Positions 1-64,000 of a DNA stretch of 64,000 nucleotides are shown here, piece after piece. Position 1 is the stretch's first letter. Each line of letters begins with the position of its first letter. A program made the position numbers and the translations under genes. A model generated the notes under the pieces. It had not been told where the DNA came from. It searched no databases and saw nothing but the letters and a program-made list of their open reading frames with translations. Source of the stretch: Clostridia bacterium. Its GTDB lineage: Bacteria; Bacillota; Clostridia; UMGS1840. The stretch is from assembly GCA_045631485.1 (NCBI GenBank), contig JAZQUU010000039.1:41194-105193 (forward strand), written 5' to 3'.

Positions 1-1557
1 GATATCTATAAAGGGGAATACGAAGGCTTATACTGTGTTCCATGCGAATCCTTCTTTACCGAAAGCCAGTTGGTTGACGGAAAATGTCCCGACTGCGGCA
101 GGGAAGTAAAACCCACCAAAGAAGAAGCATATTTCTTTAAAATGTCCAAGTATCAGGATAAACTGATGGAATATATTGAAACCCATCCTGATTTTATTCA
201 GCCCGAATCCCGTAAAAAAGAAATGGTAAACAATTTCTTAAAACCCGGTCTTCAGGATTTATGCGTTTCCAGAACTTCTTTCAAATGGGGTATTCCTGTT
301 GAGTTTGACCCCAATCACGTTATTTACGTTTGGATTGACGCTTTAACCAACTACATCACCGCATTAGGATATGACCAGGAAGATGATACCTTATACAACA
401 AATATTGGCCTTGCGATGTGCATGTGATCGGAAAAGATATTTTAAGATTCCACACCATTTACTGGCCCATTATGTTGATGGCGTTAGGTCAGCCCTTACC
501 CAAACAGATTTTCGGTCATCCCTGGCTGTTATCCGGTAATGATAAAATGTCCAAATCCAAGGGTAATGTGATGTACGCTGATGATTTGGTTCGTCATTTC
601 ACCGTGGATGGTATGAGATATTATCTGTTATCCGAAATGCCTTACGGTAATGATGGTACCATTACTTACGAAAATATTATTGCAAAATTCAACGCAGATT
701 TAGCGAACACTTTAGGAAACTTGGTAAATCGTACCATTGCTATGGTGAACAAATATTTCGGTGCTATTCCCACACCCGGTGAAGAAACTGAGCTGGATAA
801 AGATTTAAAATCCTGCATCGAAAATACCATTGTTGCATATCGTAAGAAAATGGACGAGTATAAAACTGCAGATGCATTGGATGCGATTTTTGAGTTGATT
901 CGCCGTTGCAACAAATATATTGACGAAACTACTCCCTGGGTGTTGGCAAAAGATGATGAAGGCAAAGAACGCTTAAAAACCGTTTTATATAATTTACTGG
1001 AAAGCATCCGTATTATTTCCGTAATTTTAACTCCCTTTATGCCTGATACCGCAAAAGAAATTCAGTGCCAGATTGCTTGCTCCGATGACTCTGTGGAATT
1101 TGGCAAAACCGTTTCTGAAATTACTTTGGAAAATCCCACTCCCATCTTTATGAGAATAGATGAAGAAAAGAAATTAAAAGAAATCGAAGAAGAAATTGCG
1201 GCAAATATTCCCGATGATACCATTCCGATGGCACCCGAAATTGAATTTGATGATTTCACCAAACTGGATTTAAGAATCGCAACCGTTTTAGAATGTGAAG
1301 AAGTAAAAAAATCCGATAAACTGTTACTGTTTAAATTAAAAGTCGGCTCTCAGATAAGAACCGTTGTTTCCGGCATTAAAAAACATTACAAGCCTGAAGA
1401 TTTAATCGGCAAACAAGTTGTTATGGTTTACAACTTAAAACCCGTAAAATTAAAAGGTATTCTTTCTGAAGGTATGATTTTATGTGCGGAAGACGGAGAT
1501 ATTCTGCAGTTATTAAAACCCTTTGAAGAAATTAAAGACGGCTCCAAAATTTACTAA
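1..1557 (+). CDS. metG: Methionine--tRNA ligase, 5'-truncated by the window edge
   Basis: Frame 1 is open from base 1 (DIYKGEYEGLYCVPCESFF...), so the ORF-track start at 70 is an internal TTG. It has a zinc knuckle (CPDCG), a KMSKS loop (DKMSKSKGN) and a C-terminal Trbp111/EMAP-type tRNA-binding domain (LDLRIATVLECEEVKKSDKLL). Confidence 0.95.
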   Translation, partial: DIYKGEYEGLYCVPCESFFTESQLVDGKCPDCGREVKPTKEEAYFFKMSKYQDKLMEYIETHPDFIQPESRKKEMVNNFLKPGLQDLCVSRTSFKWGIPVEFDPNHVIYVWIDALTNYITALGYDQEDDTLYNKYWPCDVHVIGKDILRFHTIYWPIMLMALGQPLPKQIFGHPWLLSGNDKMSKSKGNVMYADDLVRHFTVDGMRYYLLSEMPYGNDGTITYENIIAKFNADLANTLGNLVNRTIAMVNKYFGAIPTPGEETELDKDLKSCIENTIVAYRKKMDEYKTADALDAIFELIRRCNKYIDETTPWVLAKDDEGKERLKTVLYNLLESIRIISVILTPFMPDTAKEIQCQIACSDDSVEFGKTVSEITLENPTPIFMRIDEEKKLKEIEEEIAANIPDDTIPMAPEIEFDDFTKLDLRIATVLECEEVKKSDKLLLFKLKVGSQIRTVVSGIKKHYKPEDLIGKQVVMVYNLKPVKLKGILSEGMILCAEDGDILQLLKPFEEIKDGSKIY

Positions 1558-1570
1558 TTCTTTTGGCATC

Positions 1571-1604
1571 AAAAAAAGTGCAACCATCAGGTTGCACTTT
1601 TTTA
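1571..1604. terminator. Bidirectional rho-independent terminator between metG and a small convergent ORF
   Basis: The hairpin AGTGCAACC-atca-GGTTGCACT (1577-1598) is flanked by an A-run upstream and a T-run downstream. Confidence 0.8.
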
Positions 1605-1790
1605 CATTTTCTCTTTTTTATTTCTTACCTTTGGAACACCAAATTTAATAATCTCTTGATAAGATTCATATTCACTGTCACTGCAGGGCGGTGTTGGTGT
1701 GATACCTGTGCATTCGGTTGAGGAGGACGCATCTGTAAAATCGAAAGAATTAAAATCAAAAGATGCTTTTAGTTTGTTCTTTTTTTCCAT
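1602..1790 (-). CDS. Hypothetical small protein (62 aa) with a Ser/Thr/Cys/Pro-rich centre and a basic C-terminus
   Basis: The ATG at 1790 is preceded by AAGGA at 9-nt spacing. The longer ORF-track start at 1835 lies inside the loop of an upstream palindrome. The gene has its own terminator. I recognise no family. Confidence 0.4.
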   Translation of the reverse strand: MEKKNKLKASFDFNSFDFTDASSSTECTGITPTPPCSDSEYESYQEIIKFGVPKVRNKKEKM

Positions 1791-1822
1791 TTTTAAAATT
1801 CCTTTTTTTCTTTTTAGTATGT

Positions 1823-1845
1823 GTAATACAGCCATGCTGTATTAC
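1823..1845 (-). promoter_or_regulatory. Perfect 10-3-10 palindrome upstream of the small ORF (operator or 5'-UTR hairpin)
   Basis: GTAATACAGC-cat-GCTGTATTAC lies 33-55 nt upstream of the ATG at 1790. Confidence 0.4.
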
Positions 1846-1857
1846 TATATGTGTCAG

Positions 1858-1897
1858 AAAAAAAGAGTTGCCTTTTTTAGAGGCAACTCTTTTTTTG
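1858..1897. terminator. Bidirectional terminator after the DUF4234-like membrane protein gene
   Basis: The hairpin GAGTTGCC-N9-GGCAACTC is flanked by A7 and T8 runs. Confidence 0.8.
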
Positions 1898-1907
1898 GAA
1901 ATTTGTT

Positions 1908-3143
1908 TTATTCAGGTCTTCCAACGATCAAATTGATTTTATTTTGAATCACAATAGATGAAATAAACGGAGAAACTAAACCGAGCACCAGGCAAAGTAC
2001 GTCAATTTTGAATGTTTTACTGTTTTCAACACCATACAATTCAGTAATTTCTGCTGTTTTATATAACCAGAAGATAAAGTAGAGCGGTAAGAAAATACAC
2101 AACAGAAGTTCGCTTACAGGTGATCTTTTTTCGGCATTTTCAACCTTGTTGAGACTTGCGGTAAGTTTATAAATCCAGATTAGGTAGTAAATACCTAAGG
2201 TAATCAAGCTTAAGAAAATAAATTTAGCAATGCTTCGATATTCCTGATCAGAGAATTTAGCCGGAACAAGGATTAAAGCAAACATAATCATGGTAACGGA
2301 ATGGAGAACGGATAAAAATGGTGTGGAGACAAAGTTAATCAATCCGATAATTACTGCAATAACAATTGCAAAAACTCTGGCAGAAACTCTGTTTTGGGTT
2401 TTTTCAGCAATCAGCATGTAGAAAAGTCCATATAAAATAATATTACATAGATTTGCTAAAAATAATCCTAAGAACATAGCTAAGAAGGCTGCGCCTGCCA
2501 TCAGATAGCATGCTATAATACCTGTTTTTTTCTCTTCAGTATTCAGCACATACATAATTAGAAATACATAACCAGCAATTCTAGCAAGTTTTATAATTAA
2601 GCTAAAAATACCAGAAAAGATTGATTTTGTCTTTTCAGAAGACAATTCATCGATTTCTGTTTGAGCGGATTCGATATTTTCATTTGAAGATGAAATGGTG
2701 TAATTTGCAGATGAAATATTATCATTGCAATTTTTGATGTTTTTTTGGATTTTATTAAAATTGGAAGAAGCAGTTGCTACATTATCATGAAATTCTTTAC
2801 ATACTTCGGGAGTTTCACAATAATAAGCACTATATGAATTTCTCGGACAAATCGGTGCTAAAAGGTTCTGAGCGTTGGTTACTTCTGCTTTTGCGGCAGT
2901 TTTTTCTTTTTCGAGGGAAGGGAGCTTCTCTTCATTTTTCGCAATAGTAGCTTCAGCTTCTGTAATAGCTTCCTTATACGAGTCAATATCTTCTTTCAGA
3001 TTCTCAACCTGGCTTGAAATAAAGGATGCATTTTTAAACTGAGAGATTTTGAATAAGTTACCAAACACATTTAGCGCTAAAATTGCACAAAGTATTACTA
3101 CAATGATAGCTGACACGGAAATTTTGTTTTGTTGTTGTTCCAT
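1908..3143 (-). CDS. Multi-pass membrane protein with an N-terminal coiled-coil ectodomain and a DUF4234-like C-terminus
   Basis: An N-terminal TM helix is followed by a ~170-aa heptad-rich region and then more than 8 TM helices. The C-terminus carries two GIYYLIW/FIFWLYK-type motifs typical of DUF4234. The RBS is AGGAGGA. Confidence 0.6.
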   Translation of the reverse strand: MEQQQNKISVSAIIVVILCAILALNVFGNLFKISQFKNASFISSQVENLKEDIDSYKEAITEAEATIAKNEEKLPSLEKEKTAAKAEVTNAQNLLAPICPRNSYSAYYCETPEVCKEFHDNVATASSNFNKIQKNIKNCNDNISSANYTISSSNENIESAQTEIDELSSEKTKSIFSGIFSLIIKLARIAGYVFLIMYVLNTEEKKTGIIACYLMAGAAFLAMFLGLFLANLCNIILYGLFYMLIAEKTQNRVSARVFAIVIAVIIGLINFVSTPFLSVLHSVTMIMFALILVPAKFSDQEYRSIAKFIFLSLITLGIYYLIWIYKLTASLNKVENAEKRSPVSELLLCIFLPLYFIFWLYKTAEITELYGVENSKTFKIDVLCLVLGLVSPFISSIVIQNKINLIVGRPE

Positions 3144-3274
3144 AATTTTCCTCCTAAAAATTAAAGCTCACAGAGCCTTTTTTTTCTTAATTATAACATG
3201 TTGTTCTCGGTAAATCAACAAATAAAGCAAAAAAATGTCCAAAAAAATATGTTTTTTTATTTCTCGGTATTTAA

Positions 3275-3303
3275 TTGACTCGGTGAAGAGTTTGTGTTAC
3301 AAT
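3275..3303 (+). promoter_or_regulatory. Sigma-A type promoter for the purine permease gene
   Basis: TTGACT, a 17-nt spacer, then TACAAT, about 20 nt upstream of the RBS. Confidence 0.55.
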
Positions 3304-3325
3304 AAAAGCAAGGAGGATGATAAAC

Positions 3326-4681
3326 ATGGAAAAATTATTTAAACTAAAAGAACACGGCACTAATATCAAAACTGAAATTATTGCCGGGATTACCACTTTT
3401 TTGGCAATGTCGTACATATTGGCGGTAAATCCGGGGATGTTGGGAATTATTCCCGATGGTCCGGGTCCCGCAGCAATCTTTATGGCAACTGCAATCTCTG
3501 CGGCAATTGCAACAATTTGTATGGCGTTTTTTGCAAACTATCCCGTTGCATTGGCATCCGGTATGGGGTTGAATGCTTTTTTTGCCTATACGGTGTGCAT
3601 GGGGATGGGTTACTCCTATAAAGTGGCATTGACGGCGATATTGATTGAAGGATTTATCTTTATGATTCTCTCCATTTTTAAATTCAGGGAAGAATTAGTA
3701 AATAAAATTCCGAAGAATTTAAAACTCGGTATTACAGCAGGAATTGGCTTATTTATTACCATTATTGCATTAATTAATGCGGGAATTATTGTGAATAATG
3801 ATTCCACCTTAGTGGGATTAGGAAATTTAGGATCCCCTCAGGTTGTTTTAGCAGTTGTTGGCCTTTTGATTATCGGTGTGCTGCATCATTTTAAAGTGAA
3901 GGGCGACATTTTAATCGGTATCTTAGCAACTTGGATATTGGGAATAATTGCAGAATTAGTTGGCTGGTATGTGGTTAACATCGAAGCAGGAGTATATTCT
4001 TTAATTCCTTCTCTTACTTGGAAATCCATTAAAGCAAATTTTGCAGCTCCTGCAATGTTCCAATTTGATTTTGCATTTATTGCTAAGAATTTTATGTCCT
4101 TTGCAGTAGTGATGTTTACCTTTTTATACACGGATATTTTCGATACCGTCGGCACGTTAATCGGTGTTGCTCAAAAAGGAAATTTGTTGGCAAAGGACGG
4201 TTCTCTTCCCAAAGCAGGCGGTGCTTTGATGGCAGATGCTGTCGGCACTATTGCAGGTGCTTGCCTTGGAACTTCCACTGTTACCAGTTATGTAGAATCC
4301 ACTGCCGGTGTTGCAGCAGGCGGCAGAACAGGTTTAACTGCATTAACAACCGGTATTTTATTCTTATTAGCGATTCCTTTTGCTCCTATTTTCTTGGCAA
4401 TTCCGGGATTTGCTACTGCTCCTGCCATGATTTTTGTTGGTCTTCTGATGCTTTCCAGTGTAACTCAGATGGACTTTGACGGCGATATCGCAGATGCTAT
4501 CGGCGGATTTTTAGCAATCACTATGATGCCTTTTGCATATTCCATTGCAACCGGTATTATGTTTGCAGTTGTATCTTGGGTTGTGTTAAAAATCTTAACC
4601 GGCAAAGCAAAAGATATTTCTCCTGTAATGTGGGTATCTTTGGCTCTGTTTGCAATTTATATTTACACATCAATTGCATAA
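3326..4681 (+). CDS. NCS2-family (AzgA/PbuG-type) adenine/guanine/hypoxanthine permease
   Basis: The N-terminus MEKLFKLKEHGTNIKTEIIAGITTFLAMSYILAVNPGML is diagnostic of this family, and there are about 13 TM helices. I place the start at the second ATG, 9 nt after AAGGAGG. Confidence 0.9.
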   Translation: MEKLFKLKEHGTNIKTEIIAGITTFLAMSYILAVNPGMLGIIPDGPGPAAIFMATAISAAIATICMAFFANYPVALASGMGLNAFFAYTVCMGMGYSYKVALTAILIEGFIFMILSIFKFREELVNKIPKNLKLGITAGIGLFITIIALINAGIIVNNDSTLVGLGNLGSPQVVLAVVGLLIIGVLHHFKVKGDILIGILATWILGIIAELVGWYVVNIEAGVYSLIPSLTWKSIKANFAAPAMFQFDFAFIAKNFMSFAVVMFTFLYTDIFDTVGTLIGVAQKGNLLAKDGSLPKAGGALMADAVGTIAGACLGTSTVTSYVESTAGVAAGGRTGLTALTTGILFLLAIPFAPIFLAIPGFATAPAMIFVGLLMLSSVTQMDFDGDIADAIGGFLAITMMPFAYSIATGIMFAVVSWVVLKILTGKAKDISPVMWVSLALFAIYIYTSIA

Positions 4682-4702
4682 TGAAATTGAATATACTAAA
4701 AA

Positions 4703-4736
4703 ATACTCGTAATCTGTTTGGTTACGAGTATTTTTA
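4703..4736 (+). terminator. Rho-independent terminator of the permease gene
   Basis: ATACTCGTAA-N9-TTACGAGTAT followed by T5. Confidence 0.8.
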
Positions 4737-4759
4737 TGTAGAATTTTTGTATTTTATCA

Positions 4760-4788
4760 TTGATTTTTACGGATATCAATGTTATACT
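4760..4788 (+). promoter_or_regulatory. Sigma-A type promoter for the LUD-domain operon
   Basis: TTGATT, a 17-nt spacer, then TATACT. Confidence 0.5.
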
Positions 4789-4823
4789 GTATATGTAAAA
4801 ATATATGTAAGGAAAGTAAATTT

Positions 4824-5435
4824 ATGAAATACGATTTTTCAGCATTAAAAAGTAATTTAGAAGCAAAAGGCTATGTGGTATCTGTATTTGATACCAAAGA
4901 AGCTGCAAAAGATTATTTAAATACTCAAATTGACGGAAAAACCGTTGGGATTGGCGGTTCGGTAACGCTTCGTGAAATGGAGCTTTTGGAAGCGTTAGCT
5001 TCACACAACACCGTTTATTGCCACGATAAAAAGCCTGATAATCTGACCGTTATGGAAACAAGAACCATTGCAAGTCGGTCTGAAATCTATATTAGTTCCG
5101 TGAACGGAATTTCCGAACAAGGAGATATCATCAATATTGATGGAACAGGGAATCGTGTGGCGGCAACCACTTATGGTCCCGAAAAGATTTATCTGGTTAT
5201 CGGCTCCAATAAAGTTGCACCTAATTTTGAATCAGCCTTATTTCGTGCCAGAAATATTGCGGCACCTCTTAACGCTAAACGGTTAAACCGCAACACTCCT
5301 TGTGCAAAAAATGCGGATAAATGCTATAATTGCAATAGTCCCGAACGAATCTGCAGAGCACTTTCTGTTTTCTGGACAAAGCCATACGGCGCCGAATATG
5401 AAATTATTTTAATTGATGAAAAGTTGGGATATTGA
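4824..5435 (+). CDS. LUD-domain (YkgG/LutC-like, DUF162) protein
   Basis: The layout is typical of LUD_dom proteins (GIGGSVTLRE..., SSVNGISEQGDIINIDGTGNRVAA), with a C-terminal Cys cluster (CAKNADKCYNCNSPERIC). The start is the ATG at 4824 after AAGGAAAG. Confidence 0.7.
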   Translation: MKYDFSALKSNLEAKGYVVSVFDTKEAAKDYLNTQIDGKTVGIGGSVTLREMELLEALASHNTVYCHDKKPDNLTVMETRTIASRSEIYISSVNGISEQGDIINIDGTGNRVAATTYGPEKIYLVIGSNKVAPNFESALFRARNIAAPLNAKRLNRNTPCAKNADKCYNCNSPERICRALSVFWTKPYGAEYEIILIDEKLGY

Positions 5436-5436
5436 T

Positions 5437-5649
5437 ATGATAAAGCTTGGAAAATACAGACATTTTAAAGGAAACGAATATGAAGCGCTTTATATCGCAA
5501 AGCATAGTGAAACCATGGAAGAAATGGTGGTTTACCGTGCGTTATACGGTGAATTCGGCATTTGGGTACGCCCATTATCTATGTGGAATGAAACAGTTGT
5601 CCACGAGGGCAGGGAAGTGAAGCGTTTTACCTATATCGGAGAGGAGTAA
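5437..5649 (+). CDS. DUF1653-family small protein
   Basis: The signature YRHFKGNEYEALYIAKHSETMEEMVVYRALYG is the DUF1653 signature. Confidence 0.7.
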   Translation: MIKLGKYRHFKGNEYEALYIAKHSETMEEMVVYRALYGEFGIWVRPLSMWNETVVHEGREVKRFTYIGEE

Positions 5650-5657
5650 GGATAAAA

Positions 5658-5852
5658 ATGAATATTCAAAGAATTAACGAACTTGCAAAAAAATCCCGTG
5701 AAGTCGGTTTAACAGAAGAAGAAAAAGCAGAACAGAAAAAGCTGCGTGACGAATATATCGCAGCATTTCGCGGAAATTTAAAACAAACCTTAGACCAAAC
5801 TTATATTATGGATGAACAAGGCAATAAAACAAAATTAGGAAAGAAATCCTAA
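5658..5852 (+). CDS. UPF0291/DUF896 (YnzC-like) small protein
   Basis: RINELAKKSREVGLTEEEKAEQKKLRDEYI matches the DUF896 pattern. Confidence 0.75.
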   Translation: MNIQRINELAKKSREVGLTEEEKAEQKKLRDEYIAAFRGNLKQTLDQTYIMDEQGNKTKLGKKS

Positions 5853-5877
5853 TATATAGAAAGGATATATAATCGGT

Positions 5878-7434
5878 ATGATCAAAAAACAGCTTTGTTT
5901 TATTCTTACAATTATATATGTATTGATGCTGTTCACAACTCAGCAAATCTTTGCAGAAACGTCTTTGGATGCAATTACATATCATATTGATTTTGTGGAA
6001 ACTCCGCAAAACGGTGCCTTAAAAATTAATGTAATATTCCGAGGTGAAATCGGCAGCGAAACATCCTATGAATTTGATGCGTTCAAAGTAGTTTATGAGT
6101 TTGGAACACATAGGTTGTTAAAAGCAGAATACGAACCTGTTTCGTTGAAAACTCCTTTTCAATCTTCTGTAAATCATCGTATCTCTTTATTTACAGATAT
6201 TTCTGATTTAAATGTTAAAGCGTTTCAAACAAAAGTGTTTTTCTTTGATAAAAATCATGAACTGAAACCTGTTGCAATCACTCCCAACGGTAGCAATGAA
6301 TGGCCAATTATGCAAAATGTTCCTGATTATTATTATGAGGAAGCCGAGCGTGTTACCTCCAATATATATCAACTTTATGACGAAAAATCGGATCACGAAT
6401 TTTTCAGTTTCGGTGTGATAACAGACAGCCATGTGGGCATCAACATCCCCGAAGAAAAATTATTAAAAGAAAGTCTGTTCCACGGGATTTTTGCATTGAA
6501 TTCCGTGGGATTGGATGTTGGTTGTGATTTTATTGCACATCTTGGCGACACTACTTGGGAAAACAATATCGATTCCTACCCAAGCTACACGGGAAGTGTT
6601 TATACCACTGATATATTCCAAACCGCAGCCAACTATTATAATGAAAGTATGATATTAGTCGGAAATCACGATCAAACCAATGATCACAAAAGGCAATGGG
6701 AAGCAATGGGGCAATATAATCAGTTTGAAGAAACCGGTCTAAATGAAAAACGTTCCTATGGTTATACTGATTTTACCGATAAAAAAGTTCGTGTAATCGC
6801 TTTAAATACTTGTGATTATCTAGATGGAACGGGTAGCTATGGAATTTCTTACGAGCAACGAGATTTCTTAATGAAGTCCCTTGATTTGTCTCAAAAAGAA
6901 GATGCCGAAGAATGGAAAATCCTGATTTTATCTCATATCCCGCTTGATTTTTACTACAAAAGCGCTCAATGGAACGATTACGATGTCACCAAAGATATCA
7001 TTGGCATTTTAAAAGCTTATCAGGAAGGTGGTTCTTATACCATCAAAGTAAACAACTTGTGGAAAAAAATTCATAACGATACCATTTCCAAGAAAACTTT
7101 AACCTATAATTATGCAGGCAAAAACCAGGCAAAAATTATTGGAAACATTCACGGGCATTTACATAATGATTGCTATGGCACCTTAGCGTATACCGATATA
7201 GAAGGGGAGAGAACATCAACAGATATTGTGCGAATCTCCACCCCGAATACTGCATTTTACGGTGCTAAAGGAACATCATATCCCAATAACGGTGACTATG
7301 TTGCCGAAGAAATCAGAAAAGTGGCAAACACAGCTAAGGATACTTCAGTCACATTTTATGTCATTGATTTAACCGACGGCATAATTTATTCCTATGCATA
7401 CGGTGCAGGCAATGATAGAGTGATTCCGTATTAA
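5878..7434 (+). CDS. Secreted calcineurin-like metallophosphoesterase with an N-terminal beta-rich domain
   Basis: There is a signal peptide (LMLFTTQQIFA). The metallophosphatase motifs are GVITDSHVG, HLGDT, VGNHD, LSHIPL and GHLHND. Confidence 0.75.
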   Translation: MIKKQLCFILTIIYVLMLFTTQQIFAETSLDAITYHIDFVETPQNGALKINVIFRGEIGSETSYEFDAFKVVYEFGTHRLLKAEYEPVSLKTPFQSSVNHRISLFTDISDLNVKAFQTKVFFFDKNHELKPVAITPNGSNEWPIMQNVPDYYYEEAERVTSNIYQLYDEKSDHEFFSFGVITDSHVGINIPEEKLLKESLFHGIFALNSVGLDVGCDFIAHLGDTTWENNIDSYPSYTGSVYTTDIFQTAANYYNESMILVGNHDQTNDHKRQWEAMGQYNQFEETGLNEKRSYGYTDFTDKKVRVIALNTCDYLDGTGSYGISYEQRDFLMKSLDLSQKEDAEEWKILILSHIPLDFYYKSAQWNDYDVTKDIIGILKAYQEGGSYTIKVNNLWKKIHNDTISKKTLTYNYAGKNQAKIIGNIHGHLHNDCYGTLAYTDIEGERTSTDIVRISTPNTAFYGAKGTSYPNNGDYVAEEIRKVANTAKDTSVTFYVIDLTDGIIYSYAYGAGNDRVIPY

Positions 7435-7470
7435 AAAATAAAATATAATCAATAACAAGGAGGAGCAAAA

Positions 7471-10281
7471 ATGAAGAAATTTATTTTTTGCCTTCTGGCA
7501 CTTCTTCTAGCACTTCAGTTGTCTGCTTTTGCGGAAGAAACCGAAATTGTGCAAAAAGATTTGTTGCCGGAAGCAACCACCCAAGCACTGTCGGTCAATG
7601 ATTTTGTGACCGACACGGAATATCCGTACGAAACTGTGGGATATTTCTTAAATGACGTTGCATTTTTAGGAGAAGATGCGATGGAGGTGTCTATTACTTT
7701 TACCGGTAATTACGGCTCCAATGAGTATTTCTTCTCCAAGTGCTACATTCCTGTTTATAACTACGAAACAGGAAAACTGTTGGATATTTTCTATTCTGAT
7801 GTGGAACTGGTAAGACCCTTTGCCAATTCCAGCAGAACCACCATCAAACGAGTGATTTCCACCAAAAACATTGACACGGATATCTATAAAATTAAGGTAA
7901 TTATGCTGGAATCTCTCACCAGTCTGCGTCCCAATTGTCCGGTTCCTTACTTGGCAAATGAATTAGTAATTTCCAAAAATGATATCGGAAAAGACATTCC
8001 AACTGTAACATTCAAAGGAAAAATGAGGGACGTTCCATTATCCGATGAAGAGCTGTATGTTATTGTTGAAAATATCTACTCCATTAAGTTATCGGATGCA
8101 GCTTTTGCGATGGGATATTCTAACTACGACTTTGACGATAATATGTCATTTAAAAACAACTTAGATTTAAAGCCGTATTTAGGATTATATTGTGATTTTG
8201 TAGTAGATTTATCCGACGAATTAAATTGGGAAATTATATCAGTAACTCCCACAGAAGGTAAAAATATTGAAGTTGTGATTGATCCTGAATTATTAGTCAG
8301 CACCAATAACAGCGGTTATGTGGAATATTATAAATCCTACGACGATAAAAAAACAAGTAAATTAAAACTCGATTATGCTCTGATTGCATATTGTAATTTA
8401 GTATATGACTCTTACGATTATATTGTTGTTCCCGGAGGAAATGTAGGAGATATTGCTTACAGATTCGTAGATACCGATTACAACGGAATGTATGATACTG
8501 TATTTGTTAAAAATGAGCAAGTATTTGTTGCAGGTTATGTAAATACTGCTACCAACAAAATTTATAGAGATACTTATACTAATATTTCACCCACATTCTT
8601 AGCTACCTCTTTAGCTTTAGATCCGGAGGATGAATATATCAGTTGGTCTATTCATGATATCGAAGGTAACACAATGGAGCTTGGCGATATCAAAGCCGGT
8701 GATGTGATTGCAGTTGCAACATCTTGGTCTAACGGGTATGAATATTATGATATTACGGTATCCAACGAAGAAATTGAAGGATATGTTACTGAATTTTATT
8801 ATGAAGTTACTCCCAATGGATTAACTCTTAACAAAATCAGCATTGAAAAGGACTCTCAAAAAAACGGATATATGATGGCAGATAATTCTGTTCCGGTAGA
8901 TTTTGGTGACTATATTCGTGCAAAAATATATGACGGCAAAATCTGGTCCTATGAAGTTACAAATCTTTGCTACGGAGTAATTCTTGATTCTGCAGTTGAG
9001 GAAGGATTTTCTAACACATATCAGGTGAAACTTTTAAACCGTAACGGTGAATCAGAAGTTTTCACTTTGGCTGACAGAGTCAATCATAAGTCTCCGAATT
9101 ATTCGTCCAATGATGAAATAAGAGCTGATTTTCCTGTAGGCGATATCATTGCATACCAATTAAATTCCGATGGAAAAATCTATGCATATGATGTTCAGAC
9201 AGGATATGATTCGCTTGATGCCAATGCATTGCAAATAAATAATAAATTTGTTGAGACATCCTCCACCTATCGTGAAAGCTCTAACAAATTAGGCTCCTAT
9301 TATTTGACAGAAGATACCTTGGTATATATTAGTGAAGTATCCCGTGAAGAAATCACACAAGATGATATTATTTTAATGAATGACTATTCCTTTGTGGATG
9401 ATGCAAACTATCAGTATTCCGTTTTATATGATGACGATACAAGAGATGCTCTCGTTGTTTTTTTGTATGAAGTGAATTTGGATGATTCTACCGAAGAAGG
9501 TGACGATGAGAAAGAAGATGGGGAAGAGGACGAAGTATTTACTTATGAATATCCTTTGGTTGTTACCAAAACCGAAACTGTTACTGTAGACGGTGAACCC
9601 CGTACAAAAATCTGGGGATATATTAATAGCGAAGTAGTGGAATTTTTAGTAGCCTCCAATGCTGATGCTGTTGTATCAACACTTTCGAAGGGGGATGTAG
9701 CAAATATCACCTGTACGAACAATGGAACAAATACCCTTGACCAGATTGTTACTGCACAGTTGATTGCTGAAAAGAATGAAAATGGTTATATCGTAATTGA
9801 TAATGCTATGGCAGGAGCAGCTGATGATACCTACCAGAAAATTGATGGAAATTATGTCACATTAAACACATTCAATTGTTATAATCCGGAAGTAATGATG
9901 AGTATTGGTCAAATTGCTTCTTTAGAAGGCTTTGGTGCAGCAGGGAAGGGATATCGTGTTCAGGGAAACTTGTTACGGTTAATCAACGCCAACGATTATC
10001 CGCAAACATTTGGAAGTTACGAAAGAATTTATAGTGCTTCCTACGATGAAGACAGAATCCAAGATTATTATGTTGATACCTACAGCTTATCTACCTATTG
10101 CTACAACGCAAAATTAGATACCATCAGAGTCACTAGTATCTATGATTTGGAAACGGATAATAATACTATGGATTATAGATATGCAGATCAATTAGATAAT
10201 GATGATCTAATTTATGTTTATAACTATGATGGAGAAACAAAATTAATTCTAATCGTGGATGTTATGGGTGATAATCTGTAA
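7471..10281 (+). CDS. Large secreted protein of unknown function (936 aa)
   Basis: There is a signal peptide (MKKFIFCLLALLLALQLSAFA). The N-terminal ~110 aa resemble the N-terminal domain of the upstream phosphoesterase. An acidic linker (DDSTEEGDDEKEDGEEDE) is present, and the RBS AAGGAGG is strong. Confidence 0.6.
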   Translation: MKKFIFCLLALLLALQLSAFAEETEIVQKDLLPEATTQALSVNDFVTDTEYPYETVGYFLNDVAFLGEDAMEVSITFTGNYGSNEYFFSKCYIPVYNYETGKLLDIFYSDVELVRPFANSSRTTIKRVISTKNIDTDIYKIKVIMLESLTSLRPNCPVPYLANELVISKNDIGKDIPTVTFKGKMRDVPLSDEELYVIVENIYSIKLSDAAFAMGYSNYDFDDNMSFKNNLDLKPYLGLYCDFVVDLSDELNWEIISVTPTEGKNIEVVIDPELLVSTNNSGYVEYYKSYDDKKTSKLKLDYALIAYCNLVYDSYDYIVVPGGNVGDIAYRFVDTDYNGMYDTVFVKNEQVFVAGYVNTATNKIYRDTYTNISPTFLATSLALDPEDEYISWSIHDIEGNTMELGDIKAGDVIAVATSWSNGYEYYDITVSNEEIEGYVTEFYYEVTPNGLTLNKISIEKDSQKNGYMMADNSVPVDFGDYIRAKIYDGKIWSYEVTNLCYGVILDSAVEEGFSNTYQVKLLNRNGESEVFTLADRVNHKSPNYSSNDEIRADFPVGDIIAYQLNSDGKIYAYDVQTGYDSLDANALQINNKFVETSSTYRESSNKLGSYYLTEDTLVYISEVSREEITQDDIILMNDYSFVDDANYQYSVLYDDDTRDALVVFLYEVNLDDSTEEGDDEKEDGEEDEVFTYEYPLVVTKTETVTVDGEPRTKIWGYINSEVVEFLVASNADAVVSTLSKGDVANITCTNNGTNTLDQIVTAQLIAEKNENGYIVIDNAMAGAADDTYQKIDGNYVTLNTFNCYNPEVMMSIGQIASLEGFGAAGKGYRVQGNLLRLINANDYPQTFGSYERIYSASYDEDRIQDYYVDTYSLSTYCYNAKLDTIRVTSIYDLETDNNTMDYRYADQLDNDDLIYVYNYDGETKLILIVDVMGDNL

Positions 10282-10303
10282 TAACACAGAAACAACGCAA
10301 AAA

Positions 10304-10339
10304 ATACGCTACCTGAATTTAACAGGTAGCGTATTTTTT
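10304..10339 (+). terminator. Rho-independent terminator
   Basis: ATACGCTACCTG-N7-CAGGTAGCGTAT followed by T6. Confidence 0.85.
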
Positions 10340-10723
10340 ATGGATTGAATGATAGATTCTGAGAGGGAAGATATCATCATTAAAAAGAATTACTTAGATT
10401 TGAAAATACATTTTACTCAACAAAATAAAAATTTTGTTTAAACCAGGGTGGTGTTAGAAAAGAAAATATTTAAAACATTAATAAATACTAAATCGTAGTA
10501 TTTTCAATACTTTTAAGATTTTTTTATCGCATTTTGCTTGATTATCTTTTATAATATGATTAACTTATCAATAACTGTAATAAAAATTATTTTGTTTTTG
10601 CTATATTATATTTTTCTTGGAATTTTTGTGTTTTCACAATCATTTTACAGCTTCTTGGAATTTTTTGATAATATCTGATATCATCCCAAAAATTTGTGTG
10701 CGCCTGAATCGGATAGAATTTTT

Positions 10724-11482
10724 TTATATGATACCGAATAGGCGCTTTGTATTTTCATTGGTTTCTCTGACAACCTGTTCAACCGAAATATTTCGAAGTT
10801 CTGCAATATGTTTGGCTGTATAGTTTAAATTGGATGAATCATTACGAGTTCCGCGTACAGGTTCCGGTGACAGATACGGACAATCCGTTTCAATTAAATA
10901 TTTATCATGCGGAATCCATTTGGCAACTTCTTTTACATTTTTTGCGTTCTTATAAGTTACCGTTCCGGAAAATGAAATATAATATCCGATTTTTACCAAT
11001 TCTTTAGCAATTTCCAAACTTCCCGAATAACAATGAAACACACCGGGCGTTTGGTATTTTTTTACAATTTCTAGCGTATCTGCCATAGCATCTCTGGTAT
11101 GAATCGCAACCGGAATTTGTAATTTTTTGGCAATTTCCATTTGGCGAATAAACACAGCTTTTTGTTGTTCTTTATCAATATTATCATAATGATAATCCAA
11201 ACCGATTTCGCCCCAGCATACAACCTTAGGGTCTTTCGTTAATTCTATCAATTCATCGAGTGCATCTTCGGTACAATCCGCAGCATCACTTGGATGAAAA
11301 CCAACTGCAGCATAGCAGAAATCATAAGTATTTGCAAATTGTACCGCACGTTTACTGGATTTTAAATTGTATCCGACGTTGATAATTTTTTCTATATTTT
11401 TATTTTTTAAACCTAACAAAAGCTCTTCACGATCAATATCAAAACGCTCATCATCATAGTGGCTATGGCTATCAATAATCAT
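10724..11482 (-). CDS. tatD: TatD-family metal-dependent hydrolase/DNase
   Basis: The motifs IDSHSHYD, GEIGLDYHY, HTRDA and ETDCPYL are present. I place the start at the internal ATG (MIIDSH); the ORF-track start at 11530 would overlap the upstream gene. Confidence 0.85.
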   Translation of the reverse strand: MIIDSHSHYDDERFDIDREELLLGLKNKNIEKIINVGYNLKSSKRAVQFANTYDFCYAAVGFHPSDAADCTEDALDELIELTKDPKVVCWGEIGLDYHYDNIDKEQQKAVFIRQMEIAKKLQIPVAIHTRDAMADTLEIVKKYQTPGVFHCYSGSLEIAKELVKIGYYISFSGTVTYKNAKNVKEVAKWIPHDKYLIETDCPYLSPEPVRGTRNDSSNLNYTAKHIAELRNISVEQVVRETNENTKRLFGII

Positions 11483-11514
11483 AGGGTCAATCCCCTGCCC
11501 TTTCTTAGAAAAAT

Positions 11515-12078
11515 TTAATGATTGTGGCAAATCAAAGCCAAAATCGGCGGGTCATTTGGTTTATTGGAATAGGTGTGAATAATCACATTATATTGATGTT
11601 TGTCCAACATTTCCAGGTAGGAAAGCACATTATCACGCTCCGTATAACCACTATCACCGCCATGGTAGATACTTACTGCAATAATCCCCTCTTTTTTTAA
11701 ATACTTTAAAGCAGTCTGAATTGCTAAAATGGTGGTATCCGGCTTAGTATGAAGGGAATGGTCGCCTTTTGGCAGATATCCTAAATTGAACACAAAGGCA
11801 TCCGCCATACGCTCGTTCAAATAGGATTCCATATTTTCGTGCCCGTCTAAAAACAACTGAACTCTATCAGAAAATCCTGCATTTTCCAAGCGGATTTTCG
11901 TATTTTGGATGGCATCTTCCTGAATATCAAATCCATATACCAAACCGTTTTCTCCAACAAGTTCTGCCAAAAATAAAGTATCTCCGCCGTTTCCGCAAGT
12001 GGCATCTACCGCAAAGGCCCCTTCTTTGACAAATTGTTTTAAATAAAAATGAGATAATTCAACAGCATTTTTTAACAT
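11515..12078 (-). CDS. Class I SAM-dependent methyltransferase, YtqB/MnmM-like (tRNA mnm5s2U34 methyltransferase family)
   Basis: The SAM motif VDATCGNGGDTLFLA, GFDIQ and a size of about 187 aa fit the YtqB family. Confidence 0.7.
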   Translation of the reverse strand: MLKNAVELSHFYLKQFVKEGAFAVDATCGNGGDTLFLAELVGENGLVYGFDIQEDAIQNTKIRLENAGFSDRVQLFLDGHENMESYLNERMADAFVFNLGYLPKGDHSLHTKPDTTILAIQTALKYLKKEGIIAVSIYHGGDSGYTERDNVLSYLEMLDKHQYNVIIHTYSNKPNDPPILALICHNH

Positions 12079-12092
12079 TTTAACAACAATCC

Positions 12093-15000
12093 TTATTGAA
12101 AATCAAACAGACTTACCTGAGCGGAGTCGGGCAATCCTTTGGTGCATCCCATCTGATCCATCTGTTCTAAAATCGTTTTGGAAATTTTTGTACGGTTTAA
12201 CAAATCTTCTTTGGTGAAGAAATCACCTTGTTTTCTGGCTTCCACGATGGTTTCTGCCGCCGTTTCACCCAATCCTTTGATTGCCGTAAATGGTAAACGC
12301 AATGCATTTTCTTCAATTAAAAATTTAGAAGAGTCTGAACGGTACAAATCAACGGGTAAAAATTGGAAACCACGCTTCTGCATTTCATTACACATTTCCA
12401 AAATCGTGAGAATATTCTTTTCTTTCGCATTGGCATCAGGACCAATCATTTCATATTCCTTAATTTTTTGAGGTACTCTGTCACCAACCATAATATCGGC
12501 ATCAAAATCATCCGCACGAACGGTAAAATAGGTCGCATAGTACGCCAACGGATGATGCACTTTATAATAGGCGATTCTGAAAGCCATAGTTACATACGCA
12601 ACCGCATGGGCTTTCGGGAACATATATTTAATTTTTTTACAACTGTCAATGTACCATTCGGGAACATCGTGCTCGCGCATAATTGCTTCCCATTCATCAT
12701 TTAACCCTTTACCCTTACGAACACTTTCCATAATGGTAAACGCCGTTTTGGGAGGCAGATTTTTATAAATCAGATAGGTCATAATATCGTCACGGGTACA
12801 GATTGCTTCTTTTAAGGTTGTGGTGCCGGAGTTAATTAAATCCTGGGCATTGTTCAACCAAACGTCAGTACCATGAGACAGACCGGAAATTCGAACCAAC
12901 TCGGAGAATGTGGTAGGTTTGGTATCCACCAACATCTGACGAACAAACTTGGTGCCGAATTCAGGCACACCAAAAGTACCAACTGTGGAGTTGATATCTT
13001 CGGGCGTAACTCCTAATGCTTCTGTTGTTGTGAACAATGACATCGTGTCTTTATCTTCTAACGGGATTGTTTGTGGGTCTAAACCTGTTAAATCCTTCAA
13101 CATACGAATCATGGTAGGATCGTCGTGTCCTAACAGGTCAAGTTTTAATAAACAATCGTGCAGATAGGTATAAGCAAAGTGAGTGGTAACGATATCGCTG
13201 TTTGCATCATCTGCAGGATGAGCAATCGGGCAGAATTCAAACACTTCATTTTCTTTGGGCACAATCATAACACCGCCGGGATGCTGACCGGTGGTTTTTT
13301 TCACGCCTTCGCATCCGATTGCAAGACGTCTCATTTCGGCAGAATGAACGGAAAGATTGTTTTCTTCCACATATTTTCTCACATAACCCATGGCGTTCTT
13401 TTCCGCAATGGTAGAAATGGTTCCTGCACGAAATACGTGACCTTCACCGAAAATTTCTTCACAGTATTTGTGAATAATCGGCTGATAATCTCCCGAAAAG
13501 TTTAAGTCGATATCAGGCTCTTTATCCCCGTTAAAACCAAGGAAGGTTTCAAAAGGAATATCATGACCGTCTTGTTTTAATCTTCTTCCGCAATGAGGAC
13601 AGACTTTCTCGGGCATATCATACCCTGAATTATATTCTCCGTTGGTGAAAAATTCGGAATATTTACAATCGGGATTTTCGCAGATATAATGTGCACACAA
13701 GGCGTTTACTTCTGTAATTCCCGATAAAAATGCAACAAATGAAGAACCAACAGATCCTCGGGAACCAACCAAGTAACCGTCCTGCAAGGATTTTTTAACT
13801 AGTTTTTGCGCAATGATATACATTACGGAGAATCCGTTGGTAATAATGGAATTTAACTCCTTATCCATACGTTCTTTTACCAAATCGGGTAAATTTTCTC
13901 CGTAAATCTCTTTGGCTCTGTCATAGGTCATCTGGCGGAGTTCATCTTCAGCTCCGGGAATCACCGGAGGATGTTTTTCCTTGGGAATCGGAACAATATC
14001 ACTATCGCACCAGTCTGCAATCAGATTGGGATTGGTGATAACAATTTCTTTTCTTGTTTCTTCGTCTAAATACCAGAATTCTTCCAACATTTCTTCTGTG
14101 GTACGAAGATATAAGGGAGCTTGTTTATCTGCATCCTTAAAGCCGTGACCGTACATTAAAATTTTACGAAAAGCACTGTCTTCGGGATTTAAGAAGTGAA
14201 CATCTCCGGTTGCGGCAACAGGTTTCCCGAGCTTTTTGCCAAGTGCAATAATTTCCTTGTTAAAACGGATAATGTCTGCCTGAGTATGCTGACCGTTATC
14301 AATCATAAATTCATTATTTCCCAACGGCTGCACTTCTAAAAAGTCGTAAAAATTCGCAATTTTTTCAATCGCAGCTTTGGTTGCACCACCACGGATTGCC
14401 TGATACAGTTCTCCTGCTTCGCAGGCACTTCCGTAGATTAAGCCTTCGTGCATCATCTGCAATTCGCTTTTTAACATACGAGGTCTCTTTTTAAAGTGCA
14501 ACAAATTGGAGTTTGTTACTAACTTATACAGATTTAGTAACCCTGTTTTATTTTTTACTAAAATAATGCCGTGATAAGGACGAAGATTTTCTGTGTTTTT
14601 GGTCAGTTTGGTATTCATTCCCCAAAGGGTTTCAATTCCAACCTCTTTCACTTTTTCCAAAAGAACCAGGAAAATACCAAACAAAGCCTCCGCATCATTC
14701 ACCGCACGATGATGACCTTCTAAAGAAACATTGGTTTCTTTTGCTAAGGTATCTAACTTATGATTTTTTAAATCAGGGAACGCTCTTCTTGCAAGGTCTA
14801 ATGTATCTAAATATCCGTTTTTTACGGAAATATTCAAGCGTTCACAAGCTGCATATAAAAAGCTCATATCAAAGTTGGCGTTGTGAGCAACCAAAACCGC
14901 ATCTCCCACAAATTCCATAAATTTCGGAATCATTACGGTTTCATCTGGTTTATCGGAAAGCATATCATCGGTAATACCGGTTAATTGAGAAATTTCGGGA

Positions 15001-16334
15001 GTTAAAAGTTTTCCGGGATTCACAAATTCAGAGAATCGTTCCACCACTTCCCCGTTTTTCATTTTTACTGCACCGATTTCGGTAATGCGTTCAGTATCGG
15101 GAGATAATCCGGTGGTTTCAAAGTCGAAAATGACATATTCGGTATCTAGGGTTCTATCTTCTCCTTGATAAATCTCGCCTAAGTCATCCAACAAATAACA
15201 TTCCACACCAAATAACAATTTAATATCTAATTTTTTCTTTTTTACATGCAAATAAGCCTCAGGATATGCCTGAAGTACACCGTGGTCTGTAATCGCAATG
15301 GCTTTTTGCCCCCATTTTGCAGCGGTATCAATCAGTTTTTCCACATCAGAAACACCGTCCACTGCAGACATTTTGGTATGAAGATGAAGCTCTACTCGCT
15401 TTTCTTCAGCGTTATCCATACGGATTTCTTTTTCTTCTATCATAATATCATAGGGATTGATTACAAAATCACGAAGATATTTGTCGTAAACGGTTTCACC
15501 GCGAATTTTTAAGTAGGAACCAACCTTTACTTTATCGGAAAATCCTGCGTATTCTTCTTTGGTAAACAACTTTTTTACTGTAACAGAAGAAGTTCCGTCG
15601 GTCACATCCATATTAAGTGCCATATAGCCGTTTCTGGTTTCTCTTTCTTCCATGTGAAACACATCGGCCATAATAATAACTCTTCCGCTTTCAGAACTTA
15701 AAGAAGCAATTGAAACAACATTTCCTTTAATTTCTTTTCCCATTACAAGGGGGCTTTTTTTCTTTTCGGAAAGCTCTTTCAAAGTTTCTTCCATTTCAGT
15801 GGCAATGGTTTCACGAATATATTCCGCGCGTTTCTCCAAATAATCTTCCGGAGCAGGAGCAGGCACTTCAATCCCGTCGAAAAAAGCAACGTCGATATCC
15901 AAAGAAAACTCTTCTGAAATCATTTTTTTGATTTCATCACCGGTTCCGTTATGTTCCAGTAAATCTGCACCGCCGCCTGCAAGTTGAATTGATAATAAGT
16001 TATCCTGATACGAGGCGGTGGAATTCTCCATAAATTGTTTGATGCCGGGCATTTTAAAAGAAATGTATGTGAGAATTTCCGGATAATAGGCAGACGAAAA
16101 TAAAGCACTCGGATAACGGGCAAATAATTTAATCACAGAAAGCCCGTATGTTTCCCGAATACTTTTTGCAACGGTAAAAATCAATTGTTTGGAAATAATC
16201 TCAGGAAAAAGAACCACTGTCTCAATTTTCTTTTGTTCCTGATACACCGTAAAATCCTGAAGTTCTCCCTTGGATAATAATTCCTTATATTTGATTACTT
16301 CAGGTGCCTGACTGAAAATTTCTGCTAAGTTCAT
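12093..16334 (-). CDS. polC: DNA polymerase III alpha subunit, PolC type
   Basis: It has a PHP domain (HLHTKMSAVDG), an inserted DnaQ-like exonuclease (VIFDFETTGL...HRAVNDAEA), a Cys4 zinc module (CENPDC...CPHCG), a polymerase core and a C-terminal HhH. I place the start at the ATG 6 nt after GGAGA. Confidence 0.97.
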   Translation of the reverse strand: MNLAEIFSQAPEVIKYKELLSKGELQDFTVYQEQKKIETVVLFPEIISKQLIFTVAKSIRETYGLSVIKLFARYPSALFSSAYYPEILTYISFKMPGIKQFMENSTASYQDNLLSIQLAGGGADLLEHNGTGDEIKKMISEEFSLDIDVAFFDGIEVPAPAPEDYLEKRAEYIRETIATEMEETLKELSEKKKSPLVMGKEIKGNVVSIASLSSESGRVIIMADVFHMEERETRNGYMALNMDVTDGTSSVTVKKLFTKEEYAGFSDKVKVGSYLKIRGETVYDKYLRDFVINPYDIMIEEKEIRMDNAEEKRVELHLHTKMSAVDGVSDVEKLIDTAAKWGQKAIAITDHGVLQAYPEAYLHVKKKKLDIKLLFGVECYLLDDLGEIYQGEDRTLDTEYVIFDFETTGLSPDTERITEIGAVKMKNGEVVERFSEFVNPGKLLTPEISQLTGITDDMLSDKPDETVMIPKFMEFVGDAVLVAHNANFDMSFLYAACERLNISVKNGYLDTLDLARRAFPDLKNHKLDTLAKETNVSLEGHHRAVNDAEALFGIFLVLLEKVKEVGIETLWGMNTKLTKNTENLRPYHGIILVKNKTGLLNLYKLVTNSNLLHFKKRPRMLKSELQMMHEGLIYGSACEAGELYQAIRGGATKAAIEKIANFYDFLEVQPLGNNEFMIDNGQHTQADIIRFNKEIIALGKKLGKPVAATGDVHFLNPEDSAFRKILMYGHGFKDADKQAPLYLRTTEEMLEEFWYLDEETRKEIVITNPNLIADWCDSDIVPIPKEKHPPVIPGAEDELRQMTYDRAKEIYGENLPDLVKERMDKELNSIITNGFSVMYIIAQKLVKKSLQDGYLVGSRGSVGSSFVAFLSGITEVNALCAHYICENPDCKYSEFFTNGEYNSGYDMPEKVCPHCGRRLKQDGHDIPFETFLGFNGDKEPDIDLNFSGDYQPIIHKYCEEIFGEGHVFRAGTISTIAEKNAMGYVRKYVEENNLSVHSAEMRRLAIGCEGVKKTTGQHPGGVMIVPKENEVFEFCPIAHPADDANSDIVTTHFAYTYLHDCLLKLDLLGHDDPTMIRMLKDLTGLDPQTIPLEDKDTMSLFTTTEALGVTPEDINSTVGTFGVPEFGTKFVRQMLVDTKPTTFSELVRISGLSHGTDVWLNNAQDLINSGTTTLKEAICTRDDIMTYLIYKNLPPKTAFTIMESVRKGKGLNDEWEAIMREHDVPEWYIDSCKKIKYMFPKAHAVAYVTMAFRIAYYKVHHPLAYYATYFTVRADDFDADIMVGDRVPQKIKEYEMIGPDANAKEKNILTILEMCNEMQKRGFQFLPVDLYRSDSSKFLIEENALRLPFTAIKGLGETAAETIVEARKQGDFFTKEDLLNRTKISKTILEQMDQMGCTKGLPDSAQVSLFDFQ

Positions 16335-16445
16335 AATCATTCTCCAACTACATTTCATTGTCTTTTCAGTATATCATATTTTCCCGAAAAGTGCAACATA
16401 TTTTTCAAGGAAATTTGTAAAACAACGGTACGATTTTCAAATAAA

Positions 16446-16475
16446 AAAGCGGAGTATAAATCACTCCGCTTTTTA
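16446..16475. terminator. Bidirectional terminator downstream of rex
   Basis: GCGGAGT-N7-ACTCCGC flanked by A6 and T5. Confidence 0.8.
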
Positions 16476-16477
16476 AC

Positions 16478-17128
16478 CTATTTTGATTTTTCAAAATGTT
16501 CAATTTCGTTCAATTTATAAGCTAATGTCATCAAACTGTCGGATAAATGGACATTAACCAAAGCTACATTGGAAGGAACCGATACATCCAGGTATGAGAA
16601 ATTCCAGATGCCTTTCACCCCTGCTTCTACAATATCATCAATCAATTCTTTTACCGATGCAGCAGGCAGTGTCAACATAGCAATTTTGATTTCATTTTCT
16701 TTGATAAATGCAACCAGATTTTCAACAGATTCCACTAAAATTCCGTTAATTTCAGTCCCAATAACTGCTGGATTATTATCAAAAATTGCCTTAATCTTAA
16801 ATCCTCGACGTTCAAAATTGGTGTAGTTGGCAACGGCGTGACCTAAATTCCCGGCACCGACCAATACACAAGAAAGCTCTTGGCCTAATCCCAGGATGTT
16901 TCCAATTTCGGTATGTAACATTTTTACATTATAACCGTAACCTTGTTGACCGAAGCCGCCAAAATTATTTAAGTCCTGACGCACCTGAGACGCAGTAATG
17001 TGCATTCTTTGCGCCAATTCGTTAGATGAAATACGGTCGATATTCCCTTCCAAAAGTTGGGATAAATGTCTGTAATACCGAGGGAGCCGTTTGATAACTG
17101 CTTCAGATACCTTTTTTCTTTGTATCAT
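16478..17128 (-). CDS. rex: Redox-sensing transcriptional repressor Rex
   Basis: A winged helix (VIKRLPRYYRHL, SSNELA...ITASQVRQDL) is followed by a Rossmann fold (VGAGNLG). Confidence 0.93.
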   Translation of the reverse strand: MIQRKKVSEAVIKRLPRYYRHLSQLLEGNIDRISSNELAQRMHITASQVRQDLNNFGGFGQQGYGYNVKMLHTEIGNILGLGQELSCVLVGAGNLGHAVANYTNFERRGFKIKAIFDNNPAVIGTEINGILVESVENLVAFIKENEIKIAMLTLPAASVKELIDDIVEAGVKGIWNFSYLDVSVPSNVALVNVHLSDSLMTLAYKLNEIEHFEKSK

Positions 17129-17166
17129 TTTTTATAAATTCACTTTCTTTGAAAATAACGAATTAA

Positions 17167-18324
17167 CTACATTTTGGAAACGGTATCCATAACATACTGA
17201 GAAAATTCTGCACTGGTTGCACCGTCTGCACGTCCTGTAATTACCACTTTCTTTTCAGAATACATACAAATATCCAATGCTTTTTCCAGCTTGTTTGCAG
17301 CTTCGGTATAACCGATATGAGACAACAGCATTACGCATGCACGGAAAATAGAGCAAGGATCTGCATAAATATCTCTGCCTTCTTTCACCATTCTGGGAGC
17401 AGAACCGTGAATCGCTTCAAACATTGCATACTGTTTTCCTAAATTGGAGGAACCGGCAGTACCAACGCCGCCTTGGAATTCTGCAGCTTCATCTGTGATG
17501 ATATCTCCGTATAAATTCGGCAGAATCATAACCTGGAAGTCTTTTCTTCTTTTTTCGTCAACAAGCTTCGCAGTCATAATATCGATATACCAGTCATCTA
17601 CTTCGATTCCCGGATAATCTTTGGCAATCTCGTTACAAATTCTTAAGAATTTACCGTCGGTTGTTTTGATAACGTTCGCTTTGGTAACGATGGAAACTCT
17701 GGTTTTTCCGTTTGCTTTTGCATAGTCAAACGCAGCTTTTGCAATTCTTCTGGTACCTTCTGTTGTGGTAACGCAAAAATCAATTGCCAAATCGTCATCC
17801 ACTTCAATACCGTCGGAGCCTACTGCATAAGAGCCTTCGGTGTTTTCTCTAAAGAATGTCCAGTCAATTCCCTGCTCGGGAACTTTTACAGGTCTTACAT
17901 TTGCAAAAAGGTCCAGTTCTTTTCTCATTGCAACGTTTGCACTTTCCACATTCGGCCACGGATCGCCTTTTCTGGGAGTAGTGGTAGGACCTTTTAAAAT
18001 AACATCACAAGATTTTAATTCTGCCAAAGTGTCATCGGGGATTGCTTTGTTTAACTCTGCGCGACGTTCGATGGTTAAACCGTCAATCACTTTAAACTGA
18101 ACTTTTCCTTTTGCCACTTCATCTTTTAATAAAAATTCTAAGATTTTATGACCTTCACCGGTGATTCTGGGGCCAATACCGTCGCCACCGCAAACACCGA
18201 TAACAATTTTATCAAGCTTGGTAAAATCTTTAAAATCACCTGCGTTATTGATTCTTTCTACTCTAGCTAACTGTTTTTCTAAGATTTTTTCAAATCTTTC
18301 TTTTGCAATCTGAATTTTATCCAT
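17167..18324 (-). CDS. icd: Isocitrate/isopropylmalate dehydrogenase family enzyme, probably NAD(P)-isocitrate dehydrogenase
   Basis: The family motifs GDGIGP and NLYGDIITDEAA are present. It sits directly downstream of aconitase. Confidence 0.75.
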   Translation of the reverse strand: MDKIQIAKERFEKILEKQLARVERINNAGDFKDFTKLDKIVIGVCGGDGIGPRITGEGHKILEFLLKDEVAKGKVQFKVIDGLTIERRAELNKAIPDDTLAELKSCDVILKGPTTTPRKGDPWPNVESANVAMRKELDLFANVRPVKVPEQGIDWTFFRENTEGSYAVGSDGIEVDDDLAIDFCVTTTEGTRRIAKAAFDYAKANGKTRVSIVTKANVIKTTDGKFLRICNEIAKDYPGIEVDDWYIDIMTAKLVDEKRRKDFQVMILPNLYGDIITDEAAEFQGGVGTAGSSNLGKQYAMFEAIHGSAPRMVKEGRDIYADPCSIFRACVMLLSHIGYTEAANKLEKALDICMYSEKKVVITGRADGATSAEFSQYVMDTVSKM

Positions 18325-18342
18325 TTTTTTGCTCCTTTTAGA

Positions 18343-20274
18343 TTATGCACGATTTTTGGTAAAGTTTAAAAGTCCGCCGTCAATCAACATTTCGCGGTCT
18401 CTGTCAGAAAATTCCTGAACCAGCGGAATTTCTTTATTTTTGGTTTTATTAAATAATACAATGGGTTGATTATTTAAAATTGCAGTTTTAATATCTTTTA
18501 ATTCCAATTCATCAGCTAAATCAATGCCGTCGTAGTCTTCTTCGTTTTGGAAAGTCAGCGGAACAATGCCGGCGTTAATTAAGTTTGCTTTATGAATTCT
18601 TGCAAAGGATTTAGTAATAACTGCTTTTACACCTAAGTATAAAGGAGCTAAAGCAGCGTGTTCTCTAGAGGAACCCTGACCATAGTTTGCACCACCGATG
18701 ATGATGGATTTTTTCATTTCCAATGCTCTGTCGTGGAAGCTTTCATCACATACTGCAAAACAGAATTTTGAAATTGCAGGAATGTTGGAACGAAGAGGCA
18801 GAATTTTTGCACCTGCAGGCATAATGTGGTCGGTGGTGATATTATCGCCCACTTTTAAGCTTACTCCTGCAACAATGTCTTCTTCCATCGGTTCAGATGT
18901 AGGGAATGGTTTAATATTAGGACCTCTTAACACTTCAACAGAATCCATATCCGCTTCAGCCACGGGAGGAACAATCATATTATCGTTGATGGTAAATACT
19001 TCAGGTAATTTGAAATCAGGCATTTCGCCGATTTCTCTGGGATCAGTTAAATAGCCGTTGATAGCAGAAATTGCTGCCATCTCGGGAGAAACCAAGTAAA
19101 TCTGACCGTCTTTGGTGCCGGATCTACCTTCAAAGTTACGATTAAAGGTTCTTAAAGAAATCCCTTTGGAATTGGGAGACTGCCCCATACCGATACAAGG
19201 ACCGCAAGCACTTTCCAAAATTCTTGCACCTGCATCAATTAAGATAGACAATGCACCGTTTTCAGCCAACATATTCAATACCTGTTTGGAACCGGGAGCG
19301 ATTGCCAAAGACACATCGGGATGAACGGTTTTTCCTTTTAAAATGTGAGCCACCTTCATCATATCGAGTAATGAAGAGTTGGTGCAGGAACCGATACAAA
19401 CCTGATCAATTTTCATATTGCCGATTTCTTCCACAGATTTAATATTGTCGGGAGAATGAGGACAAGCAGCTAACGGTTTTAATTCGGATAAATTGATGGT
19501 AATTACTTTATCATAAACGGCATCTTCATCTGCTGCCAAGGGAGTGTAATCTTCTTCCCTTTTCTGTGCTTTTAAGAATGCTTCGGTAATTTCATCAGAC
19601 GGGAAAATAGATGTGGTTGCACCAAGCTCTGCACCCATATTGGTGATGGTTGCACGCTCGGGAACAGAAAGAGTTTTCACTCCTTCTCCTGCGTATTCAA
19701 TGATTTTACCAACGCCGCCTTTTACAGACAGAATTCTTAACACTTCTAAAATAACATCTTTGGCACTAACCCAGGGATTTAATTTCCCGGTCAATTCCAC
19801 TTTTACAATTTCGGGGCATACAATATGATAAGCGCCGCCGCCCATTGCAACCGCAACGTCCATACCACCTGCACCGATGGCAATCATACCGATACCGCCG
19901 CCTGTGGGAGTGTGCGAATCGGAACCGATTAAGGTTTTACCGGGAATCCCAAAACGTTCCAAATGAACCTGATGGCAAATCCCGTTACCGGGACGGGAAA
20001 AATAAATGCCGTGTTTTTTACAGATACTTCCGATAAAACGGTGGTCGTCTGCGTTTTCAAAACCGGACTGCAAGGTGTTGTGGTCAATATATGCAACTGA
20101 TTTTTCAGTTTTTACTCTTTTTACGCCCATTGCTTCAAATTCCAGATAAGCCATGGTGCCGGTTGCATCCTGGGTTAAGGTTTGGTCGATACGAATGGCA
20201 ATTGCACTGCCTCGTTTTAATTCACCCTCTACCAGATGCGCTTTTAATATTTTTTCTGCAAGTGTGTAACCCAT
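18343..20274 (-). CDS. acn: Aconitate hydratase
   Basis: The Fe-S ligand motifs are DSHT, IGSCTNS and ACGPCIGMG, and there is a C-terminal swivel domain (GANYGQGSSREHAA). I place the start at MGYTLAEKIL; the 29 upstream codons look non-coding. Confidence 0.9.
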   Translation of the reverse strand: MGYTLAEKILKAHLVEGELKRGSAIAIRIDQTLTQDATGTMAYLEFEAMGVKRVKTEKSVAYIDHNTLQSGFENADDHRFIGSICKKHGIYFSRPGNGICHQVHLERFGIPGKTLIGSDSHTPTGGGIGMIAIGAGGMDVAVAMGGGAYHIVCPEIVKVELTGKLNPWVSAKDVILEVLRILSVKGGVGKIIEYAGEGVKTLSVPERATITNMGAELGATTSIFPSDEITEAFLKAQKREEDYTPLAADEDAVYDKVITINLSELKPLAACPHSPDNIKSVEEIGNMKIDQVCIGSCTNSSLLDMMKVAHILKGKTVHPDVSLAIAPGSKQVLNMLAENGALSILIDAGARILESACGPCIGMGQSPNSKGISLRTFNRNFEGRSGTKDGQIYLVSPEMAAISAINGYLTDPREIGEMPDFKLPEVFTINDNMIVPPVAEADMDSVEVLRGPNIKPFPTSEPMEEDIVAGVSLKVGDNITTDHIMPAGAKILPLRSNIPAISKFCFAVCDESFHDRALEMKKSIIIGGANYGQGSSREHAALAPLYLGVKAVITKSFARIHKANLINAGIVPLTFQNEEDYDGIDLADELELKDIKTAILNNQPIVLFNKTKNKEIPLVQEFSDRDREMLIDGGLLNFTKNRA

Positions 20275-20384
20275 AATATTCACCGTAATAATCTGTTTAT
20301 GTAGTTCAGATGCCCTTTCTTGCTTTATCATTAATAAAAAAATCAAGTAATATTTTATCATATATCATTTAAAATTGCAAGTAG

Positions 20385-20403
20385 TTGGTTAAAAAAATAA
20401 CAA
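20385..20403 (-). promoter_or_regulatory. Candidate Rex operator upstream of acn-icd-rex
   Basis: TTGGTTAAAAAAATAACAA is an imperfect palindrome resembling the clostridial Rex box type TTGTTAA-N4-TTAACAA. It lies about 110 nt upstream of the acn start. Confidence 0.3.
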
Positions 20404-20440
20404 TTTTTAACTGAATATTTCACACAAATATTTTTTTGCA

Positions 20441-20474
20441 ACAAAAAAGACCCACTGCAATCATACAGTGAGTC
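20441..20474 (-). terminator. Rho-independent terminator of the P-loop ATPase gene
   Basis: On the minus strand, GACTCACTG-N8-CAGTGGGTC is followed by T6. Confidence 0.8.
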
Positions 20475-20495
20475 TTTTGAAACAAGAAAGAGGTT

Positions 20496-20909
20496 TTATT
20501 TCACAATATATTTTTTAGTAGCTTCTTCAGCTTCCGCTTCGTCACCGCTAATCATAATTGTAAATTTAATATTAAACTGTGCAGACAATTTTTCCAAATA
20601 AGGAATCACTGCATCCGCATCTTTAACAGAAGATTTCATAATGGTGGTTAAGCTATCAATAAAAATATGTGTAACATCAAAATTCATAGAAATCAAGCCG
20701 CATAAGAATCCGTATAATTCTCCTGCACCGTTAATTTCAAAATCAGATGCGTTAATCAATCTTGCATCACGGGAAATGCTTAAGTTGTAACGATCGTCTT
20801 TTACGATACAAACAACATTACCGTGTTCGTTTTCAACCGCTTCAGCTACCCAAGAAATTAAGGTTTTGGATTTGCCGGTTCCTTTGGGTCCAATCAACAC
20901 TTTAATCAT
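20496..20909 (-). CDS. Small P-loop NTPase (RecA/KaiC-like fold), function unknown
   Basis: Walker A GPKGTGKS is present, with a Walker-B-like THIFIDSL. The start lies 8 nt after GAGGA. Confidence 0.6.
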   Translation of the reverse strand: MIKVLIGPKGTGKSKTLISWVAEAVENEHGNVVCIVKDDRYNLSISRDARLINASDFEINGAGELYGFLCGLISMNFDVTHIFIDSLTTIMKSSVKDADAVIPYLEKLSAQFNIKFTIMISGDEAEAEEATKKYIVK

Positions 20910-21043
20910 AATGAAAATCCTCATCGTTTTAAGGTTTCCCTTAAAAACCCTTTCTTAAGTTATTTGTGCCCGATATTGCATTTTTTAGTTCAAAATACAA
21001 TATCCGAAAAGAAAAACAATATGTAATTCCTTTTCTTTAACTA

Positions 21044-21072
21044 AGTATAGCACAATTGTTACAAAAATGCAA
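21044..21072 (-). promoter_or_regulatory. Sigma-A type promoter for the P-loop NTPase gene (about 130-nt leader)
   Basis: On the minus strand, TTGCAT, a 17-nt spacer, then TATACT. Confidence 0.5.
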
Positions 21073-21110
21073 GTATTTTTGTAATATTTTTGGTTACTTT
21101 TTTGTTACAC

Positions 21111-22457
21111 TTACAAAGCATTCATTCTTTCTTCCAGTTCGGCTTTCATATCCTGATAACCGTCTTTGCCCAAAAGTGCAAACATATTCTTTTTATACAC
21201 TTCTACGCCGGGCTGGTCAAAGGGATTTACACCCAGCATATAGCCGGAAATTGCACACGCTTTTTCGAAGAAATAGAATAAATAACCAAGATTGTATTCG
21301 TCTTTTTTCTCCATGGAAATCACGATATTGGGAACACCGCCGTCGTAATGCGCCATCAAGGTTCCTAAGAACGCTTTTTTGTTTACAAAATCAACAGTTT
21401 TTCCTGCTAAGAAATTCAAACCGTCCACATTATCGGGGTCTTTTGCAATGGTGATATCGGTAGTGGGATTTTCCACGGTGATGATAGTTTCAAATAAATT
21501 TCTTAAACCTTCCTGTACATACTGACCCAAGGAATGTAAATCGGTGGAGAAATTCATGGAAGTGGGCAGAATGCCTTTTTGTTCTTTGCCTTCACTTTCG
21601 CCGAATAATTGTTTGTACCATTCGGAGAACATTACCATTGCAGGCTCATAAGAAACTAAAGTTTCCACATTTTTGCCTTTTCTGTATAACAGATTACGGG
21701 TTACTGCATATTTTAAGCAGTCATTTTCGTTAATATCGGTGCTCATATAATCGTTCATCGCATCATAAGCACCCTGCATTAATGCATCCAAATCTGCACC
21801 TGCACATGCAATGGGCAACAAACCTACTGCAGTCAAAACGGAAAATCTTCCGCCAACCACATCAGGAACCACGAAAGTTTCGTAGCCTTCTTCTCTTGCT
21901 AAGTTAAGCAAGGTACCTTTGTTGGCATCGGTGGTAACGTAAATACGTTCTTTAGCACCTTCTTTGCCGTATTTTTTCTCCATCAAATCTTTAAACAGAC
22001 GAAATGCCAAAGCGGGTTCGGTGGTAGTACCTGATTTTGAAATAACGTTAATGGAGAAATCTTTTTCTTCCATCAACTGCAGTAAATCGCTGTGATATTC
22101 GGAACTAATGGTATTTCCTGCAAAGAAAATCTGGGGAAACTCTTTGGTTCTTACATTGTATAAAGGACCATTTAAAAATTCAATAGCAGCTCTTGCACCA
22201 AGATAGGAACCGCCGATACCGATGGTAATTAACGCATCAGACTGTTCTTTGATTTTTTTTGCTGCTGCTTTAATGCGGGCAAATTCTTCTTTATCATAAT
22301 TTTGGGGTAAATCCAGCCAACCTAAAAAGTCATTACCGGGACCTTTTTTATCGTGCAATAAATCAATTGCCGCTTTTGCCTGATAAGAAATCTTATCAAA
22401 CTCGGTAGCATCAACAAAACCTTTTGTTTTGGAAAAATCTACTGTTAATTTTCTCAT
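21111..22457 (-). CDS. pgi: Glucose-6-phosphate isomerase
   Basis: This is a Bacillus/Clostridium-type PGI (VDFSKTKGF..., [24 protein letters not shown], the active-site region FGESEGK). The alternative start at 22478 would add 7 aa. Confidence 0.93.
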
Positions 22458-22515
22458 TGTGTTAAAAATTCCTTCCATTTGCTTTTTTATAAATAAACAG
22501 TATGTACTGTTAATT

Positions 22516-23001
22516 TTAATAAGAACCGCTTCCTAAGGTATCATCGTTATAAATCCAGTCTCTCACATGAACGGTGGTGAATTCATCTTTGGTATTTCTC
22601 ACGATTACCCACTCAATCCCCGCATTGATGATAAGGCGTTTACACATCGCACAAGGATTGGCGTTTTCTACATAACTGCCGTCAGACATTTCTTTACCTA
22701 CCAAATAAAGCGTAGCGCCGATCATATCCGAGCGTTTTGCGCTGATGATGCAGTTTGCCTCCGCGTGAACCGATCTGCAAAGCTCATAACGTTGTCCTCT
22801 GGGAACATTCAAATTTTCTCTGACGCAACTTCCCAAATCCGCACAGTTTCTTCTGCCTCTAGGAGCGCCGGTATATCCCGTGGAAATAATTTCATCATTT
22901 TTTACGATAATTGCACCGAAATTTCGTCTTAAACAAGTCCCTCTTGTTACAACTGCTTCTGCAATATCAAGATAGTAATTCTGTTTGTCTTTTCTTTCCA
23001 T
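22516..23001 (-). CDS. comEB: dCMP deaminase (ComEB family)
   Basis: The zinc motifs are VHAEANCI and PCAMCKRLI. Confidence 0.88.
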
Positions 23002-23080
23002 GAATTTACCTCCCCGGAATTTAATTAGAATATATTATACTATAAAATAGTTTCTTTGGCAAGATATAACTACAAATTTT

Positions 23081-24412
23081 TCAGATTTTTTTATACTCTT
23101 TTTCCGCATAGGATAAAATAATGTCTTTATCGTTGGGAATTTCATCGTCAATGACCAAATCCAATATTTTTTTCAGGGTTTTACCAATCTCTTTTCCTTT
23201 TGGAATCCCAAGAGAAATTAAATCATTCCCCGATACTGCCAAATCTTTTAGCGAAAAACAAGCATCCTCTTCTATCACTTTTTGATATATCGTTCTGATT
23301 TCTTGAATTTTTTCAAGTTTTTTATCAGAATGAACGGTAGTTTTCGCATCTGCTTCTTTTATAAAAAGCAATCGTTCAAATTGTTCTCTGCCAATTTTAT
23401 TGAGCCACCGTTTTACTGTTTTTTCGGTTGCTTCAATCTGTGCATCGTGATATTTTACCAATTCGGTAACAACGCGAATGGTATCACCATCAAATTTCAT
23501 CCGCTTTAAAACGGTATTGGTAATTTCCGAACCAACCGAAGCGTGGGAGAAAAAGTGCCCTACCCCGTTTTCATCTTGTGAAAATGTATCAGGCTTTCCG
23601 ATATCGTGAAACAAAACCGCCAACCGAACTAAAATGTCTGTTTCGGATTCTGCTGTACTTTTTACCGAATGTGTCCACACATCGTATAAATGATGGGGAT
23701 TTTTTTGAGAAAAATCAAACATAAGTGCAAGTTCTGGGATAATGATTCCGAAAATATCACGATATGTTATCAGAATCTTTTCGGCAAAGTCTCCCAACAA
23801 TAACTTTTTAAATTCTTCAATGATTCGTTCCGATGCAATTTTTTTAAGCAAATGCTTGGTTTCAAACATTGCTTTCTTGGTTTCTTCTTCTATTTTAAAA
23901 CCATAAGTTGCGGCAAATCGGAGGCCTCTCATAATCCGAAGAGCATCCTCGGAAAACCGTGTTTTGGCATCTCCTACGCAACGAATTATTTTGTTATGTA
24001 AATCTGTTTTTCCTCCATAACAATCAATTAACCCCTCATCCGGATGATATGCCATTGCATTCACCGTAAAATCACGACGGGCAAGGTCTTCTTTAATATC
24101 CGATACAAATGTAACCGTTTCGGGATGACGGCAATCTATATAGTCCCCCTCTGTTCGAAAAGTGGTGATTTCATAGGATTGATGATTGAGGCGAACGGTA
24201 AGGGTTCCATGCTTTAACCCTGTTTCAATGATGTGATAGGAGGAAAAACATTCCTTCATTTGCTCGGGCAACGCTGAAGTGCAAATATCCCAATCTCCCG
24301 GAGTTTTTCCTAAAAGACAATCACGAACACAACCACCTACCACATAGGCAGAATACCCTGCTTGATTTAATTGTTCCAATAAAGTAATAACCTCGTTTGG
24401 AATTTGTATCAT
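23081..24412 (-). CDS. cca: CCA-adding tRNA nucleotidyltransferase with a C-terminal HD domain
   Basis: It has the Pol-beta head (VGGCVRDCLLG..DWD), RRDFTVNA and an HD motif (LFHDIGK). Confidence 0.88.
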   Translation of the reverse strand: MIQIPNEVITLLEQLNQAGYSAYVVGGCVRDCLLGKTPGDWDICTSALPEQMKECFSSYHIIETGLKHGTLTVRLNHQSYEITTFRTEGDYIDCRHPETVTFVSDIKEDLARRDFTVNAMAYHPDEGLIDCYGGKTDLHNKIIRCVGDAKTRFSEDALRIMRGLRFAATYGFKIEEETKKAMFETKHLLKKIASERIIEEFKKLLLGDFAEKILITYRDIFGIIIPELALMFDFSQKNPHHLYDVWTHSVKSTAESETDILVRLAVLFHDIGKPDTFSQDENGVGHFFSHASVGSEITNTVLKRMKFDGDTIRVVTELVKYHDAQIEATEKTVKRWLNKIGREQFERLLFIKEADAKTTVHSDKKLEKIQEIRTIYQKVIEEDACFSLKDLAVSGNDLISLGIPKGKEIGKTLKKILDLVIDDEIPNDKDIILSYAEKEYKKI

Positions 24413-24420
24413 AAATGCTC

Positions 24421-25542
24421 CTACAAAATATTATTGTCTTTTAAGGCACGATAAAGTGTATCTGCCCAGATTTTGCACCCTTCCTCATTGGGATGTCCGC
24501 CGTATTTTGCATTTTGGGGAACGTTTTCATCTCCCAGTAAAGTTGCTGCATCAAATAAAAAATCTGCTTTATTTTTCAGGTCACTTTTTATAAAAGAATT
24601 GATTTGTTGCCATGTTTTAATCAGTTCCCCTTGATAATCAAACGGGGGTAATGTCTGCAAAATTACCTTTTTGCCTGCTTTTTTAAGTTCGTCAACGATA
24701 TAAGTTAAATCCGATTTGATTTGTTCTTCCGATTGACCTTGTAAAACATCGTTAACACCAAAGCAAACAAAAATAATATCATTCTGCTTGGCTTTCTCTA
24801 TCCAAATACCATCGGATGCGGCGTCATTGGCTCTGCCGTAACCAAGACCTAAATTCCAATAGGAATATTGATTGCCGATTTTTTCGGATAACAGCGCATT
24901 CCAATGGGAATAAGAATTTTCTTTGGTACCGATTCCCTGAGTAATGGAATCCCCGAAATAACCGATTTTTTTGGTAATTGCTCTGTCACACCCAATCATA
25001 CTTGCAAAAGGCATTTCTTTGCCATAGCTCCACCCTTTTTCCCCTTTTGTATAAACGGGCAAAAGTGTTTCCTCGTGGTACGGAATCTGTGCTCCCGAAA
25101 AGGTGATTTCCAAACACAGATACTCCCCTTTTTGAAAGGTAAGCTCCATCGGGTCGGAGGCAAATAAACCGCCATCCGTTACTTCTTTTGACGGTTTTCC
25201 GTCAAAAGAGATTCCAAAAAATTCGGAAACGATGATATCTTGATCCATGATTAGTTTGGATAATTCTTTGTCATCGGGAATATTTTTGCATTTTCCCATT
25301 TTCGCACGATGAATTTTCCAAGAGGGGCAAATCATATTTTTTCGGCTGATGTTTCCGTTTTCAAAGGTACTGTCTATGATATTGGAAAATAAGATGGAAT
25401 AGCGATAGGTTCCACCCTCTGTGATTTTATAAAAAATACGTCCGCATCGCACCTCATTTTCAGGCATGGTGAAAAAATACTGATTTCCGCTTCCTGCATA
25501 AGCATTGGAGGAAAATTCGGAAAAATAATTCGAAATATCCAT
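24421..25542 (-). CDS. SGNH/GDSL hydrolase with an N-terminal beta-rich domain
   Basis: Block I is GYFGDSITQG, block III FGVNDV and block V GGHPNEEG. I place the start at MDISNYF. Confidence 0.75.
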   Translation of the reverse strand: MDISNYFSEFSSNAYAGSGNQYFFTMPENEVRCGRIFYKITEGGTYRYSILFSNIIDSTFENGNISRKNMICPSWKIHRAKMGKCKNIPDDKELSKLIMDQDIIVSEFFGISFDGKPSKEVTDGGLFASDPMELTFQKGEYLCLEITFSGAQIPYHEETLLPVYTKGEKGWSYGKEMPFASMIGCDRAITKKIGYFGDSITQGIGTKENSYSHWNALLSEKIGNQYSYWNLGLGYGRANDAASDGIWIEKAKQNDIIFVCFGVNDVLQGQSEEQIKSDLTYIVDELKKAGKKVILQTLPPFDYQGELIKTWQQINSFIKSDLKNKADFLFDAATLLGDENVPQNAKYGGHPNEEGCKIWADTLYRALKDNNIL

Positions 25543-25568
25543 AAAGCCCTCGTTATCAATCAAAAATA

Positions 25569-26483
25569 TTACGGGAGCATATGTCCTGCCGCACGGTAAA
25601 TTTGATACCATTGGTCACGGGATAATACTACATCCGCACCTTTGCAGATTTCAGTTAGACGAGCGGGGTTCATAGTGCCTGCAATCAACTGCATATTGGC
25701 AGGATGACGAAGAATCCAGGCAGCTGCGACACCGGTTTTGGTGATGCCATATTCTTCTGCAAGTTCGTCTAACTTTTTATTTAATTCAGGAAAATCTTCA
25801 TTGTCGATATAACTTCCTCCGAAAAATCCGTGCTGGAAGGGTGACCACGCCTGAATGGTAATATTTTTGATACGGCTATATTCTAAAAATGAACCGTCGT
25901 GCATCACCGATTCTGCATTTTTCATATTCACATTCATTCCCGAAGTTATCAAACCTGCTTCGGTGACCGAAAACTGCAGCTGATTAATGATAAGCGGCTG
26001 TTTTACCGCTGTTTTCAATAGTTCCATTTGCATCATATTCTGGTTGGAAACACCAAAATATTTTACTTTGCCGGATGTTTCCAGCTGATTAAACGCTTCG
26101 GCTACCTCTTCCGGTTCCATTAAGGTATCGGGACGATGCAAAAGCAACACATCTAAATAATCCACACCCAGACGAGATAAACTTCCGTCAACCGCCTTTA
26201 GGATATGTTCTTTCGAAAAATCAAACTGACCGTCATGAATGGAACATTTGCTCTGAATCCAGATTTTGTCACGAACACCGGGATTTCTTTTTAAATAGTC
26301 CCCGAAAAAGCGTTCCGAATTACCCACGCCGTAAATGTCTGCATGGTCAAAGAAATTGATACCATGCTCCAACGCCGTGTTCATAATGTCATCCACACGC
26401 TTTTCGTCTAAGTCACTCATTCTCATGCAACCAAGCGATACCGCAGATGCATTGATTTTATTAGCTATGCTAATGTATTTCAT
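25569..26483 (-). CDS. Aldo/keto reductase
   Basis: The AKR motifs are FDHADIYG, LLHRPD and GVSN. The start lies 7 nt after GGAGA. Confidence 0.88.
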   Translation of the reverse strand: MKYISIANKINASAVSLGCMRMSDLDEKRVDDIMNTALEHGINFFDHADIYGVGNSERFFGDYLKRNPGVRDKIWIQSKCSIHDGQFDFSKEHILKAVDGSLSRLGVDYLDVLLLHRPDTLMEPEEVAEAFNQLETSGKVKYFGVSNQNMMQMELLKTAVKQPLIINQLQFSVTEAGLITSGMNVNMKNAESVMHDGSFLEYSRIKNITIQAWSPFQHGFFGGSYIDNEDFPELNKKLDELAEEYGITKTGVAAAWILRHPANMQLIAGTMNPARLTEICKGADVVLSRDQWYQIYRAAGHMLP

Positions 26484-26601
26484 AAGGTTTCTCCTTTTCG
26501 CCAAATTTATACAATTCTTATATGCTCATGTGATATAAGAGATATTTTTTTAAAGGTTGCCCCTCAAGGGGAAGGTTCTCACATTTATTAAATCAAGATA
26601 A

Positions 26602-27585
26602 TCAATTCTGCCACATAATATTTTGTTTCTTCTCTAACGGATAGCTTATTAATTTACAGCCGTCCAAATTTTCTTTATGCATATCCACGGCACAAATTTG
26701 GGAATTATCATAGGTGGTGTAATAATAGATGCCGCGGTCAATGTTACAGCAAGAACTGTATTGGGTGATTTCGTACACGTCTTTGGTAAGCTCCACCCAA
26801 CCTCGTTGCATTTCCACAGATTTTAAAATATGAAAAAACTGACTGACGCTTTCGTCCTCGGAATCTCCCGAAACAGAATTTAATTTCACAAAAGCTGCTT
26901 TTACAAATCGGGACATAGAGGACGCATCCCCGGGCAATCCCAAGGCGCCCATTCCACGGGAATATTCTTTTAGTTGCAAGTTGCCGTTTTCTCCTGCGAA
27001 GAATTTTTTTGGTGTTCCTTTGGTTAGCTGCATATAGTTATTTAAGTTAAACAAATGATAATCAAAGGTGGGACTGTTGGTCAGTACACCGACGGGATTT
27101 TCATAAATTTTGATACCTGACTTTAACGATTCTGCCGTAATAGAACGCTCTCTATCTGCAATCATCCAATGAAGCGGAGTTAAGGGCAACTCATCACTAA
27201 AATTTTCATTCAGAAGAGTCATATTTTGGATGAGTTTTTCCGCATCTGTCACCGTTGCACATTGTCCCAACAACCAAGGAATCAGTTCAAAGGGAGTGAT
27301 ATTGTCTTTGCCATCGCAGTAAGGTTTATATTCCGCATAGTCGGGAAAATTTAGTCCTGCAATGCAGAGTCCTTTTTCATTTACCGCATCGTAGTATAAC
27401 GGATAATCCCCCGAAACATACGCCATTCCGATGATGGCATAATGGCTTTGCAAATTCCCCGTTTTCCGAAAACGAAACACATAATTTCGGGGAGTAACAG
27501 TCACGGTTTCGTGATAAGTATATTCCAGATCTAAATTTCTGCCAAAATACCGGTCTTTGGTTTTATAGGTAACGGCTGTGCACAT
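26602..27585 (-). CDS. bsh: Choloylglycine hydrolase family Ntn-hydrolase (probable bile-salt hydrolase)
   Basis: The nucleophile Cys follows the initiator Met directly (MCTAVTYKT), then FGRNLD. It is about 327 aa. The start is the ATG after GGAG. Confidence 0.88.
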   Translation of the reverse strand: MCTAVTYKTKDRYFGRNLDLEYTYHETVTVTPRNYVFRFRKTGNLQSHYAIIGMAYVSGDYPLYYDAVNEKGLCIAGLNFPDYAEYKPYCDGKDNITPFELIPWLLGQCATVTDAEKLIQNMTLLNENFSDELPLTPLHWMIADRERSITAESLKSGIKIYENPVGVLTNSPTFDYHLFNLNNYMQLTKGTPKKFFAGENGNLQLKEYSRGMGALGLPGDASSMSRFVKAAFVKLNSVSGDSEDESVSQFFHILKSVEMQRGWVELTKDVYEITQYSSCCNIDRGIYYYTTYDNSQICAVDMHKENLDGCKLISYPLEKKQNIMWQN

Positions 27586-27678
27586 GGTCCGACACTCCTT
27601 TTTTATTAGTATCGGCAAACAACCGTTTTTCTACTACTATTTTAGCATAATTATTTTCCGTTGTCAAACATAGATACC

Positions 27679-27723
27679 AAAAAACACAGACTCTTCTTTT
27701 CTAGGAAGAATCTGTGTTTTTTT
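27679..27723. terminator. Bidirectional terminator between the MFS gene and bsh
   Basis: CACAGACTCTTC-N8-GAAGAATCTGTG flanked by A6 and T7. Confidence 0.8.
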
Positions 27724-27724
27724 A

Positions 27725-28957
27725 TTACGGTTTACGAATCGATAAATTTAAAATGAGTGCCACAAATGTTAAAGCGAGAAGCATAATAAACGGCAGAATA
27801 TATGCACCTGATGCTTCCAAAACGGAGTTTGCTGCCGTGGCAATAAAAGAACCAATCATTACGGTAAAGGTCATAATTGCCATATTGTTGGGAAAATATT
27901 TCATTCCGTAGAAAGAGGATGTGTATGCCGCAGTAATGGTGGGACAAGCACCGTAAGACAAGCCTGTTAAACATAATCCTGCAATGCAAAGCCACAGATT
28001 GCCGGAAGAAACCGCAAACAAGGTAACTGCTGCTGCTCCAATGGTTAAAATATTGGCACAAATCATGGTTTTTCTTCGACCGATTATATCAAAGATGGCA
28101 CCGGTTAAGATTCGTCCGATTCCGTTACAAACAGACAGCACTCCAACCAAAGAAACCGCCAGAGATTCAGGTGCCTGAACGGATAATGCCAAATCTTTTG
28201 CAAAACTAATCACCGAGCTTCCCACCGCAGCCAAAAAGGAAATTGCTAAAAATGCCATCCAAAAAGACGGTCTTTTTAACATTTGTACGGAAGTAAAATC
28301 TTGTTTTTCAAATGTTTCAGTTTGCGTATTTTTAATTACTTTCGGAGACGGCAACACTGTATTTGCAGTTGGTTTCTTTAACAAAATACCTGCAAGTGCC
28401 AAAACAATAAAAATTGCGAAACCCAATACAATATAAGTAGCACGCCAACCAACCGAACTTTTAAACATAGCATCTGCCACATTTCCCAATACTAACGCAG
28501 AAGCTCCAAATCCCATCATCAGGCAACCGGAACAGAGCCCTTTTTTATCGGGGAACCAGGCGCTTACCGTGGAAATTGTCACATTATATGCAATTCCGAT
28601 ACCAAGTCCTGCAAGCACGCCGTAAGTAAGATATAAAACAAAAACGGGAACATTAGATAGTATTGCGGTTAATGAAAATCCGGCAGCAGATAGCACTCCT
28701 GCCAAAATCAGCGCAACCCGATGCCCTGCTTTTTTGGATAATCGTGCCCCCAACAATCCGCCCACACAGAAAAAGGTCATAGCGATTGTAAAACAAAGAG
28801 CAAGCTCGGATGCTCCCCAACCAAAGTCTTTACCTAAAGGGGATTTTAAAATTGACCAGGCATATAACACTCCTGCAAAAAGCATAGCGATTACACCAAT
28901 GGCCATATACAGCCAACGGATAGAAAGTTTCTGTTCTTTTTTATTTGTTTGATTCAT
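27725..28957 (-). CDS. MFS transporter (oxalate/formate antiporter-like subfamily)
   Basis: It has 12 predicted TM helices in a 6+6 arrangement with a central loop, and the N-terminus RWLYMAIGVIAMLFAGVLYAWSILKSPL is typical of OFA-type MFS. Confidence 0.85.
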   Translation of the reverse strand: MNQTNKKEQKLSIRWLYMAIGVIAMLFAGVLYAWSILKSPLGKDFGWGASELALCFTIAMTFFCVGGLLGARLSKKAGHRVALILAGVLSAAGFSLTAILSNVPVFVLYLTYGVLAGLGIGIAYNVTISTVSAWFPDKKGLCSGCLMMGFGASALVLGNVADAMFKSSVGWRATYIVLGFAIFIVLALAGILLKKPTANTVLPSPKVIKNTQTETFEKQDFTSVQMLKRPSFWMAFLAISFLAAVGSSVISFAKDLALSVQAPESLAVSLVGVLSVCNGIGRILTGAIFDIIGRRKTMICANILTIGAAAVTLFAVSSGNLWLCIAGLCLTGLSYGACPTITAAYTSSFYGMKYFPNNMAIMTFTVMIGSFIATAANSVLEASGAYILPFIMLLALTFVALILNLSIRKP

Positions 28958-29041
28958 AATGTATAATTCCTTTAACGTTATATAAACTTAGGGAAATATT
29001 ATAATATACTTTCCCCAAAAAAGCAAGAAAAACTACAAATT

Positions 29042-29371
29042 TTACCTTATTTTTTTAATGAATACCTTGATAATACTGCCAATAACCAATCCCAGAGTTG
29101 ATACCACAAAATACCAGGAAGAATGTATCAAAGCAGATGTGTTATAGTAAATAAAAACCGATGGAATAAATAATATTGCCGTTAGAAAAGGATAGCAGAA
29201 TTTTATCCGTTTAACAGATATTACCCCAAACAGAAACGACAACAAAAATGTTGCCAGAATAATAAGAACTACCATTCCGATTATATCGGTAGGCCCTGCA
29301 AATAACGGAAAAATATAAAACATAAACAATTGAACGCTTAATATTATCAGTTCAGATAGATATTGTTTCAT
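29042..29371 (-). CDS. Small integral membrane protein (3-4 TM), unknown function
   Basis: The sequence is hydrophobic throughout. It lies 15 nt downstream of the CPBP protease gene on the same strand. Confidence 0.55.
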   Translation of the reverse strand: MKQYLSELIILSVQLFMFYIFPLFAGPTDIIGMVVLIILATFLLSFLFGVISVKRIKFCYPFLTAILFIPSVFIYYNTSALIHSSWYFVVSTLGLVIGSIIKVFIKKIR

Positions 29372-29386
29372 AACTCATCTCCCCTT

Positions 29387-30070
29387 TTATCGGATGATTC
29401 CAAACAAGATAAACCCGATGGTATTGATTGCAAAATTAGCAAACATGTGTACCAACCAGGAGGGATACACTGTTTCACTTTTTTCATTGAGATAATTAAA
29501 AATCATACCACCTGCAAAAAGCCCCGCCATCACAATAAAAAAGAGTCCGACTGAAAACCATCCGATCATCATGGCAATATGATAAACGGAAAATACTGCT
29601 GCACTGAATATGTAAGCAAATGTTCTTCCGGTAATTCGTTTTAAAGTTAAAAATGCAAAACCTCGAAAGAAAAATTCTTCCAGCAAGGAATTGATAAAAG
29701 AAATATATAATGACACAAAAATAAAATTTTTCCCTGTCACACCGATATTATTGGTCAAAGACTTTGTGATGGATGAATAATCAAAGAAATTCTTTGTAAG
29801 AAAATATCCGCCCAAAATAACTCCGTACACCGATACACATAGAATTAATGCAGTTTTCATTCCACTCTTTTTCGCTTTAAATATTTTCCTGATTTCAATG
29901 CTCTTGTCATAACGGGAATAAATCAAAGGAAACAGCAAAAACAAAATAAGTTTTATGAAGGATTTTAAAAAATAATTCGCCTGATAAACGCCGTCCACAA
30001 TCGCCATCACGACACAGAAAACGATAATCAATGCAACCATCAATATTGATTTTTTTGTATTGTTTTCCAT
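29387..30070 (-). CDS. CPBP-family (CAAX/Abi) intramembrane metalloprotease
   Basis: The motifs are EEFFFRGF, FSVYH and HMFANF. Confidence 0.85.
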   Translation of the reverse strand: MENNTKKSILMVALIIVFCVVMAIVDGVYQANYFLKSFIKLILFLLFPLIYSRYDKSIEIRKIFKAKKSGMKTALILCVSVYGVILGGYFLTKNFFDYSSITKSLTNNIGVTGKNFIFVSLYISFINSLLEEFFFRGFAFLTLKRITGRTFAYIFSAAVFSVYHIAMMIGWFSVGLFFIVMAGLFAGGMIFNYLNEKSETVYPSWLVHMFANFAINTIGFILFGIIR

Positions 30071-30328
30071 AACTTCTCCTAATTAAATCAGTTGAGCTGA
30101 ATCAACAAATTTCTTAATTTTCTTCCAATCATTTAATTGCCCTTCTTTCACCTTATGCTCTCCTTTCAACAGAGTCTTAACAGAACGAAAAACTCTGTCA
30201 CAGATAACAGTGATATTGTAGGGTTCGGCGATTTCCGACGAACCGAATATTTTTTTAAAACATCCTAAAGGCTGTTCCCTACAAATCCAACTGATTCAAA
30301 ACGTATCGCATCCTATTTACTTGTTTTT

Positions 30329-30591
30329 ACGAAGTTCGTGTCAAGTCAGGAGAACAGTGAATAATAAGAACCATCACGAAATATAACGAAATCAAAGATT
30401 TCTATATTTCGGAGAACCTTGATACTCGCAGGCTCGTATTAGGACCTACTATTTTTATCCTTATTTTTCACTGCTTTTCCCTCGAACAATTTCCTTAGAA
30501 CCCGCGAGAATAATGGATTTTCTCGCACCCGATGATATATGTAAATATCAAAATCGGCAAACTATTCTTTTAAATTGTATGGACTTGACAC
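30329..30591 (-). repeat. Copy A of a ~260-nt conserved structured non-coding element (candidate ncRNA or ssDNA-structured element), immediately 3' of ORF 30605..31129
   Basis: It is homologous to 52462-52738, with long identical blocks. It has a covarying hairpin at 30378-30410 and the hairpin GCGAGAA-N9-TTCTCGC at 30504-30526. A 10-bp terminal helix pairs 30338-30347 with 30582-30591. There is no credible ORF. Confidence 0.75.
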
Positions 30592-30604
30592 AAATCTTAA
30601 TTTG

Positions 30605-31129
30605 TTAGATTTGCAATCTTAATTTTGGTACAAACAATGAAAGAATAGCCTTTGCTTTTCCACCAAAACTCAAATCACCAAACCTCATGTCATCAAATCC
30701 GTCATTTTCATAATAAAAATCAGTTATAACAATTTCTTTCACCTTAAGAACACCAACATCTTCATCATCCACTTTTGTTTGAGTAATATTCTTATCAATA
30801 ACTACAACATATTTTGCCATATAGTCAAGGTCAAATTCTTTATTGATTTTTAATAATCTCGGGTTACAAATTGTATTAAGACACACATATTCATTCTCTA
30901 TATCTTTGTTCGTAGATTTCTCTACTCCCCAACTTGCACCTGTTACATAATCATAATCCAAAATACACACATCAACATTTTCTGTTTTATATTTATCTTG
31001 AATTAACTCATAAACATAATCAGCCTCATGAGGATTTATAGAGCAGATTTTTATGTTATTAACAACAAAGAACAAAACTACAATAACCAATAAGATTAAT
31101 GCTACATAAACTTTCTTATATTTTTTCAT
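30605..31129 (-). CDS. Hypothetical membrane-anchored protein (174 aa), cargo gene of repeat unit A
   Basis: The ATG at 31129 lies 7 nt after GGAG. A single N-terminal TM helix (VYVALILLVIVVLFFVV) is followed by a soluble domain. I recognise no family. Confidence 0.6.
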   Translation of the reverse strand: MKKYKKVYVALILLVIVVLFFVVNNIKICSINPHEADYVYELIQDKYKTENVDVCILDYDYVTGASWGVEKSTNKDIENEYVCLNTICNPRLLKINKEFDLDYMAKYVVVIDKNITQTKVDDEDVGVLKVKEIVITDFYYENDGFDDMRFGDLSFGGKAKAILSLFVPKLRLQI

Positions 31130-31164
31130 AAAATTACTCCTTTCTACATCATTCCCCACAATCC

Positions 31165-31199
31165 GACACGATTCTTACTCGTGTCAAGTCAGGATAAAA
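31165..31199 (-). repeat. 5' hairpin site of unit A (LE-A)
   Basis: The minus strand reads TTTTATCCTGACTTGACACGA-gtaagaa-TCGTGTC. The 21-nt core TCCTGACTTGACACGAGTAAG is identical to the distal end of element copy B. Confidence 0.7.
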
Positions 31200-31209
31200 A
31201 TATACTATC

Positions 31210-31238
31210 ATTCTATCACACAAATGCTATAATGTCAA
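31210..31238 (-). promoter_or_regulatory. Sigma-A type promoter firing into LE-A and cargo gene A
   Basis: On the minus strand, TTGACA, a 17-nt spacer, then TAGAAT preceded by an extended -10 TGa. The predicted start site falls a few nt before the conserved TTTTATCC. Confidence 0.6.
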
Positions 31239-31273
31239 ATTCTGTTTAATTAAAACATTCTGTCGGTAATTTC

Positions 31274-31302
31274 TTGACAATGTAGGGAAAATCGGGTAAA
31301 AT
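31274..31302 (+). promoter_or_regulatory. Sigma-A type promoter for tex
   Basis: TTGACA, a 17-nt spacer, then TAAAAT. Confidence 0.55.
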
Positions 31303-31336
31303 AAAAGATAAGTTTTTAAAATAAGGAGCGAATATC

Positions 31337-33484
31337 ATGAATATCATCCAAATGTTATCCCAGGAATTTTCCATTGGGGAAAAATACATACAGAATATCG
31401 TCAATTTAATTGACGAAAAAAACACCATTCCTTTTATTGCCCGTTACCGTAAGGAATTAACCAATTCCTGCGACGACCAGGTGTTGCGAGAAATTTTTGA
31501 CAGACTGACCTATCTTCGCAATTTAGAAGAAAGAAAACAGGAAATTATCAATTCCATTTCTGAGCAGGAAAAAATGACCGACGAAATCTTAAAGGATATT
31601 GAAGCGGCAACCACCTTGGCAAGACTGGAAGATATTTACCGTCCTTACAAACAGAAAAAGAAAACCCGTGCCTCCATGGCAAAAGAAAAAGGCCTTACTC
31701 CTTTATACGAACGAATGATTGCACAAGAAGATAAAATCGGTGATGTTTTGGAAATTGCCAAAGAATTTTTATCCGAAGCAGTTGAAACCCCGGAAGACGC
31801 TTTGCAGGGTGCCATGGATATTTTGGCAGAAGACGTCAGCGATAATCCTGCTTGTCGTGACAAAATCCGTAAACTTTATAATAAATCGGGTCTAATCAGC
31901 ACCACAGCAAAAGAGGAAGATGCCGAATCGGTTTATCAGATGTATTATGAATATTCCGAACCGGTACATAAAATCCCATCTCACAGAATCCTTGCCATTA
32001 ACCGTGGTGAAAAAGAAGATCTGTTAAAAGTTTCTGTGGTGATTGATGAAGAAAGTTGCCTGAGGGTGTTGGAAGACGAATATTTAAAACACGATTGCAT
32101 CTGGACAAGCTATGTGAAAGATGCGATTTCAGATGCCTATAAACGTCTGATTCACCCCTCTTTGGAGCGTGAAGTTCGTTCGTTATTAACCGATATGGCA
32201 TCGGAGCAGGCAATCAAAATTTTCGGTTTGAATTTAAAAGCATTGTTAATGCAACCTCCTATCAAAGGAAAAGTGGTATTAGCTGTTGACCCTGCATACC
32301 GTACCGGCTGCAAAATCGCTGTCTGCGACCAAACGGGAAAGGTGTTGGATACCACCGTTATCTACCCTACTCCTCCGCAGAACAAAATTGCAGAAGCTAA
32401 AATTACACTAAAAAAACTGATTGAAAAATATCAGGTTGAAATTATTTCTATCGGAAACGGGACCGCATCCAAAGAATCTGAATTATTTATCGCAGAACTG
32501 ATTGGTGAAATTGAGCGTCCCTTATCTTATATGGTGGTATCCGAAGCAGGAGCTTCGGTTTATTCCGCATCTAAATTAGGGGCTCAGGAATTCCCTGAAT
32601 TTGATGTTTCCTTACGTAGTGCGGTTTCTATCGGCAGACGTTTGCAGGATCCCTTATCCGAATTGGTTAAAATTGACCCCAAAGCAATCGGTGTTGGTCA
32701 ATATCAACACGATATGCCCCAAAAACGGTTGTCGGAAGCATTGCTTGGCGTTGTGGAAGATTGTGTTAACAAGGTTGGGGTTGACTTAAATACTGCATCC
32801 CCCTCTTTATTGGAATATGTGGCAGGACTCAGCGCATCCGTTGCAGGTAATATTGTGAAATATCGTGAAGAAAACGGTGCCTTTAAATCCCGTTCACAAC
32901 TTTTAAAAGTGCCGAAGCTTGGTCCGAAAGCGTATACTCAATGTGCAGGTTTCTTACGAATCCCCGACGGAAAAAATGTGTTGGATAATACCGGCGTTCA
33001 TCCTGAAACATACGATGCCTGCAAAGAAATTTTAAATCGTTTTTCTTATGATTTAGCCGATGTATCAAAAGGCAATATGGGAGAACTCGCCGTAAAAATT
33101 GATGGTTACGGTGCGAAAACCTTGGCAGAAGAATTAAACATCGGTCTTCCTACCTTGCAAGATATTGTGAAAGAACTTGCAAAACCCGGTCGTGATATTC
33201 GTGATGAATTGCCGCCTCCCCTTCTTCGCAAAGATATTTTGGATATCAAAGATTTAAAAGAAGGGATGGAAGTAACCGGAACCGTTCGAAATGTGGTTGA
33301 TTTCGGTGCATTTATTGACCTAGGGGTTCACCACGACGGGTTGGTGCATATTTCTCAGATTTCCGATAAATTTATCCGTCACCCCTCTGAAATCTTATCC
33401 GTTGGTCAGGTAGTTACCGCAACGGTGTTGTCTGTGGATTTATCCAAAAACAGAATTGCGCTCACCATGAAAAAGAAACCTTAA
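31337..33484 (+). CDS. tex: Tex-family transcription accessory protein (S1 RNA-binding)
   Basis: It has the Tex N-terminal domain (IPFIARYRKE), a YqgF-like domain, HhH motifs and a C-terminal S1 domain (GTVRNVVDFGAFIDLGVHHDGLVHISQ). Confidence 0.93.
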   Translation: MNIIQMLSQEFSIGEKYIQNIVNLIDEKNTIPFIARYRKELTNSCDDQVLREIFDRLTYLRNLEERKQEIINSISEQEKMTDEILKDIEAATTLARLEDIYRPYKQKKKTRASMAKEKGLTPLYERMIAQEDKIGDVLEIAKEFLSEAVETPEDALQGAMDILAEDVSDNPACRDKIRKLYNKSGLISTTAKEEDAESVYQMYYEYSEPVHKIPSHRILAINRGEKEDLLKVSVVIDEESCLRVLEDEYLKHDCIWTSYVKDAISDAYKRLIHPSLEREVRSLLTDMASEQAIKIFGLNLKALLMQPPIKGKVVLAVDPAYRTGCKIAVCDQTGKVLDTTVIYPTPPQNKIAEAKITLKKLIEKYQVEIISIGNGTASKESELFIAELIGEIERPLSYMVVSEAGASVYSASKLGAQEFPEFDVSLRSAVSIGRRLQDPLSELVKIDPKAIGVGQYQHDMPQKRLSEALLGVVEDCVNKVGVDLNTASPSLLEYVAGLSASVAGNIVKYREENGAFKSRSQLLKVPKLGPKAYTQCAGFLRIPDGKNVLDNTGVHPETYDACKEILNRFSYDLADVSKGNMGELAVKIDGYGAKTLAEELNIGLPTLQDIVKELAKPGRDIRDELPPPLLRKDILDIKDLKEGMEVTGTVRNVVDFGAFIDLGVHHDGLVHISQISDKFIRHPSEILSVGQVVTATVLSVDLSKNRIALTMKKKP

Positions 33485-33504
33485 CGGAAAGGAACCTTAT
33501 TTTT

Positions 33505-33903
33505 ATGAATCCTTATCAATCCTATTCTTCCTTAACTCTTGCCTATGTGGGAGATGCAATCTATGAGGTGTTTATTCGCACAAAATTAACCGAAAACGGG
33601 GATAAAAAAGTAAATCGTTTACATAAAGAAGCAAAAAAATTCGTCAGCGCAAAAGCTCAAAGCCAGATTGTGGAAGCTTTACTGGACACCCTTTCTCCCG
33701 ATGAAATTGATATTTTCAAACGAGGACGTAACACCAAAGTAAATACCAAAGCCAAAAATGCGGATTTTAAAGAATATCATAACGCTACGGGCTTAGAAGC
33801 ATTATTCGGTTATTTGTACCTTTGTAAGAATCAGGAGCGTTTAAAAGAACTGATGGAAAAATCTTATCAGATTGCAAGAGAACTGATGGGAGAAGCCTTA
33901 TGA
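33505..33903 (+). CDS. mrnC: Mini-ribonuclease 3
   Basis: LAYVGDAIYEVFIR and ATGLEALFGYLYL are the Mini-III signatures. Confidence 0.88.
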   Translation: MNPYQSYSSLTLAYVGDAIYEVFIRTKLTENGDKKVNRLHKEAKKFVSAKAQSQIVEALLDTLSPDEIDIFKRGRNTKVNTKAKNADFKEYHNATGLEALFGYLYLCKNQERLKELMEKSYQIARELMGEAL

Positions 33904-34889
33904 GAAAAGATTATACCCTGATGGTATTCAGTAACGGTACATTGGTTCACACAGAAAGTCCGACTCAATGTTTGTTTAACACGCCTCTTTCTTCGTTACC
34001 CGGCAAACGGATTGAGGAACTTTTCATCAGAGATTCCATTGAACAAATCACCAAGTTGGAACCAAATAAAAAGTCTTCCCTGAATATCTGCACCAAACAA
34101 ACAACATCCATCTTTCCTGCACGAGTGGCAAGAATAAAATTTCAAAAGACAGAAACTATTTTGATTTATACCAACGAAAATCTAAATCACACGAATTCGG
34201 ATGTTTCTCCAATTCGGAAGCAATCTGTATTGGAATCAATGCTTTCCCAAGAAAATAAAATTATTTATCAAATGATTGATGAAATGAAAACCACCAGAAA
34301 TCTTGCACAGATTAAGCATCTGAAGAAAGCGTTCTCTGATTTATATCAGAAAATTGATGATTGTGTGGCAAAAATTCTTATGACAAATCCTCTGGAGAAA
34401 TATCACCGGGAATCATTTAACTTTTCTCTCGCGATAAAAAATTATCTGGAAACCTACGAAGCAAATCATCCTGATAATGTCTGGGTTACTTATCGTGAAT
34501 TCAAGTCTGCTTTTGTGCTGGGAAGCCGTGAAAAACTATTTGATTTGATGGACTCATTCTTTTGCACTTTCCAAAACAATGCGGATACAAAAATTATTGT
34601 CCGTTTAATCTCGGAAAATGATGTTGCCACTGCGGACTTTACCGTATTATCCAATGATGTAAGAGCAGAATTTTCCAAAGAACTTACAGATTTTGCTTTA
34701 GATGAAAAGAAGCTTCTTGCAAAGCATGCGGGTTGCGAAGTGAAAACCTATTATCTTCCGAAGCAAGGTTATAAAATGACCATCTCATACGATAGCTATT
34801 CCGGTTATAAACTATACGAACCGGACGAAGAAACAGAAAGGATTGCACCTTATGAGAAAGATGCTCAGCTACTTACGACGAGCGATTGA
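33900..34889 (+). CDS. Hypothetical protein (329 aa) with a PAS-like N-terminus and a degenerate GHKL-like C-terminus
   Basis: The start overlaps the mrnC stop in an ATGA overlap. I recognise no catalytic motifs, so the domain guesses are weak. Confidence 0.45.
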   Translation: MRKDYTLMVFSNGTLVHTESPTQCLFNTPLSSLPGKRIEELFIRDSIEQITKLEPNKKSSLNICTKQTTSIFPARVARIKFQKTETILIYTNENLNHTNSDVSPIRKQSVLESMLSQENKIIYQMIDEMKTTRNLAQIKHLKKAFSDLYQKIDDCVAKILMTNPLEKYHRESFNFSLAIKNYLETYEANHPDNVWVTYREFKSAFVLGSREKLFDLMDSFFCTFQNNADTKIIVRLISENDVATADFTVLSNDVRAEFSKELTDFALDEKKLLAKHAGCEVKTYYLPKQGYKMTISYDSYSGYKLYEPDEETERIAPYEKDAQLLTTSD

Positions 34890-35592
34890 CGATTATCATA
34901 TGATTGCAGAAAATGACGTGATTGCCGTTGGAATATCAGGCGGTAAGGATTCTATCGTTTTATTTCAGGCGATGATTCAACTGAAGCGATTTTACCCAAT
35001 TCCGTTTGAACTGATAGGTATTACGGTTGATTTGGGATTTGAGACACCGCTTAAAACCGATGAAATCCAAAAACTTGCAGAAGAAAATAATATTTCCTAT
35101 CACGTCATCAAAACACAAATTAAGGAAATTGTATTTGATATCCGAAAAGAGGAAAATCCTTGTTCTTTATGTGCCAAACTGAGAAAAGGCGCCTTGATGG
35201 ATTATGCGAAACAATTAGGTTGTAACAAAGTGGCATTAGGGCATCACTATGATGATGTGGTAGAAACCTTTTTTATGAAGTTATTTTATGAAGGAAATGT
35301 CGGATGCTTCTCCCCTGTTACCTATTTAAGCAGGAGAGACATCACCCAGATAAGACCGCTCATCTTTGCTCCCGAAGCAGAAATTAAATCCACTGCCGAA
35401 CGGTTGGAATTGCCCGTATTTAAAAATCCATGTCCCAATGACGGAGAAAGTAAACGGCAGGAAATTAAAGATTTAATTTTTAATTTGCGAAAAGATTATC
35501 CCGATTTAAAAGAAAAAGTGTTTGGCGGATTATGTCGGGCAAAATTATCCGGTTTTACGGATGAAAGAACACCCCGCAAAAAATCCGAGTAA
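34852..35592 (+). CDS. PP-loop ATPase, TtcA-like tRNA thiolation enzyme
   Basis: The PP-loop SGGKDS is present, with CSLCAKLRKG and CPNDG Cys motifs. The ATG lies 9 nt after GAAAGGA. Confidence 0.8.
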   Translation: MRKMLSYLRRAIDDYHMIAENDVIAVGISGGKDSIVLFQAMIQLKRFYPIPFELIGITVDLGFETPLKTDEIQKLAEENNISYHVIKTQIKEIVFDIRKEENPCSLCAKLRKGALMDYAKQLGCNKVALGHHYDDVVETFFMKLFYEGNVGCFSPVTYLSRRDITQIRPLIFAPEAEIKSTAERLELPVFKNPCPNDGESKRQEIKDLIFNLRKDYPDLKEKVFGGLCRAKLSGFTDERTPRKKSE

Positions 35593-35689
35593 CACCATAA
35601 AGTCATATCAAAAATCCCTCTCACCATTTTTTTTAGCAAACATAAAATGGTTAGGGGGATTTTATATTGATTATAAAGAAGGTATCAAA

Positions 35690-35956
35690 ATGAAAACTTC
35701 TCAATATATTGCGGTGTTTCATTCATTATCCTATGCGGGACAAATTCGCAATCAATTTTGGTCAACACATCGTCCCGAGATTATTAAAACTCCCAAAAGC
35801 ATCCACGGCGGATGTTCCTATTCACTCGTCTTTCGGGAGGAACAATTAAATGACATGCTTCGTCTTTTAAAGAAACAAAACAAGGGCTTTCTGGGGATTT
35901 ATTATCAGAAGCCTAATGGTCGTTACGAGGAATTAACCAATGATTTACCTGGATAA
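35690..35956 (+). CDS. DUF3343-like small protein (putative Se/S carrier-like)
   Basis: MKTSQYIAVFHSLSYAGQIRNQF and a size of about 88 aa fit DUF3343. The 56 upstream codons in the ORF track lack coding character. Confidence 0.5.
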   Translation: MKTSQYIAVFHSLSYAGQIRNQFWSTHRPEIIKTPKSIHGGCSYSLVFREEQLNDMLRLLKKQNKGFLGIYYQKPNGRYEELTNDLPG

Positions 35957-37082
35957 TGCAGCAACAAGTAATCCGAAACCTTTTGCCGTAAAAAAAGCAA
36001 TGTGGGATGCGGTGTCAAATGCAGTGAATGTTGGCAGAAATTCCTCGCGACAAGCATTTTATTATGCAGACAAAATTCTGTCTGTACGGGAAAATATCGG
36101 AAAATTGATTGGTGTTTCTAATTATGAAAACATCATTTTCACCATGAATGCAAGTCACGGACTGAATTTTGCCATCAAAGGATTCTTGCCGAATGGCGGA
36201 ACTGTTGTGACCACAGAAACAGAACACAATTCTGTTTTAAGGCAGTTGCTCTCAAATGAAAAATTTTCTGTGACGATTCTGCCGTCAAAAAAAGACAATA
36301 CCCCGGATTTTTCCAAGTTGACCAAATGCGAGTATCCTTATCGGAATTTATTGGTTGTGAATGTTGTTTCCAATGTAACGGGTCTGGCACTTCCCTATCA
36401 ATCAATCTATCAAAAAGCTAATCAACTTGGTTGGACGATTCTGTTTGATTTTTCGCAAGCTATCGGAAATATTGATGTTGATTTATCCAAAATGAATCAT
36501 GTTATGGCGGTATTCAGCGGTCATAAATCATTGTTGGGACCGCAAGGGACAGGAGTTTTGTATGTTTCCAAAGATATTAAGCTTTCCTCGGTTTTAGAAG
36601 GCGGCACAGGAAGTTTGTCCAATGATTTTCATCAACCTGATTTTCTCCCCGACCAATTTGAGGTGGGAACCTTGAACACACCGGGAATTTTAGGCTTGGG
36701 AGAAGGCGTAAAATTTGTTTTAAAAAACTCTCCCAAAGCTCTTTTGGAACACAAACGGGAATTGTGCAAACTTGCATATAGTAATCTGAAAGAAATGAAA
36801 AATATCAAGCTGTACCACAATGGTGATTTTAGTCATCATGTTGGGATTTTATCGTTTAATATTTCTGATTTGCACTCAGAAGAAGCGGCAAATATTCTTT
36901 CAAAAAAATATCATATCAGCATGCGTGGCGGATTTCACTGCGCACCATTAATGCATCGGCAATTGGGAACGAATAACCAAGGAACTGTAAGAATCAGTCC
37001 CGGATATCGCACCACAAAAAACGAAATCCAAAAATTGATTGATGCAATTTATAACATTACAAAAACAGACGGGTTAAGTTAA
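35940..37082 (+). CDS. Class V aminotransferase / cysteine desulfurase family protein
   Basis: The features are IYLDNAATS, a PLP-lysine region SGHKSLLGPQGTG, and a C-terminal GGFHCAP. Confidence 0.85.
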   Translation: MIYLDNAATSNPKPFAVKKAMWDAVSNAVNVGRNSSRQAFYYADKILSVRENIGKLIGVSNYENIIFTMNASHGLNFAIKGFLPNGGTVVTTETEHNSVLRQLLSNEKFSVTILPSKKDNTPDFSKLTKCEYPYRNLLVVNVVSNVTGLALPYQSIYQKANQLGWTILFDFSQAIGNIDVDLSKMNHVMAVFSGHKSLLGPQGTGVLYVSKDIKLSSVLEGGTGSLSNDFHQPDFLPDQFEVGTLNTPGILGLGEGVKFVLKNSPKALLEHKRELCKLAYSNLKEMKNIKLYHNGDFSHHVGILSFNISDLHSEEAANILSKKYHISMRGGFHCAPLMHRQLGTNNQGTVRISPGYRTTKNEIQKLIDAIYNITKTDGLS

Positions 37083-37095
37083 CCCGTCTGTTTTT
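37065..37095 (+). terminator. Rho-independent terminator (overlaps the stop codon of the desulfurase gene)
   Basis: ACAGACGGGTTAA-g-TTAACCCGTCTGT followed by T4. Confidence 0.8.
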
Positions 37096-37127
37096 GTATG
37101 CATCTGATGATAGTATTTTTAATGAGA

Positions 37128-37325
37128 TTACTTTTTCCTTTCGGCAAGTTCTTCCTCATAGCATTTTGGGCATCTTGTGAGGGATGATGTGCGGCTTTTT
37201 AATTGAGTCTCCCATGTGTGGTTCTTTTTGCATTTCCACCATACCTTCACATAGGAACTATGTTTCACCGTTTCTGGAGTATTGGGGAAATTCTTTTCAC
37301 GATCCCATTCCTCCAACAGATACAT
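37128..37325 (-). CDS. Small zinc-ribbon protein (DUF4379-like treble clef)
   Basis: EWDREKN...VWWKCKKNHTWE...RCPKC. The start is the ATG 7 nt after AAGGA. Confidence 0.65.
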   Translation of the reverse strand: MYLLEEWDREKNFPNTPETVKHSSYVKVWWKCKKNHTWETQLKSRTSSLTRCPKCYEEELAERKK

Positions 37326-37379
37326 TTTATTTTCCTTGATGCAGAAATCTTTTAAATACACGCGCATCAACCTCCATAA

Positions 37380-38006
37380 TTATGCAAAGGATTTTTTCAC
37401 AACAATCTCAACGTTTTTTCCGCGAACGCCCACAATAATATCGTCGGCAAGTTTTGCAACGATAGAACGTTCCAACTCTGCATATTCGTCTTCTTTTTCT
37501 TCTACTGCTGTTTTATAGCTGAACAAAGACCAGGAACATACATAGCCCGTTTCGTATGCGATTGCAGGATCAATGTAGCCAAAGCCCATATTATAGCCGT
37601 GATAATCATAAAATTCTCCTGCAGGAAGTGTCTGCAGAGTGGAATCGGATGCTGCTAAAAGCATGGTTTCCGCAACTGCTCTGATTTTTCCCATAATACC
37701 TTTTGCTGCGGCATTTTTACCGGATTTTGAAACAGAAATCAGCTCGTCACTTACATCCATGCTCATATCGTCTGCCTTATGCTCTACGTGAAGCTCATAG
37801 TGTGCTCCTTCGTTTTCTGCCCAGAAGCAACCACTGAAATTTTCGATAAGTCCAGGAAGCATTCCGCAAAGTTCTTCTGCCAACAAACGAAGTCTTAATG
37901 CCTTTTTATTCTCCAAAGCGTTGTACGCAGTTACCTTTTCCACCTCAGAAAGTACCGCTTCCAAGCAAGTTAAATCTTCATTTAAGTTACAAATATTTGA
38001 TTTCAA
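37380..38006 (-). CDS. Hypothetical protein (208 aa), last-but-one gene of the signalling operon
   Basis: A TTG start lies 6 nt after AGGAGGAG, 12 nt downstream of the PP2C/HATPase gene. I recognise no family. Confidence 0.55.
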   Translation of the reverse strand: MKSNICNLNEDLTCLEAVLSEVEKVTAYNALENKKALRLRLLAEELCGMLPGLIENFSGCFWAENEGAHYELHVEHKADDMSMDVSDELISVSKSGKNAAAKGIMGKIRAVAETMLLAASDSTLQTLPAGEFYDYHGYNMGFGYIDPAIAYETGYVCSWSLFSYKTAVEEKEDEYAELERSIVAKLADDIIVGVRGKNVEIVVKKSFA

Positions 38007-38018
38007 TTAAATCTCCTC

Positions 38019-40826
38019 CTAACTGAGTGCGATGACAAGAGTCAACACATTTTTTTCATCTTTGTATTCATATTCCATACTCTCCGTCATTTTACGAACC
38101 ATAAATATTCCGAGTCCTCCGATTGCTCTTTCGTCCGCAGAAAGAGTTGTATCAGGTTCCGTTGCATGGAGAGGATTATATGAAATACCGTTATCGGTAA
38201 ATGAAATACGAAGTTTTCCGTTTTCAATACTGTACGAAACAGTTGCTAGAGTTGCCTTACTGTAATTTACGATGTTTGCATAGATTTCATCAAACACAAT
38301 ATTGATTTTGTTTGCGATTTTTGGCATAATTTCGAGCTTTTTGGAAAGCGAATCTGCAAACTCACCAACCGTTGTGTGCGAATCACGATTCGGCACAACC
38401 GAAATACTTTCGTCTCCCAATATTGCGTCAAAATCAAGTGCAAGCATTGTGATATCATCAAACTGCGGAGCAGTACCCACGAATTCATCCACATCTTCCT
38501 TGATAAGCTTACAAAGGCTATCAGGCTTTGTTGATTCAAGTGAATTCACAAAATCAAGAAGCCGCTGTTCTCCGTAAAGCTCGGTGTTGTTATTCGTTGC
38601 TTCAGTAACACCGTCTGTGTAGAGAAAAAGTTTGTCTCCCGGCATAAGCTGCAGTTCGTTTTTACGGTATTTGATACCTTCCATTCCGGCAAGAAGCATT
38701 CCGCTTCTTGCTTTCATATACGAAAATGCTTCGCCGTTTCGTTTGAAAAGTGGTGGATTATGCCCTGCATTGGCAAACTTCATCAGTCCTGTTTTGGTGT
38801 CTAAAATACCAAGCCATGCCGTTACGAACATTCCTGCATCATTATTTTCGCAGAGTTTGTCATTTGCAATGGTAAATATTTCGTCGGGTTCCAATCCTCT
38901 CTCCGCCAAATCTCTGATAACAGTTTTTGCTCTCATCATACACATGGCACCAGGAATCCCTTTCCCGGATACATCCGCAACTAAGAAAGCGATGGTGGAA
39001 TCATTTAACATATAAAAGTCATAGAAATCGCCGCCAACTTCCTTTGCTGTGATCATTTCGGCATAAAGCTTGAACGAATTGCTTTTCGGGAATGTTGCAG
39101 GAAGCGATGAATACTGAATCTGTTTTGCAAATTCAAGTTCCTTGTCGATTCTTGCAGCAGCCTCTTTGATATACCGTTTCAGCGTGCCAACTGTCTGATT
39201 GATGTCATCGGAAAGGGATGCAAACTCCTCATTAGAACGAACATCCACGGTCACATTTAAGTTTCCGTTTGTAATTTCGGCAAGCCCTTTGTTGATTTTT
39301 CTTAAATTATCAATGATAATTCTCTTTATCAAGAAATAAATAAGAACAAACAAAGCTGCAAAAATGAGAATTTCCATAAAGGTGTTCACATACACCGAAG
39401 CTTCTTTCATAAACATAGCTTCCACCTTCGGCATAGCACCAACGATATAATAGCCTTCTACGAAACGATAGGAACAAAGATATTTTTCGTTGTACACTGT
39501 TGATTCAAAAATTTCGCCCTCTTTGATTGTTTCGGGGTCAAAGGTGATACCGATTTTTTGAAGCTCCGCTCCCTCAAAATCACTTCTGTATGTTACAAGA
39601 TTGAAGTTTTCATCGCAGATTGCAACAAATCCATCATTTCCCACATGGCGATTTTTCGATACTGTTTTGACATACTTGTCAATATCGGCACGAAACTGCG
39701 TGCTGTCGTATCCAACTTGAATGAAACCACCATCGGATAATGCAATTGCGCCATATTTTCTGTAAGTAACATCATCATAGGAGGTGGGTCTGTAATCCTG
39801 GATATACTGATCTTTTTTCTCTTCTAAAAGAGCCATCACAAATTCATTTGACTGAGAACCGCTCGCCATTTCATAGCCGATATACTCTTTGTTGTTGGAA
39901 TCTGCAATGTAACCTTTTTCATCGATGATATTGACCTCAATCACATTGTATTTCATAGCCAAAGACGAAAGAGTTGCACCATTTAAGTATTCATCTTTGA
40001 TGCTTTCGGTTTTTTTCAATAGATTGTCATTGGACTCATCCAGGATATCCTGAAACACATCGGTAAGGCTCATTTTTATGGATTTATTTGTTTGAGCCTC
40101 ACTCATACCTGTCTGAATCACCGAAGAAAATGAACTTGTGGCAACAAAGGCAATCACAATACAGATTAAAAGCCAGCTCTGGAATGTCTGTGAGATCTGT
40201 TTTTGTTCTTTTTTGAAATAAAGCCTTTCTCTGCCGATTACAGATACTGCAAAAACGGCAATTCCAACAGCAAAACCGTTACCGATGACCATAGGAAGTG
40301 TGCATATCTTTACAAAATCGAATGCAACCGCCGCATCATCCATATTGGTAAAGAATATCATCAACATATGGAAAACTTCTGTAACCATACCGATACCCAA
40401 CCCATAGAGCCAGGTTGGCTTCTTGTTATCAAACATATACGTTCTGAGTACTGCCGCAATCAAACCGGCAAGAATTGTAGATACCGAGCAGGCAAGTTGC
40501 GTATATGTTCCGGCAAGGCCGAAATAAACTGCTACAAAACGATAAATACCACCAATAAGTCCTGCAATAATTCCTGCAGGAGCACCAAAGATAAGCCCTG
40601 CACACAAAGGTGCGGCGTCTCTCACATTCATGATGGTACCGTCGCCTATATCAAAGCCGCCGAATATTGTGGTTGCGAAAATCGCCATAAGGCCAAAAAG
40701 AACGCCGATGATTATTTGTTTTATTTTATAAGGCGTTTTGAAAAATGCTGTTTTTTTGTCAAGTATGTAGAGAAAAATGGCAAGAAGCGCATTATAGGAT
40801 GCAGACATTATTAAATGTAGTGCCAT
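38019..40826 (-). CDS. Membrane sensor: 5TM-Lyt-type domain + Cache-like ectodomain + HAMP + PP2C (SpoIIE/RsbU-type) phosphatase + C-terminal RsbW/SpoIIAB-like HATPase
   Basis: The N-terminus has multiple TM helices and there is a ~250-aa periplasmic-type segment. A HAMP follows (IIDNLRKINKGLAEITNGNLNV). The PP2C motifs are GGDFYDF, VADVSGKG, LYTDGVTEA and DDITMLAL. The tail is a GHKL domain (TDNGISYNP...GGLGIFMVRK). Confidence 0.85.
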   Translation of the reverse strand: MALHLIMSASYNALLAIFLYILDKKTAFFKTPYKIKQIIIGVLFGLMAIFATTIFGGFDIGDGTIMNVRDAAPLCAGLIFGAPAGIIAGLIGGIYRFVAVYFGLAGTYTQLACSVSTILAGLIAAVLRTYMFDNKKPTWLYGLGIGMVTEVFHMLMIFFTNMDDAAVAFDFVKICTLPMVIGNGFAVGIAVFAVSVIGRERLYFKKEQKQISQTFQSWLLICIVIAFVATSSFSSVIQTGMSEAQTNKSIKMSLTDVFQDILDESNDNLLKKTESIKDEYLNGATLSSLAMKYNVIEVNIIDEKGYIADSNNKEYIGYEMASGSQSNEFVMALLEEKKDQYIQDYRPTSYDDVTYRKYGAIALSDGGFIQVGYDSTQFRADIDKYVKTVSKNRHVGNDGFVAICDENFNLVTYRSDFEGAELQKIGITFDPETIKEGEIFESTVYNEKYLCSYRFVEGYYIVGAMPKVEAMFMKEASVYVNTFMEILIFAALFVLIYFLIKRIIIDNLRKINKGLAEITNGNLNVTVDVRSNEEFASLSDDINQTVGTLKRYIKEAAARIDKELEFAKQIQYSSLPATFPKSNSFKLYAEMITAKEVGGDFYDFYMLNDSTIAFLVADVSGKGIPGAMCMMRAKTVIRDLAERGLEPDEIFTIANDKLCENNDAGMFVTAWLGILDTKTGLMKFANAGHNPPLFKRNGEAFSYMKARSGMLLAGMEGIKYRKNELQLMPGDKLFLYTDGVTEATNNNTELYGEQRLLDFVNSLESTKPDSLCKLIKEDVDEFVGTAPQFDDITMLALDFDAILGDESISVVPNRDSHTTVGEFADSLSKKLEIMPKIANKINIVFDEIYANIVNYSKATLATVSYSIENGKLRISFTDNGISYNPLHATEPDTTLSADERAIGGLGIFMVRKMTESMEYEYKDEKNVLTLVIALS

Positions 40827-40859
40827 ATTTTCATCTCCTTATCAAAATTATCTTCGTTC

Positions 40860-41156
40860 TTATTCGATGGTAAGAATATCTAAAAATCCGGTAATATCAA
40901 ACACTTCCATAATGCTGTCGTTCACTCCGGTAAGCTTCATGGAACCCTGCTGATTCATTGTTTTTTGTGCTTTTAAAATCACTCGAAGTCCTGCGGAAGA
41001 AACATATTCCAAATTGGTAAAATCAAAAGTAAGTTCCTTAAGATTCGCAAGAACTGCATCCAGTTCGTTTTCCAATTCCGGTGCGGTTTGTGTATCAAGT
41101 CTTCCTGATACGATGAGGGTCGCTGTGTCGTTTCCGATTTTCTTTTCAATAGTCAT
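40860..41156 (-). CDS. STAS-domain anti-sigma-factor antagonist-like protein
   Basis: VSGRLDTQTAPELE...LEYVSSAGLRVIL carries the conserved phosphorylatable Ser context. Confidence 0.88.
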   Translation of the reverse strand: MTIEKKIGNDTATLIVSGRLDTQTAPELENELDAVLANLKELTFDFTNLEYVSSAGLRVILKAQKTMNQQGSMKLTGVNDSIMEVFDITGFLDILTIE

Positions 41157-41190
41157 TTTTAAAATCTCCTTTTTTATGATAATGTTATGA

Positions 41191-41715
41191 TTACTGTTTC
41201 CACGATTCGATTGGCTCGTAGAGAAATGATAGCTCTGCCATGGGAGTTTTTAAACTCTCGGCAAGTTTTTTAACAGCCTTTCGGATATCGGGCGAAAAAT
41301 CCAGATACCAATCAATGGTTTCCAGGATGTATTTTCGCTTAAATTCCTCATCTGTTACGATTGCACACTGTAAATTATGCAATCTGTCTGCCGCTTTTAC
41401 TACATAAGCAATGGGATTTTGACGGATGGCATTGACATATTCTGCCATAATATATCCCTTTTTCTTGGTCAGCAATTTCACCGCCGTAAGGATTTCATTG
41501 TTTCCGTATTGCAAAATTTCTTCTTCGGTTGCATCGGTATCCTCCAATAAATCGTGAAAAAGTGCTGCTATCTGATAATGTTCGCTGAGCCCCGCATCCT
41601 TCACAATTTCCGAAACCGCTATCGGATGGGTGATATAATCATCTCCGCCGATACGCTTTTGACCTTTATGCTTTTTCGTTGCAAATTTTAGAGCAAGCTC
41701 ATAGCTTTCACTCAT
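41191..41715 (-). CDS. HD-domain small alarmone hydrolase (Mesh1/SpoT-hydrolase-like)
   Basis: The motifs are KHKGQKR..GDDYITHPIAV and LFHDLLEDT. The ATG overlaps the upstream stop (TAATG). Confidence 0.8.
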   Translation of the reverse strand: MSESYELALKFATKKHKGQKRIGGDDYITHPIAVSEIVKDAGLSEHYQIAALFHDLLEDTDATEEEILQYGNNEILTAVKLLTKKKGYIMAEYVNAIRQNPIAYVVKAADRLHNLQCAIVTDEEFKRKYILETIDWYLDFSPDIRKAVKKLAESLKTPMAELSFLYEPIESWKQ

Positions 41716-42773
41716 TAGCACTCCTCCTTCTGACTAAGAAGGTATTTTGCCTGTCTTTCCGCTTTTTCCTTGGTTCCCAAAGAAATTTTTAAGAATGCTG
41801 TCATTTTATCAAAATTATAGTTTTTTCTAAGAAGCTCTGCACGGCACAAGAAACGAAGTGCAACACTTGATGAAACGATATCCAGGTCTGCTGCAGACAA
41901 AGCTTTCTTTGCAAGTTTCATTGCAAGGTCATGATTTTCTTTGATCATCACTTCAATATCGCCAAGTTTGGTGATACCTAAAAATGCAAGCTGCGGAATA
42001 TAGCTTTCGGGGTCAATCTCTCTGATTTCTGCACCTGAAATGGCGGCAATTTCCTTAATTAAGCCCTGCATTTTTCGGTTGTTTAAGACATATTCGTTTA
42101 ACGAAATCATATTGATTGAAACATCGTCTGCATCATCTGTGATAATTCGTTGTCTGATATCTTCGGTATATCCCACCATATTGTCACGTGCACGCACAAA
42201 TTCATCATCTGCAAGCTCGAGTAATCCTGCAAGACGGGCAAACTGTCGATTAATTTCTCTGGGAACACCAAAATCACTCTTATATCCGATATCGTGGTGA
42301 ATTGCCGACCAGGCGTGCTGAAGAATGGTTCTTATCTGCACCTCAAATTTCTTTCCGCAGATTTCATCGGGCCACTTATCTCCAAACGGTAGTGAACAGA
42401 TGTAATGAAGAGACAGATATCCAAACGAATCTTCCTTGATAAGAGCTCTTTTATCGGAAGAATTTTCCCGGTCAATCACAAAATTCTCTTCCACCTTTTG
42501 ACCGATTTTATCAATTTCATCGGCTAAAAAGCAAACCACACGGCAACCGAGAATATCGGTGATATCTTCCAGGGTGTTGTATCCATCACCCTTTCTTTCA
42601 AGCTTTCCGGCAAGACTTTTTTCTTCTTTTACACGGTGTTCAACAGCTAAAACCGTAAGTCCAAGCTCCATTACAATATCCGAAAGCATGGTATGTACCG
42701 TGTCACCCAAGGTTACAAAGTCATTCCTTTGCTTCCTGTAATCCTCTAAAATTAATCTGCATTTTAAGTTCAT
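41715..42773 (-). CDS. RelA/SpoT-synthetase-domain protein (small alarmone synthetase) with a ~150-aa C-terminal extension
   Basis: The synthetase motifs are KEEKSLAGKLERK, DILGCRVV, GYLSLHYI and EVQIRTILQHAW. There is no HD, TGS or ACT domain. Confidence 0.85.
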   Translation of the reverse strand: MNLKCRLILEDYRKQRNDFVTLGDTVHTMLSDIVMELGLTVLAVEHRVKEEKSLAGKLERKGDGYNTLEDITDILGCRVVCFLADEIDKIGQKVEENFVIDRENSSDKRALIKEDSFGYLSLHYICSLPFGDKWPDEICGKKFEVQIRTILQHAWSAIHHDIGYKSDFGVPREINRQFARLAGLLELADDEFVRARDNMVGYTEDIRQRIITDDADDVSINMISLNEYVLNNRKMQGLIKEIAAISGAEIREIDPESYIPQLAFLGITKLGDIEVMIKENHDLAMKLAKKALSAADLDIVSSSVALRFLCRAELLRKNYNFDKMTAFLKISLGTKEKAERQAKYLLSQKEEC

Positions 42774-42785
42774 AATTCCTCCTCC

Positions 42786-43742
42786 TTATAACAAACCTAA
42801 CATCAGCCGGAACAAATCATAAATTGCGCCGCCCAATGCTCCGATTAAAAGTACCATAAACAAATATAAAAACATACTGGTTTTACTGATTTTATTATGT
42901 TCAATCGTGAAGTAAAAATTGTAATGTGCTTTCATATTGGCGTCACGTTCTTCCACCCACTGATAGGTGATGGCATCCGAACAGTTATACCCTTTCGGTG
43001 CATAATTTCGGTTTAGCTCCGCTTCCAGGCGCCTGATACGGTAACAGGTTGAATCGTTCATTTCATACTCATCGCCGAGAGAAATGGTAACCAATGCCTT
43101 TCTGATGCGTTGCTCCTGCAAATCTTCAATTTCATTGATTTCAGGCGGCAGAAGACGTGCTTCATTGATTCTGATGGAATATCCGTATTTTTCAGAAATG
43201 ATGGGACTTTGAATCAAAGAATTGATTTTATCAAACATACCGCCCACATCAATCACCGGAGCAAACACCACGTCCAGGGTTTTATGGGGTATTCTGAATA
43301 TAAGATACGCTTCATCGGATGTTATACATTCCTTAATAAATTCAAAATCAAAGGTAATCACCGTTCCGTATGAAACTGTTTCTGCTTTAATAAATTCATC
43401 GGCAAGATTGATAAGACTTACGGTTCTACCGTCATATCGAAGCTCCGAAGTGTATTTGGTTTTCTCAGAATCCACTTTTCCGTTAGTGTTAAACAACGCT
43501 CGAAGTGCCGAACTGTCGGAGAGCATATAAGATAAATCGGTGATTTCCGTTTCCTCTATCATAAAAGGAACAAAAATGTTAACTGCTTTCGTTTCTTTTG
43601 CTCCATACACACGCACGCTGATATCCACAAAGCTTTGGCCCTTTGGATTAATCCATTCATTTAAGTAAATTGTGCTTCTGTCGTCACCATCTATCCATAG
43701 CGCCCAACCATCATCGGCAAAGCGTTTTTTTTTATTTCCCAA
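42786..43742 (-). CDS. Hypothetical protein (318 aa) with a single C-terminal TM anchor
   Basis: A TTG start lies 9 nt after GGAGG and overlaps the GGDEF gene end by 11 nt. The C-terminus is MFLYLFMVLLIGALGGAIYDLF. I recognise no family. Confidence 0.6.
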   Translation of the reverse strand: MGNKKKRFADDGWALWIDGDDRSTIYLNEWINPKGQSFVDISVRVYGAKETKAVNIFVPFMIEETEITDLSYMLSDSSALRALFNTNGKVDSEKTKYTSELRYDGRTVSLINLADEFIKAETVSYGTVITFDFEFIKECITSDEAYLIFRIPHKTLDVVFAPVIDVGGMFDKINSLIQSPIISEKYGYSIRINEARLLPPEINEIEDLQEQRIRKALVTISLGDEYEMNDSTCYRIRRLEAELNRNYAPKGYNCSDAITYQWVEERDANMKAHYNFYFTIEHNKISKTSMFLYLFMVLLIGALGGAIYDLFRLMLGLL

Positions 43743-45315
43743 GCTTGGTTGCCTCCTTCATTTTCCGTTTGTTTTCATACATCGCATCGTCGGCTTTGTT
43801 AAATACATCTATAAAGTTTTTATCTTTTTTAGAATCGTATCTTGCAAAACCTTTTGCAATGTTTACGGGAATAGCTTCCTTCTCTGTATCTACAATCCTA
43901 TTTCCGCATTCTTCATCAAATTTTTTAAGAAGTAACTCTACTTCATCAAGGTCTCTGTTTTGTAAAATTGCCAAAAACTCGTCACCGCCGATTCTGAAAA
44001 CCGGACTTCTTTTAAACACATCCGATATCACGCTTGCCGCACCTACAATCAACTTGTTACCTACATCGTGACCATATCTGTCGTTGGTTTCCTTGAGATA
44101 ATTAAGGTCAAAAACCATAACGCCGAAGGCAATTTCTTTGGTTTCGATTTCTTTATCAAAATCTGTGATCCACGCCCAATATGAATTGGTGTTTCTAAGC
44201 CCTGTGAGAGTGTCGCGATATGCCATGAGATGTTGCAGTTTTTCGTGCTCCTTAAGCTGCAAAGTCATATTTTCAAACGCAGTACTTAAAAGCTTTATTT
44301 CATATGTATTGCTATGCACAATATCAACATCATAATCTCTGTTTGAAAGTTTTACCGATGCATCGGTCAGCTTTTTTAAGGGATACACAATTTTTTTCAC
44401 AATAATGATTGCTATCAAAGAAAACATCACCGCAAGAATCAGCACAACAAAAAGGATTTTTAATGCGATATCATAACGAATCTGTCTGATATCTTTATAG
44501 CTTGCAGACAGGATAAGAGTCATTCCGTTGGTTAATTCTTCAGATACACTTAAGTACTCCTCCGGATGCTCATGAAGTTTTGTATCTTCGGCATGCTCCA
44601 AATTATACACATCGGCACCTTCAAACTCCAAATGAGCAAATCCGTTTTCATAAATTTTGATATTATGAACCTTATCGGTCAAAATGCTATAGTCAAAGTC
44701 CATACCAACAATGCCAACAAACTCATTATCGTAATATAACGGTACTACATAAGAAATCATCAGGATGTTGTTGTTTTTATTGTAATAAGGCAACATCCAA
44801 ACGGGTTTTCCTGCTTCAAGCGGCTGCCAGTACCATCCCACATGCTCGGTATCAGATTTATCATAACGCGAAATATCAGTAGGTTCAAAGCGCATAAATC
44901 CGTCTTCCCTTTTTACTCTACTGTAAAACAACCCGAATGTGTTGTGCGAAAGTTCAGGTGCAAATCTGAAATAATACGCCACCGCACCATCAGTATTATT
45001 TGCTACATCAATAAACATTTCATCGGAACGCTCTAAAATATCGGCCTGTCTTTTCTCATCCTCAATATCGGCTTTACTGTTTATAAAATCGAGCACATAG
45101 CTTTCCATAATATGCACTGATTTTTCCATATCACCAAAAATATCATTGATTTGAGAAGCATCTTTTTCGCAGGTGACATTTATATAATCTTCTGTCTGAT
45201 GCTGCACAAACTGATCGACCTCATATATGCTTAATCCACCTATGAACACCGTAATAGCCAACATTGCGGATATAACGGTCATTAAAACTTTAAATTGCAT
45301 TGATTGTATTTTCAC
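43732..45315 (-). CDS. Membrane diguanylate cyclase (Cache-like sensor + HAMP + GGDEF)
   Basis: Two TM helices flank a ~260-aa ectodomain. The C-terminal GGDEF domain has RIGGDEF. It has a GTG start. Confidence 0.85.
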   Translation of the reverse strand: MKIQSMQFKVLMTVISAMLAITVFIGGLSIYEVDQFVQHQTEDYINVTCEKDASQINDIFGDMEKSVHIMESYVLDFINSKADIEDEKRQADILERSDEMFIDVANNTDGAVAYYFRFAPELSHNTFGLFYSRVKREDGFMRFEPTDISRYDKSDTEHVGWYWQPLEAGKPVWMLPYYNKNNNILMISYVVPLYYDNEFVGIVGMDFDYSILTDKVHNIKIYENGFAHLEFEGADVYNLEHAEDTKLHEHPEEYLSVSEELTNGMTLILSASYKDIRQIRYDIALKILFVVLILAVMFSLIAIIIVKKIVYPLKKLTDASVKLSNRDYDVDIVHSNTYEIKLLSTAFENMTLQLKEHEKLQHLMAYRDTLTGLRNTNSYWAWITDFDKEIETKEIAFGVMVFDLNYLKETNDRYGHDVGNKLIVGAASVISDVFKRSPVFRIGGDEFLAILQNRDLDEVELLLKKFDEECGNRIVDTEKEAIPVNIAKGFARYDSKKDKNFIDVFNKADDAMYENKRKMKEATKLGK

Positions 45316-45352
45316 TTGTGATTAACCTTTCCGCTCATCGTATAAACCCGCT

Positions 45353-45372
45353 ATGACAAACCTATAATAAAT
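45353..45372 (-). promoter_or_regulatory. Direct-repeat motif copy 1 (degenerate second unit), upstream of the GGDEF gene
   Basis: The plus strand reads ATGACAAACCTATAATAAAT. The flank AAACCCGYTATGACAAACCTAT is shared with copy 3. Confidence 0.45.
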
Positions 45373-45919
45373 TTGAGATGCGTTTTTTTGCGTTATCCAT
45401 AATTTCTTGCACATTTGCGCCGAAGATATCAAGCCCTTCTGCCGAGTAAAAGCTGATATCCGAAATACCGAAAAAGTTTTCCGAAAGTGCTTTTACATAG
45501 TCAAAACCGAAATTGTTGTTGCCGATATACCCACCCGAGGTAGTGATATAATATAACTTTTTAGCTTTGCATTTACTTACGGGGCGACCTTCTTCGGAAT
45601 ATTCGAAAGTGATTCCCGAAACTGTGATATTTTCCAAATAAATTTTTAAAATAGCAGGAAACGACAAATCCCAATACGGTGCCGCAATCACAATCATATC
45701 CACATTTGCAAACTGCTTTGCATATTTCATTTCCTCCTCGGAAACCGTATGCAATGCTCTTTTATCGATGTCTTGATTACAAAGGGGTAAAATCTTCTCT
45801 TGATACAAATGAACTTCGATGACTTCCCCGTTCAAGCCATTAAGTAAATGCCTTGAAAGTTCATCGGTTCTTGAATTTGGCCTTGCACAAGCATTGATAA
45901 ACAAGATTTTATTCTTCAT
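45362..45919 (-). CDS. Flavodoxin-like fold NAD(P)H-dependent FMN oxidoreductase
   Basis: Its ~185 aa, with the N-terminus ILFINACARPNSRT and ITTSGG, fit the NAD(P)H dehydrogenase (quinone)/azoreductase-like family. Confidence 0.7.
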   Translation of the reverse strand: MKNKILFINACARPNSRTDELSRHLLNGLNGEVIEVHLYQEKILPLCNQDIDKRALHTVSEEEMKYAKQFANVDMIVIAAPYWDLSFPAILKIYLENITVSGITFEYSEEGRPVSKCKAKKLYYITTSGGYIGNNNFGFDYVKALSENFFGISDISFYSAEGLDIFGANVQEIMDNAKKRISNLL

Positions 45920-45928
45920 GTAGTTCTC

Positions 45929-46222
45929 CTATTTCAGCATTTCTAAAAGGCCTGTCATTTCAAAAATCTCGCAAACGAGGTCGTTTGCTTTTTCAATCCG
46001 CATTGTCCCTTGATTGAAATTCATTTTTTTATAGGCAGCCAGCAGAACTCGAATTCCTGAGGAGGATATATATTCCAACTCGGACATATCAAAAACAAGC
46101 TCTTTTGTGTTATCGGAAAGTTCATCTACTATCGATTGAAGATTCGGTGCAGTTGTTGTGTCGAGTCTTCCTGCGATTGACAAAGTAACAAGTTCAAAAT
46201 CTCGTTCCACATTGATTGTCAT
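45929..46222 (-). CDS. STAS-domain anti-sigma-factor antagonist-like protein (second copy)
   Basis: IAGRLDTTTAPNLQ...LEYISSSGIRVLL. The start lies 6 nt after GGAGA. Confidence 0.85.
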   Translation of the reverse strand: MTINVERDFELVTLSIAGRLDTTTAPNLQSIVDELSDNTKELVFDMSELEYISSSGIRVLLAAYKKMNFNQGTMRIEKANDLVCEIFEMTGLLEMLK

Positions 46223-46274
46223 AAAAATTCTCCTTTCAAAGAACATAACATAAATATAAAATAGCATATCCGAT

Positions 46275-46294
46275 ATGACAAACCTATGACAAAT
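46275..46294 (-). promoter_or_regulatory. Direct-repeat motif copy 2 with an embedded -35, upstream of the STAS/flavoprotein genes
   Basis: The plus strand reads ATGACAAACCTATGACAAAT. On the minus strand this is TTTGTCATAGG-TTTGTCATATC, then 17 nt to TATATT. Confidence 0.55.
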
Positions 46295-46348
46295 TCAAAT
46301 TTATATACAAAAAATACGGCCGGATGATTCCGACCGTAAACATATTTA

Positions 46349-47128
46349 TTAATTTGTTCCAAGAAGCAGCGAGAGGGTATCTTCTGCCCAGGAATACTGT
46401 GTCATATACTCACCATGAAACTGAGGCATTCCTGTCTTTAAATACCTATGATAATCGCAGTTGATTCTGGAAGGGTCAATTCGGTAATGATAGCCGTCCT
46501 GACAAAAGACATTTTGGGCACCTACATTGGCAAGTGCTTTTTTTAAGTCTCCCACAAGATGTCTTAAATAATCCATATTTTTCACATCATCGGTGTTCTC
46601 AGGCCACATCACGGCACAGATTTGTTTTCCCGTCATCCCGGCACCGTTTCTGTCCACAAGAACAGCAAAAAGTTCTTTTGCTTTGGTGCGCTTAAAGGTA
46701 AGTGCCTCTCCGTTTTTTAAAACTTCGAAATTGCCGAAGCATTTCACGTCTAAAAGCGAAGCATTAGGTTTTTTGCTTTTAATATGGTCAATTTCTTTTT
46801 GAACCGCCTCCGGCGTGATTGGTTTCATAAGATATCCGCTGCAGCGAAGCTGTATGGCATCCAGGGCGTACTCCTCATAACCTGTGCAAAAAACAATTTT
46901 ACATTCGGGATGTAACTCAGTAATCTTTTCTGCCAAAGCAAGACCACCCATCCCGCGCATATTGATATCTAAAAAAGCAACATCTGCACAATTATGAGAA
47001 ATCCACTCCAAAGCGGCGGAGCAGACAGAAAAATCATAAACCTCTTTGATATCGGTCGATGCCTTCACAATATCCGTAAGAGCGTTGAGCATTGGTCTTT
47101 CATCATCTACTGTGATTGCTATCATCAT
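46349..47128 (-). CDS. Response regulator: REC domain + OmpR/SARP-like winged-helix DNA-binding domain
   Basis: The REC domain has DDERPML...FLDINMRGMGG...KP. The C-terminus FGNFEVLKNGEALTFKRTKAKELFAVLV resembles SARP/BTAD-type wHTH domains. The start lies 6 nt after AGGAGG. Confidence 0.8.
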   Translation of the reverse strand: MMIAITVDDERPMLNALTDIVKASTDIKEVYDFSVCSAALEWISHNCADVAFLDINMRGMGGLALAEKITELHPECKIVFCTGYEEYALDAIQLRCSGYLMKPITPEAVQKEIDHIKSKKPNASLLDVKCFGNFEVLKNGEALTFKRTKAKELFAVLVDRNGAGMTGKQICAVMWPENTDDVKNMDYLRHLVGDLKKALANVGAQNVFCQDGYHYRIDPSRINCDYHRYLKTGMPQFHGEYMTQYSWAEDTLSLLLGTN

Positions 47129-48965
47129 CGGTCCCCTCCTTTGGTATTTGTATCGTTGCCTTTGTGCCTTTTCCGATTTCACTTTCTATGGTAAGTGTTC
47201 CGTCGCACATTGCTTCAATTCGACCTCGGATATTTTTGATCCCCACATGCTTTAATTCATCATAGCCTGCATTCATATCAAAACCAACGCCATCATCGGT
47301 CACTTCAACAACATACGAGCTATCTGTCTCAAAAGCGGAGATTGTAACAATTCCGCCCTCTTCCAATCCCATAAGACCGTGCTTGATTGCATTTTCCACA
47401 AGAGGCTGAACCGAAAGTGCGGGCAAGAGAAATTCCACCGAACGAAGGTCATATTGTATGGTCATATCAGGGAAACGCACCTGCTCTATGTCGGTATAAT
47501 GCTTTACGTGATTCATTTCCTGCGAGAATCTGATAGGTTTCGCATTATCGAGTTCGCTGAAGTTCCCTCTTAAATACAAACTGAAATTACGAACAAGTTT
47601 GGAAGCTTCTTTTGGCTCCGTGATACAAAGTTGCTCAATGGTTCCCAATGTGTTATAAATAAAATGAGGCTGAATCTGACTTATCATAGTGGCGATACGG
47701 CTTTCAGTAAGTTCTGCTTTTAAAATCAGTTTTTCCGCTTCCAGTTCTCTTGCTCTGATTGCCGCGTTTAAGTTTTGCGGAACAACCTTTAAAAGCACAA
47801 TTACCGATGCCACAAAAACAAGGATAAATACAATTTCTGAAACAATTCCGCCCTGCCATAAGCCAAAACCGATTCCTGCTACATCAATGAGAAAGGAAAC
47901 CACTGGCATCGCGGCAAAAACGGAAAGTATTTTTTCATTCTTCTCCCCTTTTGCAAAACGAATTGCAAAAAGAATTATCATCACAATGCAAATCAAGCTC
48001 TGCATCGTTGCCCATATCGGTAATGCATCATAAAACTTAACATCGCAAGCTATTGGAGCAACCATACACCCAAGGGTTAAAAGCAATGAAAAAGAAGTCA
48101 AAATATTTCCGATGGTTTTAGATTTTCCCTCAAACCATCCGCCAACAACAGCCGTGATTGCAAGCATATAAAGCATAACAGAGCCCGTTACCATACGAGT
48201 GTTGAATTTAATAATTTCACTAAAGAACATCACTCCGTGGCCCTTAAATATGAAGTAGATCCCTGCCGAGAAAATACCAAAGCCCACAAGCCACAGATTT
48301 TTGCTGCCTTCAATATGAATCAGTATCGAGAATATCGCAGTCCCCAAAAGCATAAAGGCAAACAAAATCAGAGCAATGCCGAAGATTCTGTGAAAACTTC
48401 CTCGGTTTAATGTATCTCTCTCAAAAACAGTTCCGCCATAGGTGCTTAAATTATTTAAAAAATCATCAACAGCTCCGGAGTTTCCGAATTTATGAGGATT
48501 TTTCAATCTGATTGTGATTTCATCCGACCCCTGACATTCATAGCCGATATACATTTTACCGCAAAGATCCTCACCAATCAGATCGCTCTCGGCATCAAAA
48601 GGACGAAAGATTTCTCCGTCTTCTGAAATTTCGCCGCCAATGTGGTTAAAATAAAATGCCAAAATGGTACCTTGAGATGCATTGCCCACAACCTCTCCCG
48701 AAGCAGGAACAAAAAGCTTAAAATTTCCTTTCAGCGTCACATCTCCCTTGTCGGCAGGAATATGCTCTCCTTTGACATAAGGCTTAAAATCTCCGTCAGC
48801 AACTTGATACTCACCCTGAAATTGGGCAGAAAGATATATGGCATTCATCGCCTGATTCCCAAAATTTCTTCCGGTACATACAAATGTACAAAGAACAACG
48901 GCAAACAGAGCGATACAAACACCAATCACGATTTTATTTTTCAAGTTGTTTTTATTAGATTTCAT
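47103..48965 (-). CDS. Sensor histidine kinase, LytS/YesM-type (His_kinase PF06580-like + HATPase) with an ectodomain and a 7-TM module
   Basis: The H-box region is QIQPHFIYNTL, the N-box ENAIKHG and the G-box DDGVGF...GIKNIRGR. The N-terminus has a signal-anchor plus a ~180-aa ectodomain and 7 TM helices. The gene overlaps the regulator gene. Confidence 0.85.
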   Translation of the reverse strand: MKSNKNNLKNKIVIGVCIALFAVVLCTFVCTGRNFGNQAMNAIYLSAQFQGEYQVADGDFKPYVKGEHIPADKGDVTLKGNFKLFVPASGEVVGNASQGTILAFYFNHIGGEISEDGEIFRPFDAESDLIGEDLCGKMYIGYECQGSDEITIRLKNPHKFGNSGAVDDFLNNLSTYGGTVFERDTLNRGSFHRIFGIALILFAFMLLGTAIFSILIHIEGSKNLWLVGFGIFSAGIYFIFKGHGVMFFSEIIKFNTRMVTGSVMLYMLAITAVVGGWFEGKSKTIGNILTSFSLLLTLGCMVAPIACDVKFYDALPIWATMQSLICIVMIILFAIRFAKGEKNEKILSVFAAMPVVSFLIDVAGIGFGLWQGGIVSEIVFILVFVASVIVLLKVVPQNLNAAIRARELEAEKLILKAELTESRIATMISQIQPHFIYNTLGTIEQLCITEPKEASKLVRNFSLYLRGNFSELDNAKPIRFSQEMNHVKHYTDIEQVRFPDMTIQYDLRSVEFLLPALSVQPLVENAIKHGLMGLEEGGIVTISAFETDSSYVVEVTDDGVGFDMNAGYDELKHVGIKNIRGRIEAMCDGTLTIESEIGKGTKATIQIPKEGTDDDSNHSR

Positions 48966-49002
48966 AGCAATCATTCTCCGAACCGGTATTTCTATTCGTG
49001 GA

Positions 49003-49266
49003 TTACAAACTCAACAATATGATAAGCGCTGCCAAAAAAACCGCTCCTGCAATCGCAACATAAGACAATGCGCGTTTTACTTTCCAGTAGGAAAACGCCT
49101 CGCATACACACACAACGATTATGGCAATACAGGTAATCAAATCTGCTGAACCTACTTTTCCTGCTCTTTCCAACGCTTGAAAAATCAGATACACCAATAA
49201 TGCAATTCCCGCAATAATGTCCATAACTTTTTGAAATGCAGTTTTTTCACTCCATTTTTGATTCAT
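49003..49266 (-). CDS. Small membrane protein (3 TM)
   Basis: The sequence is hydrophobic and lies upstream of the kinase gene on the same strand. I place the start at the ATG (MNQKW). Confidence 0.5.
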   Translation of the reverse strand: MNQKWSEKTAFQKVMDIIAGIALLVYLIFQALERAGKVGSADLITCIAIIVVCVCEAFSYWKVKRALSYVAIAGAVFLAALIILLSL

Positions 49267-49298
49267 GGTGAACACCTCTTTCGTATATTTTATCAGAT

Positions 49299-51209
49299 TT
49301 ATTTCGTTTTTTCAATAAATCTGTGAAGAATTACCGCAAATTCTGCTCTTGTGGCGTAATCCTTGGGATTTACCGTGCTGATTGTTTTCCCGTTTATCAA
49401 TCCTTCGCCGATCACATACTGCATGGCAGGAATTGCATATTCTGTGATATCAAAAGCATCATCGTAGGAAAGTATATTGGTTTCCTCACCCACACTGATA
49501 TCATATTCCTTAAACTGTGCATACAGATATAAAACGGATGAAAGTTGTTCACGGGTAATCGTTGATTGGGGATGAAAATCCTTATCATTTTCATAAATCA
49601 AACCGTTATCTTTCGCCCAACAAACTGCCTCGGCATACCAAGGGGCATCCTCCGTGGATTCATATTCCGACTTTATTTCTTCCAGATTGTATAAAATTTG
49701 AAAAAGCTCTGCCCAAGTGATATCTTTTTGAGGATGAAAGAATTTGTTTTCATCACCCTGCATCAGTTTATTTTTCAAACAATATGCCACGCCATCGTGA
49801 TACCAATCGTATTCGGGCAAATCATTTCCGTCAATGCTAAAGTAAGGAACAATTGCTGTGGTAAGTTCCTCAAACCAGGTTTTCCCGTTGGTTCTTTGGG
49901 TATCAAGCGTATTGATAATATAGGAACGGATACGTTGACGAACCGCCGGATTTTCGGGTTGTGCTATACTTCCCACTGCACTGATCACGTAATAATTCCC
50001 GTCTCTTTCACCAAGGTACATCATTTCGTGACCACTAAAATAGAGAATGGTTCCAAACGGAAGAGCGTCAAAAAATTTGATTTTTTCTTCCTTTGCCATA
50101 TACTGCATATCCACCTTTACCATAGGCATAGCGGTCTGCCAGGTGGTATTTCGTGCAAGCTCCAATCCAAAACACTTATACACATTTCTCATATAACCCG
50201 AACAATCATCGGAATTAAGGCTTCCGCCCCAACCATAGGTATTGCCGAGTGCCGAAAATGCTACTTTTGAAATATTCTCTTTTGTAAGAGGCATATATCC
50301 CGCCGATACATTTTCGTGCTCTGAAATAAGCGTTAATTTTTCGGAATATGTGCCATTTTCCTTTCTTGCAGGCACCCGCACAACATAATTATTGTACGCT
50401 GCGCGGTTATCGATAAGCTCGTTAGGGTCAACATCTTTCGCAAGTTTCAAAACCGTTCCCATCGTGAGCATAAGGTCTGATCGGTCTGCACCTACTATTG
50501 AAGTTTCGGTAAACACCTTATCGCCCCATACAACAAGAACATCTTCGCTTTTAATATCCCAGGCAGAAAGCCACTCATCCTTATCTTTGCAAATGGCAAC
50601 TGAGTCAGCAGGAATCCATCCTGAACAACAAATGCTTTTCGCAAGATAGAATTTGCCATCTTTTGACTTTGATGTGATAACAACCGGTTCATTCACTCGG
50701 ACGGCAACCAGATACTGATAGTCAAAATCGGAGTCTGACGGGTCGTCCCAAATAGCAATCGGAGACGGAAATGTACGAAGCTCGGTTCTTTTGGTTGCGA
50801 TACCATAAAGCACCTTTTGCTCTTTTTTAGCATCGGAATTTTGAGTGTTTGCAATGATTTTATCATAATCCTTTTGTGTGGCTTTCTCAGTACTTTCCAA
50901 ATATGTCCAACCAAAATAATAATTGGCATCCGCCTGAGAAGATTGTAAAATTGCTCTATTTAATGCAATTCCGTCGACCACTTCAGGTTGATTTTTCAGG
51001 TCGTACATATTCGTACCCTTTGCCGCAATTGTTTCCCGATTCAGTTTCTCTATTTCGGCATAAGTCATTAACACATCCGATTCATCTGTCCAATAGGACG
51101 GAGCGGTCATTTCACTCGTTACATCAGGAAGATAATAGCCCCCTGCCGCCAAACAGTTTACCGTCGTGCATAAAATCAACGGAATTAAAAATAACAATTT
51201 CTTTTTCAT
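49299..51209 (-). CDS. Secreted NlpC/P60 cell-wall hydrolase with an SH3-like domain and three C-terminal SLH repeats
   Basis: There is a signal peptide. The NlpC/P60 catalytic region is DCSGYMRNVY...GHEMMYLG. The three SLH-like repeats are WYHDGVAYCLKN.., PWYAEAVCWAKDNGL.. and AIPAMQYVIGEGLING... Confidence 0.8.
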   Translation of the reverse strand: MKKKLLFLIPLILCTTVNCLAAGGYYLPDVTSEMTAPSYWTDESDVLMTYAEIEKLNRETIAAKGTNMYDLKNQPEVVDGIALNRAILQSSQADANYYFGWTYLESTEKATQKDYDKIIANTQNSDAKKEQKVLYGIATKRTELRTFPSPIAIWDDPSDSDFDYQYLVAVRVNEPVVITSKSKDGKFYLAKSICCSGWIPADSVAICKDKDEWLSAWDIKSEDVLVVWGDKVFTETSIVGADRSDLMLTMGTVLKLAKDVDPNELIDNRAAYNNYVVRVPARKENGTYSEKLTLISEHENVSAGYMPLTKENISKVAFSALGNTYGWGGSLNSDDCSGYMRNVYKCFGLELARNTTWQTAMPMVKVDMQYMAKEEKIKFFDALPFGTILYFSGHEMMYLGERDGNYYVISAVGSIAQPENPAVRQRIRSYIINTLDTQRTNGKTWFEELTTAIVPYFSIDGNDLPEYDWYHDGVAYCLKNKLMQGDENKFFHPQKDITWAELFQILYNLEEIKSEYESTEDAPWYAEAVCWAKDNGLIYENDKDFHPQSTITREQLSSVLYLYAQFKEYDISVGEETNILSYDDAFDITEYAIPAMQYVIGEGLINGKTISTVNPKDYATRAEFAVILHRFIEKTK

Positions 51210-51261
51210 AACTGCTTGCCCCTTTTTTATTGTTCAATTAAATACATTGCATCTTAATTTT

Positions 51262-52272
51262 TTAGTTTTCAGCTCTGTTATGGATTCCTCCAAGAGCATC
51301 CATTTCAGCATCAATTTGAGCACCGTGATTTACTATTGCTCCGCTACAGAAAATATCAGCATCTTTTTTCTCGGAAACAGCATAAACATTAGCGCCGTTA
51401 TTTGCCTCTAAAGAACCGAAGCACTCAATAGCATAAGTGTTCTTTGATGCTGCTTTCACAGTTGAACCGTTACCAATCTCCATAAGACCGGATACCCGTA
51501 CACATTCGCCCAAATCTGTAGCATCATCATCAACAAAAACTTCAAGAGAGGTGTCTTTGCCAAGGAACAAATCTCCGCTGACACCAAGTCCTTTGCAACT
51601 TTCACTAGCACCTTGTTTTACTGAAACATTGAGCGAAGTGCCTTCCTCAAAAAGAGCGTTGCCACGAACGCGAACACCTACACAGTTCTTTGCAGCACCA
51701 TTGTTCACAGTAACTGCCGCTTTTTCTGCAACCAACAAAGAGGAATCACAGACGATTCCGTTCAACTTGTTTTCACAATCCGAGGTTTTAAGCGTAACGT
51801 CACTCATAACTTTAAGATCGGATGCATAAATTCCGACTGCTTCCGCACTTTTACTTGGGAATTCGATTGTTAAAGAACCATCTCCCAAAAATGTAAGATC
51901 CTTACTGAGATAGTAGTCACTTACGTAAATGCCGGCGCTGTATTCTTCGTTAGTGCAGACAAGTTTATTTTCGCCGATAAGTTCAATATTCAAATCTATT
52001 TTTGAATAAACACCCCAATCATTTGATTCAATTGTGGCATTATCAAATGTCAGGATATTATTCCGGGCATTATAGTACACCGTACCGTCACCTAAAATAT
52101 CGCTTGCATTCGTTTTTTTCACGGATACACCTGCAACCTGAATTTTCCCCGATGTGAGGTCCATAGATCTGTTACCAAACATCAGAGCAACACCCCAAAA
52201 TGTACTCCAGATTAAAGCAAGCACAAGGAGTACACCAATGACGATTTTAAAACCTTTTTTGACCTTTGCCAT
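51262..52272 (-). CDS. Membrane-anchored protein with repetitive beta-solenoid-like ectodomain
   Basis: An N-terminal TM anchor is followed by repeated G/N/V-rich ~25-aa segments. I do not name a family with confidence. Confidence 0.55.
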   Translation of the reverse strand: MAKVKKGFKIVIGVLLVLALIWSTFWGVALMFGNRSMDLTSGKIQVAGVSVKKTNASDILGDGTVYYNARNNILTFDNATIESNDWGVYSKIDLNIELIGENKLVCTNEEYSAGIYVSDYYLSKDLTFLGDGSLTIEFPSKSAEAVGIYASDLKVMSDVTLKTSDCENKLNGIVCDSSLLVAEKAAVTVNNGAAKNCVGVRVRGNALFEEGTSLNVSVKQGASESCKGLGVSGDLFLGKDTSLEVFVDDDATDLGECVRVSGLMEIGNGSTVKAASKNTYAIECFGSLEANNGANVYAVSEKKDADIFCSGAIVNHGAQIDAEMDALGGIHNRAEN

Positions 52273-52347
52273 AGTAATTCTCCTTAGTTCATTTATTTCT
52301 TCTTACCAAATTAAATACCAATTATTTTTTATATTATCAAACCCGTT

Positions 52348-52367
52348 ATGACAAACCTATGACAAAT
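52348..52367 (-). promoter_or_regulatory. Direct-repeat motif copy 3, upstream of gene 51262..52272
   Basis: The plus strand reads ATGACAAACCTATGACAAAT. On the minus strand this is TTTGTCATAGG-TTTGTCATAAC, then 15-17 nt to TATAAA/TAAAAA. Confidence 0.55.
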
Positions 52368-52375
52368 TATTTTAT

Positions 52376-52428
52376 AAAAAAACAAAATGCAATACTCGTA
52401 TGTATCTGACAAACAAGTATTGCATTTT
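52376..52428 (-). terminator. Rho-independent terminator ending the cargo-B plus element-B transcript
   Basis: A 13-bp stem, AAAATGCAATACT/AGTATTGCATTTT, is followed on the minus strand by T7. Confidence 0.8.
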
Positions 52429-52461
52429 AGTTTAACATTGAGATTTATTATAAAATCATTT

Positions 52462-52738
52462 GACACAACGCTTACTCGTGTCAAGTCAGGAGAACAGTGA
52501 ATAATAAGAACCATCACCCAACACGAAATCACAGATTTCTGTTGGGTACCCGAGAGCCTTGATACTCGCAAGCTCGTATTAGGACCTACTAACTTTTCCC
52601 TATTTTTTCACTATAGTTTTTCCGAACAAAATTCTTTAGAACCCGCGAGAATACTGAATTTTCTCGCTCCTGCTTTTTATGTAAATATCATAAATCGGCA
52701 AACTAATATTTTAAATTTTATAGACTTGACACGAGTAA
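52462..52738 (-). repeat. Copy B of the ~260-nt conserved structured non-coding element, immediately 3' of ORF 52747..53484
   Basis: It is homologous to 30329-30591. A perfect 16-bp terminal helix pairs 52472-52487 with 52723-52738. It has a covarying hairpin at 52517-52546, the hairpin GCGAGAA-N9-TTCTCGC at 52645-52667, and a distal hairpin GACACGA-N7-TTGTGTC (minus sense). Confidence 0.8.
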
Positions 52739-52746
52739 AACAAAAA

Positions 52747-53484
52747 TCATCTTATATCAAATGCACACTCGTCGGTTGTGTTAGTTAATTCAGCCCACCT
52801 AGCTGAAAGCAATTTGGCATAGTCCAAATAAAACAAACCATAGCACCCTAACGCATATCCGTCATTTACTTCAATCATCAATGTCCTACCATCATCAGTT
52901 ACACCAAAGTCTATTGCATATCCTTTGGGTGCAGTAGAGAAAGCTTTCACAGCATCCTCAATGACCGATGGGTTATAGTGAATTTTCCAATCACCTTTGT
53001 ATGGTCTTACATCCAGTATTTTGTCATATCTAACAAAACATCTCCACTCTGCTGTAAAATTTACAATTTCAGAGCACATCGCGTCGGGATCTTCCCCACA
53101 TGTTCCACACCCTATTAAATCTTTAGGAGACCGAACAACAACACCAGTAAATTTTTTATCTTCAACTGGCTTCACAAAAACTGGCCACATGTCTGGATTA
53201 TTGGTTACTTGACTCATTTTTACCGGCCAGATTTTTCTTCCTAAAAATCTTGACAACTCATTAGGGTAATCCATTTCAGGTGTTATAATATTAAAATCAA
53301 ACAATCTTTCTCTTACTGTACCAACATATCCAACAACCACATCTTCAATGTTACTTTTTCTTAATTCTTCGGGAGTTTGGAACATAATCGTTTCAAATCC
53401 CATTTCCTTAAATCCCTGATAAGCATTAAAAAAATTATAATTGTGTGGCATATAATCATTTTTAGATTGTATATACACTTTCAT
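52747..53484 (-). CDS. ATP-grasp-like protein (DUF4343-type), cargo gene of repeat unit B
   Basis: FVKPVEDKKFTGVVV, EWRCFVRYDKILDVRPY and YAIDFGVTDDGRTLMIEVNDGYALG resemble the ATP-grasp DUF4343 family. Confidence 0.65.
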   Translation of the reverse strand: MKVYIQSKNDYMPHNYNFFNAYQGFKEMGFETIMFQTPEELRKSNIEDVVVGYVGTVRERLFDFNIITPEMDYPNELSRFLGRKIWPVKMSQVTNNPDMWPVFVKPVEDKKFTGVVVRSPKDLIGCGTCGEDPDAMCSEIVNFTAEWRCFVRYDKILDVRPYKGDWKIHYNPSVIEDAVKAFSTAPKGYAIDFGVTDDGRTLMIEVNDGYALGCYGLFYLDYAKLLSARWAELTNTTDECAFDIR

Positions 53485-53526
53485 TAAGTATTCACCACCA
53501 TATTTCCTTGTTTTTCAATCTTATTC

Positions 53527-53561
53527 GACACAATTCGAGTTCGTGTCAAGACAGGATAAAA
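53527..53561 (-). repeat. 5' hairpin site of unit B (LE-B)
   Basis: The minus strand reads TTTTATCCTGTCTTGACACGA-actcgaa-TTGTGTC, which has the same architecture as LE-A. Confidence 0.7.
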
Positions 53562-53700
53562 CAATTGTTTTAATATCGATTAACCAAGCTTAAAATTTGA
53601 AAATTTAAATATTTCTTTTATTAGTCACAGTATAGCACTATCCCCGGTTTGTGTCAAGGAATCTTCCCGGAAAAAAATATTGATTTTTTTATAAAAATGC

Positions 53701-53729
53701 TTGACAATTATTGGAAGTTATGGTAGACT
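53701..53729 (+). promoter_or_regulatory. Sigma-A type promoter for feoAB
   Basis: TTGACA, a 17-nt spacer, then TAGACT. Confidence 0.55.
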
Positions 53730-53753
53730 AACTAACGGTTAGTTATGACTAAC
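53728..53753 (+). promoter_or_regulatory. Palindromic operator (three half-sites) overlapping the feoA -10 and start site
   Basis: CTAACTAAC-GGTTAGTTA-TGACTAAC. The core TAACTAAC-g-GTTAGTTA is a perfect 8-1-8 palindrome. Confidence 0.5.
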
Positions 53754-53786
53754 TCGAAAAAATCCACACAATGATCAGGTGAAGAT

Positions 53787-54002
53787 ATGAATTTAAAAGA
53801 TGCTTTAGAAGGAAAAGAATATACCGTTTCGGAAATTTGCACGGATGATGAAGAATTGGAAGCTTTTTTATTCTCTCTCGGTTGCTATGCAGGTGAAAAA
53901 ATCACTGTAATTTCTCAGAAGAAAAAAGGCTGCACCGTTGCAATTAAGGACAGTCGTTATCATCTTGACCAATTATTGGCACAAGCAATTCTGATAGTTT
54001 GA
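53787..54002 (+). CDS. feoA: FeoA-family iron transport protein
   Basis: It is a 71-aa SH3-like FeoA protein directly upstream of feoB. Confidence 0.85.
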   Translation: MNLKDALEGKEYTVSEICTDDEELEAFLFSLGCYAGEKITVISQKKKGCTVAIKDSRYHLDQLLAQAILIV

Positions 54003-54018
54003 TATTTTTTTGAATATT

Positions 54019-54036
54019 GGTTAGTTATAACTAACC
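54019..54036 (+). promoter_or_regulatory. Second copy of the operator, between feoA and feoB
   Basis: GGTTAGTTATAACTAACC is a perfect 18-bp palindrome. It matches GGTTAGTTATGACTAAC in the upstream site except at one base. Confidence 0.5.
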
Positions 54037-54084
54037 GTTCAACGACTTTTGTTTTAAAACATTACATATATAAGGAGTTTCATT

Positions 54085-56103
54085 ATGAAAATTGCATTTG
54101 CCGGAAATCCGAATTCCGGAAAAACGACAATGTATAATGCACTGACCGGTCAAAATGAAAAAGTGGGAAACTGGGCAGGTGTTACGGTTGATAAAAAAGA
54201 ACATCGAATCAAAAAAACATATTGTCCCAACGGAATGGATATCATTGCAGTCGATTTACCCGGTGCATACTCCATGTCCCCTTTTACATCCGAGGAATCC
54301 ATCACCAGAGATTATGTGCAACAAGAAAATCCCGATGTTTTAATCAATATTGTGGATGCAACAAACTTGGGACGCAGTTTGTTTTTTACCACACAAATTT
54401 TAGAACTGGGAATTCCCGTTGTAATTGCTTTAAATAAAAGTGATATCAACGAAAAAAAGCAAACCGTTATCAATGTGACGGAATTAGCCAAGCAGTTGGG
54501 ATGCCCTGTTGTGGAAACGATTTCCACATCCTCGGAAGGACTTGGAGATTTAATTGCGGCAGCAGTAAGACAAATCGGAGAACAACAAAGTGCTCCCTTT
54601 ATTCAGAATAATATCGATTTTACCGATAAGAAAGCCGTAAGAGATGCCGACAAAAAACGCTTTCAATTCGTTAATTTAATTGTTTCTGCGGTGGAAAGCA
54701 GAAAAATCAAATCCAAAGATCACACCATCAGTGATAAAATTGATGATATTATCACCAACAAATGGGTTGGGCTTCCGATTTTTGCCGTGGTGATGTGGTT
54801 TGTATTCTTTGTATCTCAGGCTTGGTTAGGGCCTTGGTTGGCAGATGAAATCCTCTGTCCTGCAATTGATAGTTTCGGAGAATTGGTTGCGGCTTGGATG
54901 GAAGGAACAGAACCGATTTTACAAACCATTGTTGTGGATGGAATCGTGGGCGGTTTTAGTGCAGTGGTTGGATTTTTGCCCCTTGTAATGGTGATGTATT
55001 TTCTGATTGCAATGTTGGAAGATTGCGGTTATATGGCAAGAGCTACCGTTGTGTTGGATCCTATTTTCAAAAAAGTAGGGTTATCCGGAAAATCCGTGAT
55101 TCCCTTTGTCATCGGGACAGGTTGTGCCATCCCCGGCGTTATGGCGTGTCGTACCATTCGTGATGAGAGAGAAAGAAGAGCGGCAGCTATGCTTACTCCC
55201 TTTATGCCCTGCGGTGCAAAATTACCTGTGATTGCCTTGTTTGCAGGCGTATTCTTCGGAGACAACCCCTGGGTTGGAACCGTTATGTATTTTGTGGGGA
55301 TTCTTCTGATATTTATCGGAGCATTATTAGTGAATGCCATTGTTGGTTGTAAACGAAAAAATTCTTATTTTATTATTGAGTTACCCGAATATAAAGCACC
55401 ATCTGTGAAACGGGCATTCTTCTCTATGTGTTCCCGTGGTTGGGCGTACATTGTAAAAGCGGGAACCATTATTCTGGTTTGTAATGCTCTGGTTACCATT
55501 ATGCAGGGATACGGTTGGGATTTTCGTCCTACTGAAAATGTAGATTCATCCATTTTAGCTTCCATCTCTGCACCGATTGCCTTTTTACTGATTCCCCTTG
55601 GATTCGGTGTGTGGCAAATGGCGGCAGCTTCCGTTACCGGTTTTATTGCTAAAGAAAACGTTGTGGGAACTCTTGCATCTGTTTACGGAATTTCCAATTT
55701 TATTAATGCAGAAGAACTTGCTATGGTGGAAGGTTCGGCAGCCAATATTGAAAGTGTGCTTGGAATTTCAGCAGCAGCCGGACTTGCTTGCCTGGTATTT
55801 AATTTGTTTACTCCCCCCTGCTTCGCTGCAATCGGTGCAATGAATGCAGAATTAAAAAGTAAAAAATGGTTATTAGGCGGATTATCTTTACAACTCGGTA
55901 TCGGATATATGATGGCATTTTTCGTATATCAGTTTGGAACTCTGTTTACAGAAGGTACCTTTGGTGTTGGATTTATTCCCGGATTGTTGGCAATTTTAGT
56001 TATGGTTGCGATTATAATCGGCTTAATTATCCACGGTAAACAACGGTTAGAGCAAGAACAACAAAGCAAAAATCGAGCAAAACAAACAAAACAAGCAATC
56101 TAA
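54085..56103 (+). CDS. feoB: Ferrous iron transporter FeoB
   Basis: The N-terminal G-domain has GNPNSGKTT, DLPG and NKSD, followed by the polytopic gate domains. Confidence 0.95.
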   Translation: MKIAFAGNPNSGKTTMYNALTGQNEKVGNWAGVTVDKKEHRIKKTYCPNGMDIIAVDLPGAYSMSPFTSEESITRDYVQQENPDVLINIVDATNLGRSLFFTTQILELGIPVVIALNKSDINEKKQTVINVTELAKQLGCPVVETISTSSEGLGDLIAAAVRQIGEQQSAPFIQNNIDFTDKKAVRDADKKRFQFVNLIVSAVESRKIKSKDHTISDKIDDIITNKWVGLPIFAVVMWFVFFVSQAWLGPWLADEILCPAIDSFGELVAAWMEGTEPILQTIVVDGIVGGFSAVVGFLPLVMVMYFLIAMLEDCGYMARATVVLDPIFKKVGLSGKSVIPFVIGTGCAIPGVMACRTIRDERERRAAAMLTPFMPCGAKLPVIALFAGVFFGDNPWVGTVMYFVGILLIFIGALLVNAIVGCKRKNSYFIIELPEYKAPSVKRAFFSMCSRGWAYIVKAGTIILVCNALVTIMQGYGWDFRPTENVDSSILASISAPIAFLLIPLGFGVWQMAAASVTGFIAKENVVGTLASVYGISNFINAEELAMVEGSAANIESVLGISAAAGLACLVFNLFTPPCFAAIGAMNAELKSKKWLLGGLSLQLGIGYMMAFFVYQFGTLFTEGTFGVGFIPGLLAILVMVAIIIGLIIHGKQRLEQEQQSKNRAKQTKQAI

Positions 56104-56121
56104 ATAAGGAGTGATTCTTTT

Positions 56122-56280
56122 ATGAGAAATCTTCTTGCAATTGGGATTATTGTGATTGTGCTGGGGAATGCTGTTTGGTACATTATCAAAAAACGAAAAA
56201 AAGGAATTGCCTGCATCGGTTGTCCAAACGGAAACTGCAAGGCATGCAAAGAGGAACATCGTTGTAATAATCCTTATTAA
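56122..56280 (+). CDS. FeoB-associated Cys-rich small membrane protein (52 aa; below the ORF-track size cutoff)
   Basis: My own translation gives MRNLLAIGIIVIVLGNAVWYIIKKRKKGIACIGCPNGNCKACKEEHRCNNPY. It has one TM helix and a CxxC-rich tail. The RBS is AAGGAG, and the ORF starts 18 nt after the feoB stop. Confidence 0.7.
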   Translation: MRNLLAIGIIVIVLGNAVWYIIKKRKKGIACIGCPNGNCKACKEEHRCNNPY

Positions 56281-56291
56281 AACTAATAAAA

Positions 56292-56323
56292 AACCGTTTA
56301 CAATTGTGTAAACGGTTTTTTTA
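56292..56323. terminator. Bidirectional terminator between the feo operon and the FGGY kinase gene
   Basis: AACCGTTTACA-attg-TGTAAACGGTT flanked by A6 and T7. Confidence 0.85.
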
Positions 56324-56340
56324 TTGAGATTACATAAATT

Positions 56341-57810
56341 TTACTGAACATTCAGTTTTAAAAATTCCTGATATGCTTTTTCCCAAGCTTCAACATCCTG
56401 AGGTTTATAGGTAATGGTGTTTTCGGAATTTTTGATAATCTGACGAGCTTCTTTTAAGTCCTTGATATCGCCGCCTGCAATCAACTGAGCCGCAACATTG
56501 CCGAGTGCAGTTGCTTCGATAGGTCCTGCAACCACATCAACGCCGCAGGAATTTGCAGTCATCTGGCACAGAAGATTATCTTTGGTACCGCCGCCCACAA
56601 TATGAATCACTTCATATTTTTTGCCGGTAACATCCTGAATATTTTCAAAAGCGAAGCGGTATTTCAATGCTAAGCTTTCATAGATACATCTCATTACTTC
56701 CCCACGTCTTTCAGGAACATACTGATTAGTATCTTTGCAGTAATCCTTGATATACTGAGGCAAGTTTCCGGGTTTACCGAATTTGGGGAAATCAGAATCA
56801 ATAAAGCATTTGAAGGCTTCTTCTGCCAATGCTTCTTTTTCCAAATCCCCGTAGGTTACGGCAAATCCTTCACGAATCCACTGACGTCTGGATTCCTGAA
56901 TGAGCCACAGACCCATAATGTTCTTTAAGAAACGAATGGTATCGTTGTATCCGCCTTCGTTGGTCAGATTATATTTTTGGGATTTTTCATTGATATAGGG
57001 CTGTTTTGCTTCGGTGCCGAATAAAGACCAGGTTCCGCAGCTGATATAGATGAAATCTTCTTTTTCGGAAGGAACTGCCATAACTGCAGAGGCAGTATCG
57101 TGAGAACCAACTGCACAAACGGGAACAGATGCAACACCAAGTTCATCGCAAATTTCTTTGGAAAGCATACCTTTTTTGGTACCGGGTTTCACAATTTTCG
57201 GGAATAAACGTCTGGGAATTCCCAATTTATCAATCAAATCAAAATCCCATTCTCTGGTTTCTGCATTGACTAACTGAGTGGTGGAAGCGTGGGTATATTC
57301 CACAGTTTTTTCGCCGGTTAAGAAATATGCCAATAAATCGGGGAACAGTAAGAAACAGTCTGCACGATCCAGTAAATCTTTTCTGTATTTTGCTAAATAA
57401 TACAGCTGGAAGATGGTGTTGAAGTTCATAAACTGAGTTCCGGTTTTCTGATAAATTTCTTCTTTGGGAACAATTTGGAATACTTCTTCCATAATGTTAT
57501 CGGTTCTACAGTCACGGTAGTGAACGGGATTTTCCAAAAGTCTTCCGTCTTTATCCAGTAAACCAAAATCCACACCCCAGGTGTCGATACCGATACTGTC
57601 GAAACCGCCGTTATGATGTGCGGCTAAAATCCCCTGCTTAATTTCAAACAATAAACGCAGCACATCCCAATATAAAGTACCGTTTACATAAACGGGGTCG
57701 TTGGGAAAACGATGCACTTCTTTTAATGAAATTTTATTATCATCATAGCTTCCGATAATGGCTCTTCCGCTGGAAGCACCGAAATCGAACGCTAACACAT
57801 TTTTACTCAT
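56341..57810 (-). CDS. FGGY-family sugar kinase, rhamnulokinase-like
   Basis: FDFGASSGR and IDTWGVDFGLLD are present, and the overall length is typical of RhaB-type kinases. The start lies 7 nt after GGAGGA. Confidence 0.8.
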   Translation of the reverse strand: MSKNVLAFDFGASSGRAIIGSYDDNKISLKEVHRFPNDPVYVNGTLYWDVLRLLFEIKQGILAAHHNGGFDSIGIDTWGVDFGLLDKDGRLLENPVHYRDCRTDNIMEEVFQIVPKEEIYQKTGTQFMNFNTIFQLYYLAKYRKDLLDRADCFLLFPDLLAYFLTGEKTVEYTHASTTQLVNAETREWDFDLIDKLGIPRRLFPKIVKPGTKKGMLSKEICDELGVASVPVCAVGSHDTASAVMAVPSEKEDFIYISCGTWSLFGTEAKQPYINEKSQKYNLTNEGGYNDTIRFLKNIMGLWLIQESRRQWIREGFAVTYGDLEKEALAEEAFKCFIDSDFPKFGKPGNLPQYIKDYCKDTNQYVPERRGEVMRCIYESLALKYRFAFENIQDVTGKKYEVIHIVGGGTKDNLLCQMTANSCGVDVVAGPIEATALGNVAAQLIAGGDIKDLKEARQIIKNSENTITYKPQDVEAWEKAYQEFLKLNVQ

Positions 57811-57834
57811 TGTTGATTCCTCCATTGTTTTATA

Positions 57835-58593
57835 TTATTCTACGGTTACTTTATGTTTTTTAAATACTTTTTTCCAATCATCGGATAATTCTTCATCAGT
57901 AAACAACATATCAATCTCAGAAAAATTACTGAGCTTAATAAAACCGACTTTCTCAAATTTGGATTTATCCAACAGTAAGAACTTATTCATCGCATTATTA
58001 AGCATTGCACGCTTAATCTGGAATTCCACATCATTGGATTCTAAAACCCCCTGCTCCATGGTCATCCCTTTACTACTGAAAAACATTTTGTTGGCACAAA
58101 AGTTTTTATTGATATTATCCACGGCAACCTCGCCCACAAAGGACTGGTTATTTACATCCAACACGCCACCGGTCGAAATTACTTTGATTTTTTCGCAGTT
58201 GGATAATTCTTCTAAAATCTGAAGGTTATTGGTGATTACTGTGATATTTTTCATATCTTTTAACTGTTTGGATAAGTAATAGGAAGTGGTAGAACCATCT
58301 AAAAAGATGGTATCACCGGGACGAATATGATTCACTGCTTTTTTTGCAATTGCAATTTTTCCTTCAATATTCAGACCTCGACGTTTTTCCAACGACAAAT
58401 CCAAGGTAGCTTCTTCATAAGGAACTGCGCCACCGTGAGTACGGGTCAATTGTTCCATCTGCTCCAGCTTTTCCAGGTCACGTCGGATTGTTTCTACCGT
58501 AACCTCTAAATCACGAGCCAGGTCGTTTACCAGAACACTGCCGTTTTGATTTAAAAGTTCTAAGATGTGTTTTCTTCGTTCTAATGCAAACAA
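57835..58593 (-). CDS. DeoR-family transcriptional regulator
   Basis: An N-terminal HTH (RRKHILELLNQNGSVLVNDLARDLEVTVETIRRDL) is followed by a DeoR C-terminal sugar-phosphate sensor domain. Confidence 0.9.
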   Translation of the reverse strand: MFALERRKHILELLNQNGSVLVNDLARDLEVTVETIRRDLEKLEQMEQLTRTHGGAVPYEEATLDLSLEKRRGLNIEGKIAIAKKAVNHIRPGDTIFLDGSTTSYYLSKQLKDMKNITVITNNLQILEELSNCEKIKVISTGGVLDVNNQSFVGEVAVDNINKNFCANKMFFSSKGMTMEQGVLESNDVEFQIKRAMLNNAMNKFLLLDKSKFEKVGFIKLSNFSEIDMLFTDEELSDDWKKVFKKHKVTVE

Positions 58594-58682
58594 AAGAACA
58601 CCTCCGTATCCTATAAATTGTTTATGATAAGGAAATAGGCTTTAAAGTGGAATAATCATTTTAAAGCCTAAAATTTCAAAAA

Positions 58683-59231
58683 TTATTGCAAATACTGCCA
58701 TAAATCCTCGTGAGGAGATGCAATCACAACAGTATCATTTAAAATGCCGTTATCCGCTGCGGTTTTTCCACCTGCTTCTACCCCTGCGGTTACCGCCGCA
58801 ACGCTACCGGATAATGCCACATAGGATTTGCCGCCCATACCTCTGGCAACTCGCAGTTCACAAATTTCCACAGCAGCTGCCTTTAAGGCAGCATCCGCAG
58901 ATAAAATGCAGGACGCTGCGGAAAATGTTTCGATAATGCCGAGCGCACCGTTGGTTTCACCGCTTGCGGCACCGTTTAAGGCATCAAAGACACGCACATC
59001 AATGTTACCAAATTCGGAAATATCCAGAATTTTATCGGCGAAATTTTCCTGTGCATATTCACATGCAAGATGCACGGAAGACACACTTCCACCAAAAATC
59101 ATCACAAATTTCCCTGGGCAAATGGGTTGCGCCATCACCATAGAAACTTGAGTTTTCTTTAAAATATTGTCACAAATGAGATAACCTTTTGCAATGTTAC
59201 TCACTTCAATAATTCCAATGGATACCATCAT
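58683..59231 (-). CDS. Tandem-BMC-domain shell protein, PduT-like (BMC-T)
   Basis: It has two BMC domains in about 182 aa. The Cys in QPICPGKF sits at the position of the PduT Fe-S ligand. Confidence 0.8.
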   Translation of the reverse strand: MMVSIGIIEVSNIAKGYLICDNILKKTQVSMVMAQPICPGKFVMIFGGSVSSVHLACEYAQENFADKILDISEFGNIDVRVFDALNGAASGETNGALGIIETFSAASCILSADAALKAAAVEICELRVARGMGGKSYVALSGSVAAVTAGVEAGGKTAADNGILNDTVVIASPHEDLWQYLQ

Positions 59232-59262
59232 TATTTTTTACCGCCTTATTACTTAAAAACCG

Positions 59263-60576
59263 TTAGGAAACGGTAATCACAATACCGGATTCGCTTACAG
59301 AAAAGACTGTGCCGTTCACGGAACTGTGAATATTGGCACCCAGTGCATTTTCTTTGGGCTTAATAATCAACTGACCAACTGATACACTATCCCCCGTTTT
59401 TACAACTGCTTCTCCGGGAGCACCAATGTGCATCTTCATGGGAATGGTTACACGGTTTGGTTCGGGAATGGTGACAAATTCATATTCATCACGATAATAT
59501 TTTCTTACACCCAATCTGTTTACCAAACGTTTAGAGGGAACTCTGCGATAAACTCGTTCTGCAACCGGTTTGGATTCGTCCGCCATCACAGCTTTCACGC
59601 CATTCTTTAACAATTCCGCTTTCACACGGGCAAATAAACGGTTGGGGCTGATATTCTGCGGACAAGCAATGGTCTGACAAACACCGCAGTTGGAGCAGTA
59701 AAACGCACCCATAAAGGTTTTGGTGTCGGTTGCTTTTGCAGATAATCTCTGCACGATTTTATGAGGTTCAATGGGATAACCCATTAAATAACGGGGACAC
59801 ATATCGGTACACATTCTGCAACCGCAACAGTTTCCGGAAGAGCGATGCAATGCATCTGCAAGACTTCTGGTTTTTAAACGGATACAAAGAGTATTATCCT
59901 CGATAATAAGCAAACTTTTTGTTGTTTTTGTTACAATTGCCGTGTTCGGATTGATAATGTTTCCCATCATGGGACCGCCGTCCAACACAGTGCAATTTTG
60001 GGGAACTTCAATTTGTAAGCTCTCAAAAATATGAGAAACAGGTGTTCCAACGGGAACCTTCATCACATAAGTTTTGTCTGTTTTTCCGCCAACGGTTAAA
60101 TACTTATGGGTAACCGGGATATCTTCCAAAGCATTGGCAACATTATAAAGTGTTTCCACATTCATAACCACAACACCAACGGAAATCGGAAGACGACCTG
60201 CAGGTACAGCTTTCCCCAAAGTTTCCTGAATTAAAACAATTTCATCACCGGAAGGATAAATATCTCCGGTAAAGCGATAAGAAATATTACCTTTGGTAAT
60301 TTCTTCTTTCATACCAAGGAGCTCTGCTGTGTGTTTTTTGATACCGATTACACCATTTTTCGCACCGGTTTTTTCAACCACGGTAGCCAAAGCGGATTCT
60401 AAACGCTCTCGTTCTTCACAAAGCAGATAAAAGTCAGTTTTTAAAAGTGGCTCACATTCGGTACCGTTAATTAAAATGGTTTCGATATTGTCAGCCAATT
60501 TTACATGAGTGGGAAATCCCGCTCCGCCGGCACCAACCACGCCGGCTTGTTGTATCAATTTTTTTAAGGTTTGCAT
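59263..60576 (-). CDS. PduS/RnfC-like flavo-iron-sulfur oxidoreductase of the microcompartment
   Basis: It has the NADH-binding GAGGAGFPTHVK, an SLBB region and two 4Fe-4S motifs (CCGCRMCTDMCP, CSNCGVCQTIACP). Confidence 0.8.
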   Translation of the reverse strand: MQTLKKLIQQAGVVGAGGAGFPTHVKLADNIETILINGTECEPLLKTDFYLLCEERERLESALATVVEKTGAKNGVIGIKKHTAELLGMKEEITKGNISYRFTGDIYPSGDEIVLIQETLGKAVPAGRLPISVGVVVMNVETLYNVANALEDIPVTHKYLTVGGKTDKTYVMKVPVGTPVSHIFESLQIEVPQNCTVLDGGPMMGNIINPNTAIVTKTTKSLLIIEDNTLCIRLKTRSLADALHRSSGNCCGCRMCTDMCPRYLMGYPIEPHKIVQRLSAKATDTKTFMGAFYCSNCGVCQTIACPQNISPNRLFARVKAELLKNGVKAVMADESKPVAERVYRRVPSKRLVNRLGVRKYYRDEYEFVTIPEPNRVTIPMKMHIGAPGEAVVKTGDSVSVGQLIIKPKENALGANIHSSVNGTVFSVSESGIVITVS

Positions 60577-60629
60577 CTTAAATTCAATTCCTTTTTATGA
60601 AGCGCAAATCAACGCTCTTTTCAAACGAA

Positions 60630-60887
60630 TTACAGATTATAATTAGACTGGTCAACAATTCCCACAATCACTGCATCAATGGGAGTTTTTTCATTCTGAC
60701 AAGCAAATCTTGCACTGTCACCCAAGGTAACTAAAACAATATCGCCGATGCCGGCACCTAAAGTATCCATGGCAACAACAAAATCATCCTTACCTTTGCC
60801 AATGTTAACCACCATCAATTTAAAGCCGGTTAAGCTATCCAGCTTACGGGTGGAAAAAATAGAACCTGTAACTTTTCCTACTACCAT
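60630..60887 (-). CDS. BMC vertex pentamer protein (EutN/PduN/CcmL family, BMC-P)
   Basis: An 85-aa protein: VVGKVTGSIFSTRKLDSLTGFKLMVV...AVIVGIVD. Confidence 0.88.
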   Translation of the reverse strand: MVVGKVTGSIFSTRKLDSLTGFKLMVVNIGKGKDDFVVAMDTLGAGIGDIVLVTLGDSARFACQNEKTPIDAVIVGIVDQSNYNL

Positions 60888-60929
60888 AACAATACATTCC
60901 CTTTTCTTTTACTAAATTTTTGGTGTATG

Positions 60930-61601
60930 CTATTTTGAAATAATTCTTACGTTGTCTCCGTTCTTTAAGCCTGCGGAGTTTGCATCATCGGTATCGATAT
61001 GCATTTCGGTATTGAAATCATCACGCACACGAACCTGCACATCAAAGAATCTGGTGGGTTTTACACCGTCGATTTCCACATCAACCAAAGAATTATCGGT
61101 CACACCGAATTTGCTTGCAGTTTCGGGAGTCATATGAATATGACGGTTTGCAATAATAACGCCTTCATCCAGGTAGATGGCTCCCTTCGGCCCTACCACA
61201 ACCAGACGTTCAGAACCCTTGATTTCGCCGGAAGGACGAACCGGAGGGCTCACCTTTAACACAAAGGTGTCAGTTCTGGAAATTTCAACCTGAGTATTTT
61301 TTCTAACAGGCCCCAAAACACGAACATTTTCGATGGATTTTAAGGATTTACCAACTAAAGTAACAACCTCTTTTGCGGCAAATTCTTTTCCCATCAAAGG
61401 CTTTAACATGGTTAATTCATAACCTTTGCCAAACAGCTTTTCCAAATCATCCTGGGATAAATGAATATGACGCTGAGACACCCCAACTTTAATTTCGGAA
61501 TCATCTGCAGTTTTTGCAGGTTTACTGTCGTTTTGTTTATACATTGCCAATACTTGTTTTACAACTTCACTCACGATTTTTTCCTGTTCCAAAATGTTCA
61601 C
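60930..61601 (-). CDS. pduL: Phosphate propanoyl/acyl-transferase PduL with an N-terminal amphipathic (encapsulation-type) helix
   Basis: It has duplicated PduL motifs (VGVSQRHIHLS, IANRHIHMTPE). It has a GTG start. Confidence 0.88.
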   Translation of the reverse strand: MNILEQEKIVSEVVKQVLAMYKQNDSKPAKTADDSEIKVGVSQRHIHLSQDDLEKLFGKGYELTMLKPLMGKEFAAKEVVTLVGKSLKSIENVRVLGPVRKNTQVEISRTDTFVLKVSPPVRPSGEIKGSERLVVVGPKGAIYLDEGVIIANRHIHMTPETASKFGVTDNSLVDVEIDGVKPTRFFDVQVRVRDDFNTEMHIDTDDANSAGLKNGDNVRIISK

Positions 61602-61762
61602 AACCTTTCTTTTTGAAACTTCGTTCCTTCAGTCCATTCTTTCAGATTCAAGGGTGCAATCTGAAAGAACAAACTGAATTTCTTCTTTTGCTTTCTTTTT
61701 CTGCATTTGCGGTACACGGTAAAAACCGTGCACCGCCTGCATCCATGTTTTAAAAAATGCAA

Positions 61763-62041
61763 TTATTTAATCTGGGGCAGAATTTTTTCTACATCACCGT
61801 GCGGTCTCGGAATAACGTGAACAGCAACGATTTCGCCCAGTCTTGCAGCAGCTTCAGCGCCTGCTTCGGTAGCAGATTTAACTGCACCAACGTCGCCTCT
61901 AACCATAACGCTTACTAAACCGGAACCGATTTTTTCAGTACCGATTAAGGTAACGTTAGCTGCTTTTACCATTGCATCAGCTGCTTCAATTGCAGCTACT
62001 AAACCTCTGGTTTCAACCATTCCTAAAGCTTCAAAGTTCAT
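61763..62041 (-). CDS. BMC-H hexamer shell protein (PduA/EutM-like)
   Basis: [27 protein letters not shown]. The start lies 8 nt after GGAGG. Confidence 0.92.
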
Positions 62042-62087
62042 TACGAATACCTCCATAATTTATTTTTTGTTTTTTACGAAATTGGAT

Positions 62088-62360
62088 TTAGAAATCTGTG
62101 AGGAATTTGGTAACCTCTTCATGAGGTCTTGCAATTACTTCACAACATTTCACATTGCCGATTCGTGCGGCAGCCACACGTCCGGCTTCCACTGCAGAAG
62201 TTACAGCGGATACAGTGCCTGCAACAACCATAGTCACCAATCGACCGCCGAGACGACGTTCAATATGAACCAGTCTTACATTTGCGGCCTTTAACATAGC
62301 GTCTAAACCTTCAATGGCTGCGGCTAATGCCTGCACTTCCAATAAGCCGATTGCTTCCAT
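62088..62360 (-). CDS. BMC-H hexamer shell protein (divergent paralog)
   Basis: EAIGLLEVQALAAAIEGLDAMLKAANV. Confidence 0.88.
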   Translation of the reverse strand: MEAIGLLEVQALAAAIEGLDAMLKAANVRLVHIERRLGGRLVTMVVAGTVSAVTSAVEAGRVAAARIGNVKCCEVIARPHEEVTKFLTDF

Positions 62361-62444
62361 TTGTTCGTTCTCCTTTCACTACGGGATTATCTCTCACTCC
62401 AAACGGAGCGAGAGACATCCGTTCGATAGAGTCAAGGATTTATC

Positions 62445-62723
62445 TTACTTTAATTCGGGTAAGATTTTTTCCACATCGCCGTGGGGTCTGGGAATTACGT
62501 GTACAGCAACGATTTCGCCTAATCTTGCAGCAGCCTGAGAGCCTGCTTCGGTAGCAGCTTTTACTGCACCAACATCGCCTCTAACCATAACACTTACTAA
62601 ACCGGAACCGATTTTTTCGGTACCAACTAAAGTAACGTTAGCTGCTTTTACCATTGCATCAGCTGCTTCGATTGCAGCTACTAAACCTCTGGTTTCAACC
62701 ATACCTAATGCTTCAAAATTCAT
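62445..62723 (-). CDS. BMC-H hexamer shell protein (near-duplicate of 61763..62041)
   Basis: The 92-aa protein differs from the 61763 paralog at only a handful of residues. Confidence 0.92.
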
Positions 62724-62775
62724 TTTTAAATCCTCCTGGCCTTTGGCCTTTTATAATAATTTTTATTAACGATTG

Positions 62776-63258
62776 TTATTCCCCGATTTTTTGCTGTTCG
62801 GGTTCATCAGCATTTTTTGCTTTTGCAGGACGCCCTCTTTTTTTCGGAGCGTTCGCAACAACTTCTTCTGTTGCTATCACTTCTTCCGTAACCGGTTTGG
62901 TTACTTCCGGAGTTTTTTCTACTTTTTTCACGGATTTTTTTCCGATGGGTTCATTCCCAACCTTACACAGATATGCTAACTTTTCAATATCCGGTCCGGG
63001 ACGGGAAATGATGTGGGATACGATGTAAAGCCCTCTTTGTTCTGCCTGCGCTCTTGCAGCAGCAACACCTGCAGTTACTGCAGAAACGGAACCTTCCATC
63101 TTCACAATCATTACCAAGGGAACTTCCGCGCTATCGCCGTTGGCAGGTTTTGTGGTATCCAATGCAATGATTTTTACCGCAGCTGCTTTTGCAGCGGCAT
63201 CGGCACAAACAATTGCGGTGGTGAAACCGAAAACCTCAACCATTCCCAATGCATTCAT
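62776..63258 (-). CDS. BMC-H shell protein with a ~65-aa low-complexity C-terminal tail containing an AT-hook-like motif
   Basis: The BMC domain is NALGMVEVFGFTTAIVCADAAAKAAAV. The tail is KKSVKKVEKTPEVTKPVTEE...PKKRGRPAKAKNADEPEQ. Confidence 0.85.
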   Translation of the reverse strand: MNALGMVEVFGFTTAIVCADAAAKAAAVKIIALDTTKPANGDSAEVPLVMIVKMEGSVSAVTAGVAAARAQAEQRGLYIVSHIISRPGPDIEKLAYLCKVGNEPIGKKSVKKVEKTPEVTKPVTEEVIATEEVVANAPKKRGRPAKAKNADEPEQQKIGE

Positions 63259-63291
63259 TGTAAATCCTCCTTATATTCAGATTCACTCTGA

Positions 63292-64000
63292 TTATTCATT
63301 GATGATGGCGATTTTTAAGCCTTCCATCTTCAGATTGGTCTGATGAGCTTCATTGATCTGGGAAAGCGGATATTTGTGAGTAATCAGCTTTTTAATCGGT
63401 AAACCGATACCCTGAGCTCTCTTTAAGAAATCGAAGGTAGTTGCATAATCGCGTAAGGTATATACCCAGGAACCAACAACGGTCAGTTCTTTTGCGCAAA
63501 TATCAAAGTGGGGGTTAATGGTAGCATCTCCACCATTGATGAAGAAGCCGAGTTCGCAAAGTCCGCCGCCTTTTCTAACGAATTTATAAACGTTGGAATG
63601 AGCGATGGGAGAACCGGTACACTGGAATGCAAAGTCAGCAAAGTAACCGCCGAATGCATCTTTCACAGCATTTGTTAACTCGTCAATACCTTTGTGGTTT
63701 TTAAAGTTAACAGATTTAGTTGCGCCCATTTCTTTTGCAAACTGTAATCTCTTTTCTTCACCATCTACTGCAACGATGTTTTCAACACCCATAGTGCGTA
63801 AGATTGCGATACATAACAAACCGATGGGTCCGCAACCCTGAACAACCACGCGGCTGTTGAATCTTAAGATACCAACAGTTTTCGCACGTTCTACTGCATG
63901 GATTAAAACAGCAGCAGGCTCAATTAAAATTCTGCTTTCTAAATCTAAGTCAGACACATTGAATACGGTGGAACCGCCTCTGATTACCATATAGTCAGCA
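63292..64000 (-). CDS. Zinc-type medium-chain alcohol/polyol dehydrogenase, N-terminus beyond the window
   Basis: The Rossmann motif VQGCGPIGL is present, and the C-terminal half is typical of the MDR family. The frame stays open to base 64000. Confidence 0.8.
   Translation of the reverse strand, partial: ADYMVIRGGSTVFNVSDLDLESRILIEPAAVLIHAVERAKTVGILRFNSRVVVQGCGPIGLLCIAILRTMGVENIVAVDGEEKRLQFAKEMGATKSVNFKNHKGIDELTNAVKDAFGGYFADFAFQCTGSPIAHSNVYKFVRKGGGLCELGFFINGGDATINPHFDICAKELTVVGSWVYTLRDYATTFDFLKRAQGIGLPIKKLITHKYPLSQINEAHQTNLKMEGLKIAIINE

Follow-up and report, generated by a model that had tools for sequence, protein, structure and literature searches.

The window analysed here (64,000 nucleotides of a Clostridia bacterium, contig JAZQUU010000039.1 of GenBank assembly GCA_045631485.1, positions 41,194 to 105,193) carries, at two places on the minus strand, a promoter, a short motif in the 5' UTR of an ORF, the ORF itself and a long intergenic element. 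We refer to these places as locus A and locus B, and to their elements as copy A and copy B. Read in the sense of the genes, the element opens with a 5' motif, T (GTGTCAAGTC). An AT-rich segment, a hairpin (P1) and a spacer come next, and the 3' end is a near-invariant block closed by a 12-mer, M (CCTGACTTGACA), whose consensus T repeats in inverted form. An M that precedes an ORF on its own, as it does at both window ORFs among others, is called a solo M here. The features of the two loci are as follows.

31210-31238, minus strand: locus A, sigma-70-type promoter before the solo M, TTGACA-17-TAGAAT with TG (11/12 consensus matches)
31165-31197, minus strand: locus A, solo M, CCTGACTTGACA with hairpin GACACGA/TCGTGTC, in the 5' UTR of the ORF
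30605-31129, minus strand: locus A, cassette ORF, 174 aa from ATG; no Pfam, NCBIfam or PADLOC match
30329-30595, minus strand: copy A, full element, long form (nhmmer profile E=8e-53 over 30331-30595; fold z)
30582-30591, minus strand: copy A, T motif, GTGTCAAGTC (sequence and A/B alignment)
30504-30526, minus strand: copy A, hairpin P1 (sequence, compensatory changes, pair counts)
30366-30440, minus strand: copy A, optional 75-nt insert; its H2 stem (30378-30410) is of the second main version
30331-30365, minus strand: copy A, near-invariant 3' block; M' core at 30339-30350
53629-53657, minus strand: locus B, sigma-70-type promoter before the solo M, TTGACA-17-TATACT with TG (11/12 consensus matches)
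53527-53559, minus strand: locus B, solo M, CCTGTCTTGACA with a hairpin and TGTCGAA, in the 5' UTR of the ATP-grasp ORF
52747-53484, minus strand: locus B, cassette ORF, 245-aa R2K-clade ATP-grasp protein (Pfam PF18299, E=4e-55)
52461-52739, minus strand: copy B, full element, long form, T to M' (nhmmer profile E=2e-53; alignment to copy A; fold z)
52723-52738, minus strand: copy B, T motif, TTACTCGTGTCAAGTC, starting 8 nt past the stop codon of the upstream ORF; inverted M consensus
52645-52667, minus strand: copy B, hairpin P1, GCGAGAA-N9-TTCTCGC, then GGGTTCTAA (compensatory changes, pair counts)
52506-52580, minus strand: copy B, optional 75-nt insert: hairpin H1, CAAGGCTCTC, hairpin H2 (52517-52546), GTGATGGTTCTT
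52460-52505, minus strand: copy B, near-invariant 3' block: ATTATTCACTGTTCT, M' core CCTGACTTGACA (52479-52490), M hairpin (52460-52484)
52376-52428, minus strand: hairpin and T run resembling an intrinsic terminator, about 30 nt downstream of copy B (read from the sequence)

The original prediction described two homologous segments in the same orientation; both lie where it placed them, and all of the identical strings that it quoted are there. In a minus-strand alignment the copies are 81% identical by column, with a perfect common block of 42 nt, which includes the 3' block of copy B; three more blocks (85, 42 and 41 nt) match at 78-90%. The hairpin said to combine a conserved inner stem (GAAATC/GATTTC) with an exchanged outer stem was confirmed in both copies: the outer stem of H2 is GAAATATA/TATATTTC in copy A and CCCAACA/TGTTGGG in copy B. 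The predicted GCGAGAA-N9-TTCTCGC hairpin is present in each, and the ends of the element can pair (16 bp in copy B, 10 bp in copy A), because T is an inverted copy of M. On the minus strand the two copies fold at -85.2 and -84.4 kcal/mol, far better than shuffled sequences; z-scores against dinucleotide shuffles are -5.2 for copy B and -6.4 (-6.35) for copy A. The segments had been thought to lack a credible ORF, and we agree: the only overlapping frame is a mechanical 80-aa TTG ORF across copy B. A conserved ORF was rejected on either strand, since an antisense frame with a Shine-Dalgarno sequence and GTG start encodes short peptides that differ between A, B and the short form of the element, and indels are not multiples of three.

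The element is also unclassified, as had been proposed. A search of the whole window against Rfam 15 at the gathering score returned no match, and relaxed searches found nothing within copy B at E<=10 and nothing at E<=0.1 in three arrays of homologues holding at least 11 copies. At the relaxed threshold the terminator-like hairpin near copy B was also a source of chance miRNA-like matches. ARAGORN gave no match on the element, and neither did searches of phage, plasmid and viral-contig sequences. A literature search on the conserved strings retrieved unrelated primers only, and one on integron-like systems in Clostridia retrieved nothing relevant.

The homologue collection that the original prediction had proposed recovered a large family. 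One exact 25-mer from the 42-nt block shared by A and B occurs in 114 loci from roughly 95 species-level Clostridia metagenome-assembled genomes (MAGs), and a profile search yielded 184 matches, 140 of them full length. The hosts form a clade of gut Clostridia comprising Congzhengia, Ructibacterium and related MAGs, in which the element reaches only a few copies per genome. Instead of a discrete RNA gene of about 260 nt present twice, as first described, there are thus at least 140 copies of a modular intergenic element, 190-345 nt in length, packed between co-directional ORFs. The family is uncatalogued, and it lies at the boundaries of horizontally exchanged gene cassettes in this group of gut Clostridia.

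Comparison of the copies reveals which parts of the element are fixed and which vary. The stem of P1 changes from GCGAGAA/TTCTCGC to GCAGGAA/TTCCTGC in about 22 of 88 copies, a compensatory exchange of GC and AU at two stem positions. H1 and H2 each exist in several stem versions, so that pairing in P1, H1 and H2 is preserved despite sequence change. In both H2 and the M hairpin a G bulges out of the 3' arm. H1 and H2 belong to the 75-nt insert, which is present in about a third of the copies (about 50 of 138), sits after GGTCCT, ends in GGTTCTT and occurs as a tandem pair in four copies, at three loci (L018, L035 and L045). A hairpin followed by GGTTCT occurs three times within the element. 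We rejected the idea that the insert is an independent mini-element, since all 67 of its sense copies lie inside the element. The "fully covarying stem" of the original prediction is real, but it sits in a segment that about two thirds of the members lack. That stem had been taken to indicate selection on structure. Compensatory changes do keep the hairpins when many homologues are compared; the two main versions of H2 look like replacements of a whole stem, not like seven independent substitutions.

The two halves of the element are also found separately, as solo M and solo T, and in some loci the 5' half alone lies directly before genes. Across related loci, T has 119 occurrences on the sense strand and the M core has 195, against 2 on the antisense strand. 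At 66 junctions M has no T partner, and the paired-ends structure is therefore not essential. Partner-specific co-variation of T with its own M, or with the upstream M, was no better than in random pairings.

These structural features raise the question of whether the element is a free-standing non-coding RNA gene of about 200-270 nt, transcribed alone or cut from the cassette mRNA at the T:M' stem and having a trans-acting function of its own. Strong fold z-scores, covarying hairpins, long and highly conserved unpaired stretches and the terminator after copy B would all suit such a gene, which in view of the Rfam result would represent a new class. However, the structure signal is equal on both strands. 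G-T pairs had been read as pointing to the minus strand as the folded one, a claim that finds no support: folding is of similar quality on the two strands, with a slight advantage of the antisense strand in the consensus fold. G-U pairs outnumber A-C pairs in P1 by 28 to 13 among unique sequences, and attempts to choose the folded strand by wobble pairs or by energies gave no decision. For the common short form, folding yields only a weak consensus RNA structure (9 pairs, -5.7 kcal/mol), and the main variant has no convincing promoter of its own. An RNA gene would also have to account for multiple copies per locus, always wedged between ORFs, and for the separate occurrence of the element's halves. 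We consider an RNA gene quite improbable; the element looks more like a cassette junction of the integron type.

The placement of the element relative to genes is highly regular. Twenty-seven loci carry two to four copies each, separated by gaps of 270-4900 bp, and in 27 of 27 the copies share one orientation. The resulting arrays are unidirectional, with 1-4 ORFs per unit. For 127 of the 140 full-length copies a same-strand upstream ORF was found, and in 110 of these 127 its stop codon lies within 60 nt of the element. No downstream ORF lies within 150 nt of about a fifth of the copies, among them the two window copies and the final unit of locus L116. The flanking ORFs are extremely diverse and rich in orphans, with no protein family present in more than 8 of the 114 loci. 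The cargo includes toxin-like or defence-like genes, with Bro-N, RhuM, DMP19, AbiEii, TIR, Fic and HEPN among the neighbours, and a PADLOC search of ten cassette proteins returned no matches.

The uniform orientation bears directly on the possibility that the element is an invertible promoter, in which an invertase would act on T and M' as its inverted repeats and flip a promoter lying between them. Inverted repeats of 10-16 bp do flank 165-315 bp of sequence with promoter-like matches, and homologous copies are scattered before accessory or surface-protein genes. The invertible promoters of Bacteroides and Clostridioides are likewise homologous segments of 150-300 bp that bear promoters, are flanked by inverted repeats and lie upstream of variable accessory loci. 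They differ in that no inverted copy was seen among more than 140 instances here: none of the 140 full elements is flipped relative to its neighbouring genes or to other copies at the same locus. The promoter matches are also weak. We rejected the inverton reading on the uniform orientation and regard it as extremely improbable.

Several lines of evidence indicate that M marks the edges of exchanged DNA. In comparisons between genomes, homology starts at M in 26 of 132 cases and ends at M in 24 of 149, where about 1 would be expected. The maxima at M in 200 randomisations were 7 for starts and 4 for ends, and the observed values are about 20 times chance. Conservation of the element everywhere limits the placing of right-hand breakpoints to an interval from T to about +100. 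Locus L030 and locus L060, which belongs to another species, have a stretch of about 1.44 kb in common that is essentially 100% identical. It begins exactly at an M, which belongs to a full element in L060 and stands alone behind an unrelated ORF in L030. Homologous recombination between copies of the element could be the source of part of the breakpoint signal. This boundary signal is the strongest in the data, and the original prediction could not have seen it.

The window cassettes themselves recur elsewhere. The 174-aa ORF of locus A has only 44 homologues among 5.8 billion proteins, and they occur in three other contexts with junction motifs in each. The ATP-grasp ORF of locus B has a 97%-identical homologue in locus L128, where it lies behind an SLH gene, a different genomic context, and is likewise flanked by M and T; homology between locus B and L128 begins at the solo M and continues through T. 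The upstream ORFs of A and B were also compared with each other, and homology between them was rejected. Each of the two window cassettes lies precisely at the edge of a synteny block shared with a related species; that species has other genes at these positions and neither M nor T. In the closest related species (locus L131) the system is entirely absent. A metagenome scan with a conserved Tex 32-mer and exact look-ups of the window FeoA returned no empty site and no cassette replacement at the same site, the edges of the sole locus pair of indel type carry neither M nor T, and no empty site or excised circle was observed.

Mobility of this kind could also reflect a non-autonomous transposable element, either a miniature inverted-repeat element (MITE) bounded by T and M' or mobile insertion cassettes that carry genes and are bounded by M and T. 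The transposase would be encoded elsewhere and might be a hairpin-recognising, single-strand HUH enzyme of the IS200/IS605 or REP-associated type. The terminal inverted repeats of 10-18 nt, the several hairpins with the same GGTTCT motif after each, the doubling of the insert and the lack of an enzyme gene linked to the element are in keeping with this proposal, and a strict strand bias suits single-strand transposition. Yet the element is never opposite to neighbouring genes in orientation, the junctions inspected show no evident target-site duplication, and there are only a few copies per genome. Many units have no T, so that M-T inverted repeats are not general ends, and genes differ on both flanks of shared units, which is not expected from the insertion of a small element between syntenic genes. 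The Correia elements of Neisseria, ERIC, the pneumococcal BOX/RUP and REP/BIME resemble the present family in being modular, hairpin-forming and multi-copy, and in lying in 3' UTRs or between cistrons; they have terminal inverted repeats, are co-transcribed with genes and can carry promoter or RNase III functions. Unlike the family described here, they insert in both orientations, reach much higher copy numbers per genome and do not mark where exchanged modules begin or end. Transposition in either form is, in our judgement, improbable.

A purely cis-acting role in gene expression is a serious rival, though on balance we think it fairly unlikely. M and the TGTCGAA-like boxes that follow it with a period of 10 nt would form a leader or operator for a global regulator, acting as DNA or in the 5' UTR. 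The segment from T to P1 would be a 3'-UTR or weak-promoter module, and the hairpins would serve in the mRNA for processing, stability or the insulation of cistrons; shuffling would be a by-product of recombination between conserved linkers. In line with a leader, M is strictly gene-oriented (195:2) and lies 35-90 nt before start codons that have a ribosome-binding site, and in the window it stands in 5' UTRs behind unrelated strong promoters. Exact TGTCGAA occurs 164 times in sense and 19 times in antisense; 95 occurrences lie 5-30 nt past M, at spacings of 10, 20 and 30 nt. TGTCGAA fits the Spo0A 0A-box consensus, TGNCGAA, and in sequence the boxes resemble a Spo0A-regulated operator, in which they often lie in tandem at 10-bp spacing near a promoter; Spo0A would be a candidate regulator if these organisms have it. 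One variant of the element has a consensus TTGCAA-17-TATAAT promoter, the loci with only the 5' half directly before genes are readily accommodated, and structured RNAs typically take up extra hairpins at permissive points, as the optional inserts would be. Against this role, the link between the element and its upstream ORF is tighter than that with any ORF downstream, and about 20% of copies, both window copies included, have no gene to serve. An internal sigma-70 promoter was not supported as a general feature, since matches in the main variant reach 9/12 at most, no better than shuffles. Left-hand breakpoints occur at M even where less than 20 nt upstream is common to both sequences, which is poorly explained by homologous recombination, and the short-form fold is weak, as noted above.

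The explanation that we favour, tentatively and at a little short of an even chance, is a gene-cassette system in which the element would serve for junction and recombination, working like an integron attC site but without a linked integrase. A cassette, read on the minus (gene-sense) strand, would consist of an M core, a short leader with a ribosome-binding site and 1-4 ORFs. Usually T, the AT-rich segment, P1, the spacer and any hairpin inserts would come after these, up to the invariant block, which closes with the M of the cassette that follows. The pairing partner of T would be part of that following cassette. A recombinase encoded elsewhere in the genome would recognise M, probably together with the folded hairpins, and would insert or exchange cassettes at M, behind resident promoters. 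Insertion of this kind would explain why both window cassettes lie directly behind strong sigma-70 promoters and a solo M. We infer that recombination is site-specific rather than driven by homology and that the hairpins may act in single-stranded DNA. No linked protein family or recombinase was found across the 114 loci, and large serine recombinases are present in only 3-5 of them. A simple motif regex (H-x-[LFMIV]-R-[HRK]-[STA] / [LMIV]-G-H-x(5-12)-Y) detected no ORF resembling a tyrosine recombinase in the window or in the 114 genome loci, each at most 8 kb; an integrase encoded farther away would have escaped this search.

The likeness to integrons extends to several features. Arrays of integron attC sites ("59-base elements"), among them the Vibrio cholerae repeats of chromosomal integrons, are likewise unidirectional and hold compact, mostly orphan ORFs with a repeat after each; here too, arrays keep one orientation with one or a few ORFs per repeat, and their cassettes occur in different contexts. 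The ends of attC repeats are also inverted copies able to pair, with the distal end forming part of the next cassette, and the arrangement of T and M follows the logic of the R'' and R' boxes. Both kinds of repeat have a centre of variable length, and in integrons the first cassette likewise follows a resident promoter and a partial site. An attC site is an imperfect palindrome whose ends pair and which has extrahelical bases; the 10-16 bp of end pairing and the bulged G of H2 and of the M hairpin resemble this in part, given the greater length and conserved interior of the element. With regard to the integron platform (IntI, attI and Pc beside the array), a promoter and solo M are present before the first ORF, but no IntI-type integrase was found in any locus. 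Clusters of attC sites that lack an integrase (CALINs) indicate that arrays are possible without an integrase nearby.

There are also clear differences. The attC core is GTTRRRY / RYYYAAC, whereas the corresponding sequences here are CCTGACTTGACA / GTGTCAAGTC, the ends of the element being GACTTGACAC(GAGTAA) and the inverse GTGTCAAGTC. At 190-345 nt the element is longer than attC (57-141 nt), its interior is far more conserved in sequence, strongly so across genera, and many junctions consist of M alone. Integrons are not known from Firmicutes, to which the hosts of this family belong. The pdif/Xer modules of Acinetobacter plasmids offer a second comparison, as they are likewise bounded by short sites in alternating inverted orientation and moved by a recombinase unlinked to the module. 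A Xer/dif site is 28 bp in length, with two 11-bp arms around a 6-bp spacer. M and T are unlike the 28-bp XerC-spacer-XerD architecture of pdif, and the modules here are chromosomal, with about 170 nt of extra conserved sequence at the junction. On visual inspection, the arms of M are 7 nt long and its loops differ in length, and M seems unlike Firmicute dif sites.

A more ambitious version of the cassette reading is that this is the first integron-like gene-capture system of Firmicutes. The element, carrying a sense (M') and an inverted (T) copy of an 18-nt junction site along with conserved hairpins, and perhaps acting as folded single-stranded DNA or as an RNA guide, would be the substrate of an unlinked and possibly new recombinase that inserts cassettes at M behind resident promoters. 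We offer it as a speculative extension that is rather unlikely in full.

Integron-type gene capture is not known from Gram-positive gut anaerobes. Even if its role were purely regulatory, the element would still be notable as a leader or 3'-UTR module of 190 nt whose near-invariant blocks of 35 nt are common to dozens of unrelated genes across genera, an unusual regulon marker. As a conserved and easily recognised junction that delimits exchanged gene modules across about 95 species, it provides a sequence tag for retrieving accessory and orphan genes from gut metagenomes and a defined target for finding the recombinase responsible. The family also offers a concrete test case for the question of whether cassette systems have arisen more than once.

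The two full-length copies of the element lie on the minus strand, which is also the strand of the adjoining genes, at the positions and in the common orientation of the original prediction. Their proposed homology is borne out: in a minus-strand alignment copies A and B are 81% identical by column, and share one perfect 42-nt block and others of 41-85 nt at 78-90% identity. The hairpins quoted earlier occur in both copies, and the ends of the element pair over 16 bp in B and 10 bp in A. Minus-strand folds of the two copies reach -85.2 and -84.4 kcal/mol (z = -5.2 and -6.4). No conserved ORF was found in either copy, and a tRNA and tmRNA search of the element found none. The element matched no Rfam family at any threshold, and the whole window none at gathering score, in keeping with the element's earlier description as unclassified.

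Each copy begins 8-10 nt past the stop codon of an upstream ORF. Repeat finding revealed that the element's final ~33 nt recurs alone in the 5' UTR of both ORFs. This motif, M, consists of the core CCTGACTTGACA and a short hairpin; its inverse, T (TTACTCGTGTCAAGTC), forms the 5' end of the element. Both solo M sites lie directly 3' of a strong sigma-70-type promoter that matches the consensus at 11/12 positions and has a TG extension. No gene lies directly downstream of either copy, and a terminator-like hairpin follows copy B.

Features of the two window loci
53527-53559, minus: solo M of locus B, in the 5' UTR of the ATP-grasp ORF
53527-53500, minus: TGTCGAA-bearing leader downstream of M
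52747-53484, minus: upstream ORF of locus B, R2K ATP-grasp protein, 245 aa
52461-52739, minus: copy B
31165-31197, minus: solo M of locus A, in the 5' UTR of the 174-aa ORF
31165-31140, minus: TGTCGAA-bearing leader downstream of M
30605-31129, minus: upstream ORF of locus A, orphan, 174 aa
30331-30595, minus: copy A

Homology between the two upstream ORFs was considered and rejected; they are unrelated. Another terminator-like hairpin (GGTTCGGCGATTTCCGACGAACC, then a T run) lies on the plus strand at 30222-30260, between copy A and a CAAX-protease gene; no gene on that strand lies upstream of it. Among repeats in the window, the largest family is a 292-nt direct repeat with 88% identity (61763-62054 and 62445-62736, 682 nt apart).

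An exact 25-mer of the invariant block occurred at 114 loci in a species-level genome collection, from roughly 95 Clostridia MAGs as judged by accession prefixes. The hosts, mostly from animal guts, are labelled Congzhengia, Ructibacterium, Aphodoplasma, Oscillospiraceae and similar. Metagenomes contributed thirteen further loci; viral contigs, phages and plasmids yielded none. A profile HMM gave 184 matches, 140 of them full length, in loci that are 8-kb slices of MAGs rather than whole genomes. About two thirds of the copies have a short form (190-207 nt) and one third a long form (265-345 nt). With ORFs called mechanically, 127 of the 140 full copies proved to have an upstream ORF on the same strand, and for 110 of the 127 its stop is no more than 60 nt away from the element; a same-strand downstream ORF starts within ~80 nt of roughly two thirds of copies. 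The 27 multi-copy loci carry 2-4 copies each in uniform orientation, 270-4900 bp apart, and those mapped are unidirectional arrays in which 1-4 ORFs separate successive junctions. Sense-strand occurrences of the M core number 195, against two in antisense; 66 of the 195 are solo sites outside full elements, where the typical order is stop codon, T run, CCTGACTTGACA, hairpin, TGTCGAA-like boxes, RBS and ATG.

Parts of the element, in the sense direction
1: T, GTGTCAAGTC with flanks
2: AATTTAAAAGATTAGTTTGCCGAT...ATATTTACATAT
3: hairpin P1, GCGAGAA-N9-TTCTCGC, then GGGTTCTAA
4: variable spacer, A-rich
5: TAGTAGGTCCT
6: optional insert
7: ATTATTCACTGTTCT, then M core and M hairpin

The optional insert, 74-76 nt long, comprises hairpin H1, CAAGGTTCTC, hairpin H2 and GTGATGGTTCTT, and always lies 3' of GGTCCT; four copies at three loci carry it in tandem duplicate. 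It was considered as an independent mini-element and rejected as such, none being found outside the element. The "fully covarying stem" of the original prediction is H2: its pairing is indeed kept in several versions, but it belongs to the optional insert only. The two common versions are those in the window, with at least two rarer ones besides, and single compensatory variants occur (GAAACATA/TATGTTTC and GCAATC/GATTGC, for example). H1 varies likewise (TTATGC/GCATAA, TTACGC/GCGTAA, TTGTGC/GCACAA), and two adjacent pairs of P1 are switched in ~22 of 88 short copies. This variation preserves pairing in P1, H1 and H2, which argues that the hairpins are under selection as structures.

Two further optional hairpin-rich inserts occupy other fixed points, and T-to-M start-to-start distances cluster at 166-168, 239-243 and ~315 nt. 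Five elements (L016:~5370, L036:~1160, L055:~5360, and L018 and L076 on the minus strand) share a ~150-nt hairpin-rich insertion (AATATATGCAACAAGCCTTGC...TTTTTACTCCTGGTAG), invariably 5' of P1 and directly 3' of TTTACATA(T/A)A.TAT; it represents either another optional module or a small insertion element with site specificity. Three elements (L023:1096-1358, L042:4173-4437, L062:2983-3223) have a GC-rich hairpin, GGGGCGATTCACGAATCGCCCC, within the A-rich spacer. That the element as a whole is a MITE or hairpin-transposon is a less likely reading.

The short form has a weak consensus RNA fold (9 pairs, -5.7 kcal/mol), which consists essentially of P1 and four long-range pairs. The original prediction took the minus strand as the folded one from its G-T pairs. 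This did not hold up: fold z-scores are similar in sense (-2.6 and -3.5) and antisense (-3.2 and -5.6), the alignment fold is slightly better in antisense, and P1 favors G-U over A-C by only 28:13. The structure therefore points neither to a folding strand nor to RNA over single-stranded DNA, and a free-standing RNA is among the less likely readings. So is an invertible promoter. Promoter-like sequences within the main variant reach only 9/12 matches, no better than shuffles, but a minority variant does carry TTGCAA-17-TATAAT.

The flanking ORFs are extremely diverse (Bro-N, RhuM, DMP19, LRR, AbiEii, acyltransferases, glycosidases, transporters and many orphans), and no protein family recurs in more than 8 loci. 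A 97%-identical homologue of the ATP-grasp protein lies on a Logan contig, L128, preceded by tRNA-synthetase, glycosyltransferase, epimerase and SLH genes. At the nucleotide level, homology to the window starts at M, spans the ORF and T and reaches into the element; 5' of M the two are unrelated, though L128 too has promoter-like sequence there, as read from the sequence. Remoter homologues (84% and 80%) lie in defence-like gene arrays without M or T. The 174-aa ORF has only 44 homologues, and those examined occupy three other contexts. Each has a junction of this type ahead of it, in some with the diverged core CTAACTTAACA, and behind it either T and the element start or a solo junction. Related genomes (L136-L139) use this diverged core, (C)CTAACTTAACA. 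Remoter homologues of both window ORFs (L129, L130, L139) sit in unidirectional, defence-island-like arrays with HEPN/AbiU2, T5orf172, AAA_21/DUF4435, Fic and TIR-domain genes.

L131, a locus from a related species (FeoA 89% identical), is syntenic with window positions 31254-37058 (Tex to aminotransferase) and 53683-56281 (FeoAB). Each of the two window cassettes exactly abuts the outer edge of one of these blocks (breakpoints 31254 and 53683), where L131 has phosphofructokinase and a CBM9 gene, and L131 contains neither M nor T anywhere. Between the two blocks, at 37058-53683, the window carries ~16.6 kb of signalling genes (SpoIIE-type phosphatase, RelA/SpoT, GGDEF, STAS, a two-component system) that are missing from L131 at this position. 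A tandem-repeat motif, ATGACAAACCTATGACAAA, occurs three times upstream of minus-strand genes (45344-45373, 46266-46295, 52339-52368), near a LytS-type histidine kinase (47103-48974) and response regulator (46349-47182), and looks like an operator unrelated to the junction element.

When the oriented loci were compared all-versus-all, 76 blocks of homology emerged (≥450 bp, ≥80% identity). Block starts fell at M in 26 of 132 cases and block ends in 24 of 149, where ~1 was expected and the maxima of 200 randomisations were 7 and 4; these are BLAST block ends, which extend through conserved element sequence. The element thus marks the borders of gene modules. In the clearest case, two loci from different species (L030 and L060) share ~1.44 kb at essentially 100% identity. 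The shared stretch starts exactly at M, as a solo site 3' of an unrelated ORF in L030 and as the terminal part of a full element in L060, and stops inside the next element. Right-hand ends can be placed only from T to ~100 nt into the element, because that stretch is conserved in every copy. Large serine recombinase genes of one protein cluster lie directly upstream of the element in 3-5 loci, including L005:673-2022 and L016:2955-4538, and other sequence replaces T in L005, which suggests that integrative elements may use the region as an attachment site.

The main rival explanation, a serious one though less likely than the reading we favor, is that the element acts only in regulation, as a leader or 3'-UTR module. 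M lies 35-90 nt ahead of start codons and is followed by 10-nt-periodic TGTCGAA boxes that match the Spo0A 0A-box consensus, TGNCGAA. Exact TGTCGAA occurs 164 times in sense versus 19 in antisense in 806 kb of related loci; 95 copies lie 5-30 nt past M, with successive boxes 10, 20 or 30 nt apart. Conserved linkers, moreover, would attract recombination in any case. However, no gene lies downstream of about one fifth of elements, both window copies among them, and left breakpoints fall at M despite less than 20 nt of common upstream sequence. Many leaders (in L049, L009:6058, L081 and L023, for example) carry an extra conserved hairpin module, AGGTTTGCATCTAAACCT then TATGTGTCGCAAT.

Like integron cassettes, the arrays are compact and unidirectional, and their ORFs are diverse and often orphans. 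Behind each ORF comes a repeat with ends that are inverted copies of each other, a center of varying length and bulged hairpins. As in integrons, the distal end of the repeat (here M) belongs to the next cassette, the final cassette is followed by a last repeat, and a promoter and partial site precede the first. The element is nonetheless not an integron family member: it has other core sequences, exceeds attC two- to threefold in length, and is conserved in sequence in its interior. A regex test found no integrase-like ORF in any locus (≤8 kb). Given the parallel in anatomy, the reading we favor, tentatively and at somewhat less than even confidence, is that the element would be both a junction between cassettes and a recombination site for an unlinked recombinase.
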